Of a stretch of DNA of 62,494 nt, positions 1 through 62,494 are shown piece after piece. Each line of letters starts with the position of its first letter. Positions within the stretch are counted from its first letter, which is position 1. Made by a program: the position numbers and the translations under genes. The notes below the pieces were generated by a model. That model ran no database searches and was not told where the DNA came from. It saw only the letters and a list, made by a program, of their open reading frames with translations. Location: positions 1-62,494 of the forward strand of contig JAPLNA010000206.1 of assembly GCA_026693065.1 (NCBI GenBank), in the 5' to 3' direction. The DNA comes from Planctomycetota bacterium. GTDB taxonomy: Bacteria; Planctomycetota; Phycisphaerae; SM23-33.

Positions 1-2
1 GG

Positions 3-122
3 CAGGCGGCGGACCTGCCGGCGGGGTTCGAGCCGACGTGCCTGGTGGCGATCGGCCATCCGGTCGGACAGCCGCCGGCCCCGCGGCGAAAGGCTATCGA
101 GCACATTGTGGAGTACAGGTGA
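3..122 (+). CDS. 3' end of a nitroreductase-like gene (partial, runs off the left edge)
   Basis: Frame 3 reads ...DLPAGFEPTCLVAIGHPVGQPPAPRRKAIEHIVEYR then TGA at 120-122. The LVAIGHP-type C-terminus is typical of the nitroreductase family. Only 39 residues are visible. Confidence 0.35.
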   Translation, partial: QAADLPAGFEPTCLVAIGHPVGQPPAPRRKAIEHIVEYR

Positions 123-126
123 GGCT

Positions 127-537
127 ATGACGGAACAAGAAACGTTCGAGAAACTCCTGCCCCTGCTCCGCGAGGTCACCGGCGCCCGGGCCGAGCAGGT
201 CACCATGGCCAGCAACCTCATGGACGACCTGGGGGCCGAGTCCATCGACCTGCTCGACCTCAGCTTCCTGATCGAGGAGGCCTTCGGCATCACGATCGAG
301 GCCGACGAGTTTGAGCGGCAGGCGACGGAGCAAATCCCCGACGGGCAATACGAACGCGACGGGCTCCTGACGGCCGAGGCGCTCGAGGAGCTCAAGAAGG
401 CCCTGCCCGAAGTGCCCGCGGAGAAGTTCCGCCCGGGGCTCAAGAAGATCGAGGTCCCGTCGGTGCTGAACGTGGGGGTGTTCGTGCATCTCATCCAGCG
501 CAAGGTGGCGCAGAAACAGGAGGCGGTCGATGCTTGA
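127..537 (+). CDS. Acyl carrier protein with an internal ~45-residue insertion
   Basis: ATG at 127 is preceded by AGGTGAGG. The motif DDLGAESIDLLDLSFLIEEAFGI matches the ACP phosphopantetheine-Ser helix II region. The product is 136 aa versus ~78 for a canonical ACP. The stop overlaps the next start. Confidence 0.8.
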   Translation: MTEQETFEKLLPLLREVTGARAEQVTMASNLMDDLGAESIDLLDLSFLIEEAFGITIEADEFERQATEQIPDGQYERDGLLTAEALEELKKALPEVPAEKFRPGLKKIEVPSVLNVGVFVHLIQRKVAQKQEAVDA

Positions 538-1264
538 GGGCAAGACGGCATTCGTGACGGGCGGCAGCGGAGCGGTCGGGTCGGCCATCGTGCGGGTGCT
601 GGCGCGCGAAGGGGCGCGGGTGGCGTTTTCGTTCCACTCGCACGGTGAGCGGGCCTCAGCCCTGGAGGCCCAGTGCCGGGCCGACGGGCGGCTGGTGAGG
701 GCGTATCCGCTGGACGTGCTGGACGCCAAGGCGTGTCAGTCGACCGCCAAGGCCGTCGAGGACGAGGTCGGGCCCGTGGACGTTCTGGTCAACAACGCCG
801 GCGTCACGCAGGTGATGCCCTTCGCGATGATCGAGGAGAAGGACTGGGACCAGATGATGGACGTGAACGTGAAGGGGATGTTCCTGGTGACGAAGGCGTT
901 CGCCCGCGGGATGATCCGTCGCAGGAGCGGGGGCATCATTAACATGGGGTCGCGGGCGGGCATGCGGGTGCTCGATGTGCCCGTGCACTACGCGGCGGCC
1001 AAGAGCGCGGTGACGGGGTTCACGCTCTCCCTGGCCCGGGAGCTGGGGCGGTACAACATCCGCGTCAACGCCGTCGTGCCCGGCATGCTGACCGGCGGGG
1101 TCAGCGACAACGTGCCGCCCAAGCAACGCGACAAGTACAACGAGTTCTGCTGCCTTTCCCGGGCGGGCGAGCCGGCGGAGGTGGCCGAACTGGTGGCCTT
1201 CCTGGCCAGCGACCGAGCCGGCTACGTCAACGCCCAGTCGCTCTTCGTGGACGGGGGCATCTGA
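530..1264 (+). CDS. Short-chain dehydrogenase/reductase, 3-oxoacyl-ACP reductase (FabG)-like
   Basis: TGGSGAVGSAI Rossmann motif, NNAGV, and the YAAAK catalytic Tyr-x3-Lys. Overlaps the ACP stop by 8 nt and the next start in a TGATG junction. Confidence 0.9.
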   Translation: MLEGKTAFVTGGSGAVGSAIVRVLAREGARVAFSFHSHGERASALEAQCRADGRLVRAYPLDVLDAKACQSTAKAVEDEVGPVDVLVNNAGVTQVMPFAMIEEKDWDQMMDVNVKGMFLVTKAFARGMIRRRSGGIINMGSRAGMRVLDVPVHYAAAKSAVTGFTLSLARELGRYNIRVNAVVPGMLTGGVSDNVPPKQRDKYNEFCCLSRAGEPAEVAELVAFLASDRAGYVNAQSLFVDGGI

Positions 1265-1725
1265 TGAAGTTCCGCATGGTCGACAGGATCCTCTCCTGGC
1301 AGGCGCGCCAACGCATCGCAGGCGTCAAGGCCGTCTCCTTCGAGGAGTACAGCCTGAAGAGCCCCTGGGGCGCCCCGCCGGCCCTGCCCGAAAGCCTCGT
1401 CATGGAAAGTCTCTTCCAACTGGGCAACTGGCTCATCGTGCTGTCCTCCGACTTCACGCGGATGGGCCTGCTCGTCCGCCTCGAGCGGGTCGAGTTCCAC
1501 ACTCCCCTGCGGCCGGGGGAGAGTCTCCGCATGGACGTCGAGGTCGTCAGCTTCCGGGACGACGGCGTGGCCTTCCACGGCGAGGCCTCCGCGGGCGGGC
1601 GGCTCGTCGCCGCCGGGCGGGGTTGCCTGGCCCGGCCGGTGGCCCTGGAAGACTATTGCAGCCCGGCGGACCTGCGGGTGTTGTTCTCGGAACTCCACAG
1701 GCCCCTCGCCGAAGGAGGGGCCTAG
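1264..1725 (+). CDS. Hotdog-fold protein, FabZ/FabA-like, without the canonical catalytic His
   Basis: FRMVDRIL...GVKAVSFEE...ALPESLVMESLFQ aligns by eye to FabZ FLLVDRV...KNVS.NE..F.GHFP...PGVL.iEAmaQ. The Glu position is kept, but GHFP is replaced by SPWG. Confidence 0.6.
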   Translation: MKFRMVDRILSWQARQRIAGVKAVSFEEYSLKSPWGAPPALPESLVMESLFQLGNWLIVLSSDFTRMGLLVRLERVEFHTPLRPGESLRMDVEVVSFRDDGVAFHGEASAGGRLVAAGRGCLARPVALEDYCSPADLRVLFSELHRPLAEGGA

Positions 1726-1727
1726 CC

Positions 1728-3137
1728 ATGGCGCGGCTGGACGAACGGGACTACACCTACTTCACCACCGTCCGCGGCATGTGCCGCCGCTGCCGCCAGG
1801 TCGTGCCCGCGCGGGTGTTCTTCCGGGGCGCCCAGGTCTGGCAGCAGAGCCTGTGCCCGACGTGCGAGAACCCCCCGGCCCTGATCGCCGCGGACAAGGA
1901 CTGGTATCTCAAGTCGCTGCTCCAGCCGATGCCCGACCGTTCGCCGCTGGCGGCCTCGCACGCCCCGGCGCGGGGGTGTCCGCACGATTGCGGCCCGTGC
2001 GCGTTCCACGCCTCGCCCTGCCAGTTGCCCGTGCTGTCGGTCACCAACGCGTGCGAGCTTCGGTGCCCCATCTGCTTCACCTACAACCGGGCCGACCGCA
2101 TCTACCACATGCCCGTCGAGGAGATGCGCCGGACCGTGGACTGGATCGTCGAGGCTTCCGGGCGCGTGGATCTCATCAACGTCACCGGGGGCGAGCCGAC
2201 GTTGCACCCGCGGATCCTGGAGATCCTCGACTGCGGCCGCCGCCCGGAGATCGGGCGGGTGACGATGAACTCCAACGGGCTGCGCCTCGCCCAAGACAAG
2301 GCCCTCTGCCGCGAACTGGCCGACCGCAACGTGTATGTGATCCTCTCGTTCAACACGTTCGACGCGGACGTGAGCCGGCGGCTGCACGGGCAGGACGTGG
2401 TGGCGGCGAAGCGAAGGGCGATCGACAACCTGACGGCCGCCGGAGTGCGGATGACGCTTCTGAACGTGATGGTTCGCGGGGCCAACGAGGACGCCGTCGG
2501 CGGGCTCTGGACGCTGATGCGGGACAACGAGAACATCCTGAGCCTGACCGTGCAGACGATGACGTACACCGGCCAGGGGGGCGGTCGGTTCGGCCGGGCG
2601 GAGCACATCCCCGTCGACGAGGCCGCCCGCATCGTCTGCCGCCAGACCGGCGGGGAGTTGGAGTTCGACGACTTCATCACGAGGCCCTCGGCCCACCCGC
2701 TGTGCTACCTGATCTGCTACGCCCTGAAGACGGAGGCGGGCATGCTGCCCTTCACGCGGTTTTCCGATCGTGGACGGCTGGGGGGCTTGATCGCCGAGTC
2801 CTACTTGGTCAGGCCCGTGGCGGGGCAGGAGTTCTTCACCGACGCGGTCAACCGGCTGTACGCCGACGGGCGCGACGGGCCGTTGCGGGCGCTGCGGGCG
2901 CTGGTGGAGCGGCTCTATCCGCCCGGGCAGGCCCTGGGGGCGTTCGACCGCCAGCGGACCGCCGAGTCCGCCGTCCGCACCGTCTACCTCCACGCCCACA
3001 TGGACGAAGACACGTTCGACTGTTCGCGTGCGATGATGTGCCCGGACCTGGTGCCAGCCGAGCCGGGGCGGCTCGTGCCCGCCTGCACGTACAACCTTTT
3101 CTACCGAATGCAGGATGAGCGATTCCATGTTGAGTGA
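1728..3137 (+). CDS. Radical SAM protein with N-terminal CxxC...CxxC zinc-ribbon/rubredoxin-like module (Tes / GDGT-MAS-like architecture)
   Basis: CRRC...CPTC, then CPHDCGPC, then the radical SAM triad CELRCPIC (Cx3Cx2C), a GGEPTLHP SAM-binding motif, and a Cys-containing C-terminus (FDCSRAMMCPD...LVPAC). The ATG lies 2 nt after the upstream stop. Confidence 0.85.
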   Translation: MARLDERDYTYFTTVRGMCRRCRQVVPARVFFRGAQVWQQSLCPTCENPPALIAADKDWYLKSLLQPMPDRSPLAASHAPARGCPHDCGPCAFHASPCQLPVLSVTNACELRCPICFTYNRADRIYHMPVEEMRRTVDWIVEASGRVDLINVTGGEPTLHPRILEILDCGRRPEIGRVTMNSNGLRLAQDKALCRELADRNVYVILSFNTFDADVSRRLHGQDVVAAKRRAIDNLTAAGVRMTLLNVMVRGANEDAVGGLWTLMRDNENILSLTVQTMTYTGQGGGRFGRAEHIPVDEAARIVCRQTGGELEFDDFITRPSAHPLCYLICYALKTEAGMLPFTRFSDRGRLGGLIAESYLVRPVAGQEFFTDAVNRLYADGRDGPLRALRALVERLYPPGQALGAFDRQRTAESAVRTVYLHAHMDEDTFDCSRAMMCPDLVPAEPGRLVPACTYNLFYRMQDERFHVE

Positions 3138-3693
3138 CGACGACCGCCGCCGGATCAAGAGCGAGAAACGGGCCTTCCGCGACTGGTGGGCCGGCGACCG
3201 CCGCGAGCCTTTCGTTCTCCCGCGCCGCGAGAACTACGGCGTCTGCGCCGTCATCCTGCCGGGCCCGCTGGCGAACCTCGCCCTGGGCCTGCGGTACGTC
3301 GCGATGCTCGTCATCGGCAGGATGCTGACCTCCTGGGTCCGCGTGAGGCTCTACCGGCTGATGGGCGTTCGGATCGGCCGGGGAGTTTACATCGCCCCCG
3401 GAGTATTCCTCGACGCGTTCTATCCGCGGCTGATCGAGCTTGAGGACGGCTGTTTCCTGGGCATCGGCTGCCGGCTGCTGGCGCACGAGTACACGACGGC
3501 GGCCTTCCGCGTCGGCCGCGTGCGAATCGGCAAGGGCTCGGTCATCGGGGGCTGGTCGATCGTTCGCAGCGGCGTGACGGTCGGTCGGGGCGTCACGACC
3601 GGGCTGGGCAGCGTGGTCGTCGCCGACGTGCCCGACGGGCTGACCGTCGGCGGCGTGCCCGCCAAACCCCTCAAGGGCAGGGAGTATGCCTGA
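3115..3693 (+). CDS. Left-handed beta-helix (hexapeptide repeat) acyl/acetyltransferase with N-terminal membrane segment
   Basis: Hexapeptide repeats IGRGVYIAPGVFL, IGKGSVIGGWSIVRSGVTVGRGVTTGLGSVV and VGGVPAKPL. Hydrophobic stretch VCAVILPGPLANLALGLRYVAMLVIG. The start is uncertain (3115 or 3127) and overlaps the upstream gene. Confidence 0.75.
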   Translation: MSDSMLSDDDRRRIKSEKRAFRDWWAGDRREPFVLPRRENYGVCAVILPGPLANLALGLRYVAMLVIGRMLTSWVRVRLYRLMGVRIGRGVYIAPGVFLDAFYPRLIELEDGCFLGIGCRLLAHEYTTAAFRVGRVRIGKGSVIGGWSIVRSGVTVGRGVTTGLGSVVVADVPDGLTVGGVPAKPLKGREYA

Positions 3694-4709
3694 TGGGCTT
3701 TCTGGCCAACTACGTGCGGAACCTCGCGAGCCTGGCGGCCGGGCGAACGCCCCGGCGGCCGCTCCTGTTCTCCTATTACCTCACCCACCGCTGTCCGCTG
3801 GCGTGCCGCTATTGCAGCGACGGGCAGGGGCGGCCCTTCAAGGAGGATCTCGTGGAGGAACTCTCCACCGGCCAGGCCCGCGAGCTGATCGACCTGCTGC
3901 GCCCCGACAGCGACACGCTGGACATCACCGGCGGCGAGCCGATGTGCCGGGGCGATCTGGAAGAACTGCTCTCGCACGCCCGGCGGGTGGGCTTCCGCAC
4001 GGTGCTGAACACCAAGGGCGCCGGCCTGCCGCAACGCCCGGACCTCATGCGTTTGTCCGACGTGCTGGTCCTGAGCGTCGACTCGCTGGATCGGGCCCGC
4101 CTGGCGGGGATCCTGGGCGGCCCCCCGCACGCCGCCCACGACGTGCTGGAGGCCCTGCACTGGGCCCTCGCCAACCGCGGGCGATACAAGAGCCAACTGG
4201 TCCTGTCCGCCGTCGCGATGGCCGACAACCTCGACGACGTCTCCGACGTCCTGCGGCTGGCCGTCAGTCATAAGCTGATGTTCCAGGTCTCCCCACACAT
4301 CGTCGGCACGGCGGTGCACCCGGGGCTGATCGGCAACGAGCGATTCGTCGCCCTGATGGACGAGGCCATCGCCGCCAAGGCCGCCGGCGCCGGCGTGCTG
4401 GGCGTGTTGCCCTATCTCCGCGGCCTGCGGGACGGGCGCGACTACACCTGCCACCCGCTGCTCATGCCCACCATCCGCCCCGACGGCGCGGTGAACCTGC
4501 CCTGCCTGGAACGCCCCCGCGAACGCGTGAGCGTCAAGGACGCCGGCGGCTATCGGCGGACACTCACGCGCGCGAGGCTGGCGCACGCCCGGACCTGCGA
4601 AGGGCGCGGGAATTGTCGTATCTTCTGCCACATGGCCCTGTCGTTGCTGCAGCGGCGGCCGCTGGCCGCCCTGCGGGAACTGGCGAGCTGGAGGACCACA
4701 CCATGCTGA
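3693..4709 (+). CDS. Radical SAM protein (~338 aa) with Cys-rich C-terminal auxiliary-cluster-like region
   Basis: CPLACRYC (Cx3Cx2C), GGEPM SAM motif, and C-terminal YTCHP...PDGAVNLPC...TCEGRGNCRIFC. TGATG overlap with the upstream stop. Confidence 0.85.
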   Translation: MGFLANYVRNLASLAAGRTPRRPLLFSYYLTHRCPLACRYCSDGQGRPFKEDLVEELSTGQARELIDLLRPDSDTLDITGGEPMCRGDLEELLSHARRVGFRTVLNTKGAGLPQRPDLMRLSDVLVLSVDSLDRARLAGILGGPPHAAHDVLEALHWALANRGRYKSQLVLSAVAMADNLDDVSDVLRLAVSHKLMFQVSPHIVGTAVHPGLIGNERFVALMDEAIAAKAAGAGVLGVLPYLRGLRDGRDYTCHPLLMPTIRPDGAVNLPCLERPRERVSVKDAGGYRRTLTRARLAHARTCEGRGNCRIFCHMALSLLQRRPLAALRELASWRTTPC

Positions 4710-5731
4710 CCGCGCTGCAAAAGGAACTGCACTACCAGTACCGGTGCCTGCGGCTCTCGCGGAACCTGCTGCTCAAGCGGATGCTCCACTGCAACCTGCA
4801 GGTGACCTATCGGTGCAACTTCGAGTGCCAGATCTGCGACTTCTGGAAGCCCGAGTATCAGAAGACGCACGAGTTGTCCCTCGACGACATCCGCCTGATC
4901 GGGGCCAGGCTCAACCGCCTGGGCACGCTGATCATCTCCCTGGCCGGCGGCGAGCCGCTGATCCGCGAGGACCTGCCCGACGTCATCGCCGTCCTGAACA
5001 AGGCCAATCATTTCCCCATTCTGATCACCAACGGCTGGTACGTGGACGACGCTCTGGCCAAGGCGATCCTGCGGGCGGGGTTGCAGGAGATCTCGGTGTC
5101 GGTGGACTACGCCGACCCGGCCCGGCACGACGCCCAGCGGGGGCGACAGGGGGCGTGGGACCGCGCGGTGAAGGCGCTGGAGCTGCTGCACAAGAACCGG
5201 CCCGACAAACGCAACCGCGTCCACATGATCAGCGTCCTGATGGACGACAACCTCGAGGACGTCGAGCCGCTGATCCTGCTGTCGCGCCAGATCGGCGTGA
5301 CGTACATGGTGAACCTCTACTCCTGGAACCGCGGGACGAAGAACCCCCGCCTGCCCGGCGCCCGCGTCACCGAACACCTGCTGGCCCTGAAACGCAAGTA
5401 CCCGGAGTTCATCACGCTCACCAGCTACCTCGAGCAGTTCGACAACGCCATCGCCGTCGGCGGGATCGGCGACTGCCAGACCGGGCGGCTGCTGATGAAC
5501 ATCAACAACCACGGCCAGGTAGCCCGCTGCACCGAGACGCTCGACGAACCGGTGGGCAATATCCTGACCGACGACGTCAAGCTCCTGCACCGGCGGCTGC
5601 TGGAGGTGCAGCGGACGAAGTCCTGCGCCCAGTGCTGGACGAGCTGCCGGGGCTTCGCCGAGTGCATGCACAAGCCGCCGCGGTGGCGCCAATTCCGCGA
5701 GTTCTTCATCTCCGTGAGGCCCCGCGCATGA
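4703..5731 (+). CDS. Radical SAM protein (~342 aa) with SPASM/twitch-like C-terminus
   Basis: VTYRCNFECQIC (Cx3Cx2C), AGGEPL, and C-terminal GDCQTG...HGQVARC...KSCAQCWTSCRGFAEC. The ATG at 4703 overlaps the upstream TGA (ATGCTGA). Confidence 0.85.
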   Translation: MLTALQKELHYQYRCLRLSRNLLLKRMLHCNLQVTYRCNFECQICDFWKPEYQKTHELSLDDIRLIGARLNRLGTLIISLAGGEPLIREDLPDVIAVLNKANHFPILITNGWYVDDALAKAILRAGLQEISVSVDYADPARHDAQRGRQGAWDRAVKALELLHKNRPDKRNRVHMISVLMDDNLEDVEPLILLSRQIGVTYMVNLYSWNRGTKNPRLPGARVTEHLLALKRKYPEFITLTSYLEQFDNAIAVGGIGDCQTGRLLMNINNHGQVARCTETLDEPVGNILTDDVKLLHRRLLEVQRTKSCAQCWTSCRGFAECMHKPPRWRQFREFFISVRPRA

Positions 5732-7053
5732 AGACCCTGGGCATGACGCATTCCGTCTGCGGCCGGTGCCGGCAGGTGATACCCGCCAAGGACGGGCGGG
5801 AAAAAACCTTCGTCCACGGCGACGTCGAGCAGTACCTCCGCGCCCAGCGGTTCGTCAAGCCCGCGTGGGCGCCGCTCGAATTCGCCGGCCAGGCCTCCAA
5901 GCCCTGCCCCGAAGGCTGCGGGATGTGCTCCCGGCACGAGCAGCACCTGTGCATGCCGATCGTCGAGATCACCGCCCGCTGCGACCTGGACTGCCCCGTC
6001 TGCCTGGCCTCCGCCGGGCGGGATTGGGACATGTCGCTCGATGAATTCCGCCGCCTGCTCGACGGGCTGATCCGCGCCGAGCGGCAGGTCGATATCCTTA
6101 CCCTCTCGGGCGGCGAGCCCCTGGTGCACCCGCGGATCCTCGAGTTCCTGGACGAACTGGCCCGCCGCCCCGCGATCGTCCGCGCGAGCGTCTCGACCAA
6201 CGGGCTGTCGCTGCTGCGGAATCCGCAACTCCTGCCCGCCCTGGCGGCCCGGAACGCCGTCGTGTCGCTTCAGTTCGACGGCTTCGACGACGGGGTGTAC
6301 CGAACGCTCCGCGGCCGCGACCTGCTGGCGCAGAAACTCCGCATCCTGGACCTTCTGGCCGAATCGGAGGTGACCACGTCGCTGACGGTGACGCTGGCCG
6401 GCGGGGTGAACGAGCCACAGCTCGGGCCGATCCTCGACTACGTCTTCTCGCACCGGCACGTGGTAAGTCTGATGATCCAGCCGGTGGCGTTCGCCGGGCG
6501 GGCCCAGGGCATGCCCGGACGCGAGGATCGCCTGACGATCCCCGACGTGATCGGCCTGCTGGGCGGCACGGGGAAGGTGGCGACGGAGGACTTCGCCCCC
6601 CTGCCCTGCAGCCATCCGCTGTGCTTCTCGCTGGCGTACTACCTCATGCTCGACGGGGGCGGCAGGGCCCCCGTCAACCGCCTGGTGCAGGCCGACGGGC
6701 TGATGGACTCGCTGAGCAACCGGACCGTCTTCGGGCTCGACGAGGAGGAGCACGAGCGGCTCAAGGACATGGTGTACGACTTATGGAGCGGCCCGGCGGG
6801 CACGGCCCCGGATGCCCAGGCCGTCCTGGACACGCTGCGAAACATCCTGGGCGAGATGAGCGGCGCGTGTTTCGACGCCCGTCAGGCCTTCACCGTCGCC
6901 CAGCGACGGATCAAGTCGGTTTTCATCCACGCCTTCCAGGACGCCGACACGTTCGACCTGGCCCGCGTCCGCCGCTGCTGCAACGCCTATCCGCAACCCG
7001 ACGGCCGACTCGTGCCCGCCTGCGTGCACAACGTGATGGGAGGCCGGCCATGA
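5728..7053 (+). CDS. Radical SAM protein, paralog of 1728-3137, with a truncated N-terminal Cys module
   Basis: CGRC, CPEGCGMC, radical SAM triad CDLDCPVC, GGEPLVHPRILEFLDEL (compare GGEPTLHPRILEILD in the paralog), and C-terminal FDLARVRRCCNAYPQPDGRLVPAC. ATGA overlap with the upstream stop. Confidence 0.85.
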   Translation: MKTLGMTHSVCGRCRQVIPAKDGREKTFVHGDVEQYLRAQRFVKPAWAPLEFAGQASKPCPEGCGMCSRHEQHLCMPIVEITARCDLDCPVCLASAGRDWDMSLDEFRRLLDGLIRAERQVDILTLSGGEPLVHPRILEFLDELARRPAIVRASVSTNGLSLLRNPQLLPALAARNAVVSLQFDGFDDGVYRTLRGRDLLAQKLRILDLLAESEVTTSLTVTLAGGVNEPQLGPILDYVFSHRHVVSLMIQPVAFAGRAQGMPGREDRLTIPDVIGLLGGTGKVATEDFAPLPCSHPLCFSLAYYLMLDGGGRAPVNRLVQADGLMDSLSNRTVFGLDEEEHERLKDMVYDLWSGPAGTAPDAQAVLDTLRNILGEMSGACFDARQAFTVAQRRIKSVFIHAFQDADTFDLARVRRCCNAYPQPDGRLVPACVHNVMGGRP

Positions 7054-7679
7054 AGGACTTCCTCGCCCGCGTCATCCGCCGCCATGGCTCGCTGATGGTC
7101 AACGTGTTCCTGGTGGTCGCGCTGGGGCGGTACGCGGCCGTGAAGGCGTGGGAGGCCTGGCAGGCGGGGGCGTTCGACTTCGTCGAGGCGGCCTTCGCCG
7201 TCAACAACGTCGTGATGCTGACGTTGATCCTCATCCGCCGCAGGCACGTCGCGATCGACCGCGGGGTCTTCCACCAGGCCGTCGCGCTCGTGGCGTTCTT
7301 CTCGGGCATCGCGTTCTTCAAGCACCCCACCCCCTGCCCACCCGCCCTGCCCGCGGGGTTCATGATCGCCGCGATGGCCCTGGGCGCCCTGTCGCTGCTG
7401 AACCTGGGGCGGAGCTTCGGCATCCTCATCGCCGTCCGCCAGGTCAAGACGCACGGCCTCTACCGCCTCGTCCGCCACCCGATGTACCTGACGGAAATCC
7501 TCTGGCGTATCGGCTACGTCGCGGGCAACCTGTACTGGCCCAACGTGCTGATCTTCCTGGCCTCGTCGGGCTGCTACGTCTACCGGGCGATCCTGGAAGA
7601 ACGATTCCTGGCCCGGGACCCGGAATACCGAGAATACATGCAGAGAGTCCGATACCGTTTTGTCCCAGGCGTTTTCTGA
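7050..7679 (+). CDS. Integral-membrane methyltransferase of the ICMT / phospholipid methyltransferase (PEMT) family
   Basis: Multiple hydrophobic helices plus GLYRLVRHPMYL...ILEERFL, the signature region of isoprenylcysteine carboxyl / PEMT-type methyltransferases. ATGA overlap with the upstream stop. Confidence 0.7.
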   Translation: MKDFLARVIRRHGSLMVNVFLVVALGRYAAVKAWEAWQAGAFDFVEAAFAVNNVVMLTLILIRRRHVAIDRGVFHQAVALVAFFSGIAFFKHPTPCPPALPAGFMIAAMALGALSLLNLGRSFGILIAVRQVKTHGLYRLVRHPMYLTEILWRIGYVAGNLYWPNVLIFLASSGCYVYRAILEERFLARDPEYREYMQRVRYRFVPGVF

Positions 7680-7690
7680 GGAACCTGCCC

Positions 7691-9169
7691 ATGCCCCTCT
7701 GGCCGCGCCGAACCTATCTGGATCACAACGCCTCGACGCCCCTGGCCCCCCAGGTCCGCCGGGCGATGGCGGCCTGCCTGAAGAATACGCACGGCAACCC
7801 CTCCTCCCTGCACATCGCCGGACGCTCCGCACGCGGGGCGGTCGAACGGGCCCGCCGTTCCGTGGCGGCCCTGCTGGGCTGCCAGAGCGAGGACCTCTAC
7901 TTCACCTCCGGCGGCACAGAGGCCAACAACGCGGTGATCAAGGGCGTCTGGTCGGCGGCGGGGGGCGGGCACGTCGTCACCACGCGGATCGAGCACGACT
8001 CGGTCCTGGGCGCCTGCGGGCAGGTGGAGAAACTGGGCGGGCGAGTGACCTACGTGCCCGCCGGCGCCGACGGGCGGGTGAACCCCCGCGCCCTCGCCGA
8101 CGCGATCCGCCCCGACACCGTGCTCGTGTCCGTCATGCACGCCAACAACGAGACCGGCGCGATCCAGCCCGTCGGGGAGATCGCCGCCCTCGCTCGCCAG
8201 GCCGGCGTCCCCTTCCACACCGACGCCGTGCAGACGTTCGGCAAGATTCCCACGCGGGTGGACGATCTGGGCTGCGAGTTCCTGACGCTGACGGCCCACA
8301 AGATCAACGGGCCCAAGGGGGCGGGCGCCTTGTACTGGCGGGGCAACGCCCGGTGGACGCCGCTGATCGCCGGCGGCGACCAGGAGCGGCGGATGCGAAC
8401 CGGGACCGAGGCCGTGCACCAGATCGTCGGGTTAGGCGCGGCCGCCGACCTGGCCGCGCGAGGGATGGACGGCCAACACCCTCGCCTGGCGGCGCTGCGA
8501 AAGATGATGATCGACGGCATCGGTCGTCTCTACCCCTCTGCCCGCATCAACGAGGCCCCCGAGGGCTGGCAGATGCCCGGCTCCGTCAATGCGACCTTTC
8601 CGGGCAAGAGCGGGCTGAGCATCCTGGCCGGGCTGGACTGCCACCAGGTGGCCGTGTCGATCGGATCGGCCTGCACCGCCGACCGGATCGAGCCCTCCCA
8701 CGTCCTGCTGGGCATGGGGCTCTCCGAGGCCGACGCCCTCTCCACCGTGCGGGTCAGCATGGGCGCGACGACGGTAGCCGCCGACGTGAAGTACTTCCTC
8801 TGGGCCCTCCAGCGGGTGCTTCGCGGCGATCCCGAGGGGCTGGCCTGGCTGCCGCCCGAGCACCTGACGGCCGAGCGGATCGCCGGGGCGTTCCTGATCG
8901 ACCTGCGCCTGCGATACGAGCGGATGATCGCCCCGGGGGTTCCGGGGGCGAAGCTCTGGTCGCACATCGGCATCGAGAAACGGTTCCGGGAGATTCCCCG
9001 CGACAGGGAGGTGATCCTGATGTGCACGACGGGGATTTTCTCCTTCGAGGCCGGCTATCGCCTCGCCGACGCGGGGCACCCCCGGGTGCGAGTGGTGTAT
9101 GGCGGGTACGAGGCCTGGAAGGCCCTCTATCCGGATCTGCTGGAACGCCTCCGGAGCGGCCCGGACTAA
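7691..9169 (+). CDS. Cysteine desulfurase (NifS/IscS class) fused to a C-terminal rhodanese-like domain
   Basis: YLDHNASTP, GNPSSLH, FTSGGTEANN, PLP-Lys context LTAHKINGPKG, persulfide Cys SIGSAC. The C-terminal ~120 aa carry VILMCTTGIFS (rhodanese-type Cys loop) and GGYEAW. Confidence 0.85.
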   Translation: MPLWPRRTYLDHNASTPLAPQVRRAMAACLKNTHGNPSSLHIAGRSARGAVERARRSVAALLGCQSEDLYFTSGGTEANNAVIKGVWSAAGGGHVVTTRIEHDSVLGACGQVEKLGGRVTYVPAGADGRVNPRALADAIRPDTVLVSVMHANNETGAIQPVGEIAALARQAGVPFHTDAVQTFGKIPTRVDDLGCEFLTLTAHKINGPKGAGALYWRGNARWTPLIAGGDQERRMRTGTEAVHQIVGLGAAADLAARGMDGQHPRLAALRKMMIDGIGRLYPSARINEAPEGWQMPGSVNATFPGKSGLSILAGLDCHQVAVSIGSACTADRIEPSHVLLGMGLSEADALSTVRVSMGATTVAADVKYFLWALQRVLRGDPEGLAWLPPEHLTAERIAGAFLIDLRLRYERMIAPGVPGAKLWSHIGIEKRFREIPRDREVILMCTTGIFSFEAGYRLADAGHPRVRVVYGGYEAWKALYPDLLERLRSGPD

Positions 9170-9193
9170 CCCGCCGCCGGGCCGGCCTGGAGC

Positions 9194-9655
9194 ATGGGAG
9201 ACGCGGCTATGAAACGTGTATGCGAGTTGTACATCCGGCACGCCGGCTGGATCGGGGCGGGCTTCTGCGCCGTGCCCACCGCGGCCTGGTTCGCCGTCCT
9301 GCTGCTGACGATCCCCTTCCGCGAGGTCTACCTCCTGCGCCTCGGGCTGTGCCTGCTGGTGGGCTCTCCGGTGGCGGCGTTTCTGAACCGCTACGGCGTG
9401 AACGCCTGGCTGGGCAAGCACCGCGGCCCAGCGGGCCCGGCCACCGTGCTGGACGGCGTGCTGATCGGCGCGGGGATTGGAATCGGCTCGACCCTGCTTC
9501 CTCCGTTGTCGGCCCTGATCTGCACCCATCACCTGGAAGAGGCCAAGACGTTCATCATCGCCTGCTACCTCGCCTTTACCCTGGCCGGCGCCCTCATGGG
9601 GGCCGCCCTGGCGGCGATCGGACGGCAATACGTCCCTCGCGCCCTGCCCGATTGA
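9194..9655 (+). CDS. Small hydrophobic membrane protein (about 4 predicted TM helices), function unknown
   Basis: ORF begins 24 nt after the desulfurase stop on the same strand. Hydrophobic stretches AGFCAVPTAAWFAVLLL, LGLCLLVGSPVAAF, GVLIGAGIGIGSTLL and IIACYLAFTLAGALMGAALAAI. Confidence 0.5.
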   Translation: MGDAAMKRVCELYIRHAGWIGAGFCAVPTAAWFAVLLLTIPFREVYLLRLGLCLLVGSPVAAFLNRYGVNAWLGKHRGPAGPATVLDGVLIGAGIGIGSTLLPPLSALICTHHLEEAKTFIIACYLAFTLAGALMGAALAAIGRQYVPRALPD

Positions 9656-9779
9656 CAACCCCCTGCCAAGCCCCCGCGAGTCAGACAGGCAGGCCATCGG
9701 GGCGCTCCCGCCGCGTGAAGGGCTGACTCCCGGCGTGCCGGGACTTCCTTGCTCTGGTTTTCGCCCTTCGGGCGAAGAC

Positions 9780-9854
<75 letters not shown>

Positions 9855-10184
9855 TGACGAAGAAGATTATCGCCGCCCCGGCGGGCGGAAGCAAGGACGG
9901 AGTGCGCCGGCAATGCCGCCCAATGCCGCGCCCGGGCGGGTGGGAACCGGTACGGGAAAAGGCCCGGAATCGCCCCGAAAAATGGCCGTTTTCGAGGCCC
10001 GGGAGGGCCTTGAGACTGGAAAACAAGCCCTCGGTGAAACACCCGAGGGGGGTAGGGAGAAAAATAGTCGAAAAAAACAGTGTTTTTTGTTTGCCCCGCG
10101 GGCGGGTGTGGTGTAGGACATGCGCAGTGGCCGAGGCATCGGCCGGGTACATATGGGTCATTCGTGATGAAAGGAAGCATGACA

Positions 10185-10493
10185 ATGGCAAAGAAACCGT
10201 TGACGAAGGGACAGATCGTAGCCGCTATCGCCGAGGCGACGGGGCTGACCAAGAAGCAGGTAGGCTGCTGCTTCGCGGCGCTGGCCGACGTGATCAAGAA
10301 GCAGGTCGGCAAGAACGGGCCGGGCGTCATCGCCGTGGCCGGGCTGATGAAGATCACCGTCCAGCACAAGCCGGCCGTCAAGGCTCGCAAGGGCATCAAC
10401 CCCTTCACGAAGGAAGAGGTGATGTTCAAGGCCAAGCCCGCTCGCAACGTCGTCAAGGTCCGCGCCCTCAAGGCCCTCAAGGACATGGTCTGA
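10185..10493 (+). CDS. hup: HU/IHF-family nucleoid-associated DNA-binding protein
   Basis: MAKKPLTKGQIVAAIAEATGLTKKQV...VAGLMKITVQHKPAVKARKGINPFTKEEVMFKAKPARNVVKVRALKALK matches the HU fold pattern (beta-arm with RxGxNP). GAAAGGAAG lies upstream of the ATG. Confidence 0.85.
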   Translation: MAKKPLTKGQIVAAIAEATGLTKKQVGCCFAALADVIKKQVGKNGPGVIAVAGLMKITVQHKPAVKARKGINPFTKEEVMFKAKPARNVVKVRALKALKDMV

Positions 10494-10529
10494 CCGTTCC
10501 GGGCTGACGAAAACCAGTAATCCGCATGA

Positions 10530-10562
10530 GCCGGCGATCCTCGCGATCGCCGGCTTCTTTTT
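10530..10562 (+). terminator. Rho-independent terminator after the HU gene
   Basis: Perfect 10-bp stem GCCGGCGATC / GATCGCCGGC with a 5-nt loop, followed by TTCTTTTT. Confidence 0.75.
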
Positions 10563-10812
10563 CGATCGCCCCCCCCAAAAGAAAGAAACGGAAAGACAAG
10601 TCGCGCGGGAATCGGGCGTACCGTTGTTTTGGCGTGTGTGGGCCGGGGAGGGGGTGCAGGGGAGCCGCCGCCGGGTCCCCCGCCAGCGGCAACCGTGTGC
10701 CCCCGTACGGAGTCCCGTTTTTCTGGGCGGTTTCCCGTTTCCCCTTGGCTACCGGCTCCTTTGGTTGCGGCCGAGACCGAAGGCTCGAGGCAGCGCCGGG
10801 GTCTTTGGGGAA

Positions 10813-10944
10813 CTAGTGATGGCGATGATGGTCGCTGCCGCAGCCGGCCAGGAACAGCCCCAGGGCCGCCAGGGTCAGCAGGAGCGGAAGAGCCGGAAGG
10901 ATCTTGCCTGTCCAACGCAACAGTGTCGCCTTGATGTGGGTCAT
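10813..10944 (-). CDS. 43-aa putative micro-lipoprotein with a His-rich 9-residue mature part
   Basis: Hand translation gives MTHIKATLLRWTGKILPALPLLLTLAALGLFLAGCGSDHHRHH*. GGAG lies 9 nt upstream of the ATG and there is an LAGC lipobox. The ORF is below the size cutoff of the supplied track. Confidence 0.4.
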   Translation of the reverse strand: MTHIKATLLRWTGKILPALPLLLTLAALGLFLAGCGSDHHRHH

Positions 10945-11031
10945 GGTTTGGATCTCCAAAAGTGTACGCCACGGCAGGCCGCCATAGGCCCGCTTCTCTT
11001 TGCTTCCATTGTAGCCGCCGGGCCCGCGAGT

Positions 11032-11550
11032 CTATAGCTTGCCAAGAATAATCCCGTGCGTCGGCGGGCTGGGCCAGAACGTCACCCAACTGTTGATCTT
11101 GACCTTGCGGGTGTCGGTGGGCTTGAAGGACAGCAACGAGACCACCAGCGGCACGCCGGCGTCGACGACGATGGTGTTGTGGGCGTCGTTCTCGACGACC
11201 TTGCCGTTGACGGGCGTGATCGTCTCGACCGTCCGCCGGCAGTAACTGATCCGCGGGCTCTTGCCCGCCGGGTACAGCTCGAACGTCGTCTCATCCCGCG
11301 TGCCGCTGTCCAGGGCGGCGGTGGCCACGTGGATGATCACCTCCAGCTCGTCGTCCAGGTGGATTCGCTTCTGGAGCGTCTTGCGGTGGGTGTCCAGCAA
11401 GACGAAGTCGATGTACGTGCCCGGCCGGTTGATGTCGCCGGTGGCCGGGGGAATCCGCAGCGTAAACAACGGTCCCACGGGCCCGGCGTTGTCGATCGCC
11501 ATCAGTCGCCCGCGCACGGCATATTGGCTGTCCGTAAGCAGCTTGGCCAT
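11032..11550 (-). CDS. Hypothetical protein (172 aa)
   Basis: The ATG at 11550 is preceded by GGAG (gcGGAGaccgatcATG). Amino-acid composition is balanced, unlike the Arg/Pro-rich upstream extension of the track ORF. I recognise no motif. Confidence 0.5.
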   Translation of the reverse strand: MAKLLTDSQYAVRGRLMAIDNAGPVGPLFTLRIPPATGDINRPGTYIDFVLLDTHRKTLQKRIHLDDELEVIIHVATAALDSGTRDETTFELYPAGKSPRISYCRRTVETITPVNGKVVENDAHNTIVVDAGVPLVVSLLSFKPTDTRKVKINSWVTFWPSPPTHGIILGKL

Positions 11551-11694
11551 GATCGGTCTCCGCAAAGAACGTCTCTTAAGCCTGTCGGCCCGGGGCCTCG
11601 CCGGCCGTGAGGGAAAACGGCCCGGGGCAGAGCGTTTGACCGCCACGTTCCCCGGGGGTAGAATGATGGTAGATAAACGCAAGGGATACAGATC

Positions 11695-11901
11695 ATGCGA
11701 GAAGTCGTCGTCTATCGCGGACAGGACGGGTATTGGGTCGCCGAGTGCCCGAGCCTTCCAGGCTGCATCAGCCAGGGCAAGGACAAGGGCGAGGCGATCG
11801 CTAACATCCGTGAAGCCATTGACGGGTGGATCGAGACCGCCAAAGCTCACGGCCAGCCGATACCCGATGAGACCTTCGACATCCACGTGGTCGCGGTATG
11901 A
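11695..11901 (+). CDS. hicB: HicB-family antitoxin (UPF0150)
   Basis: MREVVVYRGQDGYWVAECPSLPGCISQGKDKGEAIANIREAI is the classical HicB N-terminal domain pattern. It lies directly upstream of a hicA-like sequence. Confidence 0.85.
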   Translation: MREVVVYRGQDGYWVAECPSLPGCISQGKDKGEAIANIREAIDGWIETAKAHGQPIPDETFDIHVVAV

Positions 11902-12120
11902 GCAAGCTGCCCGTGGTCTCCCGGCCGGAAGCTGGTACGCGCACTCGAACGGGCTGGGTTCGCCTTGGATCGACAACGGGGCAGCCACATGATCCTTTTC
12001 CGTGCGAATCCGCCGACCACACTCACCGTTCCGGACCACCGCGAGTTGGACCGTGGAACCCTACGCGCGATTCTTCGCCAAGCCGACATCACGCCGTCGC
12101 AACTCGACAGCCTGCTCTGA
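11898..12120 (+). pseudogene. hicA: hicA mRNA-interferase toxin gene carrying a 1-nt frameshift after codon 8
   Basis: The ATG frame gives MSKLPVVS, then nonsense. The +1 frame gives GRKLVRALERAGFALDRQRGSHMILFRANPPTTLTVPDHRELDRGTLRAILRQADITPSQLDSLL*, a full HicA. An extra C in TCTCCCGGCC (about 11920-11923) explains the shift. Confidence 0.7.
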
Positions 12121-12156
12121 TCGGAACGAGGGCGCCGCATTGGAGGGCCTGACACC

Positions 12157-13197
12157 ATGCCGCTGAGCGAACGAGAGAATACGATCCGGAACGCCACATT
12201 CCGGGGGCATGAATGGATCCCGCAGTGCGTGGCCCTGAACGGGGCGTACTGGGGCGAGCATCGCGAGGCGCTGGAGGAGGTGTGCCTGAGGCACCCGGTG
12301 CTGTTTCCGGGGTTCCGCAAGGGGCAGGTCAATTTCGACGCCCACGTCCGAACGCCCGAGCAGAAGCGAGTCACGGATATCTGGGGGTGCCGCTGGGCGT
12401 ACGACATCGACGGCTTCGACGGGCAGGTGATCGCCCACCCGCTGGAGGACTGGTCGGCGATGGAGAGCGGGGCGTGGCAGCCGCCGCAGGCCCCCCCGTT
12501 CACCCAGGCCGACCGAGACCGGCTCGCCGCCCAGCGCGCCGCCGGAGAACTCACCTACGCCTGGACCGATCACGGGTTCGTCTTCATGCGGCTGTTCTAC
12601 CTGCGGGGGTTCGAGAACTTCCTGATGGACGTGGCCACGGAGGACCCGCGGCTGGACGCGTTGATCGAGAAGGTGATCGGCTACTGGGAGCAGACGCTGT
12701 TGCCGCGGATCGAAGCCGGCGTGGACGTGGTCAACACCGCCGACGACCTGGGCACGCAGACGGCGAGCATCCTCGGGCCCAAGTACTTCCGCCGGTATCT
12801 GCTGCCGGCGTATCAGCGAATCTTCCAGCCGGCGCGGCGGAAGGGCTCGCTGGTGAAAATGCACCACGACGGGTACATCATGGACGTGATGGACGAACTG
12901 ATCGAGAGCGGGGTGAACATCGTCAACCCGCAGGATCTGGTCAACGGGATCGACGCCCTGGCCGCCCACGTGAAGGGGCGGGCGTGCATCTGCCTGGACG
13001 TCGACCGCCAGAGCGTGCTGCCCTTCGGCTCCCCGGGCGACGTCCGCGACCTCATTCGCGAGGAAGTGATGAAGCTGGGCTCCCCGGCCGGGGGGTTGGA
13101 GATGATCATCGGCGTCTACCCCCCTACCCCGCTGGCGAATGTCGAGGCGATGATGTCGGCGATGGAGGAGTACAGGACGTATTGGGTGGGGAGGTGA
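12157..13197 (+). CDS. Uroporphyrinogen decarboxylase (URO-D)/MtaA-like family protein, paralog 1
   Basis: TIM-barrel URO-D-like pattern shared with 21321-22292 and 27718-28770 (DDLG.Q, H..G......dEL.e.GvN, C-terminal EA...A.EEY). The metal-ligand position reads HHDG instead of HSCG. Confidence 0.7.
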   Translation: MPLSERENTIRNATFRGHEWIPQCVALNGAYWGEHREALEEVCLRHPVLFPGFRKGQVNFDAHVRTPEQKRVTDIWGCRWAYDIDGFDGQVIAHPLEDWSAMESGAWQPPQAPPFTQADRDRLAAQRAAGELTYAWTDHGFVFMRLFYLRGFENFLMDVATEDPRLDALIEKVIGYWEQTLLPRIEAGVDVVNTADDLGTQTASILGPKYFRRYLLPAYQRIFQPARRKGSLVKMHHDGYIMDVMDELIESGVNIVNPQDLVNGIDALAAHVKGRACICLDVDRQSVLPFGSPGDVRDLIREEVMKLGSPAGGLEMIIGVYPPTPLANVEAMMSAMEEYRTYWVGR

Positions 13198-13209
13198 CTG
13201 TCCATCGTC

Positions 13210-13333
13210 AGGGAAGACCTCCCGGCGGGGACACAAAACAACAAACGAAATCATCTTCTCGATTTCGTTTGTTGTTTTGTGTCCCCGCCGAGGGGTTTTC
13301 CCGAGGAGCGACGTTCCGTCGCCCGCTAAACAG
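13210..13333. repeat. Intergenic repeat element, copy A, containing a perfect 30-bp hairpin
   Basis: 13223-13252 (CGGCGGGGACACAAAACAACAAACGAAATC) is exactly complementary to 13261-13290, with an 8-nt loop. The flanking GCGACGTTCCGTCGCC.GCTAAAC is also shared with copy B. Confidence 0.85.
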
Positions 13334-13462
13334 GAGAGGATGCATACCCGTGAGGGAACTTCCCCCGGCGCCGCCCACAAAAACGTTTGTCTTCTTCGCC
13401 TGATATATGATGAAATAGCACACTGAAAACCCCCGCGCCGCGGGCGGATAAGGAGATGGACC

Positions 13463-14542
13463 ATGACGGAAACCCTGGCGCCCCCGCCGCCGCCTTCACC
13501 CGAACGCATCGTACCCATCGTCCTGCCCGAGCCGCCCCGCAAGCGAGGCATCGGACGGTTCCTGCTGCGGCTGTTCGTGGGAGCGATCCTGGTCGGTTCG
13601 ATCCTGCTGAACCTGGCGCTGCTGTCGCTGGTGGCGATATCGATCGCCACCCCGTTCCAGACCGAGACGACACGGCACGGGGCCCAGAACCAGACCATCG
13701 CGGTCTACACCGTCAGCGGCGTGATTGACGGGGCCCAGGCGGCGCGGTTCGAGGCCTTCTGCGATCTGGTTCGCCCCGACCGCAACGTGAAGGCCGTCGT
13801 CCTCCGCGTGGACTCCCCTGGCGGCGGCGTGAGCGAGTCCGACCAGATGCATAACCAGGTCCAGCGGCTGCAGAAGGCCGACAAGAAGGTGATCGTGTCG
13901 ATGGGCGGGCTGGCCGCCAGCGGGGGGTACTACATCTCCGCCGGGGCCGACGAGATCCTCGCCGAGGAAACCACCACCACCGGCAGCATCGGCGTGCTGG
14001 CGATGTGGGTGACGCTCCGGGGCACGCTCCAGAAGATCGGGGCCGAGCCCATCCTCATGCGAAGCACCCACGCCAAGGACTGGAAGGTGGCCATGAACCC
14101 GATCGACCCGCCCACGGAACGTCAGCGGGCGCACATCCAGGACCGGCTGGACGACATGCAGAAGCGGTTCGAGAAGGTCGTCACGGACGGGCGGGGAAAG
14201 AAGCTCAAGCCTCACAAGGCCGCCCAGACCGTCGTCGTCGAGAACGGCGGAGAACCCAAGCAGACGGACGAGATCGAGCCCTTCAACGGGAAGGTGTACG
14301 GCCCGGACGAAGCGATGGCGTTGGGGCTGGTGGACGCCAAAGGCTACCTGGACGAGGCGATCGAGCGGGCGAGCGCGCTGGCCGGGCTGGGCGATCCGCG
14401 CGTGATCGTCTACAAGAACCGCCCGACGCTGGCGGCGTTGCTTCGCGGGGGCCAGGAAGGTTCGGCGGGCCTGGGCGTCAGCCGCGAACTCATCGACGAC
14501 CTGCAGACGCCGCGGATCATGATGATGTGGAAGGCCCAATGA
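13463..14542 (+). CDS. sppA: Signal peptide peptidase SppA (S49 family, 36K type)
   Basis: N-terminal TM segment, then VLRVDSPGGGV, MGGLAASGGYYIS and TTGSIGV, the ClpP/crotonase-fold S49 signatures. Confidence 0.85.
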   Translation: MTETLAPPPPPSPERIVPIVLPEPPRKRGIGRFLLRLFVGAILVGSILLNLALLSLVAISIATPFQTETTRHGAQNQTIAVYTVSGVIDGAQAARFEAFCDLVRPDRNVKAVVLRVDSPGGGVSESDQMHNQVQRLQKADKKVIVSMGGLAASGGYYISAGADEILAEETTTTGSIGVLAMWVTLRGTLQKIGAEPILMRSTHAKDWKVAMNPIDPPTERQRAHIQDRLDDMQKRFEKVVTDGRGKKLKPHKAAQTVVVENGGEPKQTDEIEPFNGKVYGPDEAMALGLVDAKGYLDEAIERASALAGLGDPRVIVYKNRPTLAALLRGGQEGSAGLGVSRELIDDLQTPRIMMMWKAQ

Positions 14543-16803
14543 CCGACGCCCGGGCGTGCCGGCTGTGGATCGGCGTGCTGATGCTGGCGGCGGCGGCCCC
14601 GGCGGGCGCCCAGACGCCTGTCGACCCGCCGGCCGGCGTGGACGCCGCGGCGGGCGCGGCGGCGGCGTTCCTCAAGGCGCGCCTGGCCTCCGACGGCATG
14701 GCCGCGGGGGAGTATCCCAGGGGAAATCCCCGGCACGGCGGGCGGACGGGGTTGTGCGCGTACGCCCTGCTGTCGGCGAGGGTGCCGGGCAACGACCCGG
14801 CCCTGGCACGTGCGGTGGTCTGGCTGCGGGGGGCGAAACTCGAAGGCGTTTACGCGACGGCCATGCGCGCCGGCGCCCTGGCCGCCCTCAACAACAAGAC
14901 CGACCGCGCGACGCTCGCCGCCGACGCCAAGTGGCTCGTCGAGGCGGCGCGGTCGGACGGCACGTACACGTACGGCCCGCCGGGGGCCGACGACGCGGGA
15001 GTGTACGACAACTCCAACAGCCAGATGGCCGTCCTGGGCGTGTGGGAGGCCTGGCGGCACGGCGTGGACGTGCCCGCGGCCTACTGGCGGAAAGTGGAAA
15101 CCCACTGGCGCTCCGCCCAGCAGGCCGACGGCGGCTGGGGGTACTTCGCCCCGCCGGCCGGGCGGCGAGGCAACAGCTACGGGTCGATGACGGCGGCAGG
15201 CCTGGCCACCCTCTTCATCTGCCAGGACGCCCTCTACCGCGACCGCTTCACCCTCTGCCGCGAGCAGGAGCTCTCCGGGCCGATCTCCCGCGGGATGGAC
15301 TGGCTGACCAAGCGATTCGACGTGGCGGGCAACCCGGGCAAGGGGGTGGAGTGGCAGCAGTACTGGCTCTACAGCCTGGAGCGTGCGGCCCTGGCCAGCG
15401 GGTGGCGGGACTTCGGCGGGCACGACTGGTACGCCGAGGGCGCCGCCGAGTTGCTGGCCGGGCAGAACCGCGACGGCAGCTTCGGCGACGGGCCCCCCGA
15501 GGTTCGCCTCGAGCCGACCGCCTTCGCCCTGCTCTTCCTGGGCCACGGGAGGAACCCCGTCGTCATCAACAAACTCCGATACCCCGGGCTGTGGAACGCC
15601 CGCCCGCGGGATGCGGCCAATTTCGCGGCGTTCCTGTACGAGGCCCTCGAACGAACGGCGGCCTGGCAGGTGGTGGACGCCGACGCCCTGTCGGCCGGGT
15701 GGGACGACGCCCCCCTCCTCTACCTCTCCGGGGCCGGGCCCTGCCGCCTGAGCGACCTCCAGGTGCAGAAACTTCGCGACTTCGCCCTGCGCGGCGGGCT
15801 GGTCGTCTCCGAGGCCGCCTGCAGCAACGGGGCCTTCACCCTCGACATGCAGGCCCTCTACCGGCGGATGTTCCCGGAATGGCCCCTCGAGCGCCTCGCC
15901 GACGACAACGAGATCTACACCCACCACTTCAAGCCCTCCGACGTCGGCGGGTTGCTGGGCGTCTCCAACGGCATCCGCCTGCTGGCCATCCACTCGCCCC
16001 AGGAACTCTCGCTCGACCTGCAACTGGGCCCCCTGCCCGGGCGGCGAAAGAGCTTCGAGCTGCTGGCCAACGCCGCCATCCTGGTCACCGACCGCGGGCG
16101 CCTGCACGAACGCGGACGCCGCCGCTGGCCCGCCCCCGCCCTCGCCGCCAGCGGACTCGTCGTCCCTGTCGCTCGCCTCCAGCACGCCGGCAACCCCAAC
16201 CCCGAACCCCTCGCCTGGGAACGCCTTTCCCTCCTGGCCGCCGCGCGCGGGGGAGTTCAGTTGGACTTCTCGGCCTTCGTTGCCCCGACGGCCCTCCGCA
16301 AAGACCGCTGGCCCGTCGCGGTGATCACCGGCACGAGCGACTTCAAGCTGACGGGCGACGACCTGGCGGCCATCTCGCGATACCTCGCCTCCGGCGGCAC
16401 GCTGATCGTGCTGCCCGGCGGGGGTTCGGGGGCCTTCTACCAGGCGGCCAGGAGCCAACTGCTCCCCCTCACCGGCGGCTCGCTGGAGCCCCTGCCCCAG
16501 GGCCCCCTGCTGGCCGGGCCTCTCCGGATGGAGGCCGTGCATTTCCGCGACGGGTACGCCCTTGGACTTCCCCCGGCCCAGCGGACCCGCCACCGGCTCC
16601 GCGCCGCCCTGATCGAGGGCAGGCCCGCCCTCGTCTTCAGCGAGGAAGACCTCGTCGCCGGACTCCTCGGGTACGAGGGCTACCGCATCCCGGGCTACAC
16701 CGGCGAAACCGCGACGGCGCTGATGCCGAATCTCCTGACCCTGGCGGCGCAGGGCAAACTGCAAATGGAAACCCCCGCCACTCAACCCACAACCAGACCG
16801 TAG
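14539..16803 (+). CDS. Secreted protein with N-terminal prenyltransferase/terpene-cyclase-like alpha-toroid repeats and a C-terminal DUF4159-like domain
   Basis: Signal peptide MTDARACRLWIGVLMLAAAAPAGAQ. Repeats of the QxxDGGWGY type (QQADGGWGYF, NRDGSFGD). The C-terminus (ANFAAFLYE...PLLYLSGAG...KLRDFALRGGLVV) resembles DUF4159. ATGA overlap with sppA. Confidence 0.6.
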   Translation: MTDARACRLWIGVLMLAAAAPAGAQTPVDPPAGVDAAAGAAAAFLKARLASDGMAAGEYPRGNPRHGGRTGLCAYALLSARVPGNDPALARAVVWLRGAKLEGVYATAMRAGALAALNNKTDRATLAADAKWLVEAARSDGTYTYGPPGADDAGVYDNSNSQMAVLGVWEAWRHGVDVPAAYWRKVETHWRSAQQADGGWGYFAPPAGRRGNSYGSMTAAGLATLFICQDALYRDRFTLCREQELSGPISRGMDWLTKRFDVAGNPGKGVEWQQYWLYSLERAALASGWRDFGGHDWYAEGAAELLAGQNRDGSFGDGPPEVRLEPTAFALLFLGHGRNPVVINKLRYPGLWNARPRDAANFAAFLYEALERTAAWQVVDADALSAGWDDAPLLYLSGAGPCRLSDLQVQKLRDFALRGGLVVSEAACSNGAFTLDMQALYRRMFPEWPLERLADDNEIYTHHFKPSDVGGLLGVSNGIRLLAIHSPQELSLDLQLGPLPGRRKSFELLANAAILVTDRGRLHERGRRRWPAPALAASGLVVPVARLQHAGNPNPEPLAWERLSLLAAARGGVQLDFSAFVAPTALRKDRWPVAVITGTSDFKLTGDDLAAISRYLASGGTLIVLPGGGSGAFYQAARSQLLPLTGGSLEPLPQGPLLAGPLRMEAVHFRDGYALGLPPAQRTRHRLRAALIEGRPALVFSEEDLVAGLLGYEGYRIPGYTGETATALMPNLLTLAAQGKLQMETPATQPTTRP

Positions 16804-17029
16804 GGGAAACCTCCCGGCGGGGACACAAAACAACAAACGAAATCATCTGTTCGATTTCGTTTGTTGTTTTCCTCCCGAAGGAAACGGGCGAACGGAACCG
16901 CAGGGGCGTTGCAAGGCGCGATCACCATACCTCGTGTCCCCGCCGGGGGGTTTTCCCGGGCGGGGGAGGGAAGATGAACATGGGAAGGTCATCGGCGATT
17001 CGCGGCGACGTTCCGTCGCCGGCTAAACG
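16802..17029. repeat. Intergenic repeat element, copy B, interrupted by extra segments
   Basis: Shares AGGGGAAACCTCCCGGCGGGGACACAAAACAACAAACGAAATCATCT.TTCGATTTCGTTTGTTGTTTT, GTGTCCCCGCCGGGG and GCGACGTTCCGTCGCCGGCTAAAC with copy A. About 63 nt and about 43 nt of extra sequence split the right arm and the tail. Confidence 0.8.
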
Positions 17030-17197
17030 TGCGGTGGGGGGATTCTCCTGACGTGCGGGATTGGGGTTGAAAACCATATTCGGATTGTGCAGAATGGGCG
17101 CTCCGCGTCTGGTGTCCGGGAAGGCGTATCGCCGCGCCGGGACGGACGCGGGTGGTTCGAACCGGTTTCCCCGCATTCCCATAGAAGGACGATCATC

Positions 17198-20743
<3,546 letters not shown>

Positions 20744-20768
20744 TCGGATGAACGGATGTCGCTTCATT

Positions 20769-20800
20769 GCCCCCGGCGCGAATCGCCGGGGGCTTTTTTT
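20769..20800 (+). terminator. Rho-independent terminator after nifJ
   Basis: Stem GCCCCCGGCG / CGCCGGGGGC with a 5-nt loop, followed by a run of eight T. Confidence 0.8.
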
Positions 20801-21164
20801 ATTGATGAAAACAGAAGAATCCCTCCGGATTTGCGCGCACAGAATCCGCCCTTTGTCGTATAATGTTTAACGTACAGATGCAAAGGAGGGCGGATCCCTG
20901 TACGGGATCTCAGCCATTGGAGCGGAAGGCACAGAAGTCGACTCGCGCGTTGCGTTGTCGGCTGATCAAAACCGAATACGCCGATCCCCTGACCGGTAGC
21001 TTATCACGGCATGCCGAATACGGGGGGCGGTACTACTACTTCCGGCCCAGCCGTTTCATCGGCCAGTGGCTGGAAACCAGGGCTCTCCAGTCAGGTACTC
21101 AGGAGTCCCTCATCGGGGCGCGGCGGTCCACAAGGCCGCCGCGTCCATTTAACCACCTGCCGCG

Positions 21165-21264
21165 CCGGGTGCCGTGGTTTGCGGCGCAGCCGCAACCACG
21201 ACTGCCGACTGTCGGAAGTTCCGCTGACGTGGTGGCGGCTGCGCCGCGACCCACGGCACCCGGG
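21165..21264. repeat. REP-like palindromic unit pair (two inverted ~36-nt units)
   Basis: CCGGGTGCCGTGGTTTGCGGCGCAGCCGCAACCACG (21165-21200) and its near reverse complement CGTGGTGGCGGCTGCGCCGCGACCCACGGCACCCGG (21228-21263). A third unit lies at 62001-62036. Confidence 0.8.
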
Positions 21265-21320
21265 CAAGTCCATCTAACCCCGCCTTGCGGCGTCTTGTGT
21301 CGCGGCCGCCGGAGTCTACA

Positions 21321-22292
21321 ATGCTCACCATGATCCCCAAAGAGAACTATCTGCGCGTGCTGCGGCACGACCACCCCGAGTGGGTGCCGCTGGTGCGGGA
21401 GTGCGACGACTGGATCGGCCCGCCGGTGGTCGAACGGCCCGACCGGGCGGGGCTGGACGCCTTCGGCGTGCGATGGAACTACGAGGCCTCGGCCGAGGGG
21501 GGCACGTTCCCGGCCCAGGGGGGTCACACCATCACCGACCTGGCCCAGTGGCGCCGGCAGATCACGATCCCCGACCTGGCCCGCTTCGATTGGAGCGAGC
21601 CGGCCCGGGCCGCCGCCGCCGTCGACCGCCCGACGCGGGTCATCGTCGGGTTCGTCGAGATGGGGCTCTTCGAGCGGTCGTACCTCCTGCTGGGGATGGA
21701 CGAGGCCCTGGTGGCCTACGTCACCCACCCGGAGCTGATGTACGACCTGCTGGGCGAGCTGGCCGACTACAAGATTGCCCTGATCCGGCGGCTGCACGAG
21801 GCCATCCGGATGGACATCCTCTGGTACGGGGATGACTGGGGCAACCAGCGGAGCCTGTTCCTTCCGCCGCCGGTGTGGCGCCGGGTGGTCCGCCCGCACA
21901 CCCAGCGGATCTACGACTGCGCCAAGAGCCTGGGCATCATGATCGACCAGCACTCCTGCGGCAAGGTGGACGAGGTCGTCGGCGACATGGTCGAGATGGG
22001 CGCGACGATGTGGAACCCCTGCCAGCCCTGCAACGACCTGGCGGGGCTGAAGAAGAAATACGGCGGGCGGATCGCCTTCTCGGGCGGCATCGACAGCCAG
22101 TTCGTCCTCGCCCGCCGGGGTGTGACGGCCGACGAGGTCCGCGCCCACGTCCGCCTTCGGATCGACCAGATGGCCGCCGGCGGCGGGTACGTCGCCACCC
22201 CCAGCCACGGCGTGCCCTACGACAAGGCCATCTTCGACGCGATGAACGACGAGATCCGCACCTACGGGCGGGCGTACTACGCGAAGAAGTAA
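21321..22292 (+). CDS. URO-D/MtaA-like family protein, paralog 2
   Basis: MLTMIPKENYLRVLRHDHPEWVP...DDWGNQ...HSCGKVDEVVGDMVEMG...GGID. Same family pattern as paralogs 1 and 3. The start could be 21321 or 21330. Confidence 0.7.
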   Translation: MLTMIPKENYLRVLRHDHPEWVPLVRECDDWIGPPVVERPDRAGLDAFGVRWNYEASAEGGTFPAQGGHTITDLAQWRRQITIPDLARFDWSEPARAAAAVDRPTRVIVGFVEMGLFERSYLLLGMDEALVAYVTHPELMYDLLGELADYKIALIRRLHEAIRMDILWYGDDWGNQRSLFLPPPVWRRVVRPHTQRIYDCAKSLGIMIDQHSCGKVDEVVGDMVEMGATMWNPCQPCNDLAGLKKKYGGRIAFSGGIDSQFVLARRGVTADEVRAHVRLRIDQMAAGGGYVATPSHGVPYDKAIFDAMNDEIRTYGRAYYAKK

Positions 22293-22328
22293 ACTCCCCC
22301 GCTCGGGGGATCACCGGCGGTCGCGGCC

Positions 22329-22509
22329 AAGAGACAGGGATTCAAGGATTCCTGGATTGGGGGATTGAATCGCAGACAGAAGAACGAGTGAAAGAAGAGC
22401 CCGGGCCCTTGTTGTCGCGGGAGGCCACACCAGGGCCGTTCGGCCCTCTTCCTCCGTATCATTCTTTTTTGAATCCCCTAATCCAGGAATCCTTGAATCC
22501 CTGTCTCTT
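22329..22509. repeat. 181-nt intergenic element bounded by ~39-nt near-perfect inverted repeats
   Basis: AAGAGACAGGGATTCAAGGATTCCTGGATTGGGGGATTG (22329-22367) against the reverse complement of 22471-22509 (AAGAGACAGGGATTCAAGGATTCCTGGATTAGGGGATTC). Two mismatches by eye. The arms reiterate GGATT. Confidence 0.8.
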
Positions 22510-22629
22510 TGTCGCTTGCACCCGTGCGGCCTCCGTCCTGGCCGACACGGAAACCAGAGACCTTGCGGTTCTTGACTCCCCGGCGGCAATGCCTACCATG
22601 GCAGTTCCGCGACCGTGAAAGGAACCCCC

Positions 22630-24417
22630 ATGGCGATCCCGCGTAACGAATACCCGCGTCCGCAGTTCATACGGAAAGACTGGCTGTGCCTCAATGGCCC
22701 GTGGCAGTTCGAGATCGACGCCGGCGACACCGGGGCCGAGCGCGGGCTCCTCGATCGCGAACTCTCCGGGCGGATCACCGTGCCCTTCTGCCCCGAGAGC
22801 AGACTCTCGGGCGTCGAGTGCGTGGACTTCATGAACGCCGTCTGGTATCGCCGCACGGTCACGGTCCCCAAGGCCTGGGCCGGGCGGAAGGTGCTGCTGC
22901 ACTTCCAGGCCGTCGACTACGAGGCCACCGTCTGGGTGAACGGCCGCCGGGTGGGCGCCCATCGCGGGGGCTGGTGCGGGTTCACCTGCGACCTGGGCGG
23001 AGTGGTCGCCGCCGGCGAGAAGGCGACGATCGTCGTCCGCGCCCGCGACCCGAAGGGGCCCGGCAAGCCGGGAGGAAAGCAGACGCCGACGGCCTACCAC
23101 AGCAGCGGCTGCCTCTACACCCGAACGACGGGCATCTGGCAGACCGTGTGGATGGAACCGGTGAGCGAGGTCCATCTGAAGCGTCCGCGGATCACGCCCG
23201 ACCTGGCCGGCGGACGGTTCCGGCTCGTCCAGCCGATCACCAACAGCCGCCCGGGGACGAAACTCCGCGTGACGCTCAAGGACAACAAGGGCGTCGTCTG
23301 CCGCGCCCTCGCCGACGCCGACGCCGACTTCACGCCGACCCTCGACCTGCCCATCCCCAAGGCCCGCCGGCGGCTCTGGGGCCCGGAAGACCCGTTCCTC
23401 TACGACGTCGACATCGAACTGCTCGACGCCAAGGGCAAGACCATCGACCGGGCCTCCAGCTACGCCGGACTGCGAAGCGTCACCATCGACGGCCAGGCCG
23501 TCCGCCTCAACGGGCGGAGCGTCTTCCAGCGGCTGGTGCTGGACCAGGGGTATTACCCCGACGGCATCCTGACGGCCGCCAGCGACGCGGCGTTGCGCAA
23601 GGACATCGAGCTTTCGCTGGCGGCGGGGTTCAACGGCGCGAGACTGCACCAGAAGGTGTTCGAGGAACGCTTCCTGTACCACGCCGACCGGCTGGGGTAC
23701 CTCGTCTGGGGCGAGCTGGGCGACTGGGGGCTCGACCGGGACCAGCCCAAGGCCACCTACATCACCCAGTGGCTCGAGGTGGTCGCCCGCGACTACAACC
23801 ACCCGGCGATCGTGGGCTGGTGCCCGCTGAACGAGACGGCCCAGCCGATCCCCGACGGCGTCGAGGGGCTCGACGACCTGACGCACGGGCTGGTGCTGGC
23901 GACGAAGGCGATGGACCAGACGCGTCCGGTGCTGGACGCCTCGGGCTACAGCCATCGCGAGTGGAACCTGGACGTGTACGACAGCCACGACTACGACCAG
24001 AACCCCGCGACGTTCGCCGCTCGCCACGCGGGCCTGGCCGCGGGCGACCCGTTCGTCAACCCGGACAAGGAGCACGCCCCGTGGTCGCTGCCGTACGCGG
24101 GGCAACCGTACTTCGTCAGCGAGTTCGGCGGCACGTGGTGGCAGCCGGGCATGGCGGCCCACCGCGACAGCCACGCCCACGACGGCTCGTGGGGGTACGG
24201 CCAGGCCCCCCGCACCCTCGCGGAGTTCTACGCCCGCTTCCAGGGCCTGTGCGACGCCCTCCTGGACAATCCGCACATGTTCGGTTACTGCTACACCCAA
24301 CTGACCGACGTCTTCCAGGAACAGAACGGCATCTTCCTGTTCAATCGCGAGCGGAAGTTCGACCTCCGCAAACTCCACACCATCCAACGCCGCCCCGCGG
24401 CGGTGGAGAAGCGGTGA
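22630..24417 (+). CDS. Glycoside hydrolase family 2 (beta-galactosidase/glucuronidase/mannosidase-like)
   Basis: YPRPQF, WYRR...VLLHFQAVDYEATVWVNG..VG.HRGG, acid/base context GWCPLNE and nucleophile context YFVSEFGG. The start could be 22615 or 22630. Confidence 0.8.
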   Translation: MAIPRNEYPRPQFIRKDWLCLNGPWQFEIDAGDTGAERGLLDRELSGRITVPFCPESRLSGVECVDFMNAVWYRRTVTVPKAWAGRKVLLHFQAVDYEATVWVNGRRVGAHRGGWCGFTCDLGGVVAAGEKATIVVRARDPKGPGKPGGKQTPTAYHSSGCLYTRTTGIWQTVWMEPVSEVHLKRPRITPDLAGGRFRLVQPITNSRPGTKLRVTLKDNKGVVCRALADADADFTPTLDLPIPKARRRLWGPEDPFLYDVDIELLDAKGKTIDRASSYAGLRSVTIDGQAVRLNGRSVFQRLVLDQGYYPDGILTAASDAALRKDIELSLAAGFNGARLHQKVFEERFLYHADRLGYLVWGELGDWGLDRDQPKATYITQWLEVVARDYNHPAIVGWCPLNETAQPIPDGVEGLDDLTHGLVLATKAMDQTRPVLDASGYSHREWNLDVYDSHDYDQNPATFAARHAGLAAGDPFVNPDKEHAPWSLPYAGQPYFVSEFGGTWWQPGMAAHRDSHAHDGSWGYGQAPRTLAEFYARFQGLCDALLDNPHMFGYCYTQLTDVFQEQNGIFLFNRERKFDLRKLHTIQRRPAAVEKR

Positions 24418-24497
24418 GGGGAAGGAACCGGGAACGAGGAACTGGGAAGGAGAACTGGGAACTGGGACCGGAGGCGGTGTATGATGGTCGGTTGACC

Positions 24498-26642
24498 ATG
24501 ACCACCGACCGAATCGCCCGAATGCGTGACCGCGTAACGACCACCCCCGCCGTCTGGGACGACGGCGAGTGGACGCTCCGCGAGCAATCCAACGCCGCCA
24601 CCGTCGGCCTGTCGCCCATCCTGCGTGAAGCCCACGCGATGGCTCACTCCTTCGGCCACCGCGCCCTGCGAATCCAGGACGGCGAACTGATCGTCGGCAC
24701 GAACACCCGCACGCCGCCCGTGCCGGTCCCCCCAACTCCCCCCGCGGCCCAGACGCCGCCCCCGCCCCCGCCGCCGTGGCAGAAATACCTCGACCAGCGC
24801 GTGCTGTCGTTCGCGGGCAACCACACGACGCTCGACTACGAGACAATCCTGGCCGAGGGTTTCAGCGGCCTGATCGCCCGGATCGACCGCCGCCTGGCGT
24901 CCCTGCCCGCCGACGCCGCCGAGGCGCGGGAGTTTCTCCAGGCCCTGCGGATCGTCGCCGAAGGGGCCATCGACTTCTCCAACCGTCACGCCGACCTGGC
25001 CGCGCAGTTGGCCGCTCAGGCCGACGACGCGGCCCGGCGCGAGGAACTGCTCGCCATCGCCGCCAACTGCCGGGCCGTGCCCGCCGGACCGGCGAAGACA
25101 TTCTGGCAGGCCTGCCAGAGCCTCTGGTTCAGCTTCTTCCTCATGCCCGACTCCCCCGGACGGGTGGACCAGTACCTGGGCGGGTATTACGAGGCCGACC
25201 TGCGCGAGGGTCGCATCACGAAGGGGCAGGCGCTGGAGTTGATCGAGTGCCTGTGGTTGAAGTATTTCGAGTCGGGCGGGCCCACCAACCCCATCGGCGC
25301 CACCCACCACCTGACGCTGGGCGGCGTGAAGGGCGACGGGTCCGACGCGTCCAACGCGGTCACCTGGCTGTGCCTGGAGGCCACCGAGCGGTTGAAACTC
25401 TTCCGTCCACAGGTCTCGCTGCGTTGGCACCGTGGCACGGAACCGGCCCTGCTGGCCCGGGCCGTCCAGGCCCTGCGAGGCAGATGCGGGCACCCGAGCT
25501 TCTGCAGCGACGAGCAGATCATCCCGGCCCTGACGAACGTCGGGGTGGCCCTGGCAGACGCGCGGAACTACTCGCTCTCGGGCTGCAACGAGGTGATCAT
25601 CTCGGGTATGGCCCAGATGGGCTCGGTGGAAGGGTTCGTGAACATGCCCAAGGCCCTCGAGATGGCCCTGGGCCTGGCGCCCGAGCTGGGCCCGGGGGCC
25701 GACCTGACGCGGATCGGCTCCTTCGAGCAGTTCCAGACCGCCGTCGCCGACGCCCTGCGAACGATCGTCGGCGTGATTCACGAGACGTCGTACGCGGTCG
25801 ACGCCGATCGCGCCCGCTGGCCCCACCTGATGGCCTCGCTGGTCGTCCGCGACTGCATCGAGAACGCCCGCGGCTACACCCAGGGCGGGGCACGGTACAA
25901 CTTCTGCAACTGGAACATCGTCGGCATCGCCAACCTCGCCGACTCGCTGGCCGTCGTCGACCGGCTGGTCTTCCGCGAGAAACGGCTGGCCCTGCCCGCC
26001 CTGGCGGCGGTCCTCCGGACCAACTGGGACGGACAGGAAGTCCTCCGCCGGCGAATCCTGGGCGACCTGCCCCACTACGGCAACGACGTCGGCGAAGTAG
26101 ACTCCCTGGCCGCCGGGGTGGTCGAGCTGACCGACTCGCTCATGAAGCAGGCGGTCCCCTTCCGCGGCGGGCAGTACATCCTGGGCACGCTGGCGGGGGC
26201 AGAGAACATCCACATGTTCTTCGGCGCCCTGACCGGGGCGACCCCCGACGGGCGCCGTGCGGGGGAGCCGCTGGCCGACAGCCTCGGCGCCGCCCAGGGC
26301 CGCGACCGACACGGGCCCACCGCCATGCTCAACTCCGTCGCCAAGATCCCCCACCGCCTGCTCCCGACGGCCACCACGATCAACGTCAAGCTCGACCCGC
26401 GTCTGCTGGACTCCCAGGCCGGGCTCGACCGGATCGCCGCCCTCATCCAGGGCCACTTCGTCTCGGGCGGTCAGCAGGTGCAGTTGACTCTCGTCACGCG
26501 TCAGATGCTCGAAGAGGCCCAGGCCGACCCGGCCAGCCACGGCAACGTCGTCGTCCGCGTCGCCGGCTACAGCGCGCCCTTCGTCATGCTCGACCCGGCG
26601 CTGCAGGCGGAGATCATCTCACGGACGGAGCACGGGCTGTAG
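24498..26642 (+). CDS. Glycyl radical enzyme, PFL2/dehydratase-like class
   Basis: C-terminal glycyl radical motif VVRVAGYSAPFVMLD, thiyl Cys loop LSGCNEVIISG with Glu two residues after the Cys, and an N-terminus DRIARMRDRV...IQDGELIVG typical of PFL2-type GREs. Product is 714 aa. Confidence 0.9.
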   Translation: MTTDRIARMRDRVTTTPAVWDDGEWTLREQSNAATVGLSPILREAHAMAHSFGHRALRIQDGELIVGTNTRTPPVPVPPTPPAAQTPPPPPPPWQKYLDQRVLSFAGNHTTLDYETILAEGFSGLIARIDRRLASLPADAAEAREFLQALRIVAEGAIDFSNRHADLAAQLAAQADDAARREELLAIAANCRAVPAGPAKTFWQACQSLWFSFFLMPDSPGRVDQYLGGYYEADLREGRITKGQALELIECLWLKYFESGGPTNPIGATHHLTLGGVKGDGSDASNAVTWLCLEATERLKLFRPQVSLRWHRGTEPALLARAVQALRGRCGHPSFCSDEQIIPALTNVGVALADARNYSLSGCNEVIISGMAQMGSVEGFVNMPKALEMALGLAPELGPGADLTRIGSFEQFQTAVADALRTIVGVIHETSYAVDADRARWPHLMASLVVRDCIENARGYTQGGARYNFCNWNIVGIANLADSLAVVDRLVFREKRLALPALAAVLRTNWDGQEVLRRRILGDLPHYGNDVGEVDSLAAGVVELTDSLMKQAVPFRGGQYILGTLAGAENIHMFFGALTGATPDGRRAGEPLADSLGAAQGRDRHGPTAMLNSVAKIPHRLLPTATTINVKLDPRLLDSQAGLDRIAALIQGHFVSGGQQVQLTLVTRQMLEEAQADPASHGNVVVRVAGYSAPFVMLDPALQAEIISRTEHGL

Positions 26643-26697
26643 GCATCCGAAAGGTGAGCAATGCACCCCAAGAAGCCTCTGCCCAGCCTCTGCGGGA

Positions 26698-27255
26698 TCA
26701 CCTTTTCTGCTTCTTGAATTGTCCCGAATACCCCTTCGCGGGGGTGCCGAAGGTCTGTTCGAATATCAACTGGCAGATTGGCATGTCGGGAGTCAGACGG
26801 ATACTCACCGGACCCAGGTTACACATTTCAAGTTGGATTGGGCCCTCAAATCCGGCGTGTATCGTGGGGGCGGTTACATGAACCGCCAAGCCCAAACGAG
26901 CTAGGGAACTCTTGCCTTCCACACGCGCTGCAATTCGCGAGTGGTTAGGCAATACGAGAAGCTCCTTTGTCCACCCCAGAACGAAGGCGTCGGGTGCCAA
27001 GACGTAACCCTTTGACTTGTCCACGACCACTTTCTTGGTGTACTTGGCCCTGAATTTCTCGTAGTTGAATTCCGCTCCCGGCGTGATGACTTCGCCCTTT
27101 GTCTTCTCGACTTGATCGAAGTCCCATACGCGAATCACATTCGATAGACACAAATCCACGGAGGTGGAACTAAACCGAACCGGATCCGGCACAGGTTGAA
27201 TCACAATCTGCCCGTGCTCCAGGGATGTCAGGATTTCTCGGTCAGTCAGGATCAT
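26698..27255 (-). CDS. dcd: dCTP deaminase (dUTPase-superfamily, trimeric type)
   Basis: MILTDREILTSLEHGQIVIQP...SSTSVDLCL...GLAVHVTAPTIHAGFEGPIQLEMCNLGPVSIRLTPDMPICQLIF is the Dcd consensus. Lies inside a visibly lower-G+C segment. Confidence 0.9.
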   Translation of the reverse strand: MILTDREILTSLEHGQIVIQPVPDPVRFSSTSVDLCLSNVIRVWDFDQVEKTKGEVITPGAEFNYEKFRAKYTKKVVVDKSKGYVLAPDAFVLGWTKELLVLPNHSRIAARVEGKSSLARLGLAVHVTAPTIHAGFEGPIQLEMCNLGPVSIRLTPDMPICQLIFEQTFGTPAKGYSGQFKKQKR

Positions 27256-27256
27256 T

Positions 27257-27463
27257 TCACATTGCCAGCAACTGGTCTCTTTTCACCCACACCCGCCAGT
27301 CGCCCGAACTGGTCTCCTGAGGCAACTCTATCAAAACGCAACCAGAGTCTCGGGCCAGCTCAGACGCGACTATGTGGTCCTTGCCCACTTGGCTGGGGGA
27401 AAGAATGACCTCGATCGTCTCGCCTGCAGCACTGGTGAAGTAAGCTACTCGTTCTGACGCCAT
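27257..27463 (-). CDS. Small hypothetical protein (68 aa) immediately upstream of dcd
   Basis: MASERVAYFTSAAGETIEVILSPSQVGKDHIVASELARDSGCVLIELPQETSSGDWRVWVKRDQLLAM. Its stop lies 1 nt before the dcd start, and it shares the low-G+C composition. No motif recognised. Confidence 0.45.
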   Translation of the reverse strand: MASERVAYFTSAAGETIEVILSPSQVGKDHIVASELARDSGCVLIELPQETSSGDWRVWVKRDQLLAM

Positions 27464-27717
27464 GGAGCCCCGTGTAATCTTCGCCCTTATTCTACACATA
27501 CGGTTTCCTTTCCTTACGGATATCAGATACCGCTTCCGGCTGAGCGTGTCAAAGGAAAACCTCGCCTTTCTGAACCATACTATTCCGCTGATCACGTGGG
27601 AAGAGGAGATTCGTTCCCTTTCCTCCGGCAAGCTGGGGGAACCCCTTGCTTTTCCCGCCGAAAAATGTGACCCTGTCGGACCACGGAGTTTGTCCCCCAG
27701 GTATAGGAGAGACGTAC

Positions 27718-28770
27718 ATGGCCGAAAAGAAGATCTACCAGCGGCTGGCGAGGGCGGAGGTTATCAAGGCCGTCGAGCGGAAGAGCCCCAGCCGGATTCC
27801 GCTGTCGTTCGCCAAGTGGTGGGGCGAGGGCCTGCACGAGCAGTACGGCCAGCGGCTGAGCGAGTTCGACCGCTTCCCCGAAGACACCGCCTGGGTGGGC
27901 GTGTCCCCGCTGGACATCGGGCGGATGAACCTCTCCTGGAAGGTCGAGGGCGGCAAGGCCTACGACAGCAATCTCGTCATCAGCGACTGGAGCCAACTGG
28001 ACGAGTTCATCGACAAGCTGCCCCTGACGGCGGCCGAGGCGCAGAACGAGGCCTATGAGACCATGGCCGTTCACGCCGCGAACCTGCGAAAGCAGGACGT
28101 GTACATTCATTTCGGGTGGTGGAATCTGTTCTTCGAGCGCCCCTGGGGGTTGCGGGGGATGGAGAACCTCATGCTGGACTACCACCTGTACCCCGAGGAG
28201 ATCCACCGGCTGCACGACGCGATGGCGGACGTGTACATCGGTCACATTCGCCGGGCGGCGAAGGAGTTCGCCCCCGACGGCTTCTGGACCAGCGACGACC
28301 TGGGGCATCAGACCGGGCTGATGATGGGCCCGGAGATCTTCCGCGACCTGATCAAGCCCTACTACGTGAAGGTCGGCAAGGCCCTGAGGGAATGCCGCAT
28401 GCACTGGTGGCTGCACAGTTGCGGCGACAACACCGAGATCATGGGCGACCTGGCCGACGCGGGCGTGAACGTCTTCCATCCCGTGCAGAAGCACACGATG
28501 GACGAGCTGAAGATGGCCCGGCAGTACGGCGACCGGATGACCTTCCTGGCCGGCTTCGACGTGCAGCACACGCTGCAGGAGAAAACCCCCGAGGGCGTCC
28601 GGGAGGAAGTGCGGTTTCTGATCGACACGTTCGACCGCCCCGAGGGCGGGTTGTGCATCGCCGCCGGCAACGGCATCGTGCGCGGGACGCCCTTTGAGAA
28701 CATCGAGGCGTTCCTGGAGGAGGCGTTGGAGTACGGCACGGCCCACCGGCAGGGGTTCAGGGCGGGTTAA
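27718..28770 (+). CDS. URO-D/MtaA-like family protein, paralog 3
   Basis: AGGAGA RBS. DDLGHQTG, HSCGDNTEIMGDLADAGVNVFHPVQ and CIAAGNGI, a URO-D/MtaA-like pattern that includes His-x-Cys and a downstream Cys. Confidence 0.75.
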   Translation: MAEKKIYQRLARAEVIKAVERKSPSRIPLSFAKWWGEGLHEQYGQRLSEFDRFPEDTAWVGVSPLDIGRMNLSWKVEGGKAYDSNLVISDWSQLDEFIDKLPLTAAEAQNEAYETMAVHAANLRKQDVYIHFGWWNLFFERPWGLRGMENLMLDYHLYPEEIHRLHDAMADVYIGHIRRAAKEFAPDGFWTSDDLGHQTGLMMGPEIFRDLIKPYYVKVGKALRECRMHWWLHSCGDNTEIMGDLADAGVNVFHPVQKHTMDELKMARQYGDRMTFLAGFDVQHTLQEKTPEGVREEVRFLIDTFDRPEGGLCIAAGNGIVRGTPFENIEAFLEEALEYGTAHRQGFRAG

Positions 28771-28890
28771 ATCCGGCAAAAATCGCCGGATACCCCCTTG
28801 CGTAATGGCAGGGATCCGCTGTATTATCGTCGGGTTGCGTCAGGCACGAAGGGCCTGGCGATGGTCGAGAAAGGACAAAGGCAAGGCGGT

Positions 28891-29073
28891 ATGATCAAGA
28901 TTAAGTCCAGAGGCAACGAGTCGATTCACCAGATGCTGCGGCGGTTCAAGAAGCTCTGCGAAAAAGAAGGGCTGACCAAAGACATCAAGCGGAACAGCTA
29001 CTACGAGAAGCCCTCGGAACGCCGCCGTCGCCGCCAGCGCAAGAGCTTCAAGCGCCTGTTGCCGATGGAATGA
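28891..29073 (+). CDS. rpsU: 30S ribosomal protein S21
   Basis: MIKIKSRGNESIHQMLRRFKKLCEKEGLTKDIKRNSYYEKPSERRRRRQRKSFKR matches the S21 consensus (ENES...ALRRFKR...G......R..YEKPSE.R). Confidence 0.9.
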   Translation: MIKIKSRGNESIHQMLRRFKKLCEKEGLTKDIKRNSYYEKPSERRRRRQRKSFKRLLPME

Positions 29074-29161
29074 TCTCCGTTTCGGTTGGGTTGGCAGTTC
29101 TCCGAATAGACCCATGGGCCCGGCGACGGGCCCATGTTCGTCGCTGTACCCCCTGTTTTCC

Positions 29162-29566
29162 ATGGCCAAACGCGTGAAAAAGGACGACCCGTGCAAGGCT
29201 CTGGCGGTCGCCGCCGCCCAGATCGCCCACGACGACCACTGCGAGGACGTCGTCGTTCTCGACCTGCGCGGGGTCAGCCCGGTCACCGACTACTTCGTGA
29301 TCGCCACCGGCACGAGCGGGCGCCAGATGCGGACCGTCGCCGAAGACGTCATGCAGCACGGCAAGAACATCGGCCAGAAGGTCTGGCACGCCGAGGGGCT
29401 CGAAACCGGGCAGTGGATCCTCCTGGACTTCGTGGACGTGGTCGTCCACATCTTCGACCCCGAACGGCGGAGCTACTACGACCTGGAACTGCTCTGGGGC
29501 GAGGTGCCCCGGGTTCCCTGGGCGGCTCGAAAGCGCAAACCCAAGGTCAAGGCGACCGAGGAATAG
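29162..29566 (+). CDS. rsfS: Ribosome silencing factor RsfS (Iojap family)
   Basis: DHCEDVVVLDLRGVSPVTDYFVIATGTSGRQMRTVAEDV...WILLDFVDVVVHIFDPERRSYYDLELLW is the RsfS signature. Confidence 0.85.
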   Translation: MAKRVKKDDPCKALAVAAAQIAHDDHCEDVVVLDLRGVSPVTDYFVIATGTSGRQMRTVAEDVMQHGKNIGQKVWHAEGLETGQWILLDFVDVVVHIFDPERRSYYDLELLWGEVPRVPWAARKRKPKVKATEE

Positions 29567-29669
29567 CGCGACGCATGTCTGGCGTTTAGCGGTCCGCCGA
29601 AGGCGGACGCCGCGCTTTCTTCTTCTGACGACGTCATGCCAGGGGACGTAACGAGAAAGACATCGCACC

Positions 29670-31400
29670 ATGAACCTCCGAAAGACCATCGACGATCGAA
29701 TCACCGCGGCCCTGGCGGGCGCGGGGGTTTCCGGCGCGCCGGCCCTGGTGGGCCCGGCGGGCAACCCGAAGTTCGGCGACTACCAGGCCAACGGCGTGAT
29801 GGCCGCCGCCAAGGCCGCCAAGGCCAACCCACGCGAACTGGCGGGGAAGGTGCTCGCCAATCTCGACCTGAGCGACCTGGCGGAAAAGGTCGAGATCGCC
29901 GGTCCCGGGTTCATCAACGTGACTCTCAAGGGGGAGTTTCTGACAAGGGAAGTCGAGAAGATGGGAGGGGATGAGGGACTGGGAGTCGCGAAGCCGCAAG
30001 CGGCGGCGCGAGTGGTGGTGGATTACTCCAGCCCCAACCTCGCGAAGGAAATGCACGTGGGGCACCTGCGGAGCACGATTATCGGAGACGCCCTCGTCCG
30101 CGTGCTCCGGTTCGCCGGGCACACGGTGATCGCACAGAACCACGTGGGCGACTGGGGAACGCAGTTCGGCATGCTGATCGCCCAACTGGTGGAGACCGGC
30201 GGGGACAAGGCCGCCAACATCGACGACCTCGAAGAGTTCTACCGGCAGGCGAAGAAGCGTTTCGACGCCGAGCCGGCCTTCGCCGACAAGGCCCGCGACT
30301 ACGTGGTGAAACTCCAGGGCGGAGACCCGGCCGTCAAGGCCCTGTGGCAGACGTTCAACGCCGTCTCGCTGGAGCACTGCGAACGCGTGTACCAGCGGCT
30401 GGGTACGCTGCTGAGCCGGGAGAACGTACGCGGCGAGAGCGCCTACAACGACCTCCTGCCGGCCGTCGTCGCCGACCTGAAGAAGGCCGGGCTGCTGACC
30501 GAGTCGCAGGGCGCCCAGTGCGTGTTCCTGGAGGAGTTCAAGAACGCCGAGGGCGAGCCGCTGCCCGTGATCGTCCAGAAGACCGACGGCGGATACCTCT
30601 ACGCGACGACGGACCTGGCGGGGATGCGATACCGGGCCGGGGAGTTGAAGGCCGACCGCGTGCTGTACGTGACCGACTCGCGCCAGGGGCTGCACTTTCA
30701 GCAGGTTTTTGCCGTGGCGCGGAAGGCCGGGTTCGTCGGGGCCGGGGTTTCGCTCGAGCACGTGCCCTTCGGCATGATGATGGGGGCGGACAATCGCCCC
30801 TTCAAGACCCGCGACGGTGGAACGGTGAAGCTGATGGACCTCCTGGAAGAGGCCCAGAAGCGGGCGGCGGAGCTGATCGCGGCCAAGAACCCCGAACTGC
30901 CCGACGCCCAGCGGGCGGAGATCTCGCGGGTCGTGGGGATCGGGGCGGTCAAGTACGCCGACCTGGCCCAGAACCGCGCCAGCGACTACGTGTTCTCGTG
31001 GGAGAAGATGCTCTCGCTGGAGGGCAACACCGCTCCGTACATGCAATACGCGTACGCGCGGGTGCGGAGCATCTTCCGCAAGGCGGAAGACATAGGTACT
31101 TTGACCGATATGACCCATCCGTCAATCCGCCTAGACGAGCCGGCTGAGCGGGCCCTGGGGCTCCGTTTGCTGCAATTCGCCGAGGCCATTGAGACCGTCG
31201 TGTCCGAATGCCTGCCCAACAATCTGTGCGCCTACCTGTATGACCTGGCACGATCGTTCACGACGTTCTACGAGACCTGCCCCGTCCTGAAGGCCGAGCC
31301 GGGCCTGCGGCAGAGCCGGCTGGCGCTGAGCGACCTGACGGCCCGGACGATCCGGAAGGGCTTGGAACTGCTTGGGATAGAGACGGTTGAGCAGATGTGA
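29670..31400 (+). CDS. argS: Arginine--tRNA ligase
   Basis: PKFGDYQ, SSPNLAKEMHVGHLRSTIIGD (HIGH region), and the C-terminal anticodon-binding DALR domain ending VEQM. Confidence 0.95.
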   Translation: MNLRKTIDDRITAALAGAGVSGAPALVGPAGNPKFGDYQANGVMAAAKAAKANPRELAGKVLANLDLSDLAEKVEIAGPGFINVTLKGEFLTREVEKMGGDEGLGVAKPQAAARVVVDYSSPNLAKEMHVGHLRSTIIGDALVRVLRFAGHTVIAQNHVGDWGTQFGMLIAQLVETGGDKAANIDDLEEFYRQAKKRFDAEPAFADKARDYVVKLQGGDPAVKALWQTFNAVSLEHCERVYQRLGTLLSRENVRGESAYNDLLPAVVADLKKAGLLTESQGAQCVFLEEFKNAEGEPLPVIVQKTDGGYLYATTDLAGMRYRAGELKADRVLYVTDSRQGLHFQQVFAVARKAGFVGAGVSLEHVPFGMMMGADNRPFKTRDGGTVKLMDLLEEAQKRAAELIAAKNPELPDAQRAEISRVVGIGAVKYADLAQNRASDYVFSWEKMLSLEGNTAPYMQYAYARVRSIFRKAEDIGTLTDMTHPSIRLDEPAERALGLRLLQFAEAIETVVSECLPNNLCAYLYDLARSFTTFYETCPVLKAEPGLRQSRLALSDLTARTIRKGLELLGIETVEQM

Positions 31401-31647
31401 ACTGACCCGGCCGCTGCCGGCGTGAGCCCTGGCCCAAAAAGACGCGGACCAGTGTTACCTGGTCCGCTCTGCCAGTGTTGTGGGTCGGGGTTTCGGGCAC
31501 TTTGCCTGTGCTCAACACCGGCACCGTATGTATCGCCTTTGTCGTACTAAAAATCCATAAAAAACCGGAATTCTAGGAACTGCGGTCGGGCGACACCGCA
31601 CTCCATGGTCCTTACCGACCACCGCCGTTACGGGTATCACAGTAAGT

Positions 31648-32607
31648 ATGATCCTTACCATCACACCCAACCCCGCCGTTGACGTCACCTGCCGGATACC
31701 GGCCCTGCAGGGCGGGGGCGCGTATACGGTAGATCCCTTAGCTCTCCAGGCGGCGGGAAAAGGGGTCAACGTCTCGCTGGTACTCTCGCGGCTGGGGGTG
31801 GCGTCGACGGCGGCGGCGTTGGTAGGCACGGCCGATCTGGCGTTGTACGAGGCGGCCTTGGCGGGCACGAGCGTGAAGGGGCTTTTCACGCCCGCGGGGC
31901 CGGCCACCCGGCGAAACCTGACGCTGCTGGCCGACGCCCAGGCCGGGGACCTGCACCTCCGCGAGCGGGGCTCGCCCGTGACGCCCGCGCAGGTGGAGGC
32001 GTTCGAAGCGGGCGTGCTGGAGGCCGCCCGGTCGGCCGACGTGGTCGCAATGGCCGGCTCGCTGCCTCCGGGGTTTTCGCCCGAGCGGGCGGCGTCGCTG
32101 TTAGCCCGCTGCCGCGCCGGCGGGGCCCTGACCGTGCTGGACGCCGAAGGGCCCGTCCTCGCCGCCGGGGCCAACGCCGCCGACCTCATCAAGTGCAACC
32201 TGGCCGAACTGGCGGGCCTGTGCCGGCGGGGCGAAGGGTGGGCCGATTCGATCCTCGCCGCCGACGAGGCCACGCTCCGGCGGGAACTGTCGGTCCTGAC
32301 GGCGGAGGCCCCCTGCCCGAACGTGTGCGTCACGTGCGGGCGGCGCGGGGCGATGCTGCGAACGGGCGCCTCGGCCTGGCACGGGCGGCTGGAGGCGCCG
32401 GGGAAGGTCCTCAACACCACCGGCGCGGGAGACGCCTTCCTGGCCGGTTACCTCTGGGGCGCCCACTCCGGCGACGAGCCCCCCGCCCGGTTGGCCAAGG
32501 CCCTCGCCTGCGGCACCGCCAGTTGCCTGGCCGAGGGAACCGCCGACGTCGACCCGGCCCTGGTGGCGAGGCTCTTGCCGACAGTGGAAGTCTCCGTGGT
32601 GAGGTGA
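31648..32607 (+). CDS. PfkB-family sugar kinase (1-phosphofructokinase / tagatose-6-phosphate kinase-like)
   Basis: MILTITPNPAVDVT, AGKGVNVS and NTTGAGDAFLAGYLWG (PfkB signature 2). Confidence 0.8.
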   Translation: MILTITPNPAVDVTCRIPALQGGGAYTVDPLALQAAGKGVNVSLVLSRLGVASTAAALVGTADLALYEAALAGTSVKGLFTPAGPATRRNLTLLADAQAGDLHLRERGSPVTPAQVEAFEAGVLEAARSADVVAMAGSLPPGFSPERAASLLARCRAGGALTVLDAEGPVLAAGANAADLIKCNLAELAGLCRRGEGWADSILAADEATLRRELSVLTAEAPCPNVCVTCGRRGAMLRTGASAWHGRLEAPGKVLNTTGAGDAFLAGYLWGAHSGDEPPARLAKALACGTASCLAEGTADVDPALVARLLPTVEVSVVR

Positions 32608-32610
32608 CAG

Positions 32611-32813
32611 GGGGAACCACGCAGAGCACAAAGAACACGAAGAACACAAAGAGAAACGGAAAAAGAACGGGCGGGTGGGGAACGGGAGGGAGATGGAGAT
32701 TGGAGGGGCTGAGCAACCTTGACCGGGCCGGCGGCTGTCCGCTGTTTATCTATTCATTCCCTCCCATCTTTACTTTGTGTTCTTCGTGACCTTCGTGTTC
32801 TTTGTGGTTCCCC
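32611..32813. repeat. ~200-nt inverted-repeat structure between convergent genes
   Basis: GGGGAACCACGCAGAGCACAAAGAACACGAAGAACACAAAG (32611-32651) against the reverse complement of 32773-32813 (GGGGAACCACAAAGAACACGAAGGTCACGAAGAACACAAAG). The arms reiterate GAACAC. Confidence 0.75.
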
Positions 32814-32836
32814 GCCGCCCCAGAATACAACCGGCC

Positions 32837-33364
32837 CTAGAACTCCACGCCCTTACCGGCCGAGCCGCGGTCGGTGTCGAAGAGGTGTTTGACCGGCCGC
32901 ATTTCCGTGACGGTATCGGCCGCGGCGATCAGCCCGGGCGTCGCCCCGCGACCGGTCAGGACCAGCACGGTTCGGGCCGACCCGGCGATCAATTCGAGCA
33001 CCTGGGCCTCCGTAACCAGCCCGGCCGATATGGCCAGGCAGATCTCGTCGAGGATGAGCATGTCGAGACCGCCCTGGGCCAGAGCCTGGCGGGCGAGGGT
33101 CAGGCCTTCCTGGGCGGCCCTCTGGTGGGCGGCGAACTTCGGATCCGTCGGCGGGGGCAGGAAGCCCCGCCCGACCTGGGTGAGCGTCAGGCCCGGCAGA
33201 TGGGCCAGGGCCTGGATCTCCCCGGTCCGCCGGTCGGCCTTGACGAACTGGATCACATGCACGCGCATGGCGTGCCCGGCCGCCCGCAGCGCCATGCCCA
33301 GCGCCGCCGTCGTCTTGCCTTTGCCTTCGCCGGTGAAGATCAGGATTCGTGGCCGTTGGTTCAT
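32837..33364 (-). CDS. cobO: Cob(I)yrinic acid a,c-diamide (corrinoid) adenosyltransferase, CobO/BtuR type
   Basis: ILIFTGEGKGKTTAALGMALRAAGHAMRVHVIQFVK...LILDEI...VLTGR are the P-loop and family motifs. Confidence 0.85.
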   Translation of the reverse strand: MNQRPRILIFTGEGKGKTTAALGMALRAAGHAMRVHVIQFVKADRRTGEIQALAHLPGLTLTQVGRGFLPPPTDPKFAAHQRAAQEGLTLARQALAQGGLDMLILDEICLAISAGLVTEAQVLELIAGSARTVLVLTGRGATPGLIAAADTVTEMRPVKHLFDTDRGSAGKGVEF

Positions 33365-33521
33365 CGTTTCACCCGGGCCACTATAGCCTCTGTTTTTTCT
33401 TTTGGCAGCCTGTTTTCTTTCGCCCGCCCCAACTCCGAATCGTAGGGTTCTTTCGATCACGTGCTTTGAGCGGCACGCGGTCTATTGTGCCGCCTCCGAG
33501 GCAGCAGAGCCTTTTGTTGCC

Positions 33522-35306
33522 ATGGAGGCAGCCGTGTTTTCCACTCCGTTGAGCCTGTTGCCTGGAACCATCGAGCCGCTCGAGCCGCGGCAGTTGATGG
33601 CCGCCGGCGCGTTGATTATCACCGACGCGGCCCTGGCGGGCGCCTTTCAGGGCGTGTCCGACTGGTACACCCGCAAGGGGTATCCCGCCCACGTTCTCAC
33701 CACCGAATCGATCGCCGCCACCTACTCCGGGGCGGACCTTCAGGCCCAGATCCGCAACGCCATTATCGACTACCACGCCAACCACAACGTCGGATACGTC
33801 CTGCTGGGCGGCGACGACACGGTCGTCCCCGACCGCAACGCCTACGTCGCGGTCGGTTCCTACATTGTCCCCGACATGCCCACGGACCTCTACTACGGCT
33901 CGCTGACGGGCACGTGGGACGCCAATGGCAACGGCGTGTACGGCGCGCCGGCCGACAACGTGTCGCTCAACTACGACGTCGTCGTCGCCCGCTACCCCGT
34001 ACGGACGGCCGACCAGGTCCAGACCCTCTTCAACAAGGTGCTCGCCTTCGAGACTACGCCCGTGACGTCCAACTGGGCGAAGAAGGCCCTCGACGTCGGC
34101 AACAAGCTCTGGGACACCTTCGCTCCGGGCACGTACAACGATATGGTCATCAACCATACCGTCAGCGACGCCGAACTGAAGATGCGGTACGGTGACAGCC
34201 AGTACATCCAACCCTACTTCCCCCAGCGGCAGACCGACTACCTCTTCGACACCTACACCAGTTGGGACGGTTCCACCGCCGGCGATTACCTGCTGAACTC
34301 GGCCAACCTGCTGACGGCCATGGGCAACGGGTATCAGTTCATGAACGTCGACACCCACGGCAGCGACACCCTGTGGGGGCTCGAGTCGGGGTATTTTTCG
34401 ACGAGTGACATCGCGGGCATGACGCAGAAGATCAACGTGCCGTTCGTCACGACCATCGCGTGCAACACGGGCGCCTTTGACCGCGCGGAGGCCTCCCTCA
34501 GCGAGGCCTTCCTTCGCTCCCCCAACACCGGCACCATCGTCTACCTGGGTTCCAGCCGGTACGGGTGGGACTACTACGGCTCGTCCCTGGGCACGTCCAG
34601 CCTGTACGACTACGGCTTCTACCAGGCCCTCTTCAGCAGTTCGGGCGGCACCCTCGGCGACGCCTTCGCGACTTCCAAGGAAGCCCTCGCCTACGCCAGC
34701 GGCTCCAACGGATCGTACCGCTGGGTCATGTTCAGCCTGAACTACCAGGGCGACCCGCTCGTCTCGGCCTACACGCAGGATCCGACGTACCTGCACCCGG
34801 CCTACAATTCCACGATCTTCGACAGCCGCCAGGACTTCTCCATCTCCGCCCTGCCTGCCGGCGCCACCGTCACCCTCTGGCAGGGCGACGACGTCTACGT
34901 CACGGGCACGGCCAATTCGCGGGGCGTCTTCACCGCCGCCATCGACCCGACCGTCGGGCAGATCAAGCTGACCGTAACGGCCAAGAACGCCGCCGTCTAC
35001 ACCGCCGACCTCAACGTCACCGTCGACAACTCCCCGCCGGCCCCCTACACCCTCTCGAACAAGACTCTCACCATCACCGGAACCGAGGGCGACGACTCCT
35101 TCGCCTTCTTCGCCGCCGACGGCGTCTACGCCATCACCCTCAACGGGCAGACCTGGACGTTCTCGGCCTCGCAGATCTCGCAGGTCATCTTCAATTCCGG
35201 CGGCGGGATCGACTCGGCCACCCTCACCGGCTCATCCGCCGCCGACCAGGCCACCCTCCGCCCGGGCCTGGCACAACTCGTCGGCGCCGGCTACGCCGTC
35301 ACCTAG
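33522..35306 (+). CDS. Peptidase C25 (gingipain)-like protein, N-terminal part of a longer reading frame ended by an in-frame TAG
   Basis: YVLLGGDDTVVP...DLYYG...NVDTHGS...TIACNTGAFD (His and Cys catalytic contexts of clan CD C25). The start is uncertain. TAG at 35304-35306 is followed by homologous repeat sequence in the same frame. Confidence 0.65.
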   Translation: MEAAVFSTPLSLLPGTIEPLEPRQLMAAGALIITDAALAGAFQGVSDWYTRKGYPAHVLTTESIAATYSGADLQAQIRNAIIDYHANHNVGYVLLGGDDTVVPDRNAYVAVGSYIVPDMPTDLYYGSLTGTWDANGNGVYGAPADNVSLNYDVVVARYPVRTADQVQTLFNKVLAFETTPVTSNWAKKALDVGNKLWDTFAPGTYNDMVINHTVSDAELKMRYGDSQYIQPYFPQRQTDYLFDTYTSWDGSTAGDYLLNSANLLTAMGNGYQFMNVDTHGSDTLWGLESGYFSTSDIAGMTQKINVPFVTTIACNTGAFDRAEASLSEAFLRSPNTGTIVYLGSSRYGWDYYGSSLGTSSLYDYGFYQALFSSSGGTLGDAFATSKEALAYASGSNGSYRWVMFSLNYQGDPLVSAYTQDPTYLHPAYNSTIFDSRQDFSISALPAGATVTLWQGDDVYVTGTANSRGVFTAAIDPTVGQIKLTVTAKNAAVYTADLNVTVDNSPPAPYTLSNKTLTITGTEGDDSFAFFAADGVYAITLNGQTWTFSASQISQVIFNSGGGIDSATLTGSSAADQATLRPGLAQLVGAGYAVT

Positions 35307-35627
35307 AACGACGTCGCCCACGTCAGCCTCGTCGGCGGCGCCAACGACACCGTCACCCTTTTCGGCGCCGCCGGGGCCGACACCTTCGAGGCCCACCCCG
35401 ACCACGCTGCCCTCACCGGCGAGGGCTATCAGTTCTCCGTCTCCGGGTTCGGGTCCGTCCTGGCCAACGGGCAGGGCGGCGACGACGTCGCGCGGCTGTA
35501 CGACTCGGCCGGCAACGACACCCTCGAGCTCCACACCGGCTACGGTTTCCTGCGGGGAACGGGGTTCAACAACGCCGTCCAGAACTTCGCCCGGATCGAG
35601 GGCTACGCCACCGGCGGCGGGACGGAC

Positions 35628-36866
35628 GTGGCCTACCTGTACGATTCGGCCGGCGATGACACGCTGACGGCGTACCCGACCGTCGTCACTCTCGCCGGGT
35701 CCGGCGTCACGCTGGTGGCCAGCGGGTTCGACTCCGTGTTCGCCTATGCTACCGGCGGCGGGAACGACGTCGCGTACCTCTACGACTCCGAAGGCGACGA
35801 CGTCTTCAGCGCGTACCCCACCTACGCCACGATGGCCGGCGAGGGCTACCTCAACCGCGCCGACGGGTTCGACCGCGTCGACGGGTACTCCACCGCCGGC
35901 GGGACGGACACGGCGAGCCTGTACGACTCCGCCGGCGACGACAGCTTCGTCGCACACTCGGACTACGCCTACCTCTTCGGCGCGGGATTCTACAATCAGG
36001 CCAACGGGTTCGCCGCCGTCACGGGCTACGCCACGCGTGGGGCGGACACGGCGTGGTTCTACGACTCGGCCGGGGATGACGCCTTCGTTTCGCGGCCCGA
36101 CGGCGCCCAGATGACCGGCGAAGGCTTCGCCAACGTCGCCGTCGGTTTCCGGCGGGTGTCGGCGTACTCCTCCGGGGGCAGCGACACGGCGGCCCTCTAC
36201 GGCTTCCTCGGAACCAACCTATTCACCGCCCATGCCAACGACGCCACGATGGCCGGCAAGAGCGGGTGGGCGTATGCGTCGGCCTTCGCCTCGGTGACGG
36301 CCTACGGCACCAAGCGCGACGTGGCGTTCCTGTACGATTCGGCCGGGGACGACACGCTCACCGCCCGCCCGGACGGGGCCTGCCTGGCCGGCGAGGGTTT
36401 CGCCAACGCCGTCTCGGGCTTCGGGCGAGTCAACGCCTACGCCGCCGCCGGCGGGAACGACACCGCCAACTTCCAGGACTCTCTCGGCAACGACACCTTC
36501 ATCGCTCGGGCCGGGCTGGCCTCCATGGTCGGCCGGACCTTCAAGAACTACGCCTCCGGCTTCGAAACCAACCACGCCTTCTCCACCCACGGCGGGCTCG
36601 ACAAGGCCGCCCTCTACGACTCCCTCGGGGCCGACGCCTTCGTCGTCCGCAACGGCGTCTCGGCCATGACTACCGAGGCCGGCGTCCTCAGCGACGCCAC
36701 CGGTTTCGCCCGCGTCAAGGCCTACGGCAACCTCACCGGGCTGGACACGGCCTCGATCTTCGACACCCTCGGCGAGCAGGTCACCCGCCGCCGCACCGGT
36801 TTCACGGTCAAGGGCGTCAGTTTCTCCATTCAGGCCTCCGCGTTCCGCCAGATCAACGTCGCGTAA
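35628..36866 (+). CDS. Tandem 47-aa repeat region (YDSAGDD repeats), in frame with 33522-35306; repeat homology already starts at 35307
   Basis: About ten units, each containing GG.(N/T)D.A.LYDSAGDD(T/A/S)(L/F), and all in the frame of the upstream C25 gene. The first ATG after the TAG is at 35628. This is either a split gene or a separately translated remnant. Confidence 0.55.
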   Translation: MAYLYDSAGDDTLTAYPTVVTLAGSGVTLVASGFDSVFAYATGGGNDVAYLYDSEGDDVFSAYPTYATMAGEGYLNRADGFDRVDGYSTAGGTDTASLYDSAGDDSFVAHSDYAYLFGAGFYNQANGFAAVTGYATRGADTAWFYDSAGDDAFVSRPDGAQMTGEGFANVAVGFRRVSAYSSGGSDTAALYGFLGTNLFTAHANDATMAGKSGWAYASAFASVTAYGTKRDVAFLYDSAGDDTLTARPDGACLAGEGFANAVSGFGRVNAYAAAGGNDTANFQDSLGNDTFIARAGLASMVGRTFKNYASGFETNHAFSTHGGLDKAALYDSLGADAFVVRNGVSAMTTEAGVLSDATGFARVKAYGNLTGLDTASIFDTLGEQVTRRRTGFTVKGVSFSIQASAFRQINVA

Positions 36867-36870
36867 CGGC

Positions 36871-36986
36871 AAATCCGAAATCCGAAACTCAAAACAAGAC
36901 CGGCTACCGGCCGGCCGGGGGGTTTAGAGCATTGGTGTTTGTGTGTTTTGGATTTGTTTCGAGTTTCGAGTTTCGAGTTTCGGATT
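36871..36986. repeat. Inverted arrays of a short motif (TCCGAAA / TTTCGAG) after the repeat-protein stop
   Basis: Left arm AAATCCGAAATCCGAAACTCAAAACAA. Right arm TTGTTTCGAGTTTCGAGTTTCGAGTTTCGGATTT. The two are imperfectly complementary. Confidence 0.65.
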
Positions 36987-37056
36987 TTCCCCCCTGGGTT
37001 TCCCCCTTCCCCTGCCAATGCTAAGATACCCAACGGTTCCCGCAGGAAACTAACCC

Positions 37057-38040
37057 GTGCCCCCCGACGTGTTCTTCTACGAAGCGTTCGCCGAGGAAGC
37101 CGACGCCATCGGGCGTCTGCTGCCGCCGGGGCTTCGCGCCGAGCTGACCTGGCAGACCCCGCAGGAAGCCGGTCACACCGACCCGCCGGCCCGGGTTCTC
37201 AGCATCCGTACGCAGTCGCACATTCCCGCGGCCTGGGCCGGGCGGATCGACGCCGTCCTGGCCCGCTCCACCGGCTACGACCACATGCTCGCGCTGGCGC
37301 GGGAGTTTGCCCGGCCCGTCGCCCTGGGTTACCTGCCCCTCTACTGCGCCCGGGCCGTCGCCGAGCAGGCCATGCTCCTCTGGACCGCCCTCCTCCGCCG
37401 CCTGAGCCGGCAGATCCGTCAGTTCTCCACCTTCGCCCGGGATGGACTGACAGGCCTGGAGTGCAAAGGACGATGCGTCCTCGTCGTGGGCGTGGGGAAC
37501 ATCGGCAGCCAGGTGGTCCGCATCGCCCAGGGGCTGGAGATGTCCGCCCTGGGGGTGGACCTCGTCCGCCGGCACGAGTGCGTCCGGTACGTCTCGATCG
37601 AAGAGGGCCTGGCCCAGGCCGACGTCATCGTGTGCGCGATGAACCTCACCCCCGCCAACGCCGGGTACTTCGACTACGCCCGCCTGAGCGTCTGCCGCCC
37701 CGGTGCGGTGTTCGTGAACGTGGCCCGCGGCGAGCTGTCTCCCGCGGCCGACCTGCTCCGCCTGCTCCAGGAAGGCCGACTCGGCGGCGTCGGTCTGGAC
37801 GTCTACGAGGAGGAGAAGGCCCTCGCCGTCGCCCTCCGCCAGGGGGCCGGTCCGGCGGCGGGACACTCTCCCGCGATCGCGGCCACCCTCGCCCTGGCCG
37901 CCCGCCCCGACGTCATCCTCACCCCTCACAACGCCTTCAACACCCGCGAGTCCCTCGCCCGCAAAGCCGCCCAGAGCGTCGAAAGCGTCCTGCACTTCCT
38001 CAAGACCGGCGCGTTCCCCAACCCCGTCCCCAAGGAGTGA
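37057..38040 (+). CDS. D-isomer-specific 2-hydroxyacid dehydrogenase family protein
   Basis: GTG start. NAD-binding VVGVGNIGSQV, plus the typical VARGELS and TPHNAF motifs. Confidence 0.85.
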   Translation: MPPDVFFYEAFAEEADAIGRLLPPGLRAELTWQTPQEAGHTDPPARVLSIRTQSHIPAAWAGRIDAVLARSTGYDHMLALAREFARPVALGYLPLYCARAVAEQAMLLWTALLRRLSRQIRQFSTFARDGLTGLECKGRCVLVVGVGNIGSQVVRIAQGLEMSALGVDLVRRHECVRYVSIEEGLAQADVIVCAMNLTPANAGYFDYARLSVCRPGAVFVNVARGELSPAADLLRLLQEGRLGGVGLDVYEEEKALAVALRQGAGPAAGHSPAIAATLALAARPDVILTPHNAFNTRESLARKAAQSVESVLHFLKTGAFPNPVPKE

Positions 38041-38047
38041 AACAGGC

Positions 38048-38413
38048 ATGGTATCCGTTCGAGTCGTCATCAAATGGTTGCTCCTGGCCGTCATCGTTCT
38101 GCTGCTCGGCATGGGAACATGGCGTTGGATGAATCCGACCTCCGATGCCTACTCGAAATCCGACTCACCTGACGGAAGGTATCGCTGCGCCATCTTCGAT
38201 GACTTGTCTGAGTGCCGCTTCGCCCTCTTTGAGAACGGCTGGCGTTGGCGCGAGCTGCCCGGCGAGCGAGGCAGGATATCCCGTGACAGCGTGGGTTTTC
38301 ACGATATCCAATACACCTGGACCGGCGAGCAGGTCAGGGTGACCGGCAGGACCGGCGGCGCCACCGAGACGGTGACCGGGCGGATCGCGGACGGCAGACA
38401 GGTCTGGAAGTGA
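38048..38413 (+). CDS. Hypothetical membrane-anchored protein (121 aa)
   Basis: N-terminal hydrophobic anchor VVIKWLLLAVIVLLLGMG. Lies 7 nt after the dehydrogenase stop. No motif recognised. Confidence 0.45.
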   Translation: MVSVRVVIKWLLLAVIVLLLGMGTWRWMNPTSDAYSKSDSPDGRYRCAIFDDLSECRFALFENGWRWRELPGERGRISRDSVGFHDIQYTWTGEQVRVTGRTGGATETVTGRIADGRQVWK

Positions 38414-38586
38414 ACGCGGGGATGGTTCCGTGCCCGCCGCCCCACCGAGCAAGGGCTATCGTCGCGGGGGTTTGTTGCCGATAAGAACGGTGTCGTGGTT
38501 CGCGGGGCCGATGCGCCGCCCCTGCGACCGGGCCGGCTGTGGCGCCGGACCGGACTCACGCGTGGCGCTGTGCCGAGGACACTGAC

Positions 38587-39123
38587 ATGACATGCAACCG
38601 CGGTTGGCTGCTGAGCCTCTTGGCGCCGGCGCTCCTGGCGCCGGCGGGGATGCTGAGTTCGTGCGTCGAGACGACCCAGGCGGAGAAGATGGGCCTGCCC
38701 ACCCCGGCGGCCACCGCCGTGCTGGAGGCCTTCCCCGGCGCGATCATCGTCGAGCACGCCGTCACGACCGAGGCGGCGAGGGCGAAGATCTACACCGCCA
38801 GGTTCTACGCCGACGGGTTGGTTCGCCACGTTTCGGTGACGGGCGACGGGATTCTTATCTCCGTGCAGGAAACCGTCCCCCTGACGCAGTTGCCCACCCC
38901 GGCGGTGGCGGCGATCGGCCAGGCCGCCGGCGTGAGCGAGGTCGTCAAGCAGGACGTGTACGCGGAGGTTCACGACGGGCAGCTCGTCGCCAAACCCAAG
39001 CCGCAGACGGTGTACGACGTGCGGCTGGTTCACGAGGGGGCCAAGGGCACGCTGGAAGTGGCCCCGGACGGAACGGTGCTCGAGGGCCCGGACTGGGACC
39101 GCCCCGCGGACAAGGCGCCCTGA
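38587..39123 (+). CDS. Putative lipoprotein (PepSY-like beta-lactamase-inhibitor-fold repeats?)
   Basis: MTCNRGWLLSLLAPALLAPAGMLSSC has a lipobox-like LSSC. Two similar halves (AVLEAFPGAIIVEH... and AAIGQAAGVSEVVKQD...) are present. The family assignment is tentative. Confidence 0.5.
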   Translation: MTCNRGWLLSLLAPALLAPAGMLSSCVETTQAEKMGLPTPAATAVLEAFPGAIIVEHAVTTEAARAKIYTARFYADGLVRHVSVTGDGILISVQETVPLTQLPTPAVAAIGQAAGVSEVVKQDVYAEVHDGQLVAKPKPQTVYDVRLVHEGAKGTLEVAPDGTVLEGPDWDRPADKAP

Positions 39124-39137
39124 AAGGTGGCCTGACC

Positions 39138-39857
39138 ATGCTGGCCAGTCTGACATCGCACTTCCTGCTGTACGACGTGCCCGAGCCGGTGAGTTCGATC
39201 CTCCGGTTGGTGGCGGCCGCTCTCCTGGGCGGACTCATCGGGGCCGAACGCGAACACCATGGCCGCTCCGCCGGGCTGCGAACCCAGTTGCTCGTCGCCT
39301 TGGGCTCGTGCCTGGCGATGATCGTCAGCCTGCACTTCGAGACGGTGTACGGGCAGGCGACGAGCAATTCCACCGTCCGCGTCGACCCGGGGCGGGTCGC
39401 CTACAGCGTCATGGGCGGCATCGGGTTTCTGGGCGCGGGGGCCATCGTGTACTACGGCACGGGCATTCGCGGGCTGACCACCGCGGCGGCCCTCTGGTGC
39501 AACGCCGCGATCGGGCTGGCCTGCGGGTTCGGCATGCTGGACGTCGCCGCGGCGGCTACGGCCATCGTCGTCCTCGTCCTGATGGCCCTGGTCGGCTTCG
39601 ACCGCTTCATCACCACCGAGTGGTATCGCTCGATCTCGTTCACCCTCCCGTTCACCGGCAAGTGCCGGGCCGACGAACTGGAACAACTGCTTCGGGCCCG
39701 GGGGTTCAAGATCCTCACCACCGAACACGTCCAGGACCGCGCCGCGGGCGTGCAGAGCATTACGTTCCACACGTCGGTTTCCTCTCGCGGCCGCCCCGCC
39801 GACCTGACCAACCGGCTGGATGACATCCCCGACCTCATTAAACTCAGCGTCAAGTAG
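39138..39857 (+). CDS. mgtC: MgtC/SapB-family membrane protein with a C-terminal soluble domain
   Basis: RLVAAALLGGLIGAEREHHGRSAGLRTQLLVALGSCL and GIGFLGAG are MgtC family signatures. Confidence 0.8.
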   Translation: MLASLTSHFLLYDVPEPVSSILRLVAAALLGGLIGAEREHHGRSAGLRTQLLVALGSCLAMIVSLHFETVYGQATSNSTVRVDPGRVAYSVMGGIGFLGAGAIVYYGTGIRGLTTAAALWCNAAIGLACGFGMLDVAAAATAIVVLVLMALVGFDRFITTEWYRSISFTLPFTGKCRADELEQLLRARGFKILTTEHVQDRAAGVQSITFHTSVSSRGRPADLTNRLDDIPDLIKLSVK

Positions 39858-39866
39858 AGGCCGGGC

Positions 39867-41393
39867 TCACTCCGCCGGCGAGGCCAACTCGCCCGTGACT
39901 TCGATGGGGAAGGGCTCGGTGAAGAGCCCGGGCAGGAGGAAGACGGCGGAGGCGTCGTCGGCGAGTCCGACGTTCCGGACGACGCGCCCGGCGGTCTGAA
40001 CGCTCACGTCGCCCCGCCACGGACCGGCGACGCGGAAGGCGGGATTGAGCAGCCCCTCGCGTCCCGGGGTGACGGTGAAGCGGCAGTTGCCTCCCGGGGC
40101 CGCGGCGAGAAAGTAACACCCCTGCGACTCATCGAACCCGTCTCGCCCCGCGTCGCCGGGGGCGAAGAGGTCCTTGCGGCCCAGCGCGATCTCCACCGGC
40201 GCGGGGCGAAGATAATTGGCCCCAAGGACCTCCCCGCGCGCGACCGCGGCGGGCAGGAGGTACTGCCACAGGCCCACGGGCCCGCGGAAAGGCGAGAGGA
40301 GCAGTTCCTCGCGTTGGTCCAGCCCCGCCCACGCCGCCGGGCCGGGCGAACGCAGGCGGATGGCGCCCAGCTCCAGCCCGCCGGCATTGTTGAGCTCGAT
40401 GCTGGTGGCGCATCGTCCGTCGGCCCAGAGGGTGTGCTCGATGGCCAGGCGGCGGACGGACAGCGACAACCATTCTCCCCCTCGGGTGGGGAAGAACCAC
40501 GTGTTCCGCAGGCGGACGCGGGCGAGGTTGTGTTCCAGGACGTCGCAGACGCCCACGCGGCGCGCGCCGAGGCGTTCGAGGCTCTCGCCGATGGTCGCGG
40601 GCGCTCGCCCGGGGGCGGACACCGCGACGGTCGGACGCAACGCCCCTTCGCGCCAGAGGGCGTCGTCGCTCTGACGAATGTCGATGCGGCGGGCGGGATT
40701 GGGCAGGATCAACTGGTAGTCCAGTCCGTCCTTCCGCAGGCGGAACCCCGCCGGCACGGGGGCCAGGTATCGCGCGTTGTCGATCAGGATCACGTCGTCC
40801 AGGACGAAACGGACGCCCTCGGGGGCTTCCTCGAAGGACAACTTCATCGTGCGGACGCTGTGGATGTCGAAGTTCGGCTCGGCCGCCAGACGGCGGATGT
40901 CGATCAGCACGTTGTTCCAGCCGGGCCCGACGAGGGTGCGGCGGCTCTTCCAGGAGGCCTTGTCGCTGGTGAGTTCGACGCGGAGGTCGTCGCGGGTGGC
41001 CTCGACGTGGACGGCCAGGGCGAGCAGGGCGTAGCCGGTGAAGTCGTGGATGTGCGGGACCGTCATGACGAGATTGGTGTCGGGGGGCAGGAGGACCTCG
41101 AGGGCCCCGGCGCCGGTGCGGGTGACGTTGACGGCGAAGGCCGCCCGGGCCGACGCACGCGAGGGAGAGAAGCTGAACAGGCTCACCTGCCCGAACCCGC
41201 GGGCCCCCTCGGGGGCGTCTTCAAAGTCCACCAGGGAGACGAACCGTTTGGTAACGGTCTCGGGATAGATCCTTGCCTGCTGGAGGGCGAGGGGCTCCAT
41301 GACAGGCCCCGCCGGGCCCGAGGCCGGGCGCGGCTCGGCGACCGGGCAGCCGGAGGCAAGAAACAGGATCGTAAGCAGGGCTGCGCGTTTCAT
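39867..41393 (-). CDS. Hypothetical lipoprotein (508 aa)
   Basis: MKRAALLTILFLASGC lipobox signal. Composition is balanced. No motif recognised. Confidence 0.55.
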   Translation of the reverse strand: MKRAALLTILFLASGCPVAEPRPASGPAGPVMEPLALQQARIYPETVTKRFVSLVDFEDAPEGARGFGQVSLFSFSPSRASARAAFAVNVTRTGAGALEVLLPPDTNLVMTVPHIHDFTGYALLALAVHVEATRDDLRVELTSDKASWKSRRTLVGPGWNNVLIDIRRLAAEPNFDIHSVRTMKLSFEEAPEGVRFVLDDVILIDNARYLAPVPAGFRLRKDGLDYQLILPNPARRIDIRQSDDALWREGALRPTVAVSAPGRAPATIGESLERLGARRVGVCDVLEHNLARVRLRNTWFFPTRGGEWLSLSVRRLAIEHTLWADGRCATSIELNNAGGLELGAIRLRSPGPAAWAGLDQREELLLSPFRGPVGLWQYLLPAAVARGEVLGANYLRPAPVEIALGRKDLFAPGDAGRDGFDESQGCYFLAAAPGGNCRFTVTPGREGLLNPAFRVAGPWRGDVSVQTAGRVVRNVGLADDASAVFLLPGLFTEPFPIEVTGELASPAE

Positions 41394-41486
41394 GGTCCGG
41401 TGGCGCCGGGCCGCTGGCGCCCTGGGGCGGCGCATACGCGCCGCCCGACTCGTCGGCTACGTCCGTCCGAACCCCGAGTCCGGGGT

Positions 41487-44400
41487 TCAGCGCACGGTTA
41501 CGTGCGTTTCGTCCTGCCCGGTCAACGTCGGGCGGAAGAGCATCCTCGGCCCCAGCAGCAACGGGCTGGCGATGGCGATCGAGGAGTAGGTGCCGAAGAC
41601 GATACCGACGAGGAGGGCGTAGTTGAACCCGTGGATGCCCGCCCCGCCGAAGACGTACATGACGGCAACGACGACCAGGGTGGCCGCCGAGGTCAGGATC
41701 GTCCGGGAGAGGGTCTGGTTGATCGAAACGTTGATCAACTTGGGGGTGACGGTAGTCAACTTGCCGCGGTTCTCGCGGATCCGGTCGAAGACGACGATGG
41801 TGTCGTTGACCGAGTAGCCGATCATCGTCAGGACGGCGGCGACCATGACCATGTCGATCTTGAAGGCCGCGTCGATTCCCAGGGCCTTGCCGATCAGCGT
41901 GGTCGACAGGAAGGCCGACACGGCCACCATGCCGACGGTAATGATGGTGTCGTGGATCAGGGCCACCACGGCGCCCAGGCCCCATGCCATCGAGCCGAAC
42001 CGCAGCCACAGGTACGCCACGATCCCCACCCAGCTCAGAACAATGGCAATGACGGCCCGCTGAACGGATTCGCCGGCCATCGCCGCGTCGAACGCGGTGA
42101 TCGGAATGGCCTCGGGACGAGTCAGAGCCAGGGCCAGGCCCCTGGCTTCGTCCTGCGCCATGGAGGTCAGCCCTTTTTCATCGATCTGCCCGCCGGAGGT
42201 GACCGCCACGGCAAAGCTGGTGCAAACGTCCTTTCGGCCGGGCACTCGCGTCAGCGGGAAGACCTCGAACTGGTTGGTGGCGATGGCGTTCATGTCCGGC
42301 TGGCGGCGGATGGTACGGATACGGTCGTTCAGTTCGGCCTCGGAAATGGCGGGCGTGACGTTCTGAACGGCCAGCAACAGGCCGCCGGCGTGGTAGCGGA
42401 GGCGGGCGTTGCCCCGCGCGACTTCGGTCGTGATGGGCGCCCAGCCCCAGGCGGCATAGTCCTTCTCCAGCTTCTTGCTCAGGGCAAGGTTCATCACGAC
42501 GGCATCGGAACCGGCGGGCGTGAACTCGCAGGCCAGCCGCTGGACCAGGGCGCCGCCGAAGGCCTTGGTGACCGCCTCGCGAACGGCCCGGGGGCTCATC
42601 TCGGTCGTCATGACCTGGTAATCGCTGGAGGGCATGGCTCGGACTTCGTCGGCGTCCAGGACGCCGTCGCCGTTCTTGTCGTACTGGTCATCGAAGACCT
42701 TGGGGTCAGATCCGGCCTTTTCCCATTCGGCTCGCTGGACCTTGTGGTCCGTCACCCCGTCGGCCTTGCCGTCGTAGGCCGCCAGGAGATCGTTCAGGCG
42801 ATTGGGGTTCTGGACGAGTTCGACCTTGGCGGTGTCGGCCAGCAGGGAGAGCTTGAGCTCCTTGGCGGCGTCCTTGAGCCGCGATTCGACCAGGCCGTCG
42901 CTGAGACGCTTGCCCCCCAGGAGGGCGTCGTCGCGGAACTGGATGGTGGCCTTCGTGCCCGCGGAGAACTCGATGCCCAGGACGTTCGTGCCCTCCCGCG
43001 CCAGGGCCACCATCCCGATCACCCCGACAACGATCGACACCCCCCAGAACAGAAACCGCTTGCCGATCCAGTCGACGTTCGGCACGCCGATCAACTTCAG
43101 CATGACCATCGGCTTCTTCAGCAGGCCCAGCCGCAGCATGCCCTCGAAGATCCACCGCGTCACGACCAGGGCGGTGAACATGCTGAACACCAGCCCCACG
43201 CCCAGCGTGATGGCGAACCCGCGGACTTCCACCGAACCGATCCAGCCGAGGATCACGCTGGTGATCAGCGTGGTCAGGTTGGAGTCGAAAATGGCGCTGA
43301 AGGCCCGCTCGTAGGCGTTCTTGATGGCCTGGCGGATGGGCAGGCCCTTGGCCTGCTCCTCGCGAAGCCGCTCATAGATCAGCACGTTGGCGTCCACGGC
43401 CATGCCCATCGTCAGGATCAACCCGGCGATGCCCGCCATCGTCATCGTGACGTTCATCATGCTCATGAAGCCCAGCGTGAGGATCAGGTTGAGCACGACG
43501 GCGGCGTCGGCGAGGGTGCCGGGCAGCAGATAGTAGACCAACATGAACGCACACACCGCCACCAGCCCCCAGATCGCCGCCCGCATGCCGGCCTCGCGGT
43601 TGACCTGCCCCAGCGACGGGCCGAAACTGTTCTCCGCCACCGGTTCGGGCACGAGCTTGGCCGGCAGGGAACCGGCCGTCAGGATGCGGACGAGGTCGTC
43701 GACTTCCTTTTCGCTGAACCGCCCGGTGATCTGCCCGCTGGCATGAATGGTGGACTGGATGGTCGGGGCGGAGTAGACCTCGTCGTCCAGCAGAATGGCC
43801 ATGTGGGCGCCCAGGTTTTCCTTGTTGGGGCCCTTGATCCGCTCGCCGTTGTACTCGCCCGTCAGGGCGGACATCTTGTTGGCCCCGGCGGCATCCATGG
43901 TGAAATCGACGGCCGGTCGCATGAACTGGTCGCCGCCGCGGTTGGCCTTGGCCAGCGCCCACGGCTCGCCCCCCTGCTCCTTGACGATCTTCTGCCCGTC
44001 CCTGTTGCTCAGCAGCACGTACATCGTGTCGCGCGGGCCGCTGGCCACGATCAGCCCCCCGCCCAGTTCCTCCCGCTTGCGGATCGGGAACCAGATGTAC
44101 CTGCTGTCTTTCTGCTTGACCAGTTGATCGGGCGATTCGTCCTTCAGCTTCTTGAGGAGCGGTTGCAGTTCCTCGTTCGAGACGACCAGGTCGCTCTTGG
44201 GATTGCTCAGCCCGAACGGACTGTTGGGTCCGTACGGCGCGATCCGGAACTCCAGCACGCCGACCTTGGAGATGATCCGCTTCAGGTCCGCCGGGTCGTC
44301 CAGTTCCCGCCGCGTATCCAGCCACGTCTTCCACAACGCGACGACCTTTTCAATGTCCGCCTTGCGATCCGGGTGCTCCGCCCGCAGATCGTCCAGCCGC

Positions 44401-45194
44401 TGGGCGAATTCCTTATCCCGCTTGTCGAGTTCTTCCTTCCCGTCGGCGGTCTTGGCCAACTCGGTCCGCTCGCGCGGGGGCAGGTAGTTGCCCAGCATCG
44501 CCTGCAGGGCCGCCGGACGGATCTGCTTGGCCTCCACCATCTCCGTCACGCCCCGCTTCCGATCGGCGCCCTCGCCGGGCTGCCCCTGAAGAAGCACGTG
44601 ATAGACGGGTTGAAGGTTGATGGCCTCCTTCTCCGCCTGCTCCCGCAGGGCGGCCGTCGGGGCGGTCTTGGCCAGTTTCTCCGCCGCCGTCAACTGGCGA
44701 TACGTCTGCGCCAGCTCTTTCAACGCCGTCACCAGCGCCGCGTCGGGCCCAGCGACCTTGGCGATCAACTCCTCGCATCGCGGCGGCAGGGGCGAGCCGG
44801 GGGCCGAAGCCGCCGCCTCGGCCTGAAGCTCCAGCACGTCACCGAACTGAACGTTCTTCTTCAACAAGGCCTCGGAGGCCTGCACGTACTCGTTCTTGGC
44901 CTTTTCCACCTCCGGGGCGGCCGCTCGCATGCGCACCTCGAACCGGTCCGGACCCAGCGGCGTCCATTCCAGGTTCAGCAGCCCCCACGGGTCCACGCGC
45001 TCCTTCAGCACGTTGATCATCCGCGTGGACAGATCGCTCGGAGAGTTCTCGTCCGTCTGGCACTTGTACGTCAGGCTGTAGCCGCCTCGAAGGTCGATGC
45101 CCTGGTTCAGGCCTCGATAGAAGACCATCACCAGGCAAATCACGACCATGACGATCAGCGAGGCAAACCGCACGAGCAGGTTCTTGTTTTCCAT
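41487..45194 (-). CDS. secDF: Fused protein-export membrane protein SecDF with an expanded periplasmic region
   Basis: INQGIDLRGGYSL at the N-terminus, SecD TM block (GIAGLILTMGMAVDANVLIYERLREE) and SecF TM block (TIGYSVNDTIVVFDRIREN). Product is 1235 aa. Confidence 0.9.
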   Translation of the reverse strand: MENKNLLVRFASLIVMVVICLVMVFYRGLNQGIDLRGGYSLTYKCQTDENSPSDLSTRMINVLKERVDPWGLLNLEWTPLGPDRFEVRMRAAAPEVEKAKNEYVQASEALLKKNVQFGDVLELQAEAAASAPGSPLPPRCEELIAKVAGPDAALVTALKELAQTYRQLTAAEKLAKTAPTAALREQAEKEAINLQPVYHVLLQGQPGEGADRKRGVTEMVEAKQIRPAALQAMLGNYLPPRERTELAKTADGKEELDKRDKEFAQRLDDLRAEHPDRKADIEKVVALWKTWLDTRRELDDPADLKRIISKVGVLEFRIAPYGPNSPFGLSNPKSDLVVSNEELQPLLKKLKDESPDQLVKQKDSRYIWFPIRKREELGGGLIVASGPRDTMYVLLSNRDGQKIVKEQGGEPWALAKANRGGDQFMRPAVDFTMDAAGANKMSALTGEYNGERIKGPNKENLGAHMAILLDDEVYSAPTIQSTIHASGQITGRFSEKEVDDLVRILTAGSLPAKLVPEPVAENSFGPSLGQVNREAGMRAAIWGLVAVCAFMLVYYLLPGTLADAAVVLNLILTLGFMSMMNVTMTMAGIAGLILTMGMAVDANVLIYERLREEQAKGLPIRQAIKNAYERAFSAIFDSNLTTLITSVILGWIGSVEVRGFAITLGVGLVFSMFTALVVTRWIFEGMLRLGLLKKPMVMLKLIGVPNVDWIGKRFLFWGVSIVVGVIGMVALAREGTNVLGIEFSAGTKATIQFRDDALLGGKRLSDGLVESRLKDAAKELKLSLLADTAKVELVQNPNRLNDLLAAYDGKADGVTDHKVQRAEWEKAGSDPKVFDDQYDKNGDGVLDADEVRAMPSSDYQVMTTEMSPRAVREAVTKAFGGALVQRLACEFTPAGSDAVVMNLALSKKLEKDYAAWGWAPITTEVARGNARLRYHAGGLLLAVQNVTPAISEAELNDRIRTIRRQPDMNAIATNQFEVFPLTRVPGRKDVCTSFAVAVTSGGQIDEKGLTSMAQDEARGLALALTRPEAIPITAFDAAMAGESVQRAVIAIVLSWVGIVAYLWLRFGSMAWGLGAVVALIHDTIITVGMVAVSAFLSTTLIGKALGIDAAFKIDMVMVAAVLTMIGYSVNDTIVVFDRIRENRGKLTTVTPKLINVSINQTLSRTILTSAATLVVVAVMYVFGGAGIHGFNYALLVGIVFGTYSSIAIASPLLLGPRMLFRPTLTGQDETHVTVR

Positions 45195-45385
45195 GTCGTT
45201 TCCGTACTCTCTGGGTGTCTACCCCCCAACGCCCGTTCATTCCGGGCGCCAAGAAGGGCGAATCCTAATTGGATCGGGTATTCTCGTGCCGAACTCCAGC
45301 CCCGTCAAGGGAAACTTGCCTCGCCCCCCGCGGGGGCCTGGCGGCCCCCGGACGGGCCGGAGGCAACCAGGCACGGGGCCAAGGG

Positions 45386-47071
45386 CTACTTGGCGTCCAC
45401 CACGACACGGAAGCCGCAGAAAGCGGCCCGGGAGGGAGGCGTGCCCCAACTGCGACAGGCGGACCGGCAGTACTGTGGATAAAACCCCCAACACCCCCCG
45501 CGCAGAACACGACGCGTCCCCGATGCCACCCCCTGCGGGTCGCGGGTTCCCGCGTTCGCATACGACTCCTCGTACCAGTCGCTGCACCACTCCCACACGT
45601 TCCCGTGCATGTCGTACAGCCCCCAGGCGTTGGGCTTCTTCTGCCCGACGGGGTGAGTCGTGCCCCCGCTGTTCGTGTTGCACCAGGCGTACTCGCCCAG
45701 GGCCGCGTCCGTCTCGCCGAATCCGAACCGCGTCCTGCCCCCCGCACGGCAGGCGTATTCCCACTGCGCCTCCGTCGGCAACCGCGCCGCCTTGCCCGTC
45801 TTGGCCGACAGCTTCTTGCAGAACTCCACCGCGTCGTCCCAACTGACCTGTTCGGCCGGGTTCTTCGCCCCCTTGAAGGCGCTGGGGTTGGCGCCCATGA
45901 CGGCCTCGTACTGCTCCTGCGTCACCTCGTATACCCCCAGGCAGAACGCCTTGCTGATCGTCACCGCCCGCGGCGGGCCTTCACTGACGCCCCGGTCCTT
46001 CTCGCTCTCCGGGCTGCCCATCGTGAACTTCCCCGCCGGAATCACCACCAGCTTCAGCACCACCCCCTTGCCCAGGTCCAACCGGACCCACCGGGCGAAC
46101 TCCAGCCCCGCCTTCTCTCCCGCCTTGGCGACCTTCTCCAGCAACATCGTCCCCTTCAGCCGGGCGACATCCTGGTCCGTGTGAAGCTCGAGAAACCTCT
46201 CGCAACACGCGTTGCTCTTGCCCAGAAGCACGCCCTTACCGGCCGGCGAGGCCTTCTCGGCGACGTCGGCATACCACGTCGCCAACTCCAGACACGCCCC
46301 CTCGGCCAGGTCCGACACGGGCTTGGCCGATAGCGGAACGTAGGTCCGAACCTTCTCGTCCAGATCGTCGGTCACGAGCTTGACGGCCTCGGCGGGATTG
46401 TCGAACTCCCCCAGGTACGCCAGAATCAGATTCGTCCGGGCGGCGACGCTCTTGGGGTTCTCCTTCAGCTTGTTCTTGAGGCCCGTCAGTCTCGCTTCGG
46501 CCTCCACGCCGGCCGTGGTCTGCTTGATCCTGTCGGTAATCTCTCCGACCCGCCCCGAACCCGCACCGGTGGCGACGTCCAGGGCCTTGCGGTAGAGCGA
46601 TATCGCCTCCATGGGCTTCTTGAGGCCCGCTCGTTCATCTCCCCCGGCCACCAACAGGCCTATCAGTTCCTCCCCCAGCGTCCGGCGCTCCGCCCCGGCG
46701 CTCTTGGCATAGCGAACCTGGCTGGCCTCGATCAGTTTCTCTTGCGCCTGCCCCTTCTTCTCCGGCGCCACCTGGGCCAGGAACTTCATCGCGTCGATGG
46801 CCGTCCCATACCCGGCGGAGTCCTTCATGCCGAACTCGTAGGCCTTCTCGCAGAGAATCGCCTGGAGGCCCTTGTCCTTGTCCAGGGCCTTGGCGGCCTG
46901 GAGCACCTTGCCCGCGAACTCCGCCGACGCCCTGGGCCCCTTGCCAACGACGGCCTTCTCCTCCTCGCCAAACAGCGCCTGATAGTCAGCCTCCGCGCCA
47001 GCCATCGCCCAGGAGGCCAGGCAAAGAACCACCCCTGCCCCCAGCATCCAGCCGGCAGTTGATCTAGCCAC
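45386..47071 (-). CDS. Secreted protein with a C-terminal formylglycine-generating-enzyme (SUMF1/EgtB/PvdO) domain
   Basis: IPAGKFTMGSP...VSWDDAVEFCKKLS...RLPTEAQWEYACRAG...NAWGLYDMHGNVWEWC...RVLRGGCW. N-terminal signal peptide and a helical region. GTG start with a GAGAGGA RBS. Confidence 0.85.
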   Translation of the reverse strand: MARSTAGWMLGAGVVLCLASWAMAGAEADYQALFGEEEKAVVGKGPRASAEFAGKVLQAAKALDKDKGLQAILCEKAYEFGMKDSAGYGTAIDAMKFLAQVAPEKKGQAQEKLIEASQVRYAKSAGAERRTLGEELIGLLVAGGDERAGLKKPMEAISLYRKALDVATGAGSGRVGEITDRIKQTTAGVEAEARLTGLKNKLKENPKSVAARTNLILAYLGEFDNPAEAVKLVTDDLDEKVRTYVPLSAKPVSDLAEGACLELATWYADVAEKASPAGKGVLLGKSNACCERFLELHTDQDVARLKGTMLLEKVAKAGEKAGLEFARWVRLDLGKGVVLKLVVIPAGKFTMGSPESEKDRGVSEGPPRAVTISKAFCLGVYEVTQEQYEAVMGANPSAFKGAKNPAEQVSWDDAVEFCKKLSAKTGKAARLPTEAQWEYACRAGGRTRFGFGETDAALGEYAWCNTNSGGTTHPVGQKKPNAWGLYDMHGNVWEWCSDWYEESYANAGTRDPQGVASGTRRVLRGGCWGFYPQYCRSACRSWGTPPSRAAFCGFRVVVDAK

Positions 47072-47249
47072 GTTCGTATCCTCTCAACCCCGCCATGCTA
47101 CCCCCCCAGGCCGGGCACTTCAACGGCCTGCCCGTCTCGAGGACGGGGCGGGCAGGGAATTCGTTTGCCCGGCCATGCCGGCGAGATAGAATCTTGGAGA
47201 CTGCTGACGAGGGTCGGCGCGTAGACAAAAGGGAAGAAGGGCGGACATC

Positions 47250-49280
47250 ATGGGCTGGAAGAACGCTATCGGTTTGGCGGGCCCCGTGCTGGCGGCGGCC
47301 TTGGCGGCGATGCCTCAGCACCGGGCCAACGCGGACACGCCCAACCCCCCGCCGGCCGGCCGGCCCGAGCCGGCCCCTCAAGGGTTCTCCCAAGCCGCCC
47401 AGGAGCGGATCACCCAACTCATCCGGGAGACCTGCAAGCCTCCGGCCGCGACGCGACCGGCCGCGGGAGAGCCGGCCCGATGGTCCGAGCCGGTCGAAGG
47501 ACTCCAGGCCCGTGTCGTGTACATCGGCATGGCCTCCTTCGAGGGCTGCGCGGTCCTGGTGGGGCTGAAGAACGTGTCCAAGACGCCCCTGACAGTGCCG
47601 ATGGACGGCCTGGGCCGGCCGGCGGCGGCCGGATTGTTCGAGCTGCAAGCTCGTAGCGGGGCGGGCCCCTGGAAACCGGTCCCGCCAATCAAAGGGTTTG
47701 ACACCTGGGAAAACGCAGACTCCGACCATGGCGGGCCCAACCCGGGGCCTGCCATGACTCTCCCCGCCGGCCAGGATGCCCTCGTCTACCTGATCGGACT
47801 CGAGGATCCCCTGTCGAAGACAGTCACCGCGGTGCGGGTGGTCCTTCGCCGCCCGGCGGCCGGGGCCCCCAAGGACGGCTGGCCCGGCGTTCTGGAGACC
47901 CCGCCGATCCCCGCTCACTGGACCCACGACGAAATCGGCAACCTCGCCGGCAAGGCGCCGTTCCCGGCCGTCTTCCCCGCCTTCGATCGCCGCGGCTCCG
48001 TGGCCCCCAATGGGCCGGGATGGGAATCGCAAGTGAGTAAATTGGAGACCTCCAACTCGGATTTGCTGTGGGCGCTGCGGTTGTTCGAATCGGCTGGCAT
48101 CCGGCAGGAATTCGAGCGCCGCTTGGCGGCTGAGAAGGATCCCCCGATGAAGCTACTCCTGGCCTGCGTGGCCGCGGGAGAGGGCAGCCAACCGGCCGCG
48201 ATGTACTTGCTGGAGGCGATGAAGAAAACGGACTACGCCGCCGTCGCGAACCTGCACGATGCTCTGAAAAGGTTGTTCTACTATTACGACAGGGAACAAC
48301 CCGAGTGGCTCGTGGCCATGACTGTGGCGGCGATCTCGGATACGCGGCCCGTTACCGGGCTGGAAGAAGCCCACTTCTCCGCGGACACCCGGATGACGAT
48401 CTCCGAAAAGGCCCGCCATCTGGTCCACTGTCTGGGGTACGCCAAGTGCCGCCAGACCGTGCCGTTCCTGCTGGAGATGGTCCGGAAGAGCCCCGATGGC
48501 GACCCGATCATGGCCTTGGGATCTATGGGCGACCCCAGGGCTGTTCCCGTGCTGATCGAGGTTCTCAAGGCCGGCGGCAAGGAAGCGAGATTCGAGGAGG
48601 GCCAAGTTCAGCCGAAGTCCGTCGAGTGGTCGGCCGCCGCCCTGGGCGAACTCAAGGCCGCCCAGGCCGTGCCCACACTGCTGGAGCATCTCTGGTGCCC
48701 CGAGGCCGTCGAAGCTCTGGAAGCGATCGGCGATCGCCGCGCCCTGCCGGCCCTGCGTGAGCTCGTCCGGGCCGAGGGCCAGATCACACGGGACGGCAAG
48801 CCGGTGTTTCCCGGCCCGGAACTGGTGGCGCGTCGACTGGCCTGTGCCCGACTCGCCCTGGCCTGTCTCGAGGAAGGCGACCCCCTGCCACGGCTGTGCG
48901 CCTTGCTCCGCGACAGGCCCGCCGGCCTGCATCGGTGCGACGTGCTACATCGACTTCGCCACCACCCCGACCCGCGAGCCATTCCTTTTCTCATCGAGGC
49001 GATCAAGGCCGACCCGGATCCCTACGTGGTTTACGAGGCGATCTGCTCGCTGTCGGACTTCAAGTGCAAGGCCGCGGTGCAGGGGCTCGTTGACTGCTTC
49101 GACGTCGACTTCGCGAAAAAGGAGAGGTTCGGGAAAGATAGCTCCGATCCCGCGGAGAAGTTCCAGCAGCGCATCGCCGAATCCCTTCGGACGATCACCG
49201 GGCGCGACCTGAGCCCCGACAAAGGGCCCTGGGTCCACTGGTGGCAGACCGAAGGCCGATCGGCCACCGATCTGAAATGA
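47250..49280 (+). CDS. Secreted HEAT-repeat (PBS-lyase-like) protein
   Basis: Signal-like N-terminus. Repeated LG.(M/L)GD.RA(V/L)P.L motifs (MGDPRAVPVLIEVL, IGDRRALPALRELV, HPDPRAIPFLIEAI). Confidence 0.6.
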   Translation: MGWKNAIGLAGPVLAAALAAMPQHRANADTPNPPPAGRPEPAPQGFSQAAQERITQLIRETCKPPAATRPAAGEPARWSEPVEGLQARVVYIGMASFEGCAVLVGLKNVSKTPLTVPMDGLGRPAAAGLFELQARSGAGPWKPVPPIKGFDTWENADSDHGGPNPGPAMTLPAGQDALVYLIGLEDPLSKTVTAVRVVLRRPAAGAPKDGWPGVLETPPIPAHWTHDEIGNLAGKAPFPAVFPAFDRRGSVAPNGPGWESQVSKLETSNSDLLWALRLFESAGIRQEFERRLAAEKDPPMKLLLACVAAGEGSQPAAMYLLEAMKKTDYAAVANLHDALKRLFYYYDREQPEWLVAMTVAAISDTRPVTGLEEAHFSADTRMTISEKARHLVHCLGYAKCRQTVPFLLEMVRKSPDGDPIMALGSMGDPRAVPVLIEVLKAGGKEARFEEGQVQPKSVEWSAAALGELKAAQAVPTLLEHLWCPEAVEALEAIGDRRALPALRELVRAEGQITRDGKPVFPGPELVARRLACARLALACLEEGDPLPRLCALLRDRPAGLHRCDVLHRLRHHPDPRAIPFLIEAIKADPDPYVVYEAICSLSDFKCKAAVQGLVDCFDVDFAKKERFGKDSSDPAEKFQQRIAESLRTITGRDLSPDKGPWVHWWQTEGRSATDLK

Positions 49281-49336
49281 CCGGCCCGGGAAGTCCCCCG
49301 GCCCGGGTGTCATAGAATCAACGTAGGAGAACGGCC

Positions 49337-50905
49337 ATGAGATCCTTTCTGGCGGGTTCAGGGCTGGCATGCGTCCTGGGATTTTCGGCCGCCGCGGCCC
49401 TCCTGCTGCCGACGGCCTGTGAGCCGTCCGGCCCCGCCCGGAAGGCAACCGGAAAACACAAGGCCCCCGAGTCCTCCGCGGCCCCGAAACCCCAAACCTC
49501 CGCCTTCGGGCTGACGGAAGTGCTCGATTTCTCTCAGACCAGCGTGAGCCGCTTGGGATTCTCTCCGGCAACGCGGAACCTGTTCGTCTCGTTCGGGGAC
49601 GACGACAAACTCTACCAGTGGGACCTGAACACCAACACGTTGGCACACACCTATCGGCTGGGCGAAGGATACCGGTGCGACAGCGTGGCCCTTTCCCCCG
49701 ACGGGCGGTATCTCGGCGTCGGCTGTTGGCCGCTGGATGCCGGCACGCGCCGCTGCAAGACGCTCATTCTGGACACTCAGGCCAAACGCATCCACAAGGA
49801 TCTGGGCATCGACAGCCGCACGTACCGGCCGCAGTTCCTTCCCGACGGGAAGACGTTCGCGGTGGACGACGGCCGCCTTTTCGACCTGGACACCAGGCCG
49901 GTCGCAGGCCCACTCCCCCCGCGACCCAAGCCCGCGCCGGGGTCCGTGTGGCGCATCGAGTCGAGCAAGGAGACCATCGAGACCCACGGCCTGTACTACC
50001 GCGACGCGTGGGGCAAAGACCACCGGTTGACGGATACCGAGTGGGGGGACAATTACGGGATCACCCGGGACGGCAAGTACGTCGCGGCGACAACGTGGGA
50101 TGGCGAGGTGATCGTGTGGCGGACAAAGGACCGGAAGGAGGTCTTCCGAAAGCGAATTGCCGTCCAGTACGGGCATCTTGCCTATGACCCGGGGGCCAAC
50201 CGTTTCCTGCTGGCTGACGCCACGCACGCGAACACTCATCTCCTGGCCCTGTACGTGCCCGAAGGCGACGCCGCGGCCGCCCCAGGCCCGGCCGACAGCA
50301 CCCGCGAGGCCGATTTCTGGGCCGCCTGCAAATCCGCCTGTTACCAGCTCACGGCCGTCGCCCGGCTCGGGGGCCAAAGAGTCGAGTTTCTCGAAGGCAA
50401 CGTCCCCAAGGATCCGATAATCCCGCTGTTGATGGTCGCCCGGGAGGAGGATGGGCAATTCATCGATTTCGCCACCAGCCAGATCAACACCACCGCCCGG
50501 CCTTTCTGCCGGAGCGATCGATATGTGGCCCTGGCCACCTACTCCACCGGCGCCCCCGACGGCTTCCTGATCTACGATTCCCACGCCCGGCGGTTCCTGG
50601 CCCGGAAGCTCACCGACCACGTCCACGACGGCTGCGTGATCGTGGGCGACTCCCTCTTCTTCTCCTCCTGCAAGACCCCCCAGCCGATCCTCCGCCTGGA
50701 CATCCTCACCGGGGGGGCGAAGGCCTTCGGCTCCCCCGCCGCCCAGGGCGCCGCCTTCCACGTGATCGGACCACGAGTCTACACTACAGGCGACGACGGC
50801 AAGGCCTATTCCATCGACCCCGACCGCCTGACCCCCGCCCCCGTCGACCTCAAGAACCAACCCCCCACGAAGATGAACTACCCGACCTTGAGACCCGGGG
50901 CATAA
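49337..50905 (+). CDS. Hypothetical lipoprotein, possibly beta-propeller
   Basis: AGGAGA RBS. MRSFLAGSGLACVLGFSAAAALLLPTAC signal with lipobox-like Cys. WD-like strands (DGKYVAATTWDGEVIVW). Confidence 0.55.
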   Translation: MRSFLAGSGLACVLGFSAAAALLLPTACEPSGPARKATGKHKAPESSAAPKPQTSAFGLTEVLDFSQTSVSRLGFSPATRNLFVSFGDDDKLYQWDLNTNTLAHTYRLGEGYRCDSVALSPDGRYLGVGCWPLDAGTRRCKTLILDTQAKRIHKDLGIDSRTYRPQFLPDGKTFAVDDGRLFDLDTRPVAGPLPPRPKPAPGSVWRIESSKETIETHGLYYRDAWGKDHRLTDTEWGDNYGITRDGKYVAATTWDGEVIVWRTKDRKEVFRKRIAVQYGHLAYDPGANRFLLADATHANTHLLALYVPEGDAAAAPGPADSTREADFWAACKSACYQLTAVARLGGQRVEFLEGNVPKDPIIPLLMVAREEDGQFIDFATSQINTTARPFCRSDRYVALATYSTGAPDGFLIYDSHARRFLARKLTDHVHDGCVIVGDSLFFSSCKTPQPILRLDILTGGAKAFGSPAAQGAAFHVIGPRVYTTGDDGKAYSIDPDRLTPAPVDLKNQPPTKMNYPTLRPGA

Positions 50906-51127
50906 AACACATTTACATATTCACTCACCGCCATCGATATCCCGGCTGCCCGAACGGCTTCGCCCGACCGCGACCTTCAACAACGTGTAGCGGCAAGGCT
51001 TGCCCCGCGCTGGAGTCTGCGACACGCGACGCGAGAAGGGAACCGGGAACGGCGTCGCTGAAGCGGGCCGTCCGTGGTGAAGTTGCATCGGCGGGCGGAA
51101 GCGGTATAATGGGCGAATTCCAGGACA

Positions 51128-52390
51128 TTGGCGTTGCGTTTGTACGGGAAGAACGACCTGCGGCTGGAGGAGTTTGAACTGCCCCCCATCGCCGACGACG
51201 AGATCCTGGCTGACATTACCTCCGACAGCGTGTGCATGTCGTCGTACAAGGCGACGATCCAGGGGGAAGACCACAAGCGAGTGCCCAAGGACGTGGCGAC
51301 CAATCCGATCATCATCGGGCACGAATTCTGCGGGACGCTGTTGCAGGTGGGCAAGAAATGGGCCGGGCGATTCAAGGCCGGGCAGAAGTACAGCGTTCAG
51401 CCGGCCATGAGCATTCCCGGTCGCGAGCTGGAGGCCCCGGGGTACAGTTTCCGCTTCATCGGCGGCGACGCGACGAAGATCATCATCCCGCGGGAAGTGA
51501 TGGAGGTGGACTGTCTTCTGGCCTACGACGGGCCGGGGTACTTCCCGGCCAGTTTGTCCGAGCCGGTCTCGTGCATCATCGGGGCGTTCAACACGAATTA
51601 CCACTACACGCTGGGCGAGTACACGCACAAGGCGGGGATCGTCGAGGGCGGGGCGACGGCGATTCTCGCCGGGGCCGGGCCGATGGGGCTGGGCGCGGTG
51701 GACTACGCGATCCACGGCCCGCGTCGCCCGCGGTTGCTGGCGGTGACGGACATCGACCAGGGACGGCTGGACCGAGCGGCCTCGCTGGTCACCGTCGCCG
51801 ACGCGAAGGCCAACGGGGTCGATCTGCGGTACGTCAACACGGGGGCGGGGGACGCGGTGGGGGCCCTGAAGGCCCTGACGGGCGGGGCGGGGTTCGACGA
51901 CGTGTTCGTCTTCGCTCCCGTCGCGGGCCTCATCGAGCAGGCCAGCGCCCTGCTGGGCTTCAACGGGTGCCTGAACTTCTTCGCCGGGCCCGCCCACCCC
52001 GATTTCAAGGCGACCCTCAACTTTTACGACGTCCACTACATGGGCCACCACGTCGTCGGCTCCTCCGGCGGCAACACCCAGGACATGCGGGACGCCCTGG
52101 CGTTGATGGCGGCCAACAAGATCGACCCGGCCGTCATGATCACGCACGTGGGCGGGTTGGACTCGGCCGCCGAGACCATCAAGACGCTGCCGAAGATTCC
52201 GGGGGGCAAACGGCTGGTGTACACGGGCATCTCGATGCCGATGACGGCCCTGACGGACCTGGCGGGCCTGGGGGCGGGCAACCCCATGTACAAGTACCTG
52301 GCCGCCCTGGTCGCCAAGCACAACGGGCTTTGGTCGGTCGAGGCGGAGGCGTATTTGCTGGGGCATGCACCGAAGATCGAGAAGCCGTAA
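51128..52390 (+). CDS. Zinc-dependent medium-chain dehydrogenase/reductase (polyol or sugar-phosphate dehydrogenase-like)
   Basis: TTG start. LRLYGKNDLRLEE, Zn site SVCMSS...GHEFCG, and NAD motif LAGAGPMGLGAV. Confidence 0.8.
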   Translation: MALRLYGKNDLRLEEFELPPIADDEILADITSDSVCMSSYKATIQGEDHKRVPKDVATNPIIIGHEFCGTLLQVGKKWAGRFKAGQKYSVQPAMSIPGRELEAPGYSFRFIGGDATKIIIPREVMEVDCLLAYDGPGYFPASLSEPVSCIIGAFNTNYHYTLGEYTHKAGIVEGGATAILAGAGPMGLGAVDYAIHGPRRPRLLAVTDIDQGRLDRAASLVTVADAKANGVDLRYVNTGAGDAVGALKALTGGAGFDDVFVFAPVAGLIEQASALLGFNGCLNFFAGPAHPDFKATLNFYDVHYMGHHVVGSSGGNTQDMRDALALMAANKIDPAVMITHVGGLDSAAETIKTLPKIPGGKRLVYTGISMPMTALTDLAGLGAGNPMYKYLAALVAKHNGLWSVEAEAYLLGHAPKIEKP

Positions 52391-52505
52391 TTCGTACTCA
52401 GTAAACCGTAATCCGTAACCAGCACAGACAAGAGGGCAGTCTGAGGTCTCGATAGGGTTACTGGTCGCCGATTACTGATTACTGATTACGGGTTACTGAT
52501 TACGG
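52385..52505. repeat. Inverted arrays of the motif CGTAAT / ATTACG overlapping the stop of the dehydrogenase gene
   Basis: Left arm CCGTAATTCGTACTCAGTAAACCGTAATCCGTAACCAG. Right arm GGGTTACTGGTCGCCGATTACTGATTACTGATTACGGGTTACTGATTACGG. Complementarity is imperfect. Confidence 0.6.
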
Positions 52506-52637
52506 TTCACGACACACGATTTCCGGCCCCGGGCCGGCGCGAGTGGAAATGGACCCCATCCGGTGCGTATCCTTCTGGTAGTGGCTGACACATCAACCGG
52601 CCGCCCCGCGGGCGAGCCCTAGACAGGAGATTTCACC

Positions 52638-53072
52638 ATGGCACTCATGGCCGAACGCGTGGACGTATGGGCGGCGAGCGTGGAGGACAGGCCCGGGGCG
52701 TTGGCGACGAAGCTGTCGGCCTTGGCGCGGGCGGGGGCGAACCTGGAGTTCATTGTCGCCCGGCGGTCGGCCGAGAAGCCCGGCGCCGGCGTCGTCTTCG
52801 TCACTCCGCTGGTGGGCGACCGCGAGATCGCCGCCGCCAGCGACGTGGGTTTCGTCCCCGCCCACAGCCTCCACGCCGTCCGCGTCGAAGGCGCCAACAA
52901 GCCCGGCGTCGCCGCCAAGATCACCGAACGCCTCGCCCAGGCAGGCATGAACCTTCGCGGGCTCACCGCCGGCGTGGTCGGCCGAAAGTTCATCCTCCAC
53001 CTGGCCTTCACCACCGCCGAGCAGGCCAACAAGGCCGTCAAACTCCTCAAGGGCCGGGCCAAGGCGAAGTAG
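52638..53072 (+). CDS. Tandem ACT-domain protein
   Basis: Two ACT-like units (VWAASVEDRPGALATKLSALARAGANL and AVRVEGANKPGVAAKITERLAQAGMNL). Confidence 0.7.
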   Translation: MALMAERVDVWAASVEDRPGALATKLSALARAGANLEFIVARRSAEKPGAGVVFVTPLVGDREIAAASDVGFVPAHSLHAVRVEGANKPGVAAKITERLAQAGMNLRGLTAGVVGRKFILHLAFTTAEQANKAVKLLKGRAKAK

Positions 53073-53207
53073 TCCCCCCCCGGGGGACCGGGGAGATTCC
53101 CCAGAAACTTCTTGTCCACAGCCCGGGCGGCTTCTATCGTTGAGGGGCCTGGCGAGAACCCAACTCGCCGACACAGGATTACCACGAAGGGAGCCGGCGA
53201 GTCTGAC

Positions 53208-54053
53208 ATGGTCTGGCGAATGGTTTTGACGGTATCACTGGCCGCGGCGGCGGCGACGGCGGGCGGCTGCGGGATGGAGGCCGCCCTCGTGTACTTCCCC
53301 ACCAAGGTCATCGACCGCACCCCCGCCGACGAGAAGGTGCCCTACGAGACCGTCACGATCACGACCTCTGACGGCCTGAAGCTGGAGGCCTGGTACATGC
53401 CCCCCGCCAAGCCCGACGGGCCGGTGATCCTCCACTTTCACGGCAACAGCGGCGACCTGTCCAACCGCGTGGGGCTCTTCGAGCTCTTCCACCCGCTGGG
53501 GCTGGGCCTGCTGGTGATCGATTACCGCGGGTTCGGGCGGAGCGAGGGCTCGCCCACGGAGGCCGGCACGTACCTGGACGCCCAGGCCGCCTGGAAGTAC
53601 CTGACGCAGACCCGCGGCATCGCCCCCTCGCGGATCTTCCTCCAGGGGCAGTCCCTGGGCGGCGGGGTCGCCAGCGAACTGGCCACCCGCGTCAAGCCCG
53701 GCGGGCTGATCCTCGAGGCCACCTTCACCAGCCTGACCGACGAGGCCGCCGACATGCTCTGGTTTCTCCCCGTGCGGCTGCTGATGCGGACGTGGTATCC
53801 CACCAGAGACCGCCTGGCGACGATCGACTGTCCCGTGCTCGTGCTCCACAGCCGCGAGGACGGCATCATCCCCTTCCACCACGGGCAGGACCTATACCAG
53901 GCCGCCCGCGAGCCCAAACGGTTCGTGGAGATCACCGGCGGGCACAACACGGGCATCTACGAATGCCAGAAGGTGTACCTGAGCGCGATCCGGCAGTTCA
54001 TCGACGACAGCCTGAGCGGCCACTGGCCCGCCTCCGCCCCCGCCGCCAAGTGA
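53208..54053 (+). CDS. Alpha/beta hydrolase (S9/S33-like serine hydrolase)
   Basis: HFHGNSG, nucleophile elbow GQSLGGG, and C-terminal Asp/His contexts (HSREDGIIP, GGHN). N-terminal signal/anchor. The start is uncertain. Confidence 0.8.
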   Translation: MVWRMVLTVSLAAAAATAGGCGMEAALVYFPTKVIDRTPADEKVPYETVTITTSDGLKLEAWYMPPAKPDGPVILHFHGNSGDLSNRVGLFELFHPLGLGLLVIDYRGFGRSEGSPTEAGTYLDAQAAWKYLTQTRGIAPSRIFLQGQSLGGGVASELATRVKPGGLILEATFTSLTDEAADMLWFLPVRLLMRTWYPTRDRLATIDCPVLVLHSREDGIIPFHHGQDLYQAAREPKRFVEITGGHNTGIYECQKVYLSAIRQFIDDSLSGHWPASAPAAK

Positions 54054-54093
54054 ACCCCCGCGCCGGGGCGCCCCCCGGCCGTCCCTGCAGTTC

Positions 54094-54285
54094 TCACTTA
54101 CCCGTCTTGGCGATGAGCGGCCAGCGATCGGGGTTCTTCAGGCTCTCCAGTTCCAGGTCCACGTCGAGCTTCGGCCAGAACAGGTGCCGCCCATGGAGTA
54201 ACTTCACGGCCAGGATGTCCCCCACACAGGCGTTCTTGAACCACGGATAGTCGGCAAACGGCAGGAAGTGCTCTTGCCCCTGCAC
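54094..54285 (-). CDS. DUF2442-like small protein, possibly N-terminally truncated
   Basis: FADYPWFKNA....ILAVKLLHGRHLFWPKLDVDLELESLKNPDRWPL matches my recollection of the DUF2442 C-terminal pattern (h.WP.LD.DLs.esL..P). GTG start. The reading frame is open upstream to a TAG. Confidence 0.5.
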   Translation of the reverse strand: MQGQEHFLPFADYPWFKNACVGDILAVKLLHGRHLFWPKLDVDLELESLKNPDRWPLIAKTGK

Positions 54286-54415
54286 CAGGAGCCAGACTCC
54301 GTGGCCGGAGATATTGGTTCCCCGGGCCCCATTCTAGGTCTCCCGCCTGCGATGACTGTTGTCGCCGACGAGCGGGGGGCGTACCATGGACGAGGCGATT
54401 TCGAAAGGACCTTGC

Positions 54416-55303
54416 ATGCACCATCGGATGATCCTGGCCGCGGGCGTGTTCGGCGTGATGAGCGTCTTGACAACGGCGGGCGCGCAGGAAACCCAGCCGG
54501 CGCCGGCCTCCTTCCGCTCGGACGTGCGGATGGGCGTGTACGTATACGATGACGACTCCTCCCCCGCCCGCGAGCTCGGGCGGATGCCGGCGGCATCGCC
54601 CATCGAGATCCCCGTCGGGCGGGAGTGGGAGGTGTCCCTTTCGGCCGCCGACTTCGCCGCCGCCAAGGACGCCCTCGTGGCCCAACTGACGGAGTTGGGG
54701 CGGCGGAAGCTCTGTCCGACCGTCGGGCTGACCGACGGGGCCACCGACGCCGACGTCGAGGCCCTGGCCAAGGTCGAGGGCCTGACGGCCCTGGCCGTGG
54801 ACGCCGGAAAGATCACCGACAAGGCCCTGGCCAGGATGGCGACGATGAGCGGGCTTCGCGAGATTCGCCTCACCTGGTGCCGCCGCCTCACGCCCGGCGG
54901 GGTGGCGGCGCTGGGGGCGTTGCCGGCGCTGTCGCGGCTGTCCGTGGACGGCTGCGCGGGGATGAGTAATGACCTGGCGGCGAAGCTACGGGCATTCCCG
55001 GCCCTCAAGAACCTGACGCTCAGCGGCGAGGCGCTGGACGCCCGCTGCCTGGGCGACCTGGGCGAGTTGAAGGCCCTCGAGTCGCTCCATCTGCTCGACG
55101 CCCGATGGCTCAGGGACGAGCACATGGCGAAGATCGCCCAGATGAAGGCCCTGACGGAGTTGAACCTCGCCGGCTGCAACGGACTGCGGGGGCCCGGGCT
55201 GGCCGCCCTGGCCGCCCTGCCCCCATTGAAAACCTTCGCCGGGAGCCGTTGGCGAAATTCCCCTCGCTGCGCCGCCTGCGGCTGTCGGACTGCTCGCGAC
55301 TGA
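54416..55303 (+). CDS. Leucine-rich-repeat protein, N-terminal part (frame A)
   Basis: Signal peptide MHHRMILAAGVFGVMSVLTTAGAQE. LRR units (LTWCRRLTPGGVAAL, LNLAGCNGLRGPGLAAL). LRR periodicity is lost after about 55245, where it continues in another frame. Confidence 0.6.
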   Translation: MHHRMILAAGVFGVMSVLTTAGAQETQPAPASFRSDVRMGVYVYDDDSSPARELGRMPAASPIEIPVGREWEVSLSAADFAAAKDALVAQLTELGRRKLCPTVGLTDGATDADVEALAKVEGLTALAVDAGKITDKALARMATMSGLREIRLTWCRRLTPGGVAALGALPALSRLSVDGCAGMSNDLAAKLRAFPALKNLTLSGEALDARCLGDLGELKALESLHLLDARWLRDEHMAKIAQMKALTELNLAGCNGLRGPGLAALAALPPLKTFAGSRWRNSPRCAACGCRTARD

Positions 55304-57060
55304 CGGAGGCCGGGCTGGCCAGCCTCCAGCGGCTGGGCGCCCTGGAGGAACTTGACCTGGGCAACTTGCCCAGCGCCACCGGGGCAGACGATGGGCTGGC
55401 CTTTCTGAGCGCGATGAACAACCTGAAGAGCCTGAGCCTGTCGAGTCCGTTCGCCCTCGCCGACGCAACGGTCGCCCGGATCGGGCGGTGCGCCGGGCTG
55501 GAGAAACTCTCCCTGCCCTATGCCGGCGGCGACGAGGCCCTGGCGTCTCTGGCGAACCTGGCCCGCCTGAGGGAACTCCGCCTGGACGATTGTCCCAAGG
55601 TCACAGCCAAGGGGATCGGGCACGTGGGCAAGCTGGCCCGGCTCCGGGTGCTGCGCCTCTCGGGGTGCAGACAGTTGAGCGACGAAGGCCTGGCCCCCCT
55701 GGCCGCCCTGACGAACCTGGAAGAACTGGACCTGAGCGGCGCCTCCGCCCTGGCCAAGGATCTGTCCCCCCTGGGCCAACTCACGCGGCTGCGCGTCCTG
55801 GTTCTGGAGAGCTGCGCCGGCTTGACCGACGGGTCGCTGGCGGCCCTGCGCCCGCTGGCGGCGCTGGGAGAGTTGGACATTTCTCGATGTGACGCACTCA
55901 CCGACGCCGCCCTGGCCGACGTGGCGGCGATGTCCGGGCTGCACACCCTACACGTCGGCGGGCCCGAAATCGGCGACGCCGCCTTCGAGAGTATCGCACG
56001 CCTGGGCGCCTTGCAGGTCCTCCGCGCCGACTCCTGCGGCAAGCTGACCGACAAGGGCCTGGCCCGGCTGGCGGGGCTGCGAAACCTCACCTCCCTCCAG
56101 ATCGAAGGCGCCGATTCGATCACCGGAACCGGGCTGGCTCCGCTGGGCGCGGCGAGCCCCCTGCGAACGCTGGACCTGGACAGTAAGGACATCAGCGACG
56201 ACGGGCTCAGCGCCATCGGCGCCCTGGCGGCCCTGCGGTCGCTGCGACTCACCGACTGCCCCCGAGTCACCGACGCCGGGATGGCGGCCCTGGGTAAACT
56301 GGCACGCCTGGAAACCCTTCACCTGCCCGGCGCCGACCAGGTCACCGACGCGGGCCTGGCCCCGCTGGAGGGCCTGGCCGGCTTGGAAACCCTGAGACTC
56401 TCGGGCAAGGGGCTGACGGACAAGGCCCTGGAGTCGATGGCAAAACTGTCCGCCCTGCAGGAGCTGTCGCTTTCGGCCGCCGACAAGATCACCGACGCCG
56501 GGCTCAAGGCCCTCACCCGGTGCAGGGACCTCCAGTCGCTGGACATCCTGGGCAACTCGAGTATCAGCGACGCGGGGGTTTCGGCCCTGGCGACGTTGCC
56601 GCGGCTGAGCTGGCTGACGCTGACGCCCTGCCCGGGCCTGACGGACGCGGGCCTGAGGGCCCTGGCCAAGGCCCCCGCCCTCGCCACGCTCTACCTCGAC
56701 GAAGCCGTCAACGTCACCGACGCCGGCGTCCGCGCCCTCGCCGCCTCGCCCCGGCTGGCCGAGCTTCAATTGGGCCAGTGCCCCGAGATCACCGACGTGT
56801 CGCTGGCGGCCCTGGCGGGCATGCCCTCGCTGACGGCCCTGACGATCAGTTCGGCCGACAAGCTCACCCCCGCCGGCGTGCTGAAACTCGCCGACGCCCC
56901 GGCCTTGAGGGACTTGACGATCACCACCTGCCGCCAGATCGGCGAATCGACGGGGGAGGAACTCCGCCAGAAGGCCCCGCACCTGAACGTGGACGTCGAG
57001 GAGGTCGACGACGAAGACCAGGCCCCCATGCCCCCAACCCTCACCGCCGGGCGGCCCTGA
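55249..57060 (+). CDS. Leucine-rich-repeat protein, C-terminal part (frame B); probably the same gene, displaced by a 1-nt indel
   Basis: About 20 units of the L..L..L..L.L..C..(L/I)TD.GL type continue seamlessly from frame A. The only nearby start is TTG at 55249. Restoring one G in GCCGGGAGCCG would give ...LKTFAGEPLAKFPSLRRLRLSDC. Confidence 0.6.
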   Translation: MAKFPSLRRLRLSDCSRLTEAGLASLQRLGALEELDLGNLPSATGADDGLAFLSAMNNLKSLSLSSPFALADATVARIGRCAGLEKLSLPYAGGDEALASLANLARLRELRLDDCPKVTAKGIGHVGKLARLRVLRLSGCRQLSDEGLAPLAALTNLEELDLSGASALAKDLSPLGQLTRLRVLVLESCAGLTDGSLAALRPLAALGELDISRCDALTDAALADVAAMSGLHTLHVGGPEIGDAAFESIARLGALQVLRADSCGKLTDKGLARLAGLRNLTSLQIEGADSITGTGLAPLGAASPLRTLDLDSKDISDDGLSAIGALAALRSLRLTDCPRVTDAGMAALGKLARLETLHLPGADQVTDAGLAPLEGLAGLETLRLSGKGLTDKALESMAKLSALQELSLSAADKITDAGLKALTRCRDLQSLDILGNSSISDAGVSALATLPRLSWLTLTPCPGLTDAGLRALAKAPALATLYLDEAVNVTDAGVRALAASPRLAELQLGQCPEITDVSLAALAGMPSLTALTISSADKLTPAGVLKLADAPALRDLTITTCRQIGESTGEELRQKAPHLNVDVEEVDDEDQAPMPPTLTAGRP

Positions 57061-57081
57061 CCGCCGCGTCCACGAACGGGC

Positions 57082-57984
57082 TCACTTGACGGTCTTGGAC
57101 AGAAACTCGTTGAACACCCTCTCGATGTTGCCGTAGAAGGTGATATTGTCCCCCCAGGGCGTCGCCCCGCCGGGGGCGAAGATCAGGCCGGCGTTCTTCC
57201 CTTTGTCGTTCGCCGGCGTGACCATTTCCGCGTGGTCGTCCAGATAGGCCACCCCCAGCGAGGTCGGGTGGGTCGTGCGGAAGCCCATCACCGACGCTCC
57301 CGCCGAATCGATCGTCGGTCCGTAGAACGCCTCGGACATCAGGGCCTGGCTTGGCGGGTCCTCCGTCAACGCCGCCGGCCGCCAGTTCTTGTAGTCGGTG
57401 TACGAGATCCCCCCGAACGTCGTCCGGGTGAAATACGTGGAGACCAAAGCCATATACCCCCCGAGGCCCGCCTCGCCCACCCACCCGCCGACCCGCCCCG
57501 CCGACGGGAACGTCCATGCGTCGATCCCGGAGGCCGTCGCGTACTTGCCCGGCAACCACGCCTCCACCTCCCAGCTCGGGCAGTACATCACTCCGAAGCT
57601 GATATACTTCAGGTTGGCCAGAACTCCGTGGGTGCGGTAGTTGCCCTGGGCATACCCGCTCGGGACGGGCTTGGCGATCCACACACATTCCGGGCCCGGC
57701 AGCCCCGACCCGCCATCCACGTTGGGTATGCCGGGGACATACACGCCCGCGTTGATCGCACCGGAGGCGTAGGCCCTCTGGCCCAGGGCCATCTCGTGCA
57801 GATTGCTCGTGCACTGCCCCTGCCTGGCCATCTCCATCACCCCTTTGATCGCCGGGGCCAGGATCCCCACCAGCACCGCGATGATCCCCACGACCACGAG
57901 AAGCTCGATCAGGGTAAAGCCCCCCCGCGACGGCGGGATCGGGTCGGCAGAACGGGCGGCGGGGCGGATTGCTGGATGGTTCAT
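57082..57984 (-). CDS. DUF1559 / prepilin-type N-terminal cleavage-methylation protein (H-X9-DG family)
   Basis: RGGFTLIELLVVVGIIAVLVGILAPAI prepilin motif. The C-terminal HPTSLGVAYLDD fits H-x9-D(G/D). Confidence 0.85.
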   Translation of the reverse strand: MNHPAIRPAARSADPIPPSRGGFTLIELLVVVGIIAVLVGILAPAIKGVMEMARQGQCTSNLHEMALGQRAYASGAINAGVYVPGIPNVDGGSGLPGPECVWIAKPVPSGYAQGNYRTHGVLANLKYISFGVMYCPSWEVEAWLPGKYATASGIDAWTFPSAGRVGGWVGEAGLGGYMALVSTYFTRTTFGGISYTDYKNWRPAALTEDPPSQALMSEAFYGPTIDSAGASVMGFRTTHPTSLGVAYLDDHAEMVTPANDKGKNAGLIFAPGGATPWGDNITFYGNIERVFNEFLSKTVK

Positions 57985-58153
57985 CGTCTTCTCCGTGCCG
58001 AGAGCGGCCTTCGTCCATTAGTATAGTACCGCCTGGCCCGGGGCCCGACAACACAAAAGGCGTGCCCGCCCTCTTGAGAATTCCCCCGTCTCCGGGTACA
58101 AGCAGACGGCCCGGCGACCTTCGTGCCCGCCGGGAACGATTGGCCCCCTGAGG

Positions 58154-59557
58154 ATGTACCCGATGTGCGACAATGCGTTTGGCGCCGTGATCGAGACCGG
58201 TCCGGCCGATTGGCAGATCTTCCAGCAGAACGCCGCCGGCCTCGCCACGATCTCAGCCGCCGGGCGGTGGGTCGTCGACGCCGAGGGCGAGGTCGAGGTC
58301 CGCCTCGTCCGCGAAGACACCGCCACGGCCGTCACCGCCGCCCTCGACTGGCAGAAGGCCCGCATGCTCCCGGGCCGAAGGTGGGAGGCCTCCCTGACGA
58401 ACGTCCCCGCCGGCGGGCTGTATCGCCTCGAGACGCGATTCCGCGCCAAGGGCACCCTCGCCGGCGAGTGGTCCAATCGCGGCGACATGAGGCACTTTCT
58501 GGGCGTGGGCGACCTGTGGATCATCGCCGGGCAGAGCAACTCGGCCGGGTACGGGCGAGGCCCCGTCGCCGACGCCCCCGAGCTGGGCCTCCACATGTTC
58601 CGCCACAGCGAGACCTGGGCCCTGGCCAGCCACCCCATGGCCGAGGCCACCGACACGAAACACCCCGCCAACCGCGAAGGCGGAAATGCCGGCCATTCCC
58701 CCTACCTGCACTTCGCCCGCCTCCTCAAGAACGAGTTGGGCCACCCCATCGGGCTGATCCCGACGGCCCTGGGCGGCTCGCCGCTGTCGGCGTGGAACCC
58801 GGCCCAGACGAACCCCGCCGTCCTGTTCGACACGATGGTCCACACCGCGGCGCTGTGCGGGGGCAAGGTCAAGGGCGTCCTCTGGTATCAGGGCGAGAGC
58901 GACGCCAACAGCGACGCCGACGTCACCACCTACGCCGCCCGCTTCGCCGACGCCGTCGCCGCCTGGCGGAAGGCCCTGGGCGATCCCTCGCTGCCCGTCC
59001 TCACCGTCCAGCTCAACCGCGTCTACTGCTGCAACGCCGAGCCGGGCAACCGCTACTGGACCATCCTCCGCGACGCCCAACGCCGGGCCGCACGCGATAT
59101 CCCCGGCGCGGCCGTCGTGTCCATCTTCGACACCCCGCTGTCCGACGGCATTCACATCAGCCCGGCCGGCAACATGATCATCGGCGAACGGCTGGCGCGG
59201 GCGGCCCTGGGGCTGGCCTGCGGCAAGGCCATCAACTGGCAGTGCCCGGACATCGTCTCGGCCCGGGCCTGGGCCGACGGCAAGGAACTCGCCCTGACGT
59301 TCGCCCCCGTCACCAGCCGGCTCGACAGCATCGCCCAGACGGATAACCCCTTCCTCGTCGAAGACGCCGACGGGCCCGTCGCGGTCGAAAAGCTCACCTA
59401 TCCCGGCGACGCCACCGTCCGCCTTTCCCTCTCCCGCCCGCTCTCGGGCAAGGCCCTCGTGCACGGCGCCTACGGCACCAACCCCGCCGTCGTCCCCATG
59501 GACATGGAGCGATTCGTGCCGATACTGGGGTTCTATGGAGTGTCCGTTGATCTATAA
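58154..59557 (+). CDS. SGNH/DUF303 carbohydrate esterase (sialate O-acetylesterase-like)
   Basis: WIIAGQSNSAGYG (GQSN block), ALGGSPLSAW and VLWYQGESDAN, the characteristic blocks of the sialate 9-O-acetylesterase family. The start is uncertain (58154 or 58163). Confidence 0.75.
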   Translation: MYPMCDNAFGAVIETGPADWQIFQQNAAGLATISAAGRWVVDAEGEVEVRLVREDTATAVTAALDWQKARMLPGRRWEASLTNVPAGGLYRLETRFRAKGTLAGEWSNRGDMRHFLGVGDLWIIAGQSNSAGYGRGPVADAPELGLHMFRHSETWALASHPMAEATDTKHPANREGGNAGHSPYLHFARLLKNELGHPIGLIPTALGGSPLSAWNPAQTNPAVLFDTMVHTAALCGGKVKGVLWYQGESDANSDADVTTYAARFADAVAAWRKALGDPSLPVLTVQLNRVYCCNAEPGNRYWTILRDAQRRAARDIPGAAVVSIFDTPLSDGIHISPAGNMIIGERLARAALGLACGKAINWQCPDIVSARAWADGKELALTFAPVTSRLDSIAQTDNPFLVEDADGPVAVEKLTYPGDATVRLSLSRPLSGKALVHGAYGTNPAVVPMDMERFVPILGFYGVSVDL

Positions 59558-59564
59558 AAGAAGA

Positions 59565-59665
59565 AACCCGGGGGCTCTGCCCCCGAACCCCCGAAGCGGG
59601 CATGGGCATTTCTGCCGGCAGCACCAAAGCGTAAAACTCCGGGGTCTGGGGCAGAGCCCCAGGTT
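59565..59665. repeat. ~100-nt imperfect inverted repeat following the esterase gene
   Basis: AACCCGGGGGCTCTGCCCCCGAACCCC against the reverse complement of GGGGTCTGGGGCAGAGCCCCAGGTT (AACCTGGGGCTCTGCCCCAGACCCC). Confidence 0.6.
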
Positions 59666-59755
59666 CCTATTTCACCCGCGCCGCGTTCTCAAAGAGAAAT
59701 CTGGATCTCACGTTTCTTTCCCCCGATATCACTTGTTGACTAAAGGAACCAAGAA

Positions 59756-61021
59756 ATGGCCAAGAAACCCGCGCAGGCAAAAGAATCCCCCGAGATCGTC
59801 GCCGACCGTCTCCGCCGCATGAAGTGGTGGACCGAGGCCCGCTTCGGCATGTTCGTACACTTCGGGCTGTATTCCCAACTGGGACGGCACGAGTGGGTGA
59901 TGAACCGCGAGCGGATCCCCGTCAAGGAATACGAAAAGCTCGCCCGCACGTTCAACCCCAGGCCCGGGAGTCCGAGGGAGTGGGCACGGCTGGCCAAGAA
60001 GGCCGGCATGAAGTACATGGTGATGACCACCAAGCACCACGAAGGCTTCTGCCTGTGGGACTCCAAGCAGACCGACTACAACGCCGTCAAGCGAGGCCCG
60101 CACCGGGACATCGTGGCCGAGTACGTCGCCGCCTGCCGGGAATTCGGGCTCAAGTGCGGCTTCTATTACTCGCTGATGGACTGGCACCACCCGGACGGGC
60201 ACCGTTGCGTCAAGGACGAGAAGGCCCGGCGGCGGTTCTGCGACTACACCTACGGCCTGGTGCAGGAGCTGATGAGCAACTACGGCAAGATCGACATTCT
60301 CTGGTACGACGTCTCCTGGCCGCTGCAAAGCCCCGAGAAGTGGGAGTCGGCCAAGCTCAACACGATGGCCCGCCGGCTGCAGCCGGATATTCTCATCAAC
60401 GACCGCTCGCAACTACCCGAGGACTTCGGCACGCCCGAAGAGCACATCTCCGCCGCCCAGGCCGGGCGGTCGTGGGAGGCGTGCATGACGTTCAACGGCT
60501 CGTGGGGCTGGCGGCCCACCCCGCCGGAAGACTCGCACTCCGCCCGCAAGGTCGTGACGATGCTCCAGCAGGTCACCTCCGGGCAGGGCAACCTGTTGCT
60601 GAACATCGGCCCCAAGCCCGACGGCTCGGTCCCGCCCGAGGCGATCGAACGCCTGACGACCGTAGGCAAGTGGACGGCCAAGTACGGTGACGTGATCTAC
60701 GGCAAGGTCGATCGCCCCGAGGGCCTCGAGGGCTGGGCCGGGTGCGGCACGTGGACCCGAAAGGGCAAGGACTGCTTCTTCTGGGTCTTCAACTGGCCGG
60801 GCGAAACCCTCGCCATCGGCGGGCTCCGCACGAAGGTCAAGAGCGTCCAGCTCCTGCCCGAGGGCCAGTCCCTGCGTTTCAAGCAGGAGCCGCGGCGGCT
60901 GCTGGTCAAGGGCCTGCCCAAGGCCTGCCCCGACAAGGCCGTCCAGATCCCCATCCTGAAGATCAACTTCGCCGGCAAGGGCCGCCAGGTGCTCAGCGCC
61001 GGCGTCTGCGACGGGTTCTGA
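59756..61021 (+). CDS. Alpha-L-fucosidase, glycoside hydrolase family 29
   Basis: ARFGMFVHFGLYS, KYMVMTTKHHEGFCLWDS, YYSLMDWHHP and ILWYD are GH29 catalytic-domain signatures. Confidence 0.9.
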   Translation: MAKKPAQAKESPEIVADRLRRMKWWTEARFGMFVHFGLYSQLGRHEWVMNRERIPVKEYEKLARTFNPRPGSPREWARLAKKAGMKYMVMTTKHHEGFCLWDSKQTDYNAVKRGPHRDIVAEYVAACREFGLKCGFYYSLMDWHHPDGHRCVKDEKARRRFCDYTYGLVQELMSNYGKIDILWYDVSWPLQSPEKWESAKLNTMARRLQPDILINDRSQLPEDFGTPEEHISAAQAGRSWEACMTFNGSWGWRPTPPEDSHSARKVVTMLQQVTSGQGNLLLNIGPKPDGSVPPEAIERLTTVGKWTAKYGDVIYGKVDRPEGLEGWAGCGTWTRKGKDCFFWVFNWPGETLAIGGLRTKVKSVQLLPEGQSLRFKQEPRRLLVKGLPKACPDKAVQIPILKINFAGKGRQVLSAGVCDGF

Positions 61022-61134
61022 CCCCCGGCCCGGCGCAGGCCGTCAGCAAGAAGGCCACGAACCTGCCTGCCGGCAGGCAGGGGACACGAATGAGGCCTTA
61101 GAGAGAAACCGCGAATAGGGAGGCCCGTGGCACG

Positions 61135-61980
61135 ATGAAGATCGCCGTCAGCAGTTACAGCTACTCCCAGTGTCTGGGGCAGGGCAAGGACCTGTTCTGG
61201 GTGGTGGAGCAGGCCGCCCGGATGGGCTTCGCCGGCATCGAGTTCACCAACCTGCCGGGCGACAAGCCCCGGGACCTTGCCCGGGCCCTGCATGCCGCCG
61301 CCGCGAAGGCCCGGCTCCCGATCGTCAGCTACACGATCGGGGCCGACCTCCTGGGCGACCCCCCCGCCGCCGTCCAGGCCGTCAAGGCCCAACTGGACAT
61401 CGCCGCCGCCCTGGGCGCCCCGGTTCTCCGCCACGACGCGGCCTGGGCCCCGCCCGAGACGTGCCGCGATGAATCAGCCTTCGACGCCGCCTTGCCCACT
61501 CTCGCCGACGCCTGCCGGCGCATCACCGAGTACGCCGCCAGCCTGGGCATCCGCACCTGCGTGGAAAACCACGGCTACTTCGTCCAGCACAGCCTCCGCT
61601 GCCTCAAGCTCGTGCAGGCCGTCGCCCACAAAAACTTCGGCTGGCTGATCGACCTGGGCAACTTCCTCTGCGCCGACGACGATCCCCTGGCGGCCACGCG
61701 CCGCCTGGCCCCCTACGCCGTCCACGTACACGCCAAGGACTTCAAGGTCACCCCCGCCTCCGCCGCCGGCGAGGCCCCCGGGCTGCGGAGCCTGGGCGGG
61801 GCGTTGCTGGCCGGCACGGCCGTCGGCGAGGGCGACGTAAACACCCGCGCCTGCCTGGGGGCCCTCCGGGCCTCTGGATACGAGGGCTTCCTCTCCATCG
61901 AATACGAAGGCGCCTCCGACTGCATCGAAGGCCTCGCCACCGGCCTGCGAAACCTCAACGCCTGGCTGGCCGGGGCCTAA
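61135..61980 (+). CDS. Sugar phosphate isomerase/epimerase (xylose-isomerase-like TIM barrel)
   Basis: GGGAGG RBS. GFAGIEF, VENHG, HVHAKD and SIEYEG are typical AP-endonuclease-2/Xyl-isomerase-like barrel motifs. Confidence 0.8.
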   Translation: MKIAVSSYSYSQCLGQGKDLFWVVEQAARMGFAGIEFTNLPGDKPRDLARALHAAAAKARLPIVSYTIGADLLGDPPAAVQAVKAQLDIAAALGAPVLRHDAAWAPPETCRDESAFDAALPTLADACRRITEYAASLGIRTCVENHGYFVQHSLRCLKLVQAVAHKNFGWLIDLGNFLCADDDPLAATRRLAPYAVHVHAKDFKVTPASAAGEAPGLRSLGGALLAGTAVGEGDVNTRACLGALRASGYEGFLSIEYEGASDCIEGLATGLRNLNAWLAGA

Positions 61981-62000
61981 CCCCGCAAAACGTCGGTGGC

Positions 62001-62036
62001 CCGGGTGCCGTGGTTTGCGGCCCCGCCGCAACCACG
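62001..62036. repeat. Third copy of the REP-like 36-nt unit
   Basis: CCGGGTGCCGTGGTTTGCGGCCCCGCCGCAACCACG. It differs from 21165-21200 only in the central 4 nt. Confidence 0.8.
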
Positions 62037-62226
62037 TCGTACCTTGCGCGGCGGCCGCACGTACGGGAGAGCGGGATCACGCCACAGTGCCCTCGACCAA
62101 AGCCCCAACGGCACCGAGGACCGCCCGATTGGTCGTTGACGAAACCGCCATCCCGTGCGAGAATAGCGACGGATGGATGTTTGTAGCGGGAGCACGTGCC
62201 GACGGATTCGCAGCGGAGGAACGGCG

Positions 62227-62494
62227 ATGGCTGAGAGGTTGTTCACAAAAGAGCAGATTGCGTCTCTGCTGGGTTCGACCCCCTCGGCGGTGGAGGAATG
62301 GATGCGCCGCGGCTGGCTGGAGTACCAGCGCCTGCCCGGCGGGCCCGTGAGAATCCCCGAACGAGGCCTCATCCGTTTCCTCAAGGGGCAGGGCATCGAC
62401 ATCCAGGAGATCCTCGACAAGCTCCTGGCTGACGAATCCGCCCAGACCCGCCAACGCCAGGCCGTAATGGCCTATTCGGGCTCCGCCAACGCCC
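62227..62494 (+). CDS. Helix-turn-helix (excisionase/MerR-like) domain protein, 5' part (runs off the right edge)
   Basis: Hand translation gives MAERLFTKEQIASLLGSTPSAVEEWMRRGWLEYQRLPGGPVRIPERGLIRFLKGQGIDIQEIL.... The T.eq.A..LG.s...v..w...G.l......g..ri pattern is typical of excisionase-family HTH domains. There is no stop before the window end. Confidence 0.55.
   Translation, partial: MAERLFTKEQIASLLGSTPSAVEEWMRRGWLEYQRLPGGPVRIPERGLIRFLKGQGIDIQEILDKLLADESAQTRQRQAVMAYSGSANA

Follow-up and report, generated by a model that had tools for sequence, protein, structure and literature searches.

A widespread bacterial gene cluster pairing fatty acid synthase-like genes with two radical SAM paralogues of the GDGT-MAS/Tes family

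The radical SAM enzyme GDGT-MAS joins inert sp3 carbons of lipid tails via a C-S(cluster) intermediate. A role in making membrane-spanning lipids has been proposed for bacterial Tes homologues (PMC8941075; PMC9433317), as was also noted in the original prediction made for the locus described here from its DNA sequence. For ladderanes, extended FASII clusters that include radical SAM genes have also been proposed (PMC2649909). In this study, we analysed a 62,494-nucleotide stretch of a Planctomycetota contig (JAPLNA010000206.1; hereafter the window), which encodes two GDGT-MAS/Tes relatives within a block of genes at 127-9655.

The block consists of eleven ORFs, tightly packed on one strand (Table 1). 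We rechecked the ORF positions and gaps, and families were assigned by Pfam and NCBIfam searches. These bore out the gene content, order and translational coupling of the original prediction, with junctions running, in gene order, 8-nt overlap, TGATG, 2-nt gap, 23-nt overlap, TGATG, ATGCTGA, ATGA, ATGA, 11-nt gap and 24-nt gap. A tRNA-Pro gene (9780-9854), convergent to the operon, marks its 3' end.

Table 1. Genes of the operon within the window, with the basis of each assignment.
Gene product	Position	Strand	Basis
Nitroreductase-family (FMN) protein, last 39 codons and stop	3..122	+	tblastn to L002
Acyl carrier protein (ACP), 136 aa, conserved ~70-aa C-terminal extension	127..537	+	PF00550
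FabG-like 3-oxoacyl-ACP reductase (SDR)	530..1264	+	adh_short_C2, NF009466
FabZ-fold hotdog protein without catalytic His	1264..1725	+	FabZ model, alignment to 5BUX
Radical SAM A, GDGT-MAS/Tes-family paralogue, 469 aa	1728..3137	+	7TOL, Tes, TrsS
Hexapeptide-repeat (left-handed beta-helix) acyltransferase, one N-terminal hydrophobic segment	3115..3693	+	PF00132
Radical SAM B, 338 aa, twitch/SPASM-like, 5 C-terminal Cys	3693..4709	+	PF04055
Radical SAM C, 342 aa, twitch/SPASM-like	4703..5731	+	PF04055, AF2
Radical SAM D, GDGT-MAS/Tes-family paralogue, 441 aa	5728..7053	+	TrsS, Tes, 7TOL, Foldseek
ICMT/PEMT-family integral-membrane methyltransferase, 4 TM	7050..7679	+	Pfam PEMT, ICMT
NifS-type cysteine desulfurase fused to C-terminal rhodanese domain	7691..9169	+	Aminotran_5, Rhodanese
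Conserved 4-TM membrane protein, no family	9194..9655	+	TM windows

The block encodes four PF04055 radical SAM proteins, and two of them, A and D, have an HMPTM zinc ribbon as well as matches to Tes and TrsS. Their earlier placement in the GDGT-MAS/Tes (MJ0619) family was upheld by the 7TOL profile, Foldseek and the metal-ligand motifs. Specifically, radical SAM A matched 7TOL with E=4e-35, and the family profile of radical SAM D matched this PDB entry over its full length with E=1.4e-64. The AF2 model of D, which is of low confidence (pLDDT 56), found 7TOM/7TOL as its top structural matches (E=1.4e-20 for 7TOM; next match 1e-7). A and D are thus full-length homologues of GDGT-MAS, and both contain its metal-ligand motifs as defined previously (PMC9433317): the rubredoxin-type CX2C...CX2(H/C), the N-terminal CX3CX2C plus His, the radical SAM CX3CX2C and C-terminal Cys. 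The first of these reads CX2C...CX2C in A, while this copy of D has a 16-aa in-frame deletion (rubredoxin-like N-terminus; visible in alignment A1). A and D are 31% identical to each other. All of their family scores fall under the cut-offs (A: Tes 163 bits, TrsS 175 bits; D: Tes 188 bits, TrsS 233 bits). Because the Tes scores are far under the NCBIfam cut-off of 450 bits, the two proteins are, judged by sequence, a distinct subfamily within the GDGT-MAS/Tes relatives, and their chemistry could differ from that of Tes, for example methylation. MJ0619 was itself originally assigned as a methylase.

The two smaller enzymes, radical SAM B and C (PF04055 E=1e-13 and E=1.5e-22), are 26% identical to each other. 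The best PDB sequence match of B was AbmM (8WM2, E=2.5e-6). No other protein of the cluster is as conserved as radical SAM C, whose orthologues are at least 69% identical across phyla and whose five C-terminal Cys are all invariant; its AF2 model (pLDDT 79) has SkfB, BlsE, DesII, SuiB and MoaA as structural neighbours.

We also examined the genes resembling fatty acid synthesis. The ACP matched PF00550 across residues 9-65 (E=3.5e-8), and both its phosphopantetheine Ser motif DLGA(D/E)S and the extension motif DG.YT.EAL.ELR.A.PE.P are kept in 26 loci; the full-length extended family comprises 126 representatives at E<=1e-10. The FabG-like reductase contains the YxxxK motif, matching adh_short_C2 (E=4e-56) and reaching 217 bits against the NF009466 FabG cut-off of 222. 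The hotdog protein scored 59 bits with the FabZ model (cut-off 155), and alignment to FabZ 5BUX placed a Pro at the catalytic His site, where His was found in none of 30 homologues (0/30). Its gene is always directly upstream of the radical SAM A gene, and in L037 the two form one in-frame fusion.

Among the remaining genes, the hexapeptide acyltransferase (PF00132 E=3e-9; hydrophobic window at residues 41-59) weakly matched NCBIfam models for heptaprenylglyceryl-phosphate O-acetyltransferase and the Pls/PosA terminal domain, a likeness to transferases acting on lipids and on carrier thioesters. The methyltransferase matched PEMT (E=1.3e-6) and ICMT (E=3e-5) and, weakly, the NCBIfam models for isoprenylcysteine O-MT, MddA and LmtA. 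The dedicated cysteine desulfurase-rhodanese of the original prediction was confirmed (Aminotran_5 E=4e-69, Rhodanese E=7e-7, NifS model 377 bits), and 15 homologues all keep its PLP Lys, SACTA Cys and rhodanese CxTGxxS Cys. The 4-TM protein had no Pfam or NCBIfam match; homologues occur in the cluster in L002, L005, L008, L014, L022, L028, L035, L039 and L041, and the gene opens the cluster in many relatives.

A scan with two peptide patterns recovered 41 loci from other genomes, with G+C from 36% to 72%, and most share this gene content and order. The hosts are Planctomycetota, Victivallales, Elusimicrobiota, Nitrospirota, Desulfobacterota, Leptospiraceae and other groups. Such recurrence puts the arrangement far beyond chance. 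The core that we call invariant comprises dehydratase, CLF, KS, nitroreductase, extended ACP, ketoreductase, His-less hotdog protein and radical SAM A and D. A minimal module, HcK(R2)NPRhAD (dehydratase, CLF, KS, optional second KR, nitroreductase, ACP, KR, hotdog, A, D), was seen in L004, L020, L024, L027 and L035. Frequent accessories are the two smaller radical SAM enzymes, hexapeptide acyltransferase, ICMT/PEMT methyltransferase, NifS-rhodanese and 4-TM protein. We found no name for the whole system in curated family models or source annotation and, within a limited cover of the literature, no curated or named counterpart to this set of genes, in line with the original prediction.

The upstream boundary had been expected outside the window, and the twelfth gene in Table 1 confirms this. 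Its truncated translation ends ...IEHIVEYR*, with the stop 4 nt before the ACP ATG, and is 69% identical to residues 162-200 of the nitroreductase gene of L002 (PF00881, E=1e-34). The window therefore opens inside an operon that runs on upstream. In 25 of 25 loci from other genomes with enough upstream DNA, a FabZ-type dehydratase, a CLF-like KS and a FabF-like KS are encoded upstream of the ACP, as they also are in the two closest contexts (radical SAM D 80% and 62% identical). The nitroreductase gene lies between them and the ACP in 24 of the 25, the exception being L021. In these relatives the FabF-like KS has FabF 1E5M as its nearest match (E=4e-95), and its sequence shows Cys-His-His, while its CLF-like partner has Glu in place of the active-site Cys, and both His are absent. 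The pair is of the heterodimer type, with one active and one catalytically dead subunit, and the dehydratase is catalytically intact.

No KS is encoded inside the window, and the original statement that the operon lacks any ketosynthase reflects the window edge. From synteny, the truncated nitroreductase gene and a source contig extending ~5.8 kb beyond the window, we infer a KS in this organism as well. The earlier view that a pre-made chain is modified rather than built is not supported, because the window starts inside the operon and the KS genes lie upstream in relatives. With the chain-building genes just past the window edge, the cluster therefore probably makes a carrier-bound chain of its own and has it remodelled by its four radical SAM enzymes, two of which are related to the archaeal tetraether-lipid synthase. 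L009, which has A-D-B but lacks FAS genes within 8.5 kb upstream, counts against this reading.

We consider it reasonably probable that the block is the 3' (downstream) two-thirds of one long operon, a conserved cluster of 15-16 genes, and that its product is a modified fatty-acyl or polyketide lipid. The chain would be built on the extended ACP by KS-CLF, the FabG-like reductase and the dehydratase, possibly with the flavoprotein, from malonyl units drawn from primary metabolism. Since their genes are always adjacent and in one genome fused, the His-less hotdog protein may hold the ACP-bound chain and hand it to radical SAM A. A and D would take hydrogen from unactivated chain carbons and, like GDGT-MAS, form C-C bonds (cross-link, cyclisation or branching) via an auxiliary Fe-S cluster, with B and C contributing extra radical steps. 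The membrane-anchored acyltransferase might then move the thioester onto a membrane acceptor, and the ICMT/PEMT enzyme might methylate the product. Persulfide sulfur from NifS-rhodanese would serve the upkeep of ~10 Fe-S clusters or be incorporated into the product. A known-type thioesterase, exporter, glycerolipid enzyme or enoyl reductase was not found in the cluster, which counts against this route, and the substrate of the radical enzymes could be a membrane lipid instead of acyl-ACP.

Sulfur chemistry offers an alternative that we regard as unlikely. Here, the radical SAM enzymes would mainly insert sulfur into the ACP-bound chain (LipA/BioB/AbmM-type), with NifS-rhodanese as persulfide donor and the ICMT/MddA-like enzyme as S-/O-methyltransferase, giving a thio-lipid or a lipoate/biotin-like small molecule. 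Fusions of desulfurase and rhodanese typically pass persulfide to a metabolite rather than serving scaffold-based Fe-S assembly, and the rhodanese active-site Cys is invariant; rhodanese proteins adjoin the cluster even without NifS (450 aa on the contig carrying P0034; 424 aa in L024). The match of radical SAM B to AbmM, a sulfur-inserting twitch radical SAM enzyme, and that of the methyltransferase to MddA, a methanethiol S-methyltransferase, point the same way, and a C-S(cluster) adduct is already part of GDGT-MAS chemistry. However, both matches are weak (E ~1e-6 and ~1e-4), the minimal module from dehydratase to D occurs without nearby NifS, methyltransferase or radical SAM B and C, and four radical SAM enzymes with their clusters would alone justify a dedicated Fe-S sulfur supplier. 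It is less probable still that the Tes paralogues join the omega ends of two acyl chains, ACP-bound or in phospholipid, into diacids of the diabolic-acid type, a route already suggested for bacterial Tes homologues and brGDGT precursors. The family membership of A and D, which are always found together, is consistent with such membrane-spanning or macrocyclic lipids, as are host records titled mostly for anoxic sediment, peat and groundwater and a glycyl-radical enzyme also encoded in the window. Tail-to-tail joining of ordinary membrane fatty acids, though, would make a dedicated KS-CLF, ACP, KR and DH needless; ether-forming and glycerolipid genes are absent from the cluster, and the Acidobacteria stressed by Zeng et al. 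are absent among the 41 loci found with the two peptide patterns.

That the operon only tailors a pre-made acyl chain loaded on the ACP is very improbable: KS, AT and acyl-ACP synthetase are all absent at 127-9655, but the operon is already under way at the window start and the upstream synteny is uniform. We give hardly any credence to a ladderane-type (anammox) lipid cluster or a peptide/cofactor maturase system. One related locus each is labelled Ca. Kuenenia stuttgartiensis (L017) and Brocadiia (L029), and the FASII-radical SAM combination recalls the ladderane proposal. Kuenenia has a G+C of ~41%, whereas that of L017 is 61.7%, and the L017 protein is a singleton whose closest relative is no more than 64% identical. 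The Kuenenia clusters (Rattray et al.) also differ in gene set (phytoene-dehydrogenase-like, F390-synthetase-like, glycosyltransferase, B12 radical SAM), and many non-anammox phyla carry the present cluster; on these grounds we rejected the anammox link. The SPASM/twitch maturase-like folds of radical SAM B and C would suit a maturase, but a precursor-peptide gene is absent, and the cluster encodes an ACP together with a full FAS-like set.

The cluster is widespread in bacteria and, as far as our limited cover of the literature shows, uncharacterised. It most likely represents a dedicated type II FAS/PKS-like line, in which radical C-C (or C-S) chemistry would remodel a carrier-bound chain before its transfer to a membrane acceptor.

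We re-read the forward-strand ORFs of the window, and found that the coordinates and junctions of the original prediction matched exactly. The eleven genes are joined by overlaps of 8, 1, 23, 1, 7, 4 and 4 nt and by gaps of 2, 11 and 24 nt, and the operon ends at 9655. The family assignments made at that stage were each borne out by Pfam and NCBIfam. The first gene encodes an ACP (PF00550), and the block further encodes a FabG-like SDR (the reductase KR; 217 bits against an NCBIfam cut-off of 222), a FabZ-like hotdog protein backed by both databases, four radical SAM proteins (PF04055; hereafter A to D, with A and D large and B and C small), a hexapeptide transferase, a PEMT/ICMT methyltransferase, and a NifS-type desulfurase with a C-terminal rhodanese domain. 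No Pfam or NCBIfam family was assigned to the last gene product. Hydropathy revealed one hydrophobic segment in the acyltransferase, four in the methyltransferase and four in the last protein. A scan of the operon for internal promoter and terminator signals found none above shuffled expectation. Two ORFs further downstream, at 9749-10507 (+) and 9845-11089 (-), were rejected as a twelfth and thirteenth gene, since they are shadows with no homologues and a junk-like composition.

Features of the operon and of other parts of the window
Feature	Position	Strand	Remark
ACP	127-537	+	
FabG-like SDR (KR)	530-1264	+	
FabZ-like hotdog protein	1264-1725	+	
Radical SAM A (g4)	1728-3137	+	
Hexapeptide acyltransferase	3115-3693	+	
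Radical SAM B (g6)	3693-4709	+	
Radical SAM C (g7)	4703-5731	+	
Radical SAM D (g8)	5728-7053	+	
PEMT/ICMT methyltransferase	7050-7679	+	
NifS-rhodanese	7691-9169	+	
Last protein of the operon	9194-9655	+	
tRNA-Pro(TGG)	9780-9854	-	convergent to operon end
HU-family DNA-binding protein	10188-10493	+	follows tRNA-Pro
Strong terminator-like hairpin	10528-10556		12-bp stem with T tract; after HU-family gene
HicB-like antitoxin (PF15919)	11695-11901	+	
Short ORF, HicA-toxin-like	11965-12120	+	follows HicB-like gene
URO-D-like protein	12157-13197	+	ordinary housekeeping, no evident cluster link
MgtC-family protein	38592-39857	+	ordinary housekeeping, no evident cluster link
Fused SecDF	41487-45194	-	ordinary housekeeping, no evident cluster link

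The HicB-like and HicA-like genes form a probable toxin-antitoxin pair at 11695-12120, in a stretch of lower G+C content (62-65%).

The original interpretation was supported in part. The gene block itself is real, but the absence of a ketosynthase (KS), on which the prediction hung, was not borne out. The translation of bases 3-122 reads ...DLPAGFEPTCLVAIGHPVGQPPAPRRKAIEHIVEYR and ends at a stop codon 4 nt 5' of the ACP start. In the closest of the relatives that were fetched, the Planctomycetaceae MAG locus L002, a gene for a nitroreductase-family protein of 200 aa (PF00881, E=1e-34) precedes the ACP, and the window fragment shares 69% identity with the C-terminus of that protein. We also looked up two contexts through homologues of D that are 80% and 62% identical. 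Both contain, 5' of the ACP, a 150-aa FabA/ApeI-like dehydratase (recorded as PF22818, ApeI-like), a KS-like protein of ~380 aa with an N-terminal KS domain only, and a full KS of ~420 aa, and no separate nitroreductase gene was called in either.

A one-genome-per-species scan yielded 41 loci, onto which all window proteins and four upstream L002 proteins were mapped. The 25 loci with enough upstream DNA carry a dehydratase, a KS-like partner without the catalytic cysteine (CLF), a KS, an optional second reductase (KR2), a nitroreductase (except in L021), ACP, KR, the hotdog protein and A. The upstream KS is FabF-like (1E5M, E=4e-95), and a Cys-His-His triad can be read off its sequence. The partner carries Glu in place of the Cys and is missing both histidines, indicating a CLF-like inactive subunit. 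This pairing of an active KS with a Cys-less partner was seen in 25 related loci, and the window begins 3' of the place predicted for these genes, with 3.3 kb missing from it. The source contig has 68,330 nt against the 62,494 nt of the window and would have room for this stretch. The upstream dehydratase of the relatives keeps its HF...E motif intact, and we read it as the true dehydratase of the cluster. Since the window cuts the operon at the 3' end of the nitroreductase gene and these 25 loci have dehydratase, CLF and KS genes upstream, the apparent lack of a ketosynthase is most probably a window-edge artefact. The idea that the pathway only tailors a pre-made acyl chain would fall with it.

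The window ACP contains the motif DLGAES with the phosphopantetheine serine; besides this discrete ACP, the FabG-like KR is present in the block, and a FabZ-like dehydratase (DH) lies upstream in the relatives. The ACP has a C-terminal extension of ~70 aa, whose motif is kept across phyla. Such extended ACPs form a family of their own; it numbers 126 representatives at E<=1e-10, and almost every one is 125-160 aa long. The hotdog protein in the window has Pro at the position of the FabZ catalytic His, and His was found there in 0 of 30 homologues. Its gene always lies directly 5' of A. We therefore read this protein as a putative chain-binding or chain-presenting partner of A, not as a dehydratase. 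On a Desulfobacterales chromosome (CP070746; L037:7534-9402), in a locus with masked N runs, the hotdog protein and A are fused in one frame. By Rosetta-stone reasoning, this fusion hints at a joint function of the two proteins. In the NifS-rhodanese protein, the PLP lysine, the desulfurase cysteine and the rhodanese cysteine are kept in all homologues (15/15). Cluster variants lacking this gene are adjoined by stand-alone rhodanese-domain proteins of 424-450 aa (L024:1748-3022, and the related contig that carries the homologue P0034).

The large radical SAM proteins A and D are paralogues (31% identical), and the link once drawn from them to the Tes/GDGT-MAS (MJ0619-type) family holds, with full-length homology to 7TOL. 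A matched 7TOL with E=4e-35, and the profile of the D family aligned from positions 7-460 to 7TOL residues 25-500 (E=1.4e-64), including the RCC...PxC motif. The AF2 model of D is of low confidence (pLDDT 56) and was used for its top Foldseek match only, which was 7TOM/7TOL (E=1.4e-20, 446 columns, TM 0.59; next match 1e-7). Crystallography of GDGT-MAS located metal sites at a rubredoxin CX2C-X20-CX2H, an N-terminal CX3CX2C plus His, the radical SAM CX3CX2C and a C-terminal cluster (Lloyd et al., PMC9433317), and these sites are recognisable in A and D, with departures at the rubredoxin-type site. The radical SAM motif is C109-X3-C113-X2-C116 in A and C85-X3-C89-X2-C92 in D (PF04055, E=9e-22 and 7e-18). 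The motif of the N-terminal auxiliary [4Fe-4S] cluster is C84-C88-C91 followed by H94 in A, and C60-C64-C67 followed by H70 and H73 in D, where it is invariant in the alignment with 11 homologues. The rubredoxin-type site reads CX2C-X20-CX2C in A and CX2C...CPxH in 11/11 homologues of D; its second half is deleted in the D of the window. At 5728-5800, this protein is without 16 residues that are present in all 11 aligned homologues, and the CPxH half of CX2C...CX2H is gone. Either a genuine in-frame deletion or an artefact of the assembly could account for the loss.

Both proteins missed the Tes equivalog cut-off (NF045702, 450 bits), with 163 bits for A and 188 bits for D. The TrsS model (NF045646, cut-off 490) gave 175 and 233 bits, respectively. 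Because the scores are far below the Tes cut-off and the TrsS match is about as good, A and D are homologues and not Tes equivalogs; judged by their sequences, they are superfamily members forming a separate subfamily. GDGT-MAS/Tes (MJ0619, MA_1486; 7TOL/7TOM; NF045702; IPR034474) shares its full-length architecture with A and D, from the rubredoxin-like N-terminus to the Cys-rich C-terminal domain, and apart from GDGT-MAS nothing in the PDB matches them closely in structure or sequence. However, identity is only ~25%, the scores reach a third to under half of the Tes cut-off with an equally good TrsS match, and in our reading of the alignments A and D have His at the position of the labile Met439 ligand. 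They also differ from GDGT-MAS in forming two paralogues per cluster, inside an ACP/KS/KR/DH operon, in bacteria making no isoprenoid ether lipids. This setting suggests that their substrate is probably an acyl-ACP or a fatty-acyl lipid, rather than isoprenoid ether-lipid tails.

The small radical SAM proteins B and C are distant paralogues (26% identical) with a common C-terminal layout of five conserved Cys. No protein of the cluster is better conserved than C, whose identity across phyla is at least 69%. The model of C is confident (pLDDT 79) and has twitch/SPASM likeness, for example to SkfB, BlsE, DesII, SuiB and MoaA, and Foldseek returned only generic SPASM/twitch neighbours for it, with no specific function. 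The best PDB sequence match of B was AbmM (8WM2, E=2.5e-6). C has a weak match to TIGR03961, which may hint at a kinship with archaeal GDGT ring synthases. Pfam gave no SPASM or RRE match in B or C. We found neither the precursor peptide or RRE partner nor the seven-Cys motif of RiPP and cofactor SPASM maturases, and the operon is centred on an ACP.

The block is syntenic in many Planctomycetota loci and also in other phyla. According to the record titles, the Planctomycetota carriers are Planctomycetaceae, Pirellulales, Gemmataceae, Thermoguttaceae and Phycisphaerae, and the Victivallales carriers include MAGs assigned to the cultured species Victivallis vadensis (L032, L033), which seems to have a full cluster. 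Further carriers by title are Elusimicrobiota, Nitrospirota, Desulfobacterota, other deltaproteobacteria, Leptospiraceae and one Pseudomonadota MAG, while Sumerlaeota, Riflebacteria and Wallbacteria were traced through C. The G+C content of the loci ranges from 36% to 72%. Dehydratase, CLF, KS, (KR2), nitroreductase, ACP, KR, hotdog protein, A and D make up the invariant module, which stands alone in five loci (L004, L020, L024, L027, L035). The acyltransferase, B, C, methyltransferase, NifS-rhodanese and four-segment membrane protein are frequent yet movable. A few loci add a class III aminotransferase, a further radical SAM/SPASM gene or DUF1571, and one (L009) has A-D-B with no FAS genes nearby. 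In five loci (L016, L021, L023, L028, L041), the core is followed downstream by a second radical SAM/SPASM gene of divergent sequence, paired with a second hexapeptide transferase; some of these loci also have DUF1571 and a class III aminotransferase that is PigE-like. With such accessory genes, some variants may include steps that involve an amine or a lipid carrier. Elsewhere in the window, at 22686-26642 (+), we found a pyruvate-formate-lyase-like glycyl radical enzyme (Pfam, residues 710-1300). Such an enzyme suits a host that lives anaerobically, which agrees with a radical SAM pathway being sensitive to oxygen.

We compared the cluster with other known systems. APE clusters and highly reducing type II PKSs (ishigamide Iga11/12, 6KXD) share with it a KS with an inactive CLF-like partner, a discrete ACP, a FabG-like KR and FabZ/ApeI-like dehydratases, and a canonical enoyl reductase is missing in both. 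The cluster KS matched 6KXD with E=7e-60, but housekeeping FabF is closer (E=4e-95). In contrast to APE clusters, the core has no aryl starter genes, LolA/MMPL export set or glycosyl-/lysophospholipid acyltransferases. No APE starter, LolA-like/MMPL export or APE acyl-/glycosyltransferase families were among those common to the loci, and DUF1571 and the aminotransferase are confined to few loci. APE clusters, in turn, are not known to have the four radical SAMs, the nitroreductase, the extended ACP and the NifS-rhodanese.

Extended FASII clusters of Kuenenia stuttgartiensis and Desulfotalea psychrophila were proposed for ladderane/PUFA synthesis (Rattray et al. 2009, PMC2649909). As here, they hold FAS-type genes, including KS paralogues without the active-site Cys, with radical SAM and methyltransferase genes, and are distributed sporadically across anaerobes of several phyla. 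They differ in having phytoene-dehydrogenase-like, F390-synthetase-like, glycosyltransferase and B12 radical SAM genes, whereas the Tes-like pair, NifS-rhodanese and hexapeptide transferase are found only in our cluster. Identity with an anammox/ladderane cluster was rejected, since the gene set is unlike kuste3335-3352, kuste3603-3608 and kuste2802-2805 and we found no reliable anammox member. One locus labelled Ca. Kuenenia stuttgartiensis FI88_62_9 (L017) has 61.7% G+C and a singleton D whose nearest relative is 64% identical, which makes its taxonomic label or MAG contig binning doubtful. Finally, the ACP, hotdog proteins and KS show weak NCBIfam likeness to cispentacin-type machinery (AmcB, AmcE, AmcF), all with scores well below cut-off (e.g. 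AmcF, 211 bits against 325), and the class III aminotransferase added by some relatives is a further likeness. However, our cluster has no adenylating loader, and radical SAMs are not part of the cispentacin pathway.

Taken together, gene content and synteny show a conserved operon in which a predicted dedicated FAS/PKS-like set of type II is combined with four radical SAMs, two of the Tes family and two of the twitch type, and with a putative sulfur relay. In the pathway that we propose, KS-CLF, KR and DH would build a chain on the extended ACP, with the flavoprotein perhaps acting as a reductase or dehydrogenase, and the His-less hotdog protein would hand the chain to A. A and D may carry out hydrogen abstraction and cluster-mediated C-C bond formation, like GDGT-MAS, which forms C-C bonds on inert lipid tails via a C-S intermediate (Lloyd et al., PMC9433317), and B and C may add further radical steps. 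The membrane-anchored hexapeptide transferase, which has weak likeness to a lipid O-acetyltransferase and to the carrier-thioester-using Pls/PosA terminal domain, would off-load the thioester to a membrane acceptor. The ICMT/PEMT enzyme would then methylate the product, with NifS-rhodanese as the presumed sulfur supplier.

As the main alternative, the sulfur may end up in the product itself. In favour of this are the rhodanese relay, the weak similarities to AbmM and MddA, and the passage of the GDGT-MAS reaction through a C-S intermediate. The sulfur-inserting enzymes LipA, BioB and AbmM have in common with this system an alkyl substrate that is either bound to a carrier or a small molecule, the use of auxiliary Fe-S clusters, and the need to have sulfur resupplied, but the likeness is of the general twitch fold only (E about 1e-6; Foldseek rank 31 for C), and no LipA or BioB signature was found. 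A narrower alternative is tail-to-tail coupling into diacids that span the membrane, a role already proposed for the Tes homologues of bacteria (PMC8941075). That the Tes paralogues forge C-C or C-S bonds between unactivated carbons of an ACP-tethered or freshly off-loaded chain, giving a new cyclised, cross-linked or membrane-spanning lipid class in anaerobes of at least eight phyla, is a specific proposal that we consider rather unlikely to hold as worded.

We found no cluster-specific family models in Pfam (2025) or NCBIfam (June 2026), and the source names of hundreds of homologues are generic. Bacterial Tes/GDGT-MAS homologues of unknown function were noted before, outside this gene context (Zeng et al., PMC8941075; Lloyd et al., PMC9433317). 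As far as can be told from the lack of dedicated models and the generic names, the cluster is real, widespread and uncharacterised, although a recent characterisation is possible.

The role of bacterial Tes homologues has been an open question since 2022, and bears on the origin of branched tetraether palaeoclimate proxies. In the cluster, a minimal module of 10-11 genes brings two such homologues together with chain-building enzymes and a carrier protein of their own, so that heterologous expression and mass spectrometry of the carrier protein could address the question directly. The cluster has a wide distribution among anaerobic Planctomycetota, Victivallales, Nitrospirota, Desulfobacterota, Elusimicrobiota and further groups. 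If acyl-ACP is the substrate of A and D, Tes-type sp3-sp3 coupling would for the first time be linked to fatty-acid/polyketide assembly lines. If the proposed bond formation is true, the resulting lipid would be a candidate biological source of orphan lipids in sediments, for instance those with brGDGT-type or sulfur-bearing alkyl skeletons.

Follow-up and report, generated by a model that had tools for sequence, protein, structure and literature searches.

A predicted glycyl radical enzyme of a compact, uncharacterised clade, encoded apart from an activase in a planctomycete-like bacterium

The whole stretch of DNA that we analysed, hereafter the window, spans 62,494 nucleotides, and its genes were called from GC3 and open reading frames and then annotated with Pfam and NCBIfam. 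On the forward strand, at 24498..26642, it carries 714 codons without interruption that encode a protein of the glycyl radical enzymes (GREs), a superfamily that carries out chemically hard anaerobic reactions. The assignment draws on the open reading frame, Pfam, NCBIfam, an AF2 model, Foldseek and dN/dS; in Pfam, the protein matches the PFL-like domain (E 1.7e-124) and Gly_radical (PF01228, E 2.9e-22). As the first-pass annotation had described, the gene of a GH2-family glycosidase of ~600 aa, recognised by its Pfam GH2 domains and a probable operon partner (22615..24417, same strand), ends 80 nt upstream, and dcd follows downstream on the other strand (26698-27255). Upstream of the GH2 gene is that of a URO-D-like (MtaA/CmuA-like) protein (21285..22292, forward strand; Pfam PF01208, weak NCBIfam matches to MtaA/CmuA). 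A second URO-D-like paralogue (27646..28770, forward strand; PF01208 E 1.8e-19, also matched in NCBIfam) is found 1 kb downstream of the GRE gene, with the antisense dcd between the two. The window also includes a PFOR gene, 4 kb upstream, which indicates low-potential ferredoxin metabolism, and a GH29 alpha-L-fucosidase gene (59756-61021). The homologues of the GH2 protein bear the names Planctomycetota or Planctomycetaceae, in agreement with the earlier description of the organism as planctomycete-like. The placement relies on these names, since an ArgRS comparison was uninformative, the matches listed being mostly of Gammaproteobacteria at 53-63%. Two lake metatranscriptome contigs map within the GRE gene; both are short and may stem from DNA carry-over.

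The glycyl motif RVAGYSA and the GCNE Cys loop that had been claimed for this protein are present at residues 687-693 and 362-365. The former (R687-V-A-G690-Y-S-A693, 26556..26576, forward strand), identified by Pfam and alignment, lies in the model on the hairpin that joins strands 685-688 and 691-694. The latter (G362-C363-N364-E365, the CXE motif, 25581..25592, forward strand), identified by alignments, is modelled at the tip of a hairpin formed by strands 358-360 and 366-368. Pairwise alignment to 1r8w and 5i2a matches His109 (codon 24822..24824, forward strand), within an invariant AGNH(T) motif, to His164 of glycerol dehydratase (GD), whereas the invariant E378 and GD Asp447 are one column apart in the HMMER alignment. 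The AF2 model (pLDDT 83.6, pTM 0.85) puts both Gly and Cys on beta-hairpin tips, and Foldseek relates it to more than 45 GRE chains with probability 1.00 and TMq 0.80-0.89; the protein is thus predicted to adopt the ten-stranded beta/alpha barrel of the GRE superfamily.

Degeneracy of these motifs, which the first-pass annotation had named as fatal to its own reading, is not seen. In a 28-sequence alignment of relatives at 52-89% identity from six phyla, no substitution occurs at G690, Y691, C363, E365, N108 or H109. A scan of the 39 distinct clade sequences of the loci likewise recovers the Gly and CXE motifs in every one. Together with a dN/dS of 0.18-0.35 against relatives, a sign of purifying selection, this conservation makes it very improbable that the protein is a relic, either decaying or retaining the PFL-like barrel for a non-radical or structural role. 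Such a fate would fit the absence of an activase from the window and from 38/39 clade loci, and the presence of the clade in phyla usually considered aerobic. Yet one clade locus does have an activase, of a lineage that these phyla also possess, and the PFOR and several radical SAM genes of the window show anaerobic capability.

What the protein is not can be stated more precisely than what it is. It scores under every NCBIfam equivalog cutoff, including those of HypD (377 bits vs 1100), CutC (319 vs 1050), HpfG/HpsG (~350 vs 1000) and, for the sugar-phosphate isomerases YbiW and PflD, PRK09983 (369 vs 1109), and its top subfamily score, to PFL2-3, is 491 bits vs a cutoff of 678. Since it is also only 30-32% identical to propanediol dehydratase (PD) and GD, it falls outside all clades of known specificity; placement inside one had been part of the other outcome named as refuting. 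Some homologues in JGI and NCBI are called 'formate C-acetyltransferase' or 'pyruvate formate lyase family protein', but we give practically no credence to a pyruvate formate-lyase activity. The match to the TIGR01255 (PFL1) model is confined to the last 200 residues and scores 90 bits vs a cutoff of 994, GCNE stands where PflB has adjacent cysteines (C418/C419), and PflB is the outgroup of our tree.

In that neighbour-joining tree the protein belongs to a monophyletic group of compact GREs (~715-730 aa); the canonical GREs with a linked activase form no part of it, nor do YbiW, PflD and PflB. This compact clade, whose Gly-motif signature is RVAGYSAPF, numbers at least 120 clusters when grouped at 90% identity, with members in metagenome-assembled genomes (MAGs) of Planctomycetota, Poribacteria, Latescibacterota, Armatimonadota, Victivallales and Gemmatimonadota, and our literature search, a 2026 GRE review included, found no characterised member. 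The protein had been called short at 714 aa, which is true, but shortness is a property of the whole clade (median ~724 aa), and other GRE lineages of 700-740 aa are numerous. Nor is it a singular orphan, as had been thought: it is one of a large and widespread group in which the absence of an adjoining activase is the rule.

Three deletions mark the compact clade, and one of them bears on the poly-proline "insertion" that had been noticed right after the conserved ELIVG. Canonical GREs are in fact longer there, by ~40 residues, and the linker at this place keeps one length throughout the clade, its Pro/Ala-richness being a peculiarity of the present lineage. Here the linker is a low-complexity stretch from T72 to W94, TPPVPVPPTPPAAQTPPPPPPPW (24711..24779, forward strand), supported by alignments, pLDDT and DNA periodicity. 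Its DNA holds a CCG/CGC-type low-complexity run with period 3/9 (24739-24776), and the model predicts it to be disordered, without secondary structure and with pLDDT 50-65. Alignment, disorder and low complexity thus rule out a functional insert or repeat, and the aligned sequences identify the stretch as a remnant linker spanning the clade-wide deletion. The other two deletions, also clade-wide, are in substrate-pocket loops: the 'ESNGHSIS' loop, which in GD carries His281 and Ser282, and the loop with GD Tyr339.

The loss of these loops matters for one rival reading, a divergent orthologue of 1,2-propanediol or glycerol dehydratase that would use propanediol from fucose or rhamnose freed by neighbouring glycosidases. 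The top sequence and structure matches are indeed PD (5i2a/5i2g, 9rco) and GD (1r8w), the CXE motif and the His164 equivalent are kept, the window encodes an alpha-L-fucosidase, and Zn-ADH genes are neighbours in 6 clade loci. However, the identity to these enzymes is like the distance to CutC, HypD, PflD and YbiW, the best subfamily score stays under its cutoff with no equivalog reached, and the tree sets the clade apart. The likeness to diol dehydratases is only partial, because the deletions take away the loops in which GD has its substrate-binding residues His281/Ser282 and Tyr339. The middle residue of CXE is polar in the compact clade (H 32, N 5, S 1, Q 1; n=39), and V or I in canonical relatives. 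Since two loops that wall the small pocket are deleted and this residue is polar, glycerol or propanediol is probably not the substrate. Microcompartment shell genes and an adjoining activase, as in typical PD loci, are lacking as well, and overall we find diol dehydration quite improbable.

The reaction type deserves similar caution. All characterised GRE 1,2-eliminases, a group that takes in GD, PD, HypD, CutC, IslA/IseG and HpsG/HpfG, have in common a CXE motif with a substrate-bound Glu, and His164 of GD is the general acid (PMC13450708). The earlier reading of the Glu two residues after the Cys as an eliminase mark agrees with this, and the CXE motif is found in all 39 clade sequences scanned. 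Still, CXE also occurs in the isomerases YbiW (GCIE) and PflD (GCVE), and the decarboxylase HPAD carries it too, so the motifs do not fix the reaction type.

No activase had been seen in the flanking genes, and we found none in the whole 62.5-kb window, either with an activase HMM against all six-frame ORFs, by a CxxxCxxC scan, or with Pfam/NCBIfam on the products of four radical SAM genes at 1623-7053. These four were considered as activases and rejected: Pfam/NCBIfam describe them as Tes/TrsS-like and SPASM/MoaA-like, and they have no activase HMM match (top PFLA score 23 bits vs a cutoff of 232). Across the 39 clade loci, which total ~0.68 Mb, an activase lies within 10 kb in a single one (L033), with the order GRE-GHL10-activase. 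GRE genes normally sit beside their activase, as the first-pass annotation had noted, and in the control a GRE directly adjoins the activase in 73/80 activase-centred loci. A search of GTDB genomes with the generic motif CWWCHNPE was uninformative for the clade: the matches listed were activases of Anaerolineae and Clostridia, with no MAG in common with the clade list.

The activase of L033 nevertheless offers a candidate partner. Its lineage, at 60-79% identity, is annotated in Poribacteria, Latescibacterota and Roseibacillus, and adjoins other short GREs in Poribacteria and Latescibacterota contigs. Because a matching activase lineage is present in the same phyla, beside other short GREs, activation in trans is likely, and the pattern fits one activase serving several dispersed GRE paralogues. 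There is precedent for such an arrangement in E. coli, where TdcE and GrcA (YfiD) are activated in trans by PflA. As a consequence of this systematic separation, genome-neighbourhood methods that seek GRE/activase pairs will miss the compact clade.

The first-pass annotation had proposed a glycan-derived substrate from the proximity of the GH2 gene, whose product has as closest solved relative PDB 7xyr, annotated as a beta-glucuronidase (462 bits), followed by a beta-D-galactofuranosidase (287 bits). The GH2-GRE adjacency occurs in 4/39 loci, the three others (L007, L008, L041) being those of the closest relatives only, and no GRE lies beside the 72-75% identical GH2 of the Planctomycetaceae contigs L210 and L211. 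The adjacency is therefore weak evidence on the substrate, and the GH2 protein is ruled out as a conserved clade-wide functional partner. The broader proposal is better served by the clade as a whole, whose loci are rich in genes of glycan and sugar catabolism: besides URO-D-like proteins, the neighbours include RpiB/LacAB, Zn-ADH, sulfatases, enolase superfamily and UxuA-like proteins, and also GH2, GH51, GH116, heparinase II/III and GFO_IDH_MocA.

The commonest of these neighbours, often directly adjoining the GRE, are the URO-D-like proteins, present in 14/39 non-redundant loci according to ORF clustering; the URO-D/GH2/GRE order of the window recurs in L008. With the URO-D-like HMM, the full clade set gave 29 matches, spread over 17 loci, and the control loci of canonical GREs, 1.19 Mb in all, gave 1, although these controls come from other phyla and the enrichment may just mirror an expansion of URO-D-like proteins in these genomes. 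This association raises the prospect of another GRE chemistry (decarboxylation, or cleavage of C-C, C-N or C-S bonds) in a two-component system with the URO-D-like protein, whose substrate could be other than a plain sugar, for instance a methylated or carboxylated glycan constituent. A Poribacteria cluster with the order GRE-URO-D-activase-GRE-URO-D, in which the pairing involves two other short GRE lineages, points the same way, and the remodelled pocket and polar CXE residue speak for a chemistry unlike that of GD and PD. Against it, no URO-D-like gene lies within 10 kb in 25/39 loci, no corrinoid protein was seen in the window, and the kept Glu/His pair fits elimination best. The URO-D-like proteins themselves match known families weakly, and a sequence search of the PDB returned no solved relative. 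On balance, we consider a two-component system of this kind unlikely.

Overall, our results suggest, with a probability of roughly 60%, that the gene encodes a functional GRE of a distinct, compact and uncharacterised clade in the PFL2/dehydratase-like branch, working by the following mechanism. The pro-S hydrogen of Gly690 would be abstracted by a radical-SAM activase with a ferredoxin domain, whose gene lies elsewhere in the genome and which other short GRE paralogues probably use too. The stored glycyl radical would then generate a thiyl radical on Cys363, and this would take a hydrogen atom off a carbohydrate-derived substrate that bears hydroxyl groups, as the invariant residues and the predicted fold lead us to infer. 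With Glu365 from the CXE motif and His109, which corresponds to GD His164, serving as base and acid, the substrate may lose water by 1,2-elimination or undergo a related isomerisation that cleaves a C-O bond, and neighbouring sugar-catabolic enzymes would take on the carbonyl product. The most likely chemistry is thus a 1,2-elimination or isomerisation of some compound derived from sugar, and the more likely substrate is a larger sugar, a sugar acid or another sugar derivative that the glycan-degrading enzymes encoded nearby set free. Two further observations weaken this reading. Neighbours differ between loci, so that no single pathway emerges, and an oxygen-sensitive radical enzyme is awkward in Poribacteria, Gemmatimonadota and Armatimonadota, phyla usually taken as aerobic.

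To our knowledge, every newly assigned GRE clade so far has meant a new metabolic route, as for choline, hydroxyproline, isethionate and anhydro-sugars. The compact clade has a remodelled active site, is set among sulfatases, glycosidases and sugar-acid enzymes, and is abundant in uncultured glycan degraders of lakes, sediments, sponges and groundwater. If its substrate is glycan-derived, the breakdown of polysaccharides would gain a radical, oxygen-sensitive step in phyla that models mostly treat as aerobic and hydrolytic degraders. More tentatively, the compact GREs, the flanking URO-D-like proteins and the other short GREs might form an unrecognised radical pathway with which Planctomycetota, Poribacteria, Latescibacterota and allies degrade a sugar, a sugar acid or a modified sugar that stems from glycans. 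In each genome, one shared activase would turn on several dispersed GRE paralogues at low oxygen. Such a pathway would imply a new class of GRE substrates, and many unlinked GREs in polysaccharide-utilisation loci for each single activase.

Comparison with known systems helps to place these proposals. The GD of Clostridium butyricum (1R8W/1R9D) and the PD of Roseburia inulinivorans (5I2A/5I2G) have the same PFL-like barrel as the predicted structure (TMq 0.88-0.89), and share with it RVAGYSA, the catalytic Cys with the Glu two residues on, and a His that matches GD His164 in the alignment. In contrast, at 30-32% identity, the compact GRE is ~75-130 residues shorter, with ~40 missing after ELIVG, its clade has H or N rather than V within CXE, and its locus lacks an adjoining activase and microcompartment genes. 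PFL2 of Archaeoglobus fulgidus (2F3O), a PFL2-type GRE of debated function, is also similar (315 bits, TMq 0.86), but it is archaeal, of canonical length (776 aa) and without the deletions of the compact clade. For the genetic organisation, TdcE and GrcA/YfiD of E. coli, which use PflA, may serve by analogy as a model of GREs unlinked from their activase. They are PFL-type enzymes or cofactors within one genome, whereas the compact clade is unlinked in 38/39 loci and its partner activase is one that we infer. Finally, YbiW and PflD (8ID7, 8YJO, 8ID0), sugar-phosphate C-O lyases/isomerases of 1,5-anhydroglucitol-6-P and 1,5-anhydromannitol-6-P, are on a separate tree branch at ~29-30% identity (TMq 0.85-0.88), and in E. 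coli ybiW and pflD adjoin their activases ybiY and pflC and PTS or aldolase genes, none of which adjoins the gene described here. They nonetheless provide a precedent for GREs that act directly on carbohydrate-derived substrates.

The stop-free ORF at 24498-26642 (+ strand) encodes 714 residues, with a start codon consistent with the N-termini of aligned homologues. Its product has a PFL-like domain (residues 106-571, Pfam, E 1.7e-124) and a Gly_radical domain (residues 595-696, E 2.9e-22), and carries the glycyl motif RVAGYSA at residues 687-693 and the Cys loop GCNE at 362-365, which bears out the first-pass annotation of a glycyl radical enzyme (GRE) with these motifs. Its scores fall below all NCBIfam equivalog cutoffs (377 for HypD, cutoff 1100; 319 for CutC, cutoff 1050; about 350 for HpfG/HpsG, cutoff 1000), and its PFL2-3 subfamily score of 491 is under the cutoff of 678. 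The closest solved relative by sequence is propanediol dehydratase (PD; 5i2a, 381 bits), followed by glycerol dehydratase (GD; 1r8w, 360 bits) and then by a near-continuum of CutC, PflD, YbiW and HypD. An AlphaFold2 model computed from 28 homologues (mean pLDDT 83.6, pTM 0.85) places Gly690 and Cys363 at the tips of beta-hairpins. In Foldseek it matches PD and GD at TMq 0.88-0.89 (30-32% identity), and all remaining GRE classes slightly less well. Given these sub-cutoff scores and the nearly equal matches to all GRE classes, the protein is a genuine PFL-like GRE that lies outside every characterised specificity clade.

Alignment of the compact GREs that group with this protein (hereafter, the clade) with canonical GREs, YbiW, PflD and PflB revealed clade-wide deletions of about 40 residues immediately past ELIVG, of 8 residues in a loop whose GD sequence is ESNGHSIS (to which pairwise alignment assigns GD His281 and Ser282), and of 9 residues ahead of HHLTLGG, at the site of GD Tyr339. 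The Pro-rich stretch T72-W94 had initially been taken for a poly-proline insert, but canonical GREs are longer at this position and the linker after ELIVG does not vary in length within the clade. We therefore reject an insertion and regard the stretch as the short linker left by the first deletion. Its Pro/Ala-richness is restricted to the window gene and its 88-89% identical relatives, its DNA is of CCG/CGC-type low complexity, and it is predicted to be disordered (pLDDT 50-65).

When 5.8 billion proteins were searched by word index, the matches listed comprised at least 120 clusters (at 90% identity) that score above 800 bits and are 52-89% identical to the GRE. Nearly all are 715-735 aa long, and the named ones belong to MAGs of Latescibacterota, Poribacteria and Gemmatimonadota. 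Scanning the GTDB species genomes gave 38 clade loci, every one in a MAG; the taxa represented are Poribacteria, Planctomycetota/Phycisphaerae, Latescibacterota, Armatimonadota, Victivallales/Lentisphaeria and Gemmatimonadetes. HMMER, run exhaustively against 1.84 billion 50%-identity representatives, retrieved 1971 GREs at E <= 1e-30; at this level the clade shrinks to a handful of representatives (714, 650 and 562 bits), and under about 450 bits there is a GRE continuum that includes many other 700-740-aa proteins. The clade is monophyletic in a NJ tree, separate from activase-linked canonical GREs, YbiW, PflD and PflB. Residues G690, Y691, C363, E365, N108 and H109 are invariant in a 28-sequence alignment. 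The Cys loop reads CHE in 32 of the 39 distinct clade sequences (CNE in 5, CSE and CQE in 1 each), and CVE in 60 of 66 canonical GREs (CIE in 5, absent in 1). The dN/dS of the GRE against its relatives is 0.18-0.35. Freshwater and lake-water metagenome runs contain 94-99% of the sampled words of the gene, and two lake metatranscriptome contigs map cleanly within it (25513-25663 and 26242-26464), providing weak evidence of transcription.

No activase had been noticed in the flanking genes, and this holds for the whole window: neither an HMM derived from the E. coli proteins PflA, PflC and YbiY and run on all six-frame ORFs, nor inspection of the radical SAM proteins and annotation of the remainder, gave a candidate. 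The four radical SAM proteins at 1623-7053 were rejected as activases, being Tes/TrsS-like or SPASM/MoaA-like. Among the 45 related loci, the HMM matched only the Clostridium control locus and one clade locus, L033. An activase lies within 10 kb of the GRE in 1 of 39 clade loci (0.68 Mb in total, 21 loci having at least 5 kb on both sides). As a control, a canonical GRE lies directly downstream in 73 of 80 activase-centred loci, the remaining seven being short or truncated contigs. In L033 a GHL10-like gene and then a ferredoxin-domain activase follow the GRE, which is the only one in the vicinity. This only clade locus with a linked activase (9947-14419) also has an acetyl-CoA synthetase upstream of the GRE and a convergent Zn-ADH downstream of the activase. 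Annotated homologues of the L033 activase, 60-79% identical to it, occur in Poribacteria, Latescibacterota, Roseibacillus and other taxa; one sits between two other short GREs in a Poribacteria contig, and another immediately precedes a 717-aa GRE in a Latescibacterota contig. Between these short GREs and the present clade, identity is only 33-38%. Since such activases adjoin other short GREs in the same phyla, the simplest reading of these sequences would be that the genomes encode few activases alongside several short GRE paralogues, and that the clade is activated in trans. A single-chain PFOR (17087-20743, + strand, 1218 aa) is encoded 4 kb upstream of the GRE. Its presence indicates anaerobic electron metabolism at low potential, which could supply the reductant of a GRE activase. 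A PFOR is also close to the GH2 homologue in the Planctomycetaceae contig L211.

Other short GREs occur in these genomes. In Poribacteria contigs (L213-L215, 2061-19826) a cluster encodes, in order, two URO-D-like proteins, PhyH, a 762-aa GRE, URO-D, an activase, a second GRE (742-748 aa, GCTE / RIGGYSEYF), URO-D, a B12-binding radical SAM protein and URO-D, so that two further short GRE lineages have one activase in common; the URO-D-like HMM has four matches there. In L005 (16995-19220) and L006 (10904-13129), about 5 kb separate the clade member from a different short GRE of 741 aa, which adjoins a sulfatase and a GH38-like gene. This second GRE has a GCTQ Cys loop, lacking the Glu, and the Gly motif RIGGFST, with no activase within 10 kb.

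ORF clustering and Pfam annotation of the 39 clade loci identified as neighbours URO-D-like genes (14 loci), RpiB/LacAB (7, usually directly adjacent), Zn-ADH (6), sulfatases (5), the enolase superfamily (4) and GH2 (4). Single loci also have heparinase II/III, CBM9, FGE-sulfatase, GH38-like, GH51, GH116, UxuA-like or GFO_IDH_MocA genes. The window has URO-D-like genes upstream of the GH2 gene (21285-22292), downstream of the GRE (27646-28770) and at 12157-13197, all on the + strand. These proteins, the commonest clade neighbours (for example in L013, L020, L025, L028 and L030), are divergent and weakly MtaA/CmuA-like, had no solved relative by sequence in the PDB, and also adjoin the two other short GRE lineages of Poribacteria. 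Their HMM matched 29 ORFs in clade loci versus a single ORF in canonical GRE loci totalling 1.19 Mb, a comparison confounded by taxonomy.

Gene coordinates confirm the flanks first described: the GH2-family gene (22615-24417, +) ends 80 nt upstream of the GRE, and dcd (26698-27255, - strand) is convergent with it. The URO-D-like gene at 21285-22292, the GH2 gene and the GRE share one strand, with a sigma-70-like site upstream of the GH2 gene and no terminator-like site in the GH2-GRE interval. The GH2 protein closely matches PDB 7xyr (462 bits), annotated as a beta-glucuronidase, and a beta-D-galactofuranosidase; its nearest named homologues are from Planctomycetota. The adjacency recurs in three clade loci, L007 (GRE 69% identical), L008 (89%) and L041, and Planctomycetaceae contigs with a 72-75% identical GH2 have no GRE beside it. 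The GH2 family is very large (all 8000 scored candidates had E <= 1e-20) and unusually conserved, with 65-89% identity across Planctomycetota, Armatimonadota and Anaerolineae, more than the GRE across phyla. In one lake metagenome run (X1), a 2x-depth DNA contig joins 22144 to 23617 through 37 unrelated bases; the 1472 bases it skips take in most of GH2 and the final part of the URO-D-like gene. Such a junction could reflect either an assembly artefact or a minor structural variant.

Elsewhere in the window, a + strand cluster (106-9169) encodes an acyl carrier protein (106-537), an SDR ketoreductase (530-1264), a FabA-like dehydratase (1264-1725), a hexapeptide transferase (3115-3693), a cysteine desulfurase-rhodanese fusion (7148-9169) and four radical SAM proteins, two of them (1623-3137 and about 5734-7053) most like the tetraether lipid synthase Tes and TrsS. 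Its gene content suggests an unusual pathway of lipid or fatty-acyl modification. More glycan-related genes, for an FGE-sulfatase-domain protein, a SASA-type carbohydrate esterase, a GH29 alpha-L-fucosidase and a xylose-isomerase-like TIM barrel, lie at 45386-47071 (-) and 58154-61980 (+), and a prepilin-type N-methyl protein is encoded at 57082-57984 (-). Such gene content is typical of Planctomycetota.

Overall, the sequence observations of the first-pass annotation largely stand, except for the insert, and its interpretation is partly supported. The Gly690-Cys363 radical relay and the acid/base pair Glu365/His109 are kept under purifying selection, which favours an active GRE whose reaction would be a 1,2-elimination or an isomerisation of related type that cleaves a C-O bond. 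Two pocket loops are lost and the CXE residue is polar, both of which speak against glycerol and propanediol and in favour of a bulkier substrate; judged by the gene neighbourhoods, this would be a sugar, a sugar acid or a modified sugar. Our literature search found nothing on the present clade, and a 2026 review of GREs (PMC13450708) lists no characterised enzyme of this kind, with whole GRE clades still unassigned. In comparison with GD, His109 is the equivalent of His164 and Glu365 is the Glu of CXE, the residues whose acid/base roles are summarised in the same review (PMC13450708). The protein represents a compact variant, new within a known enzyme family and unlinked from an activase, whose substrate is probably derived from carbohydrate.
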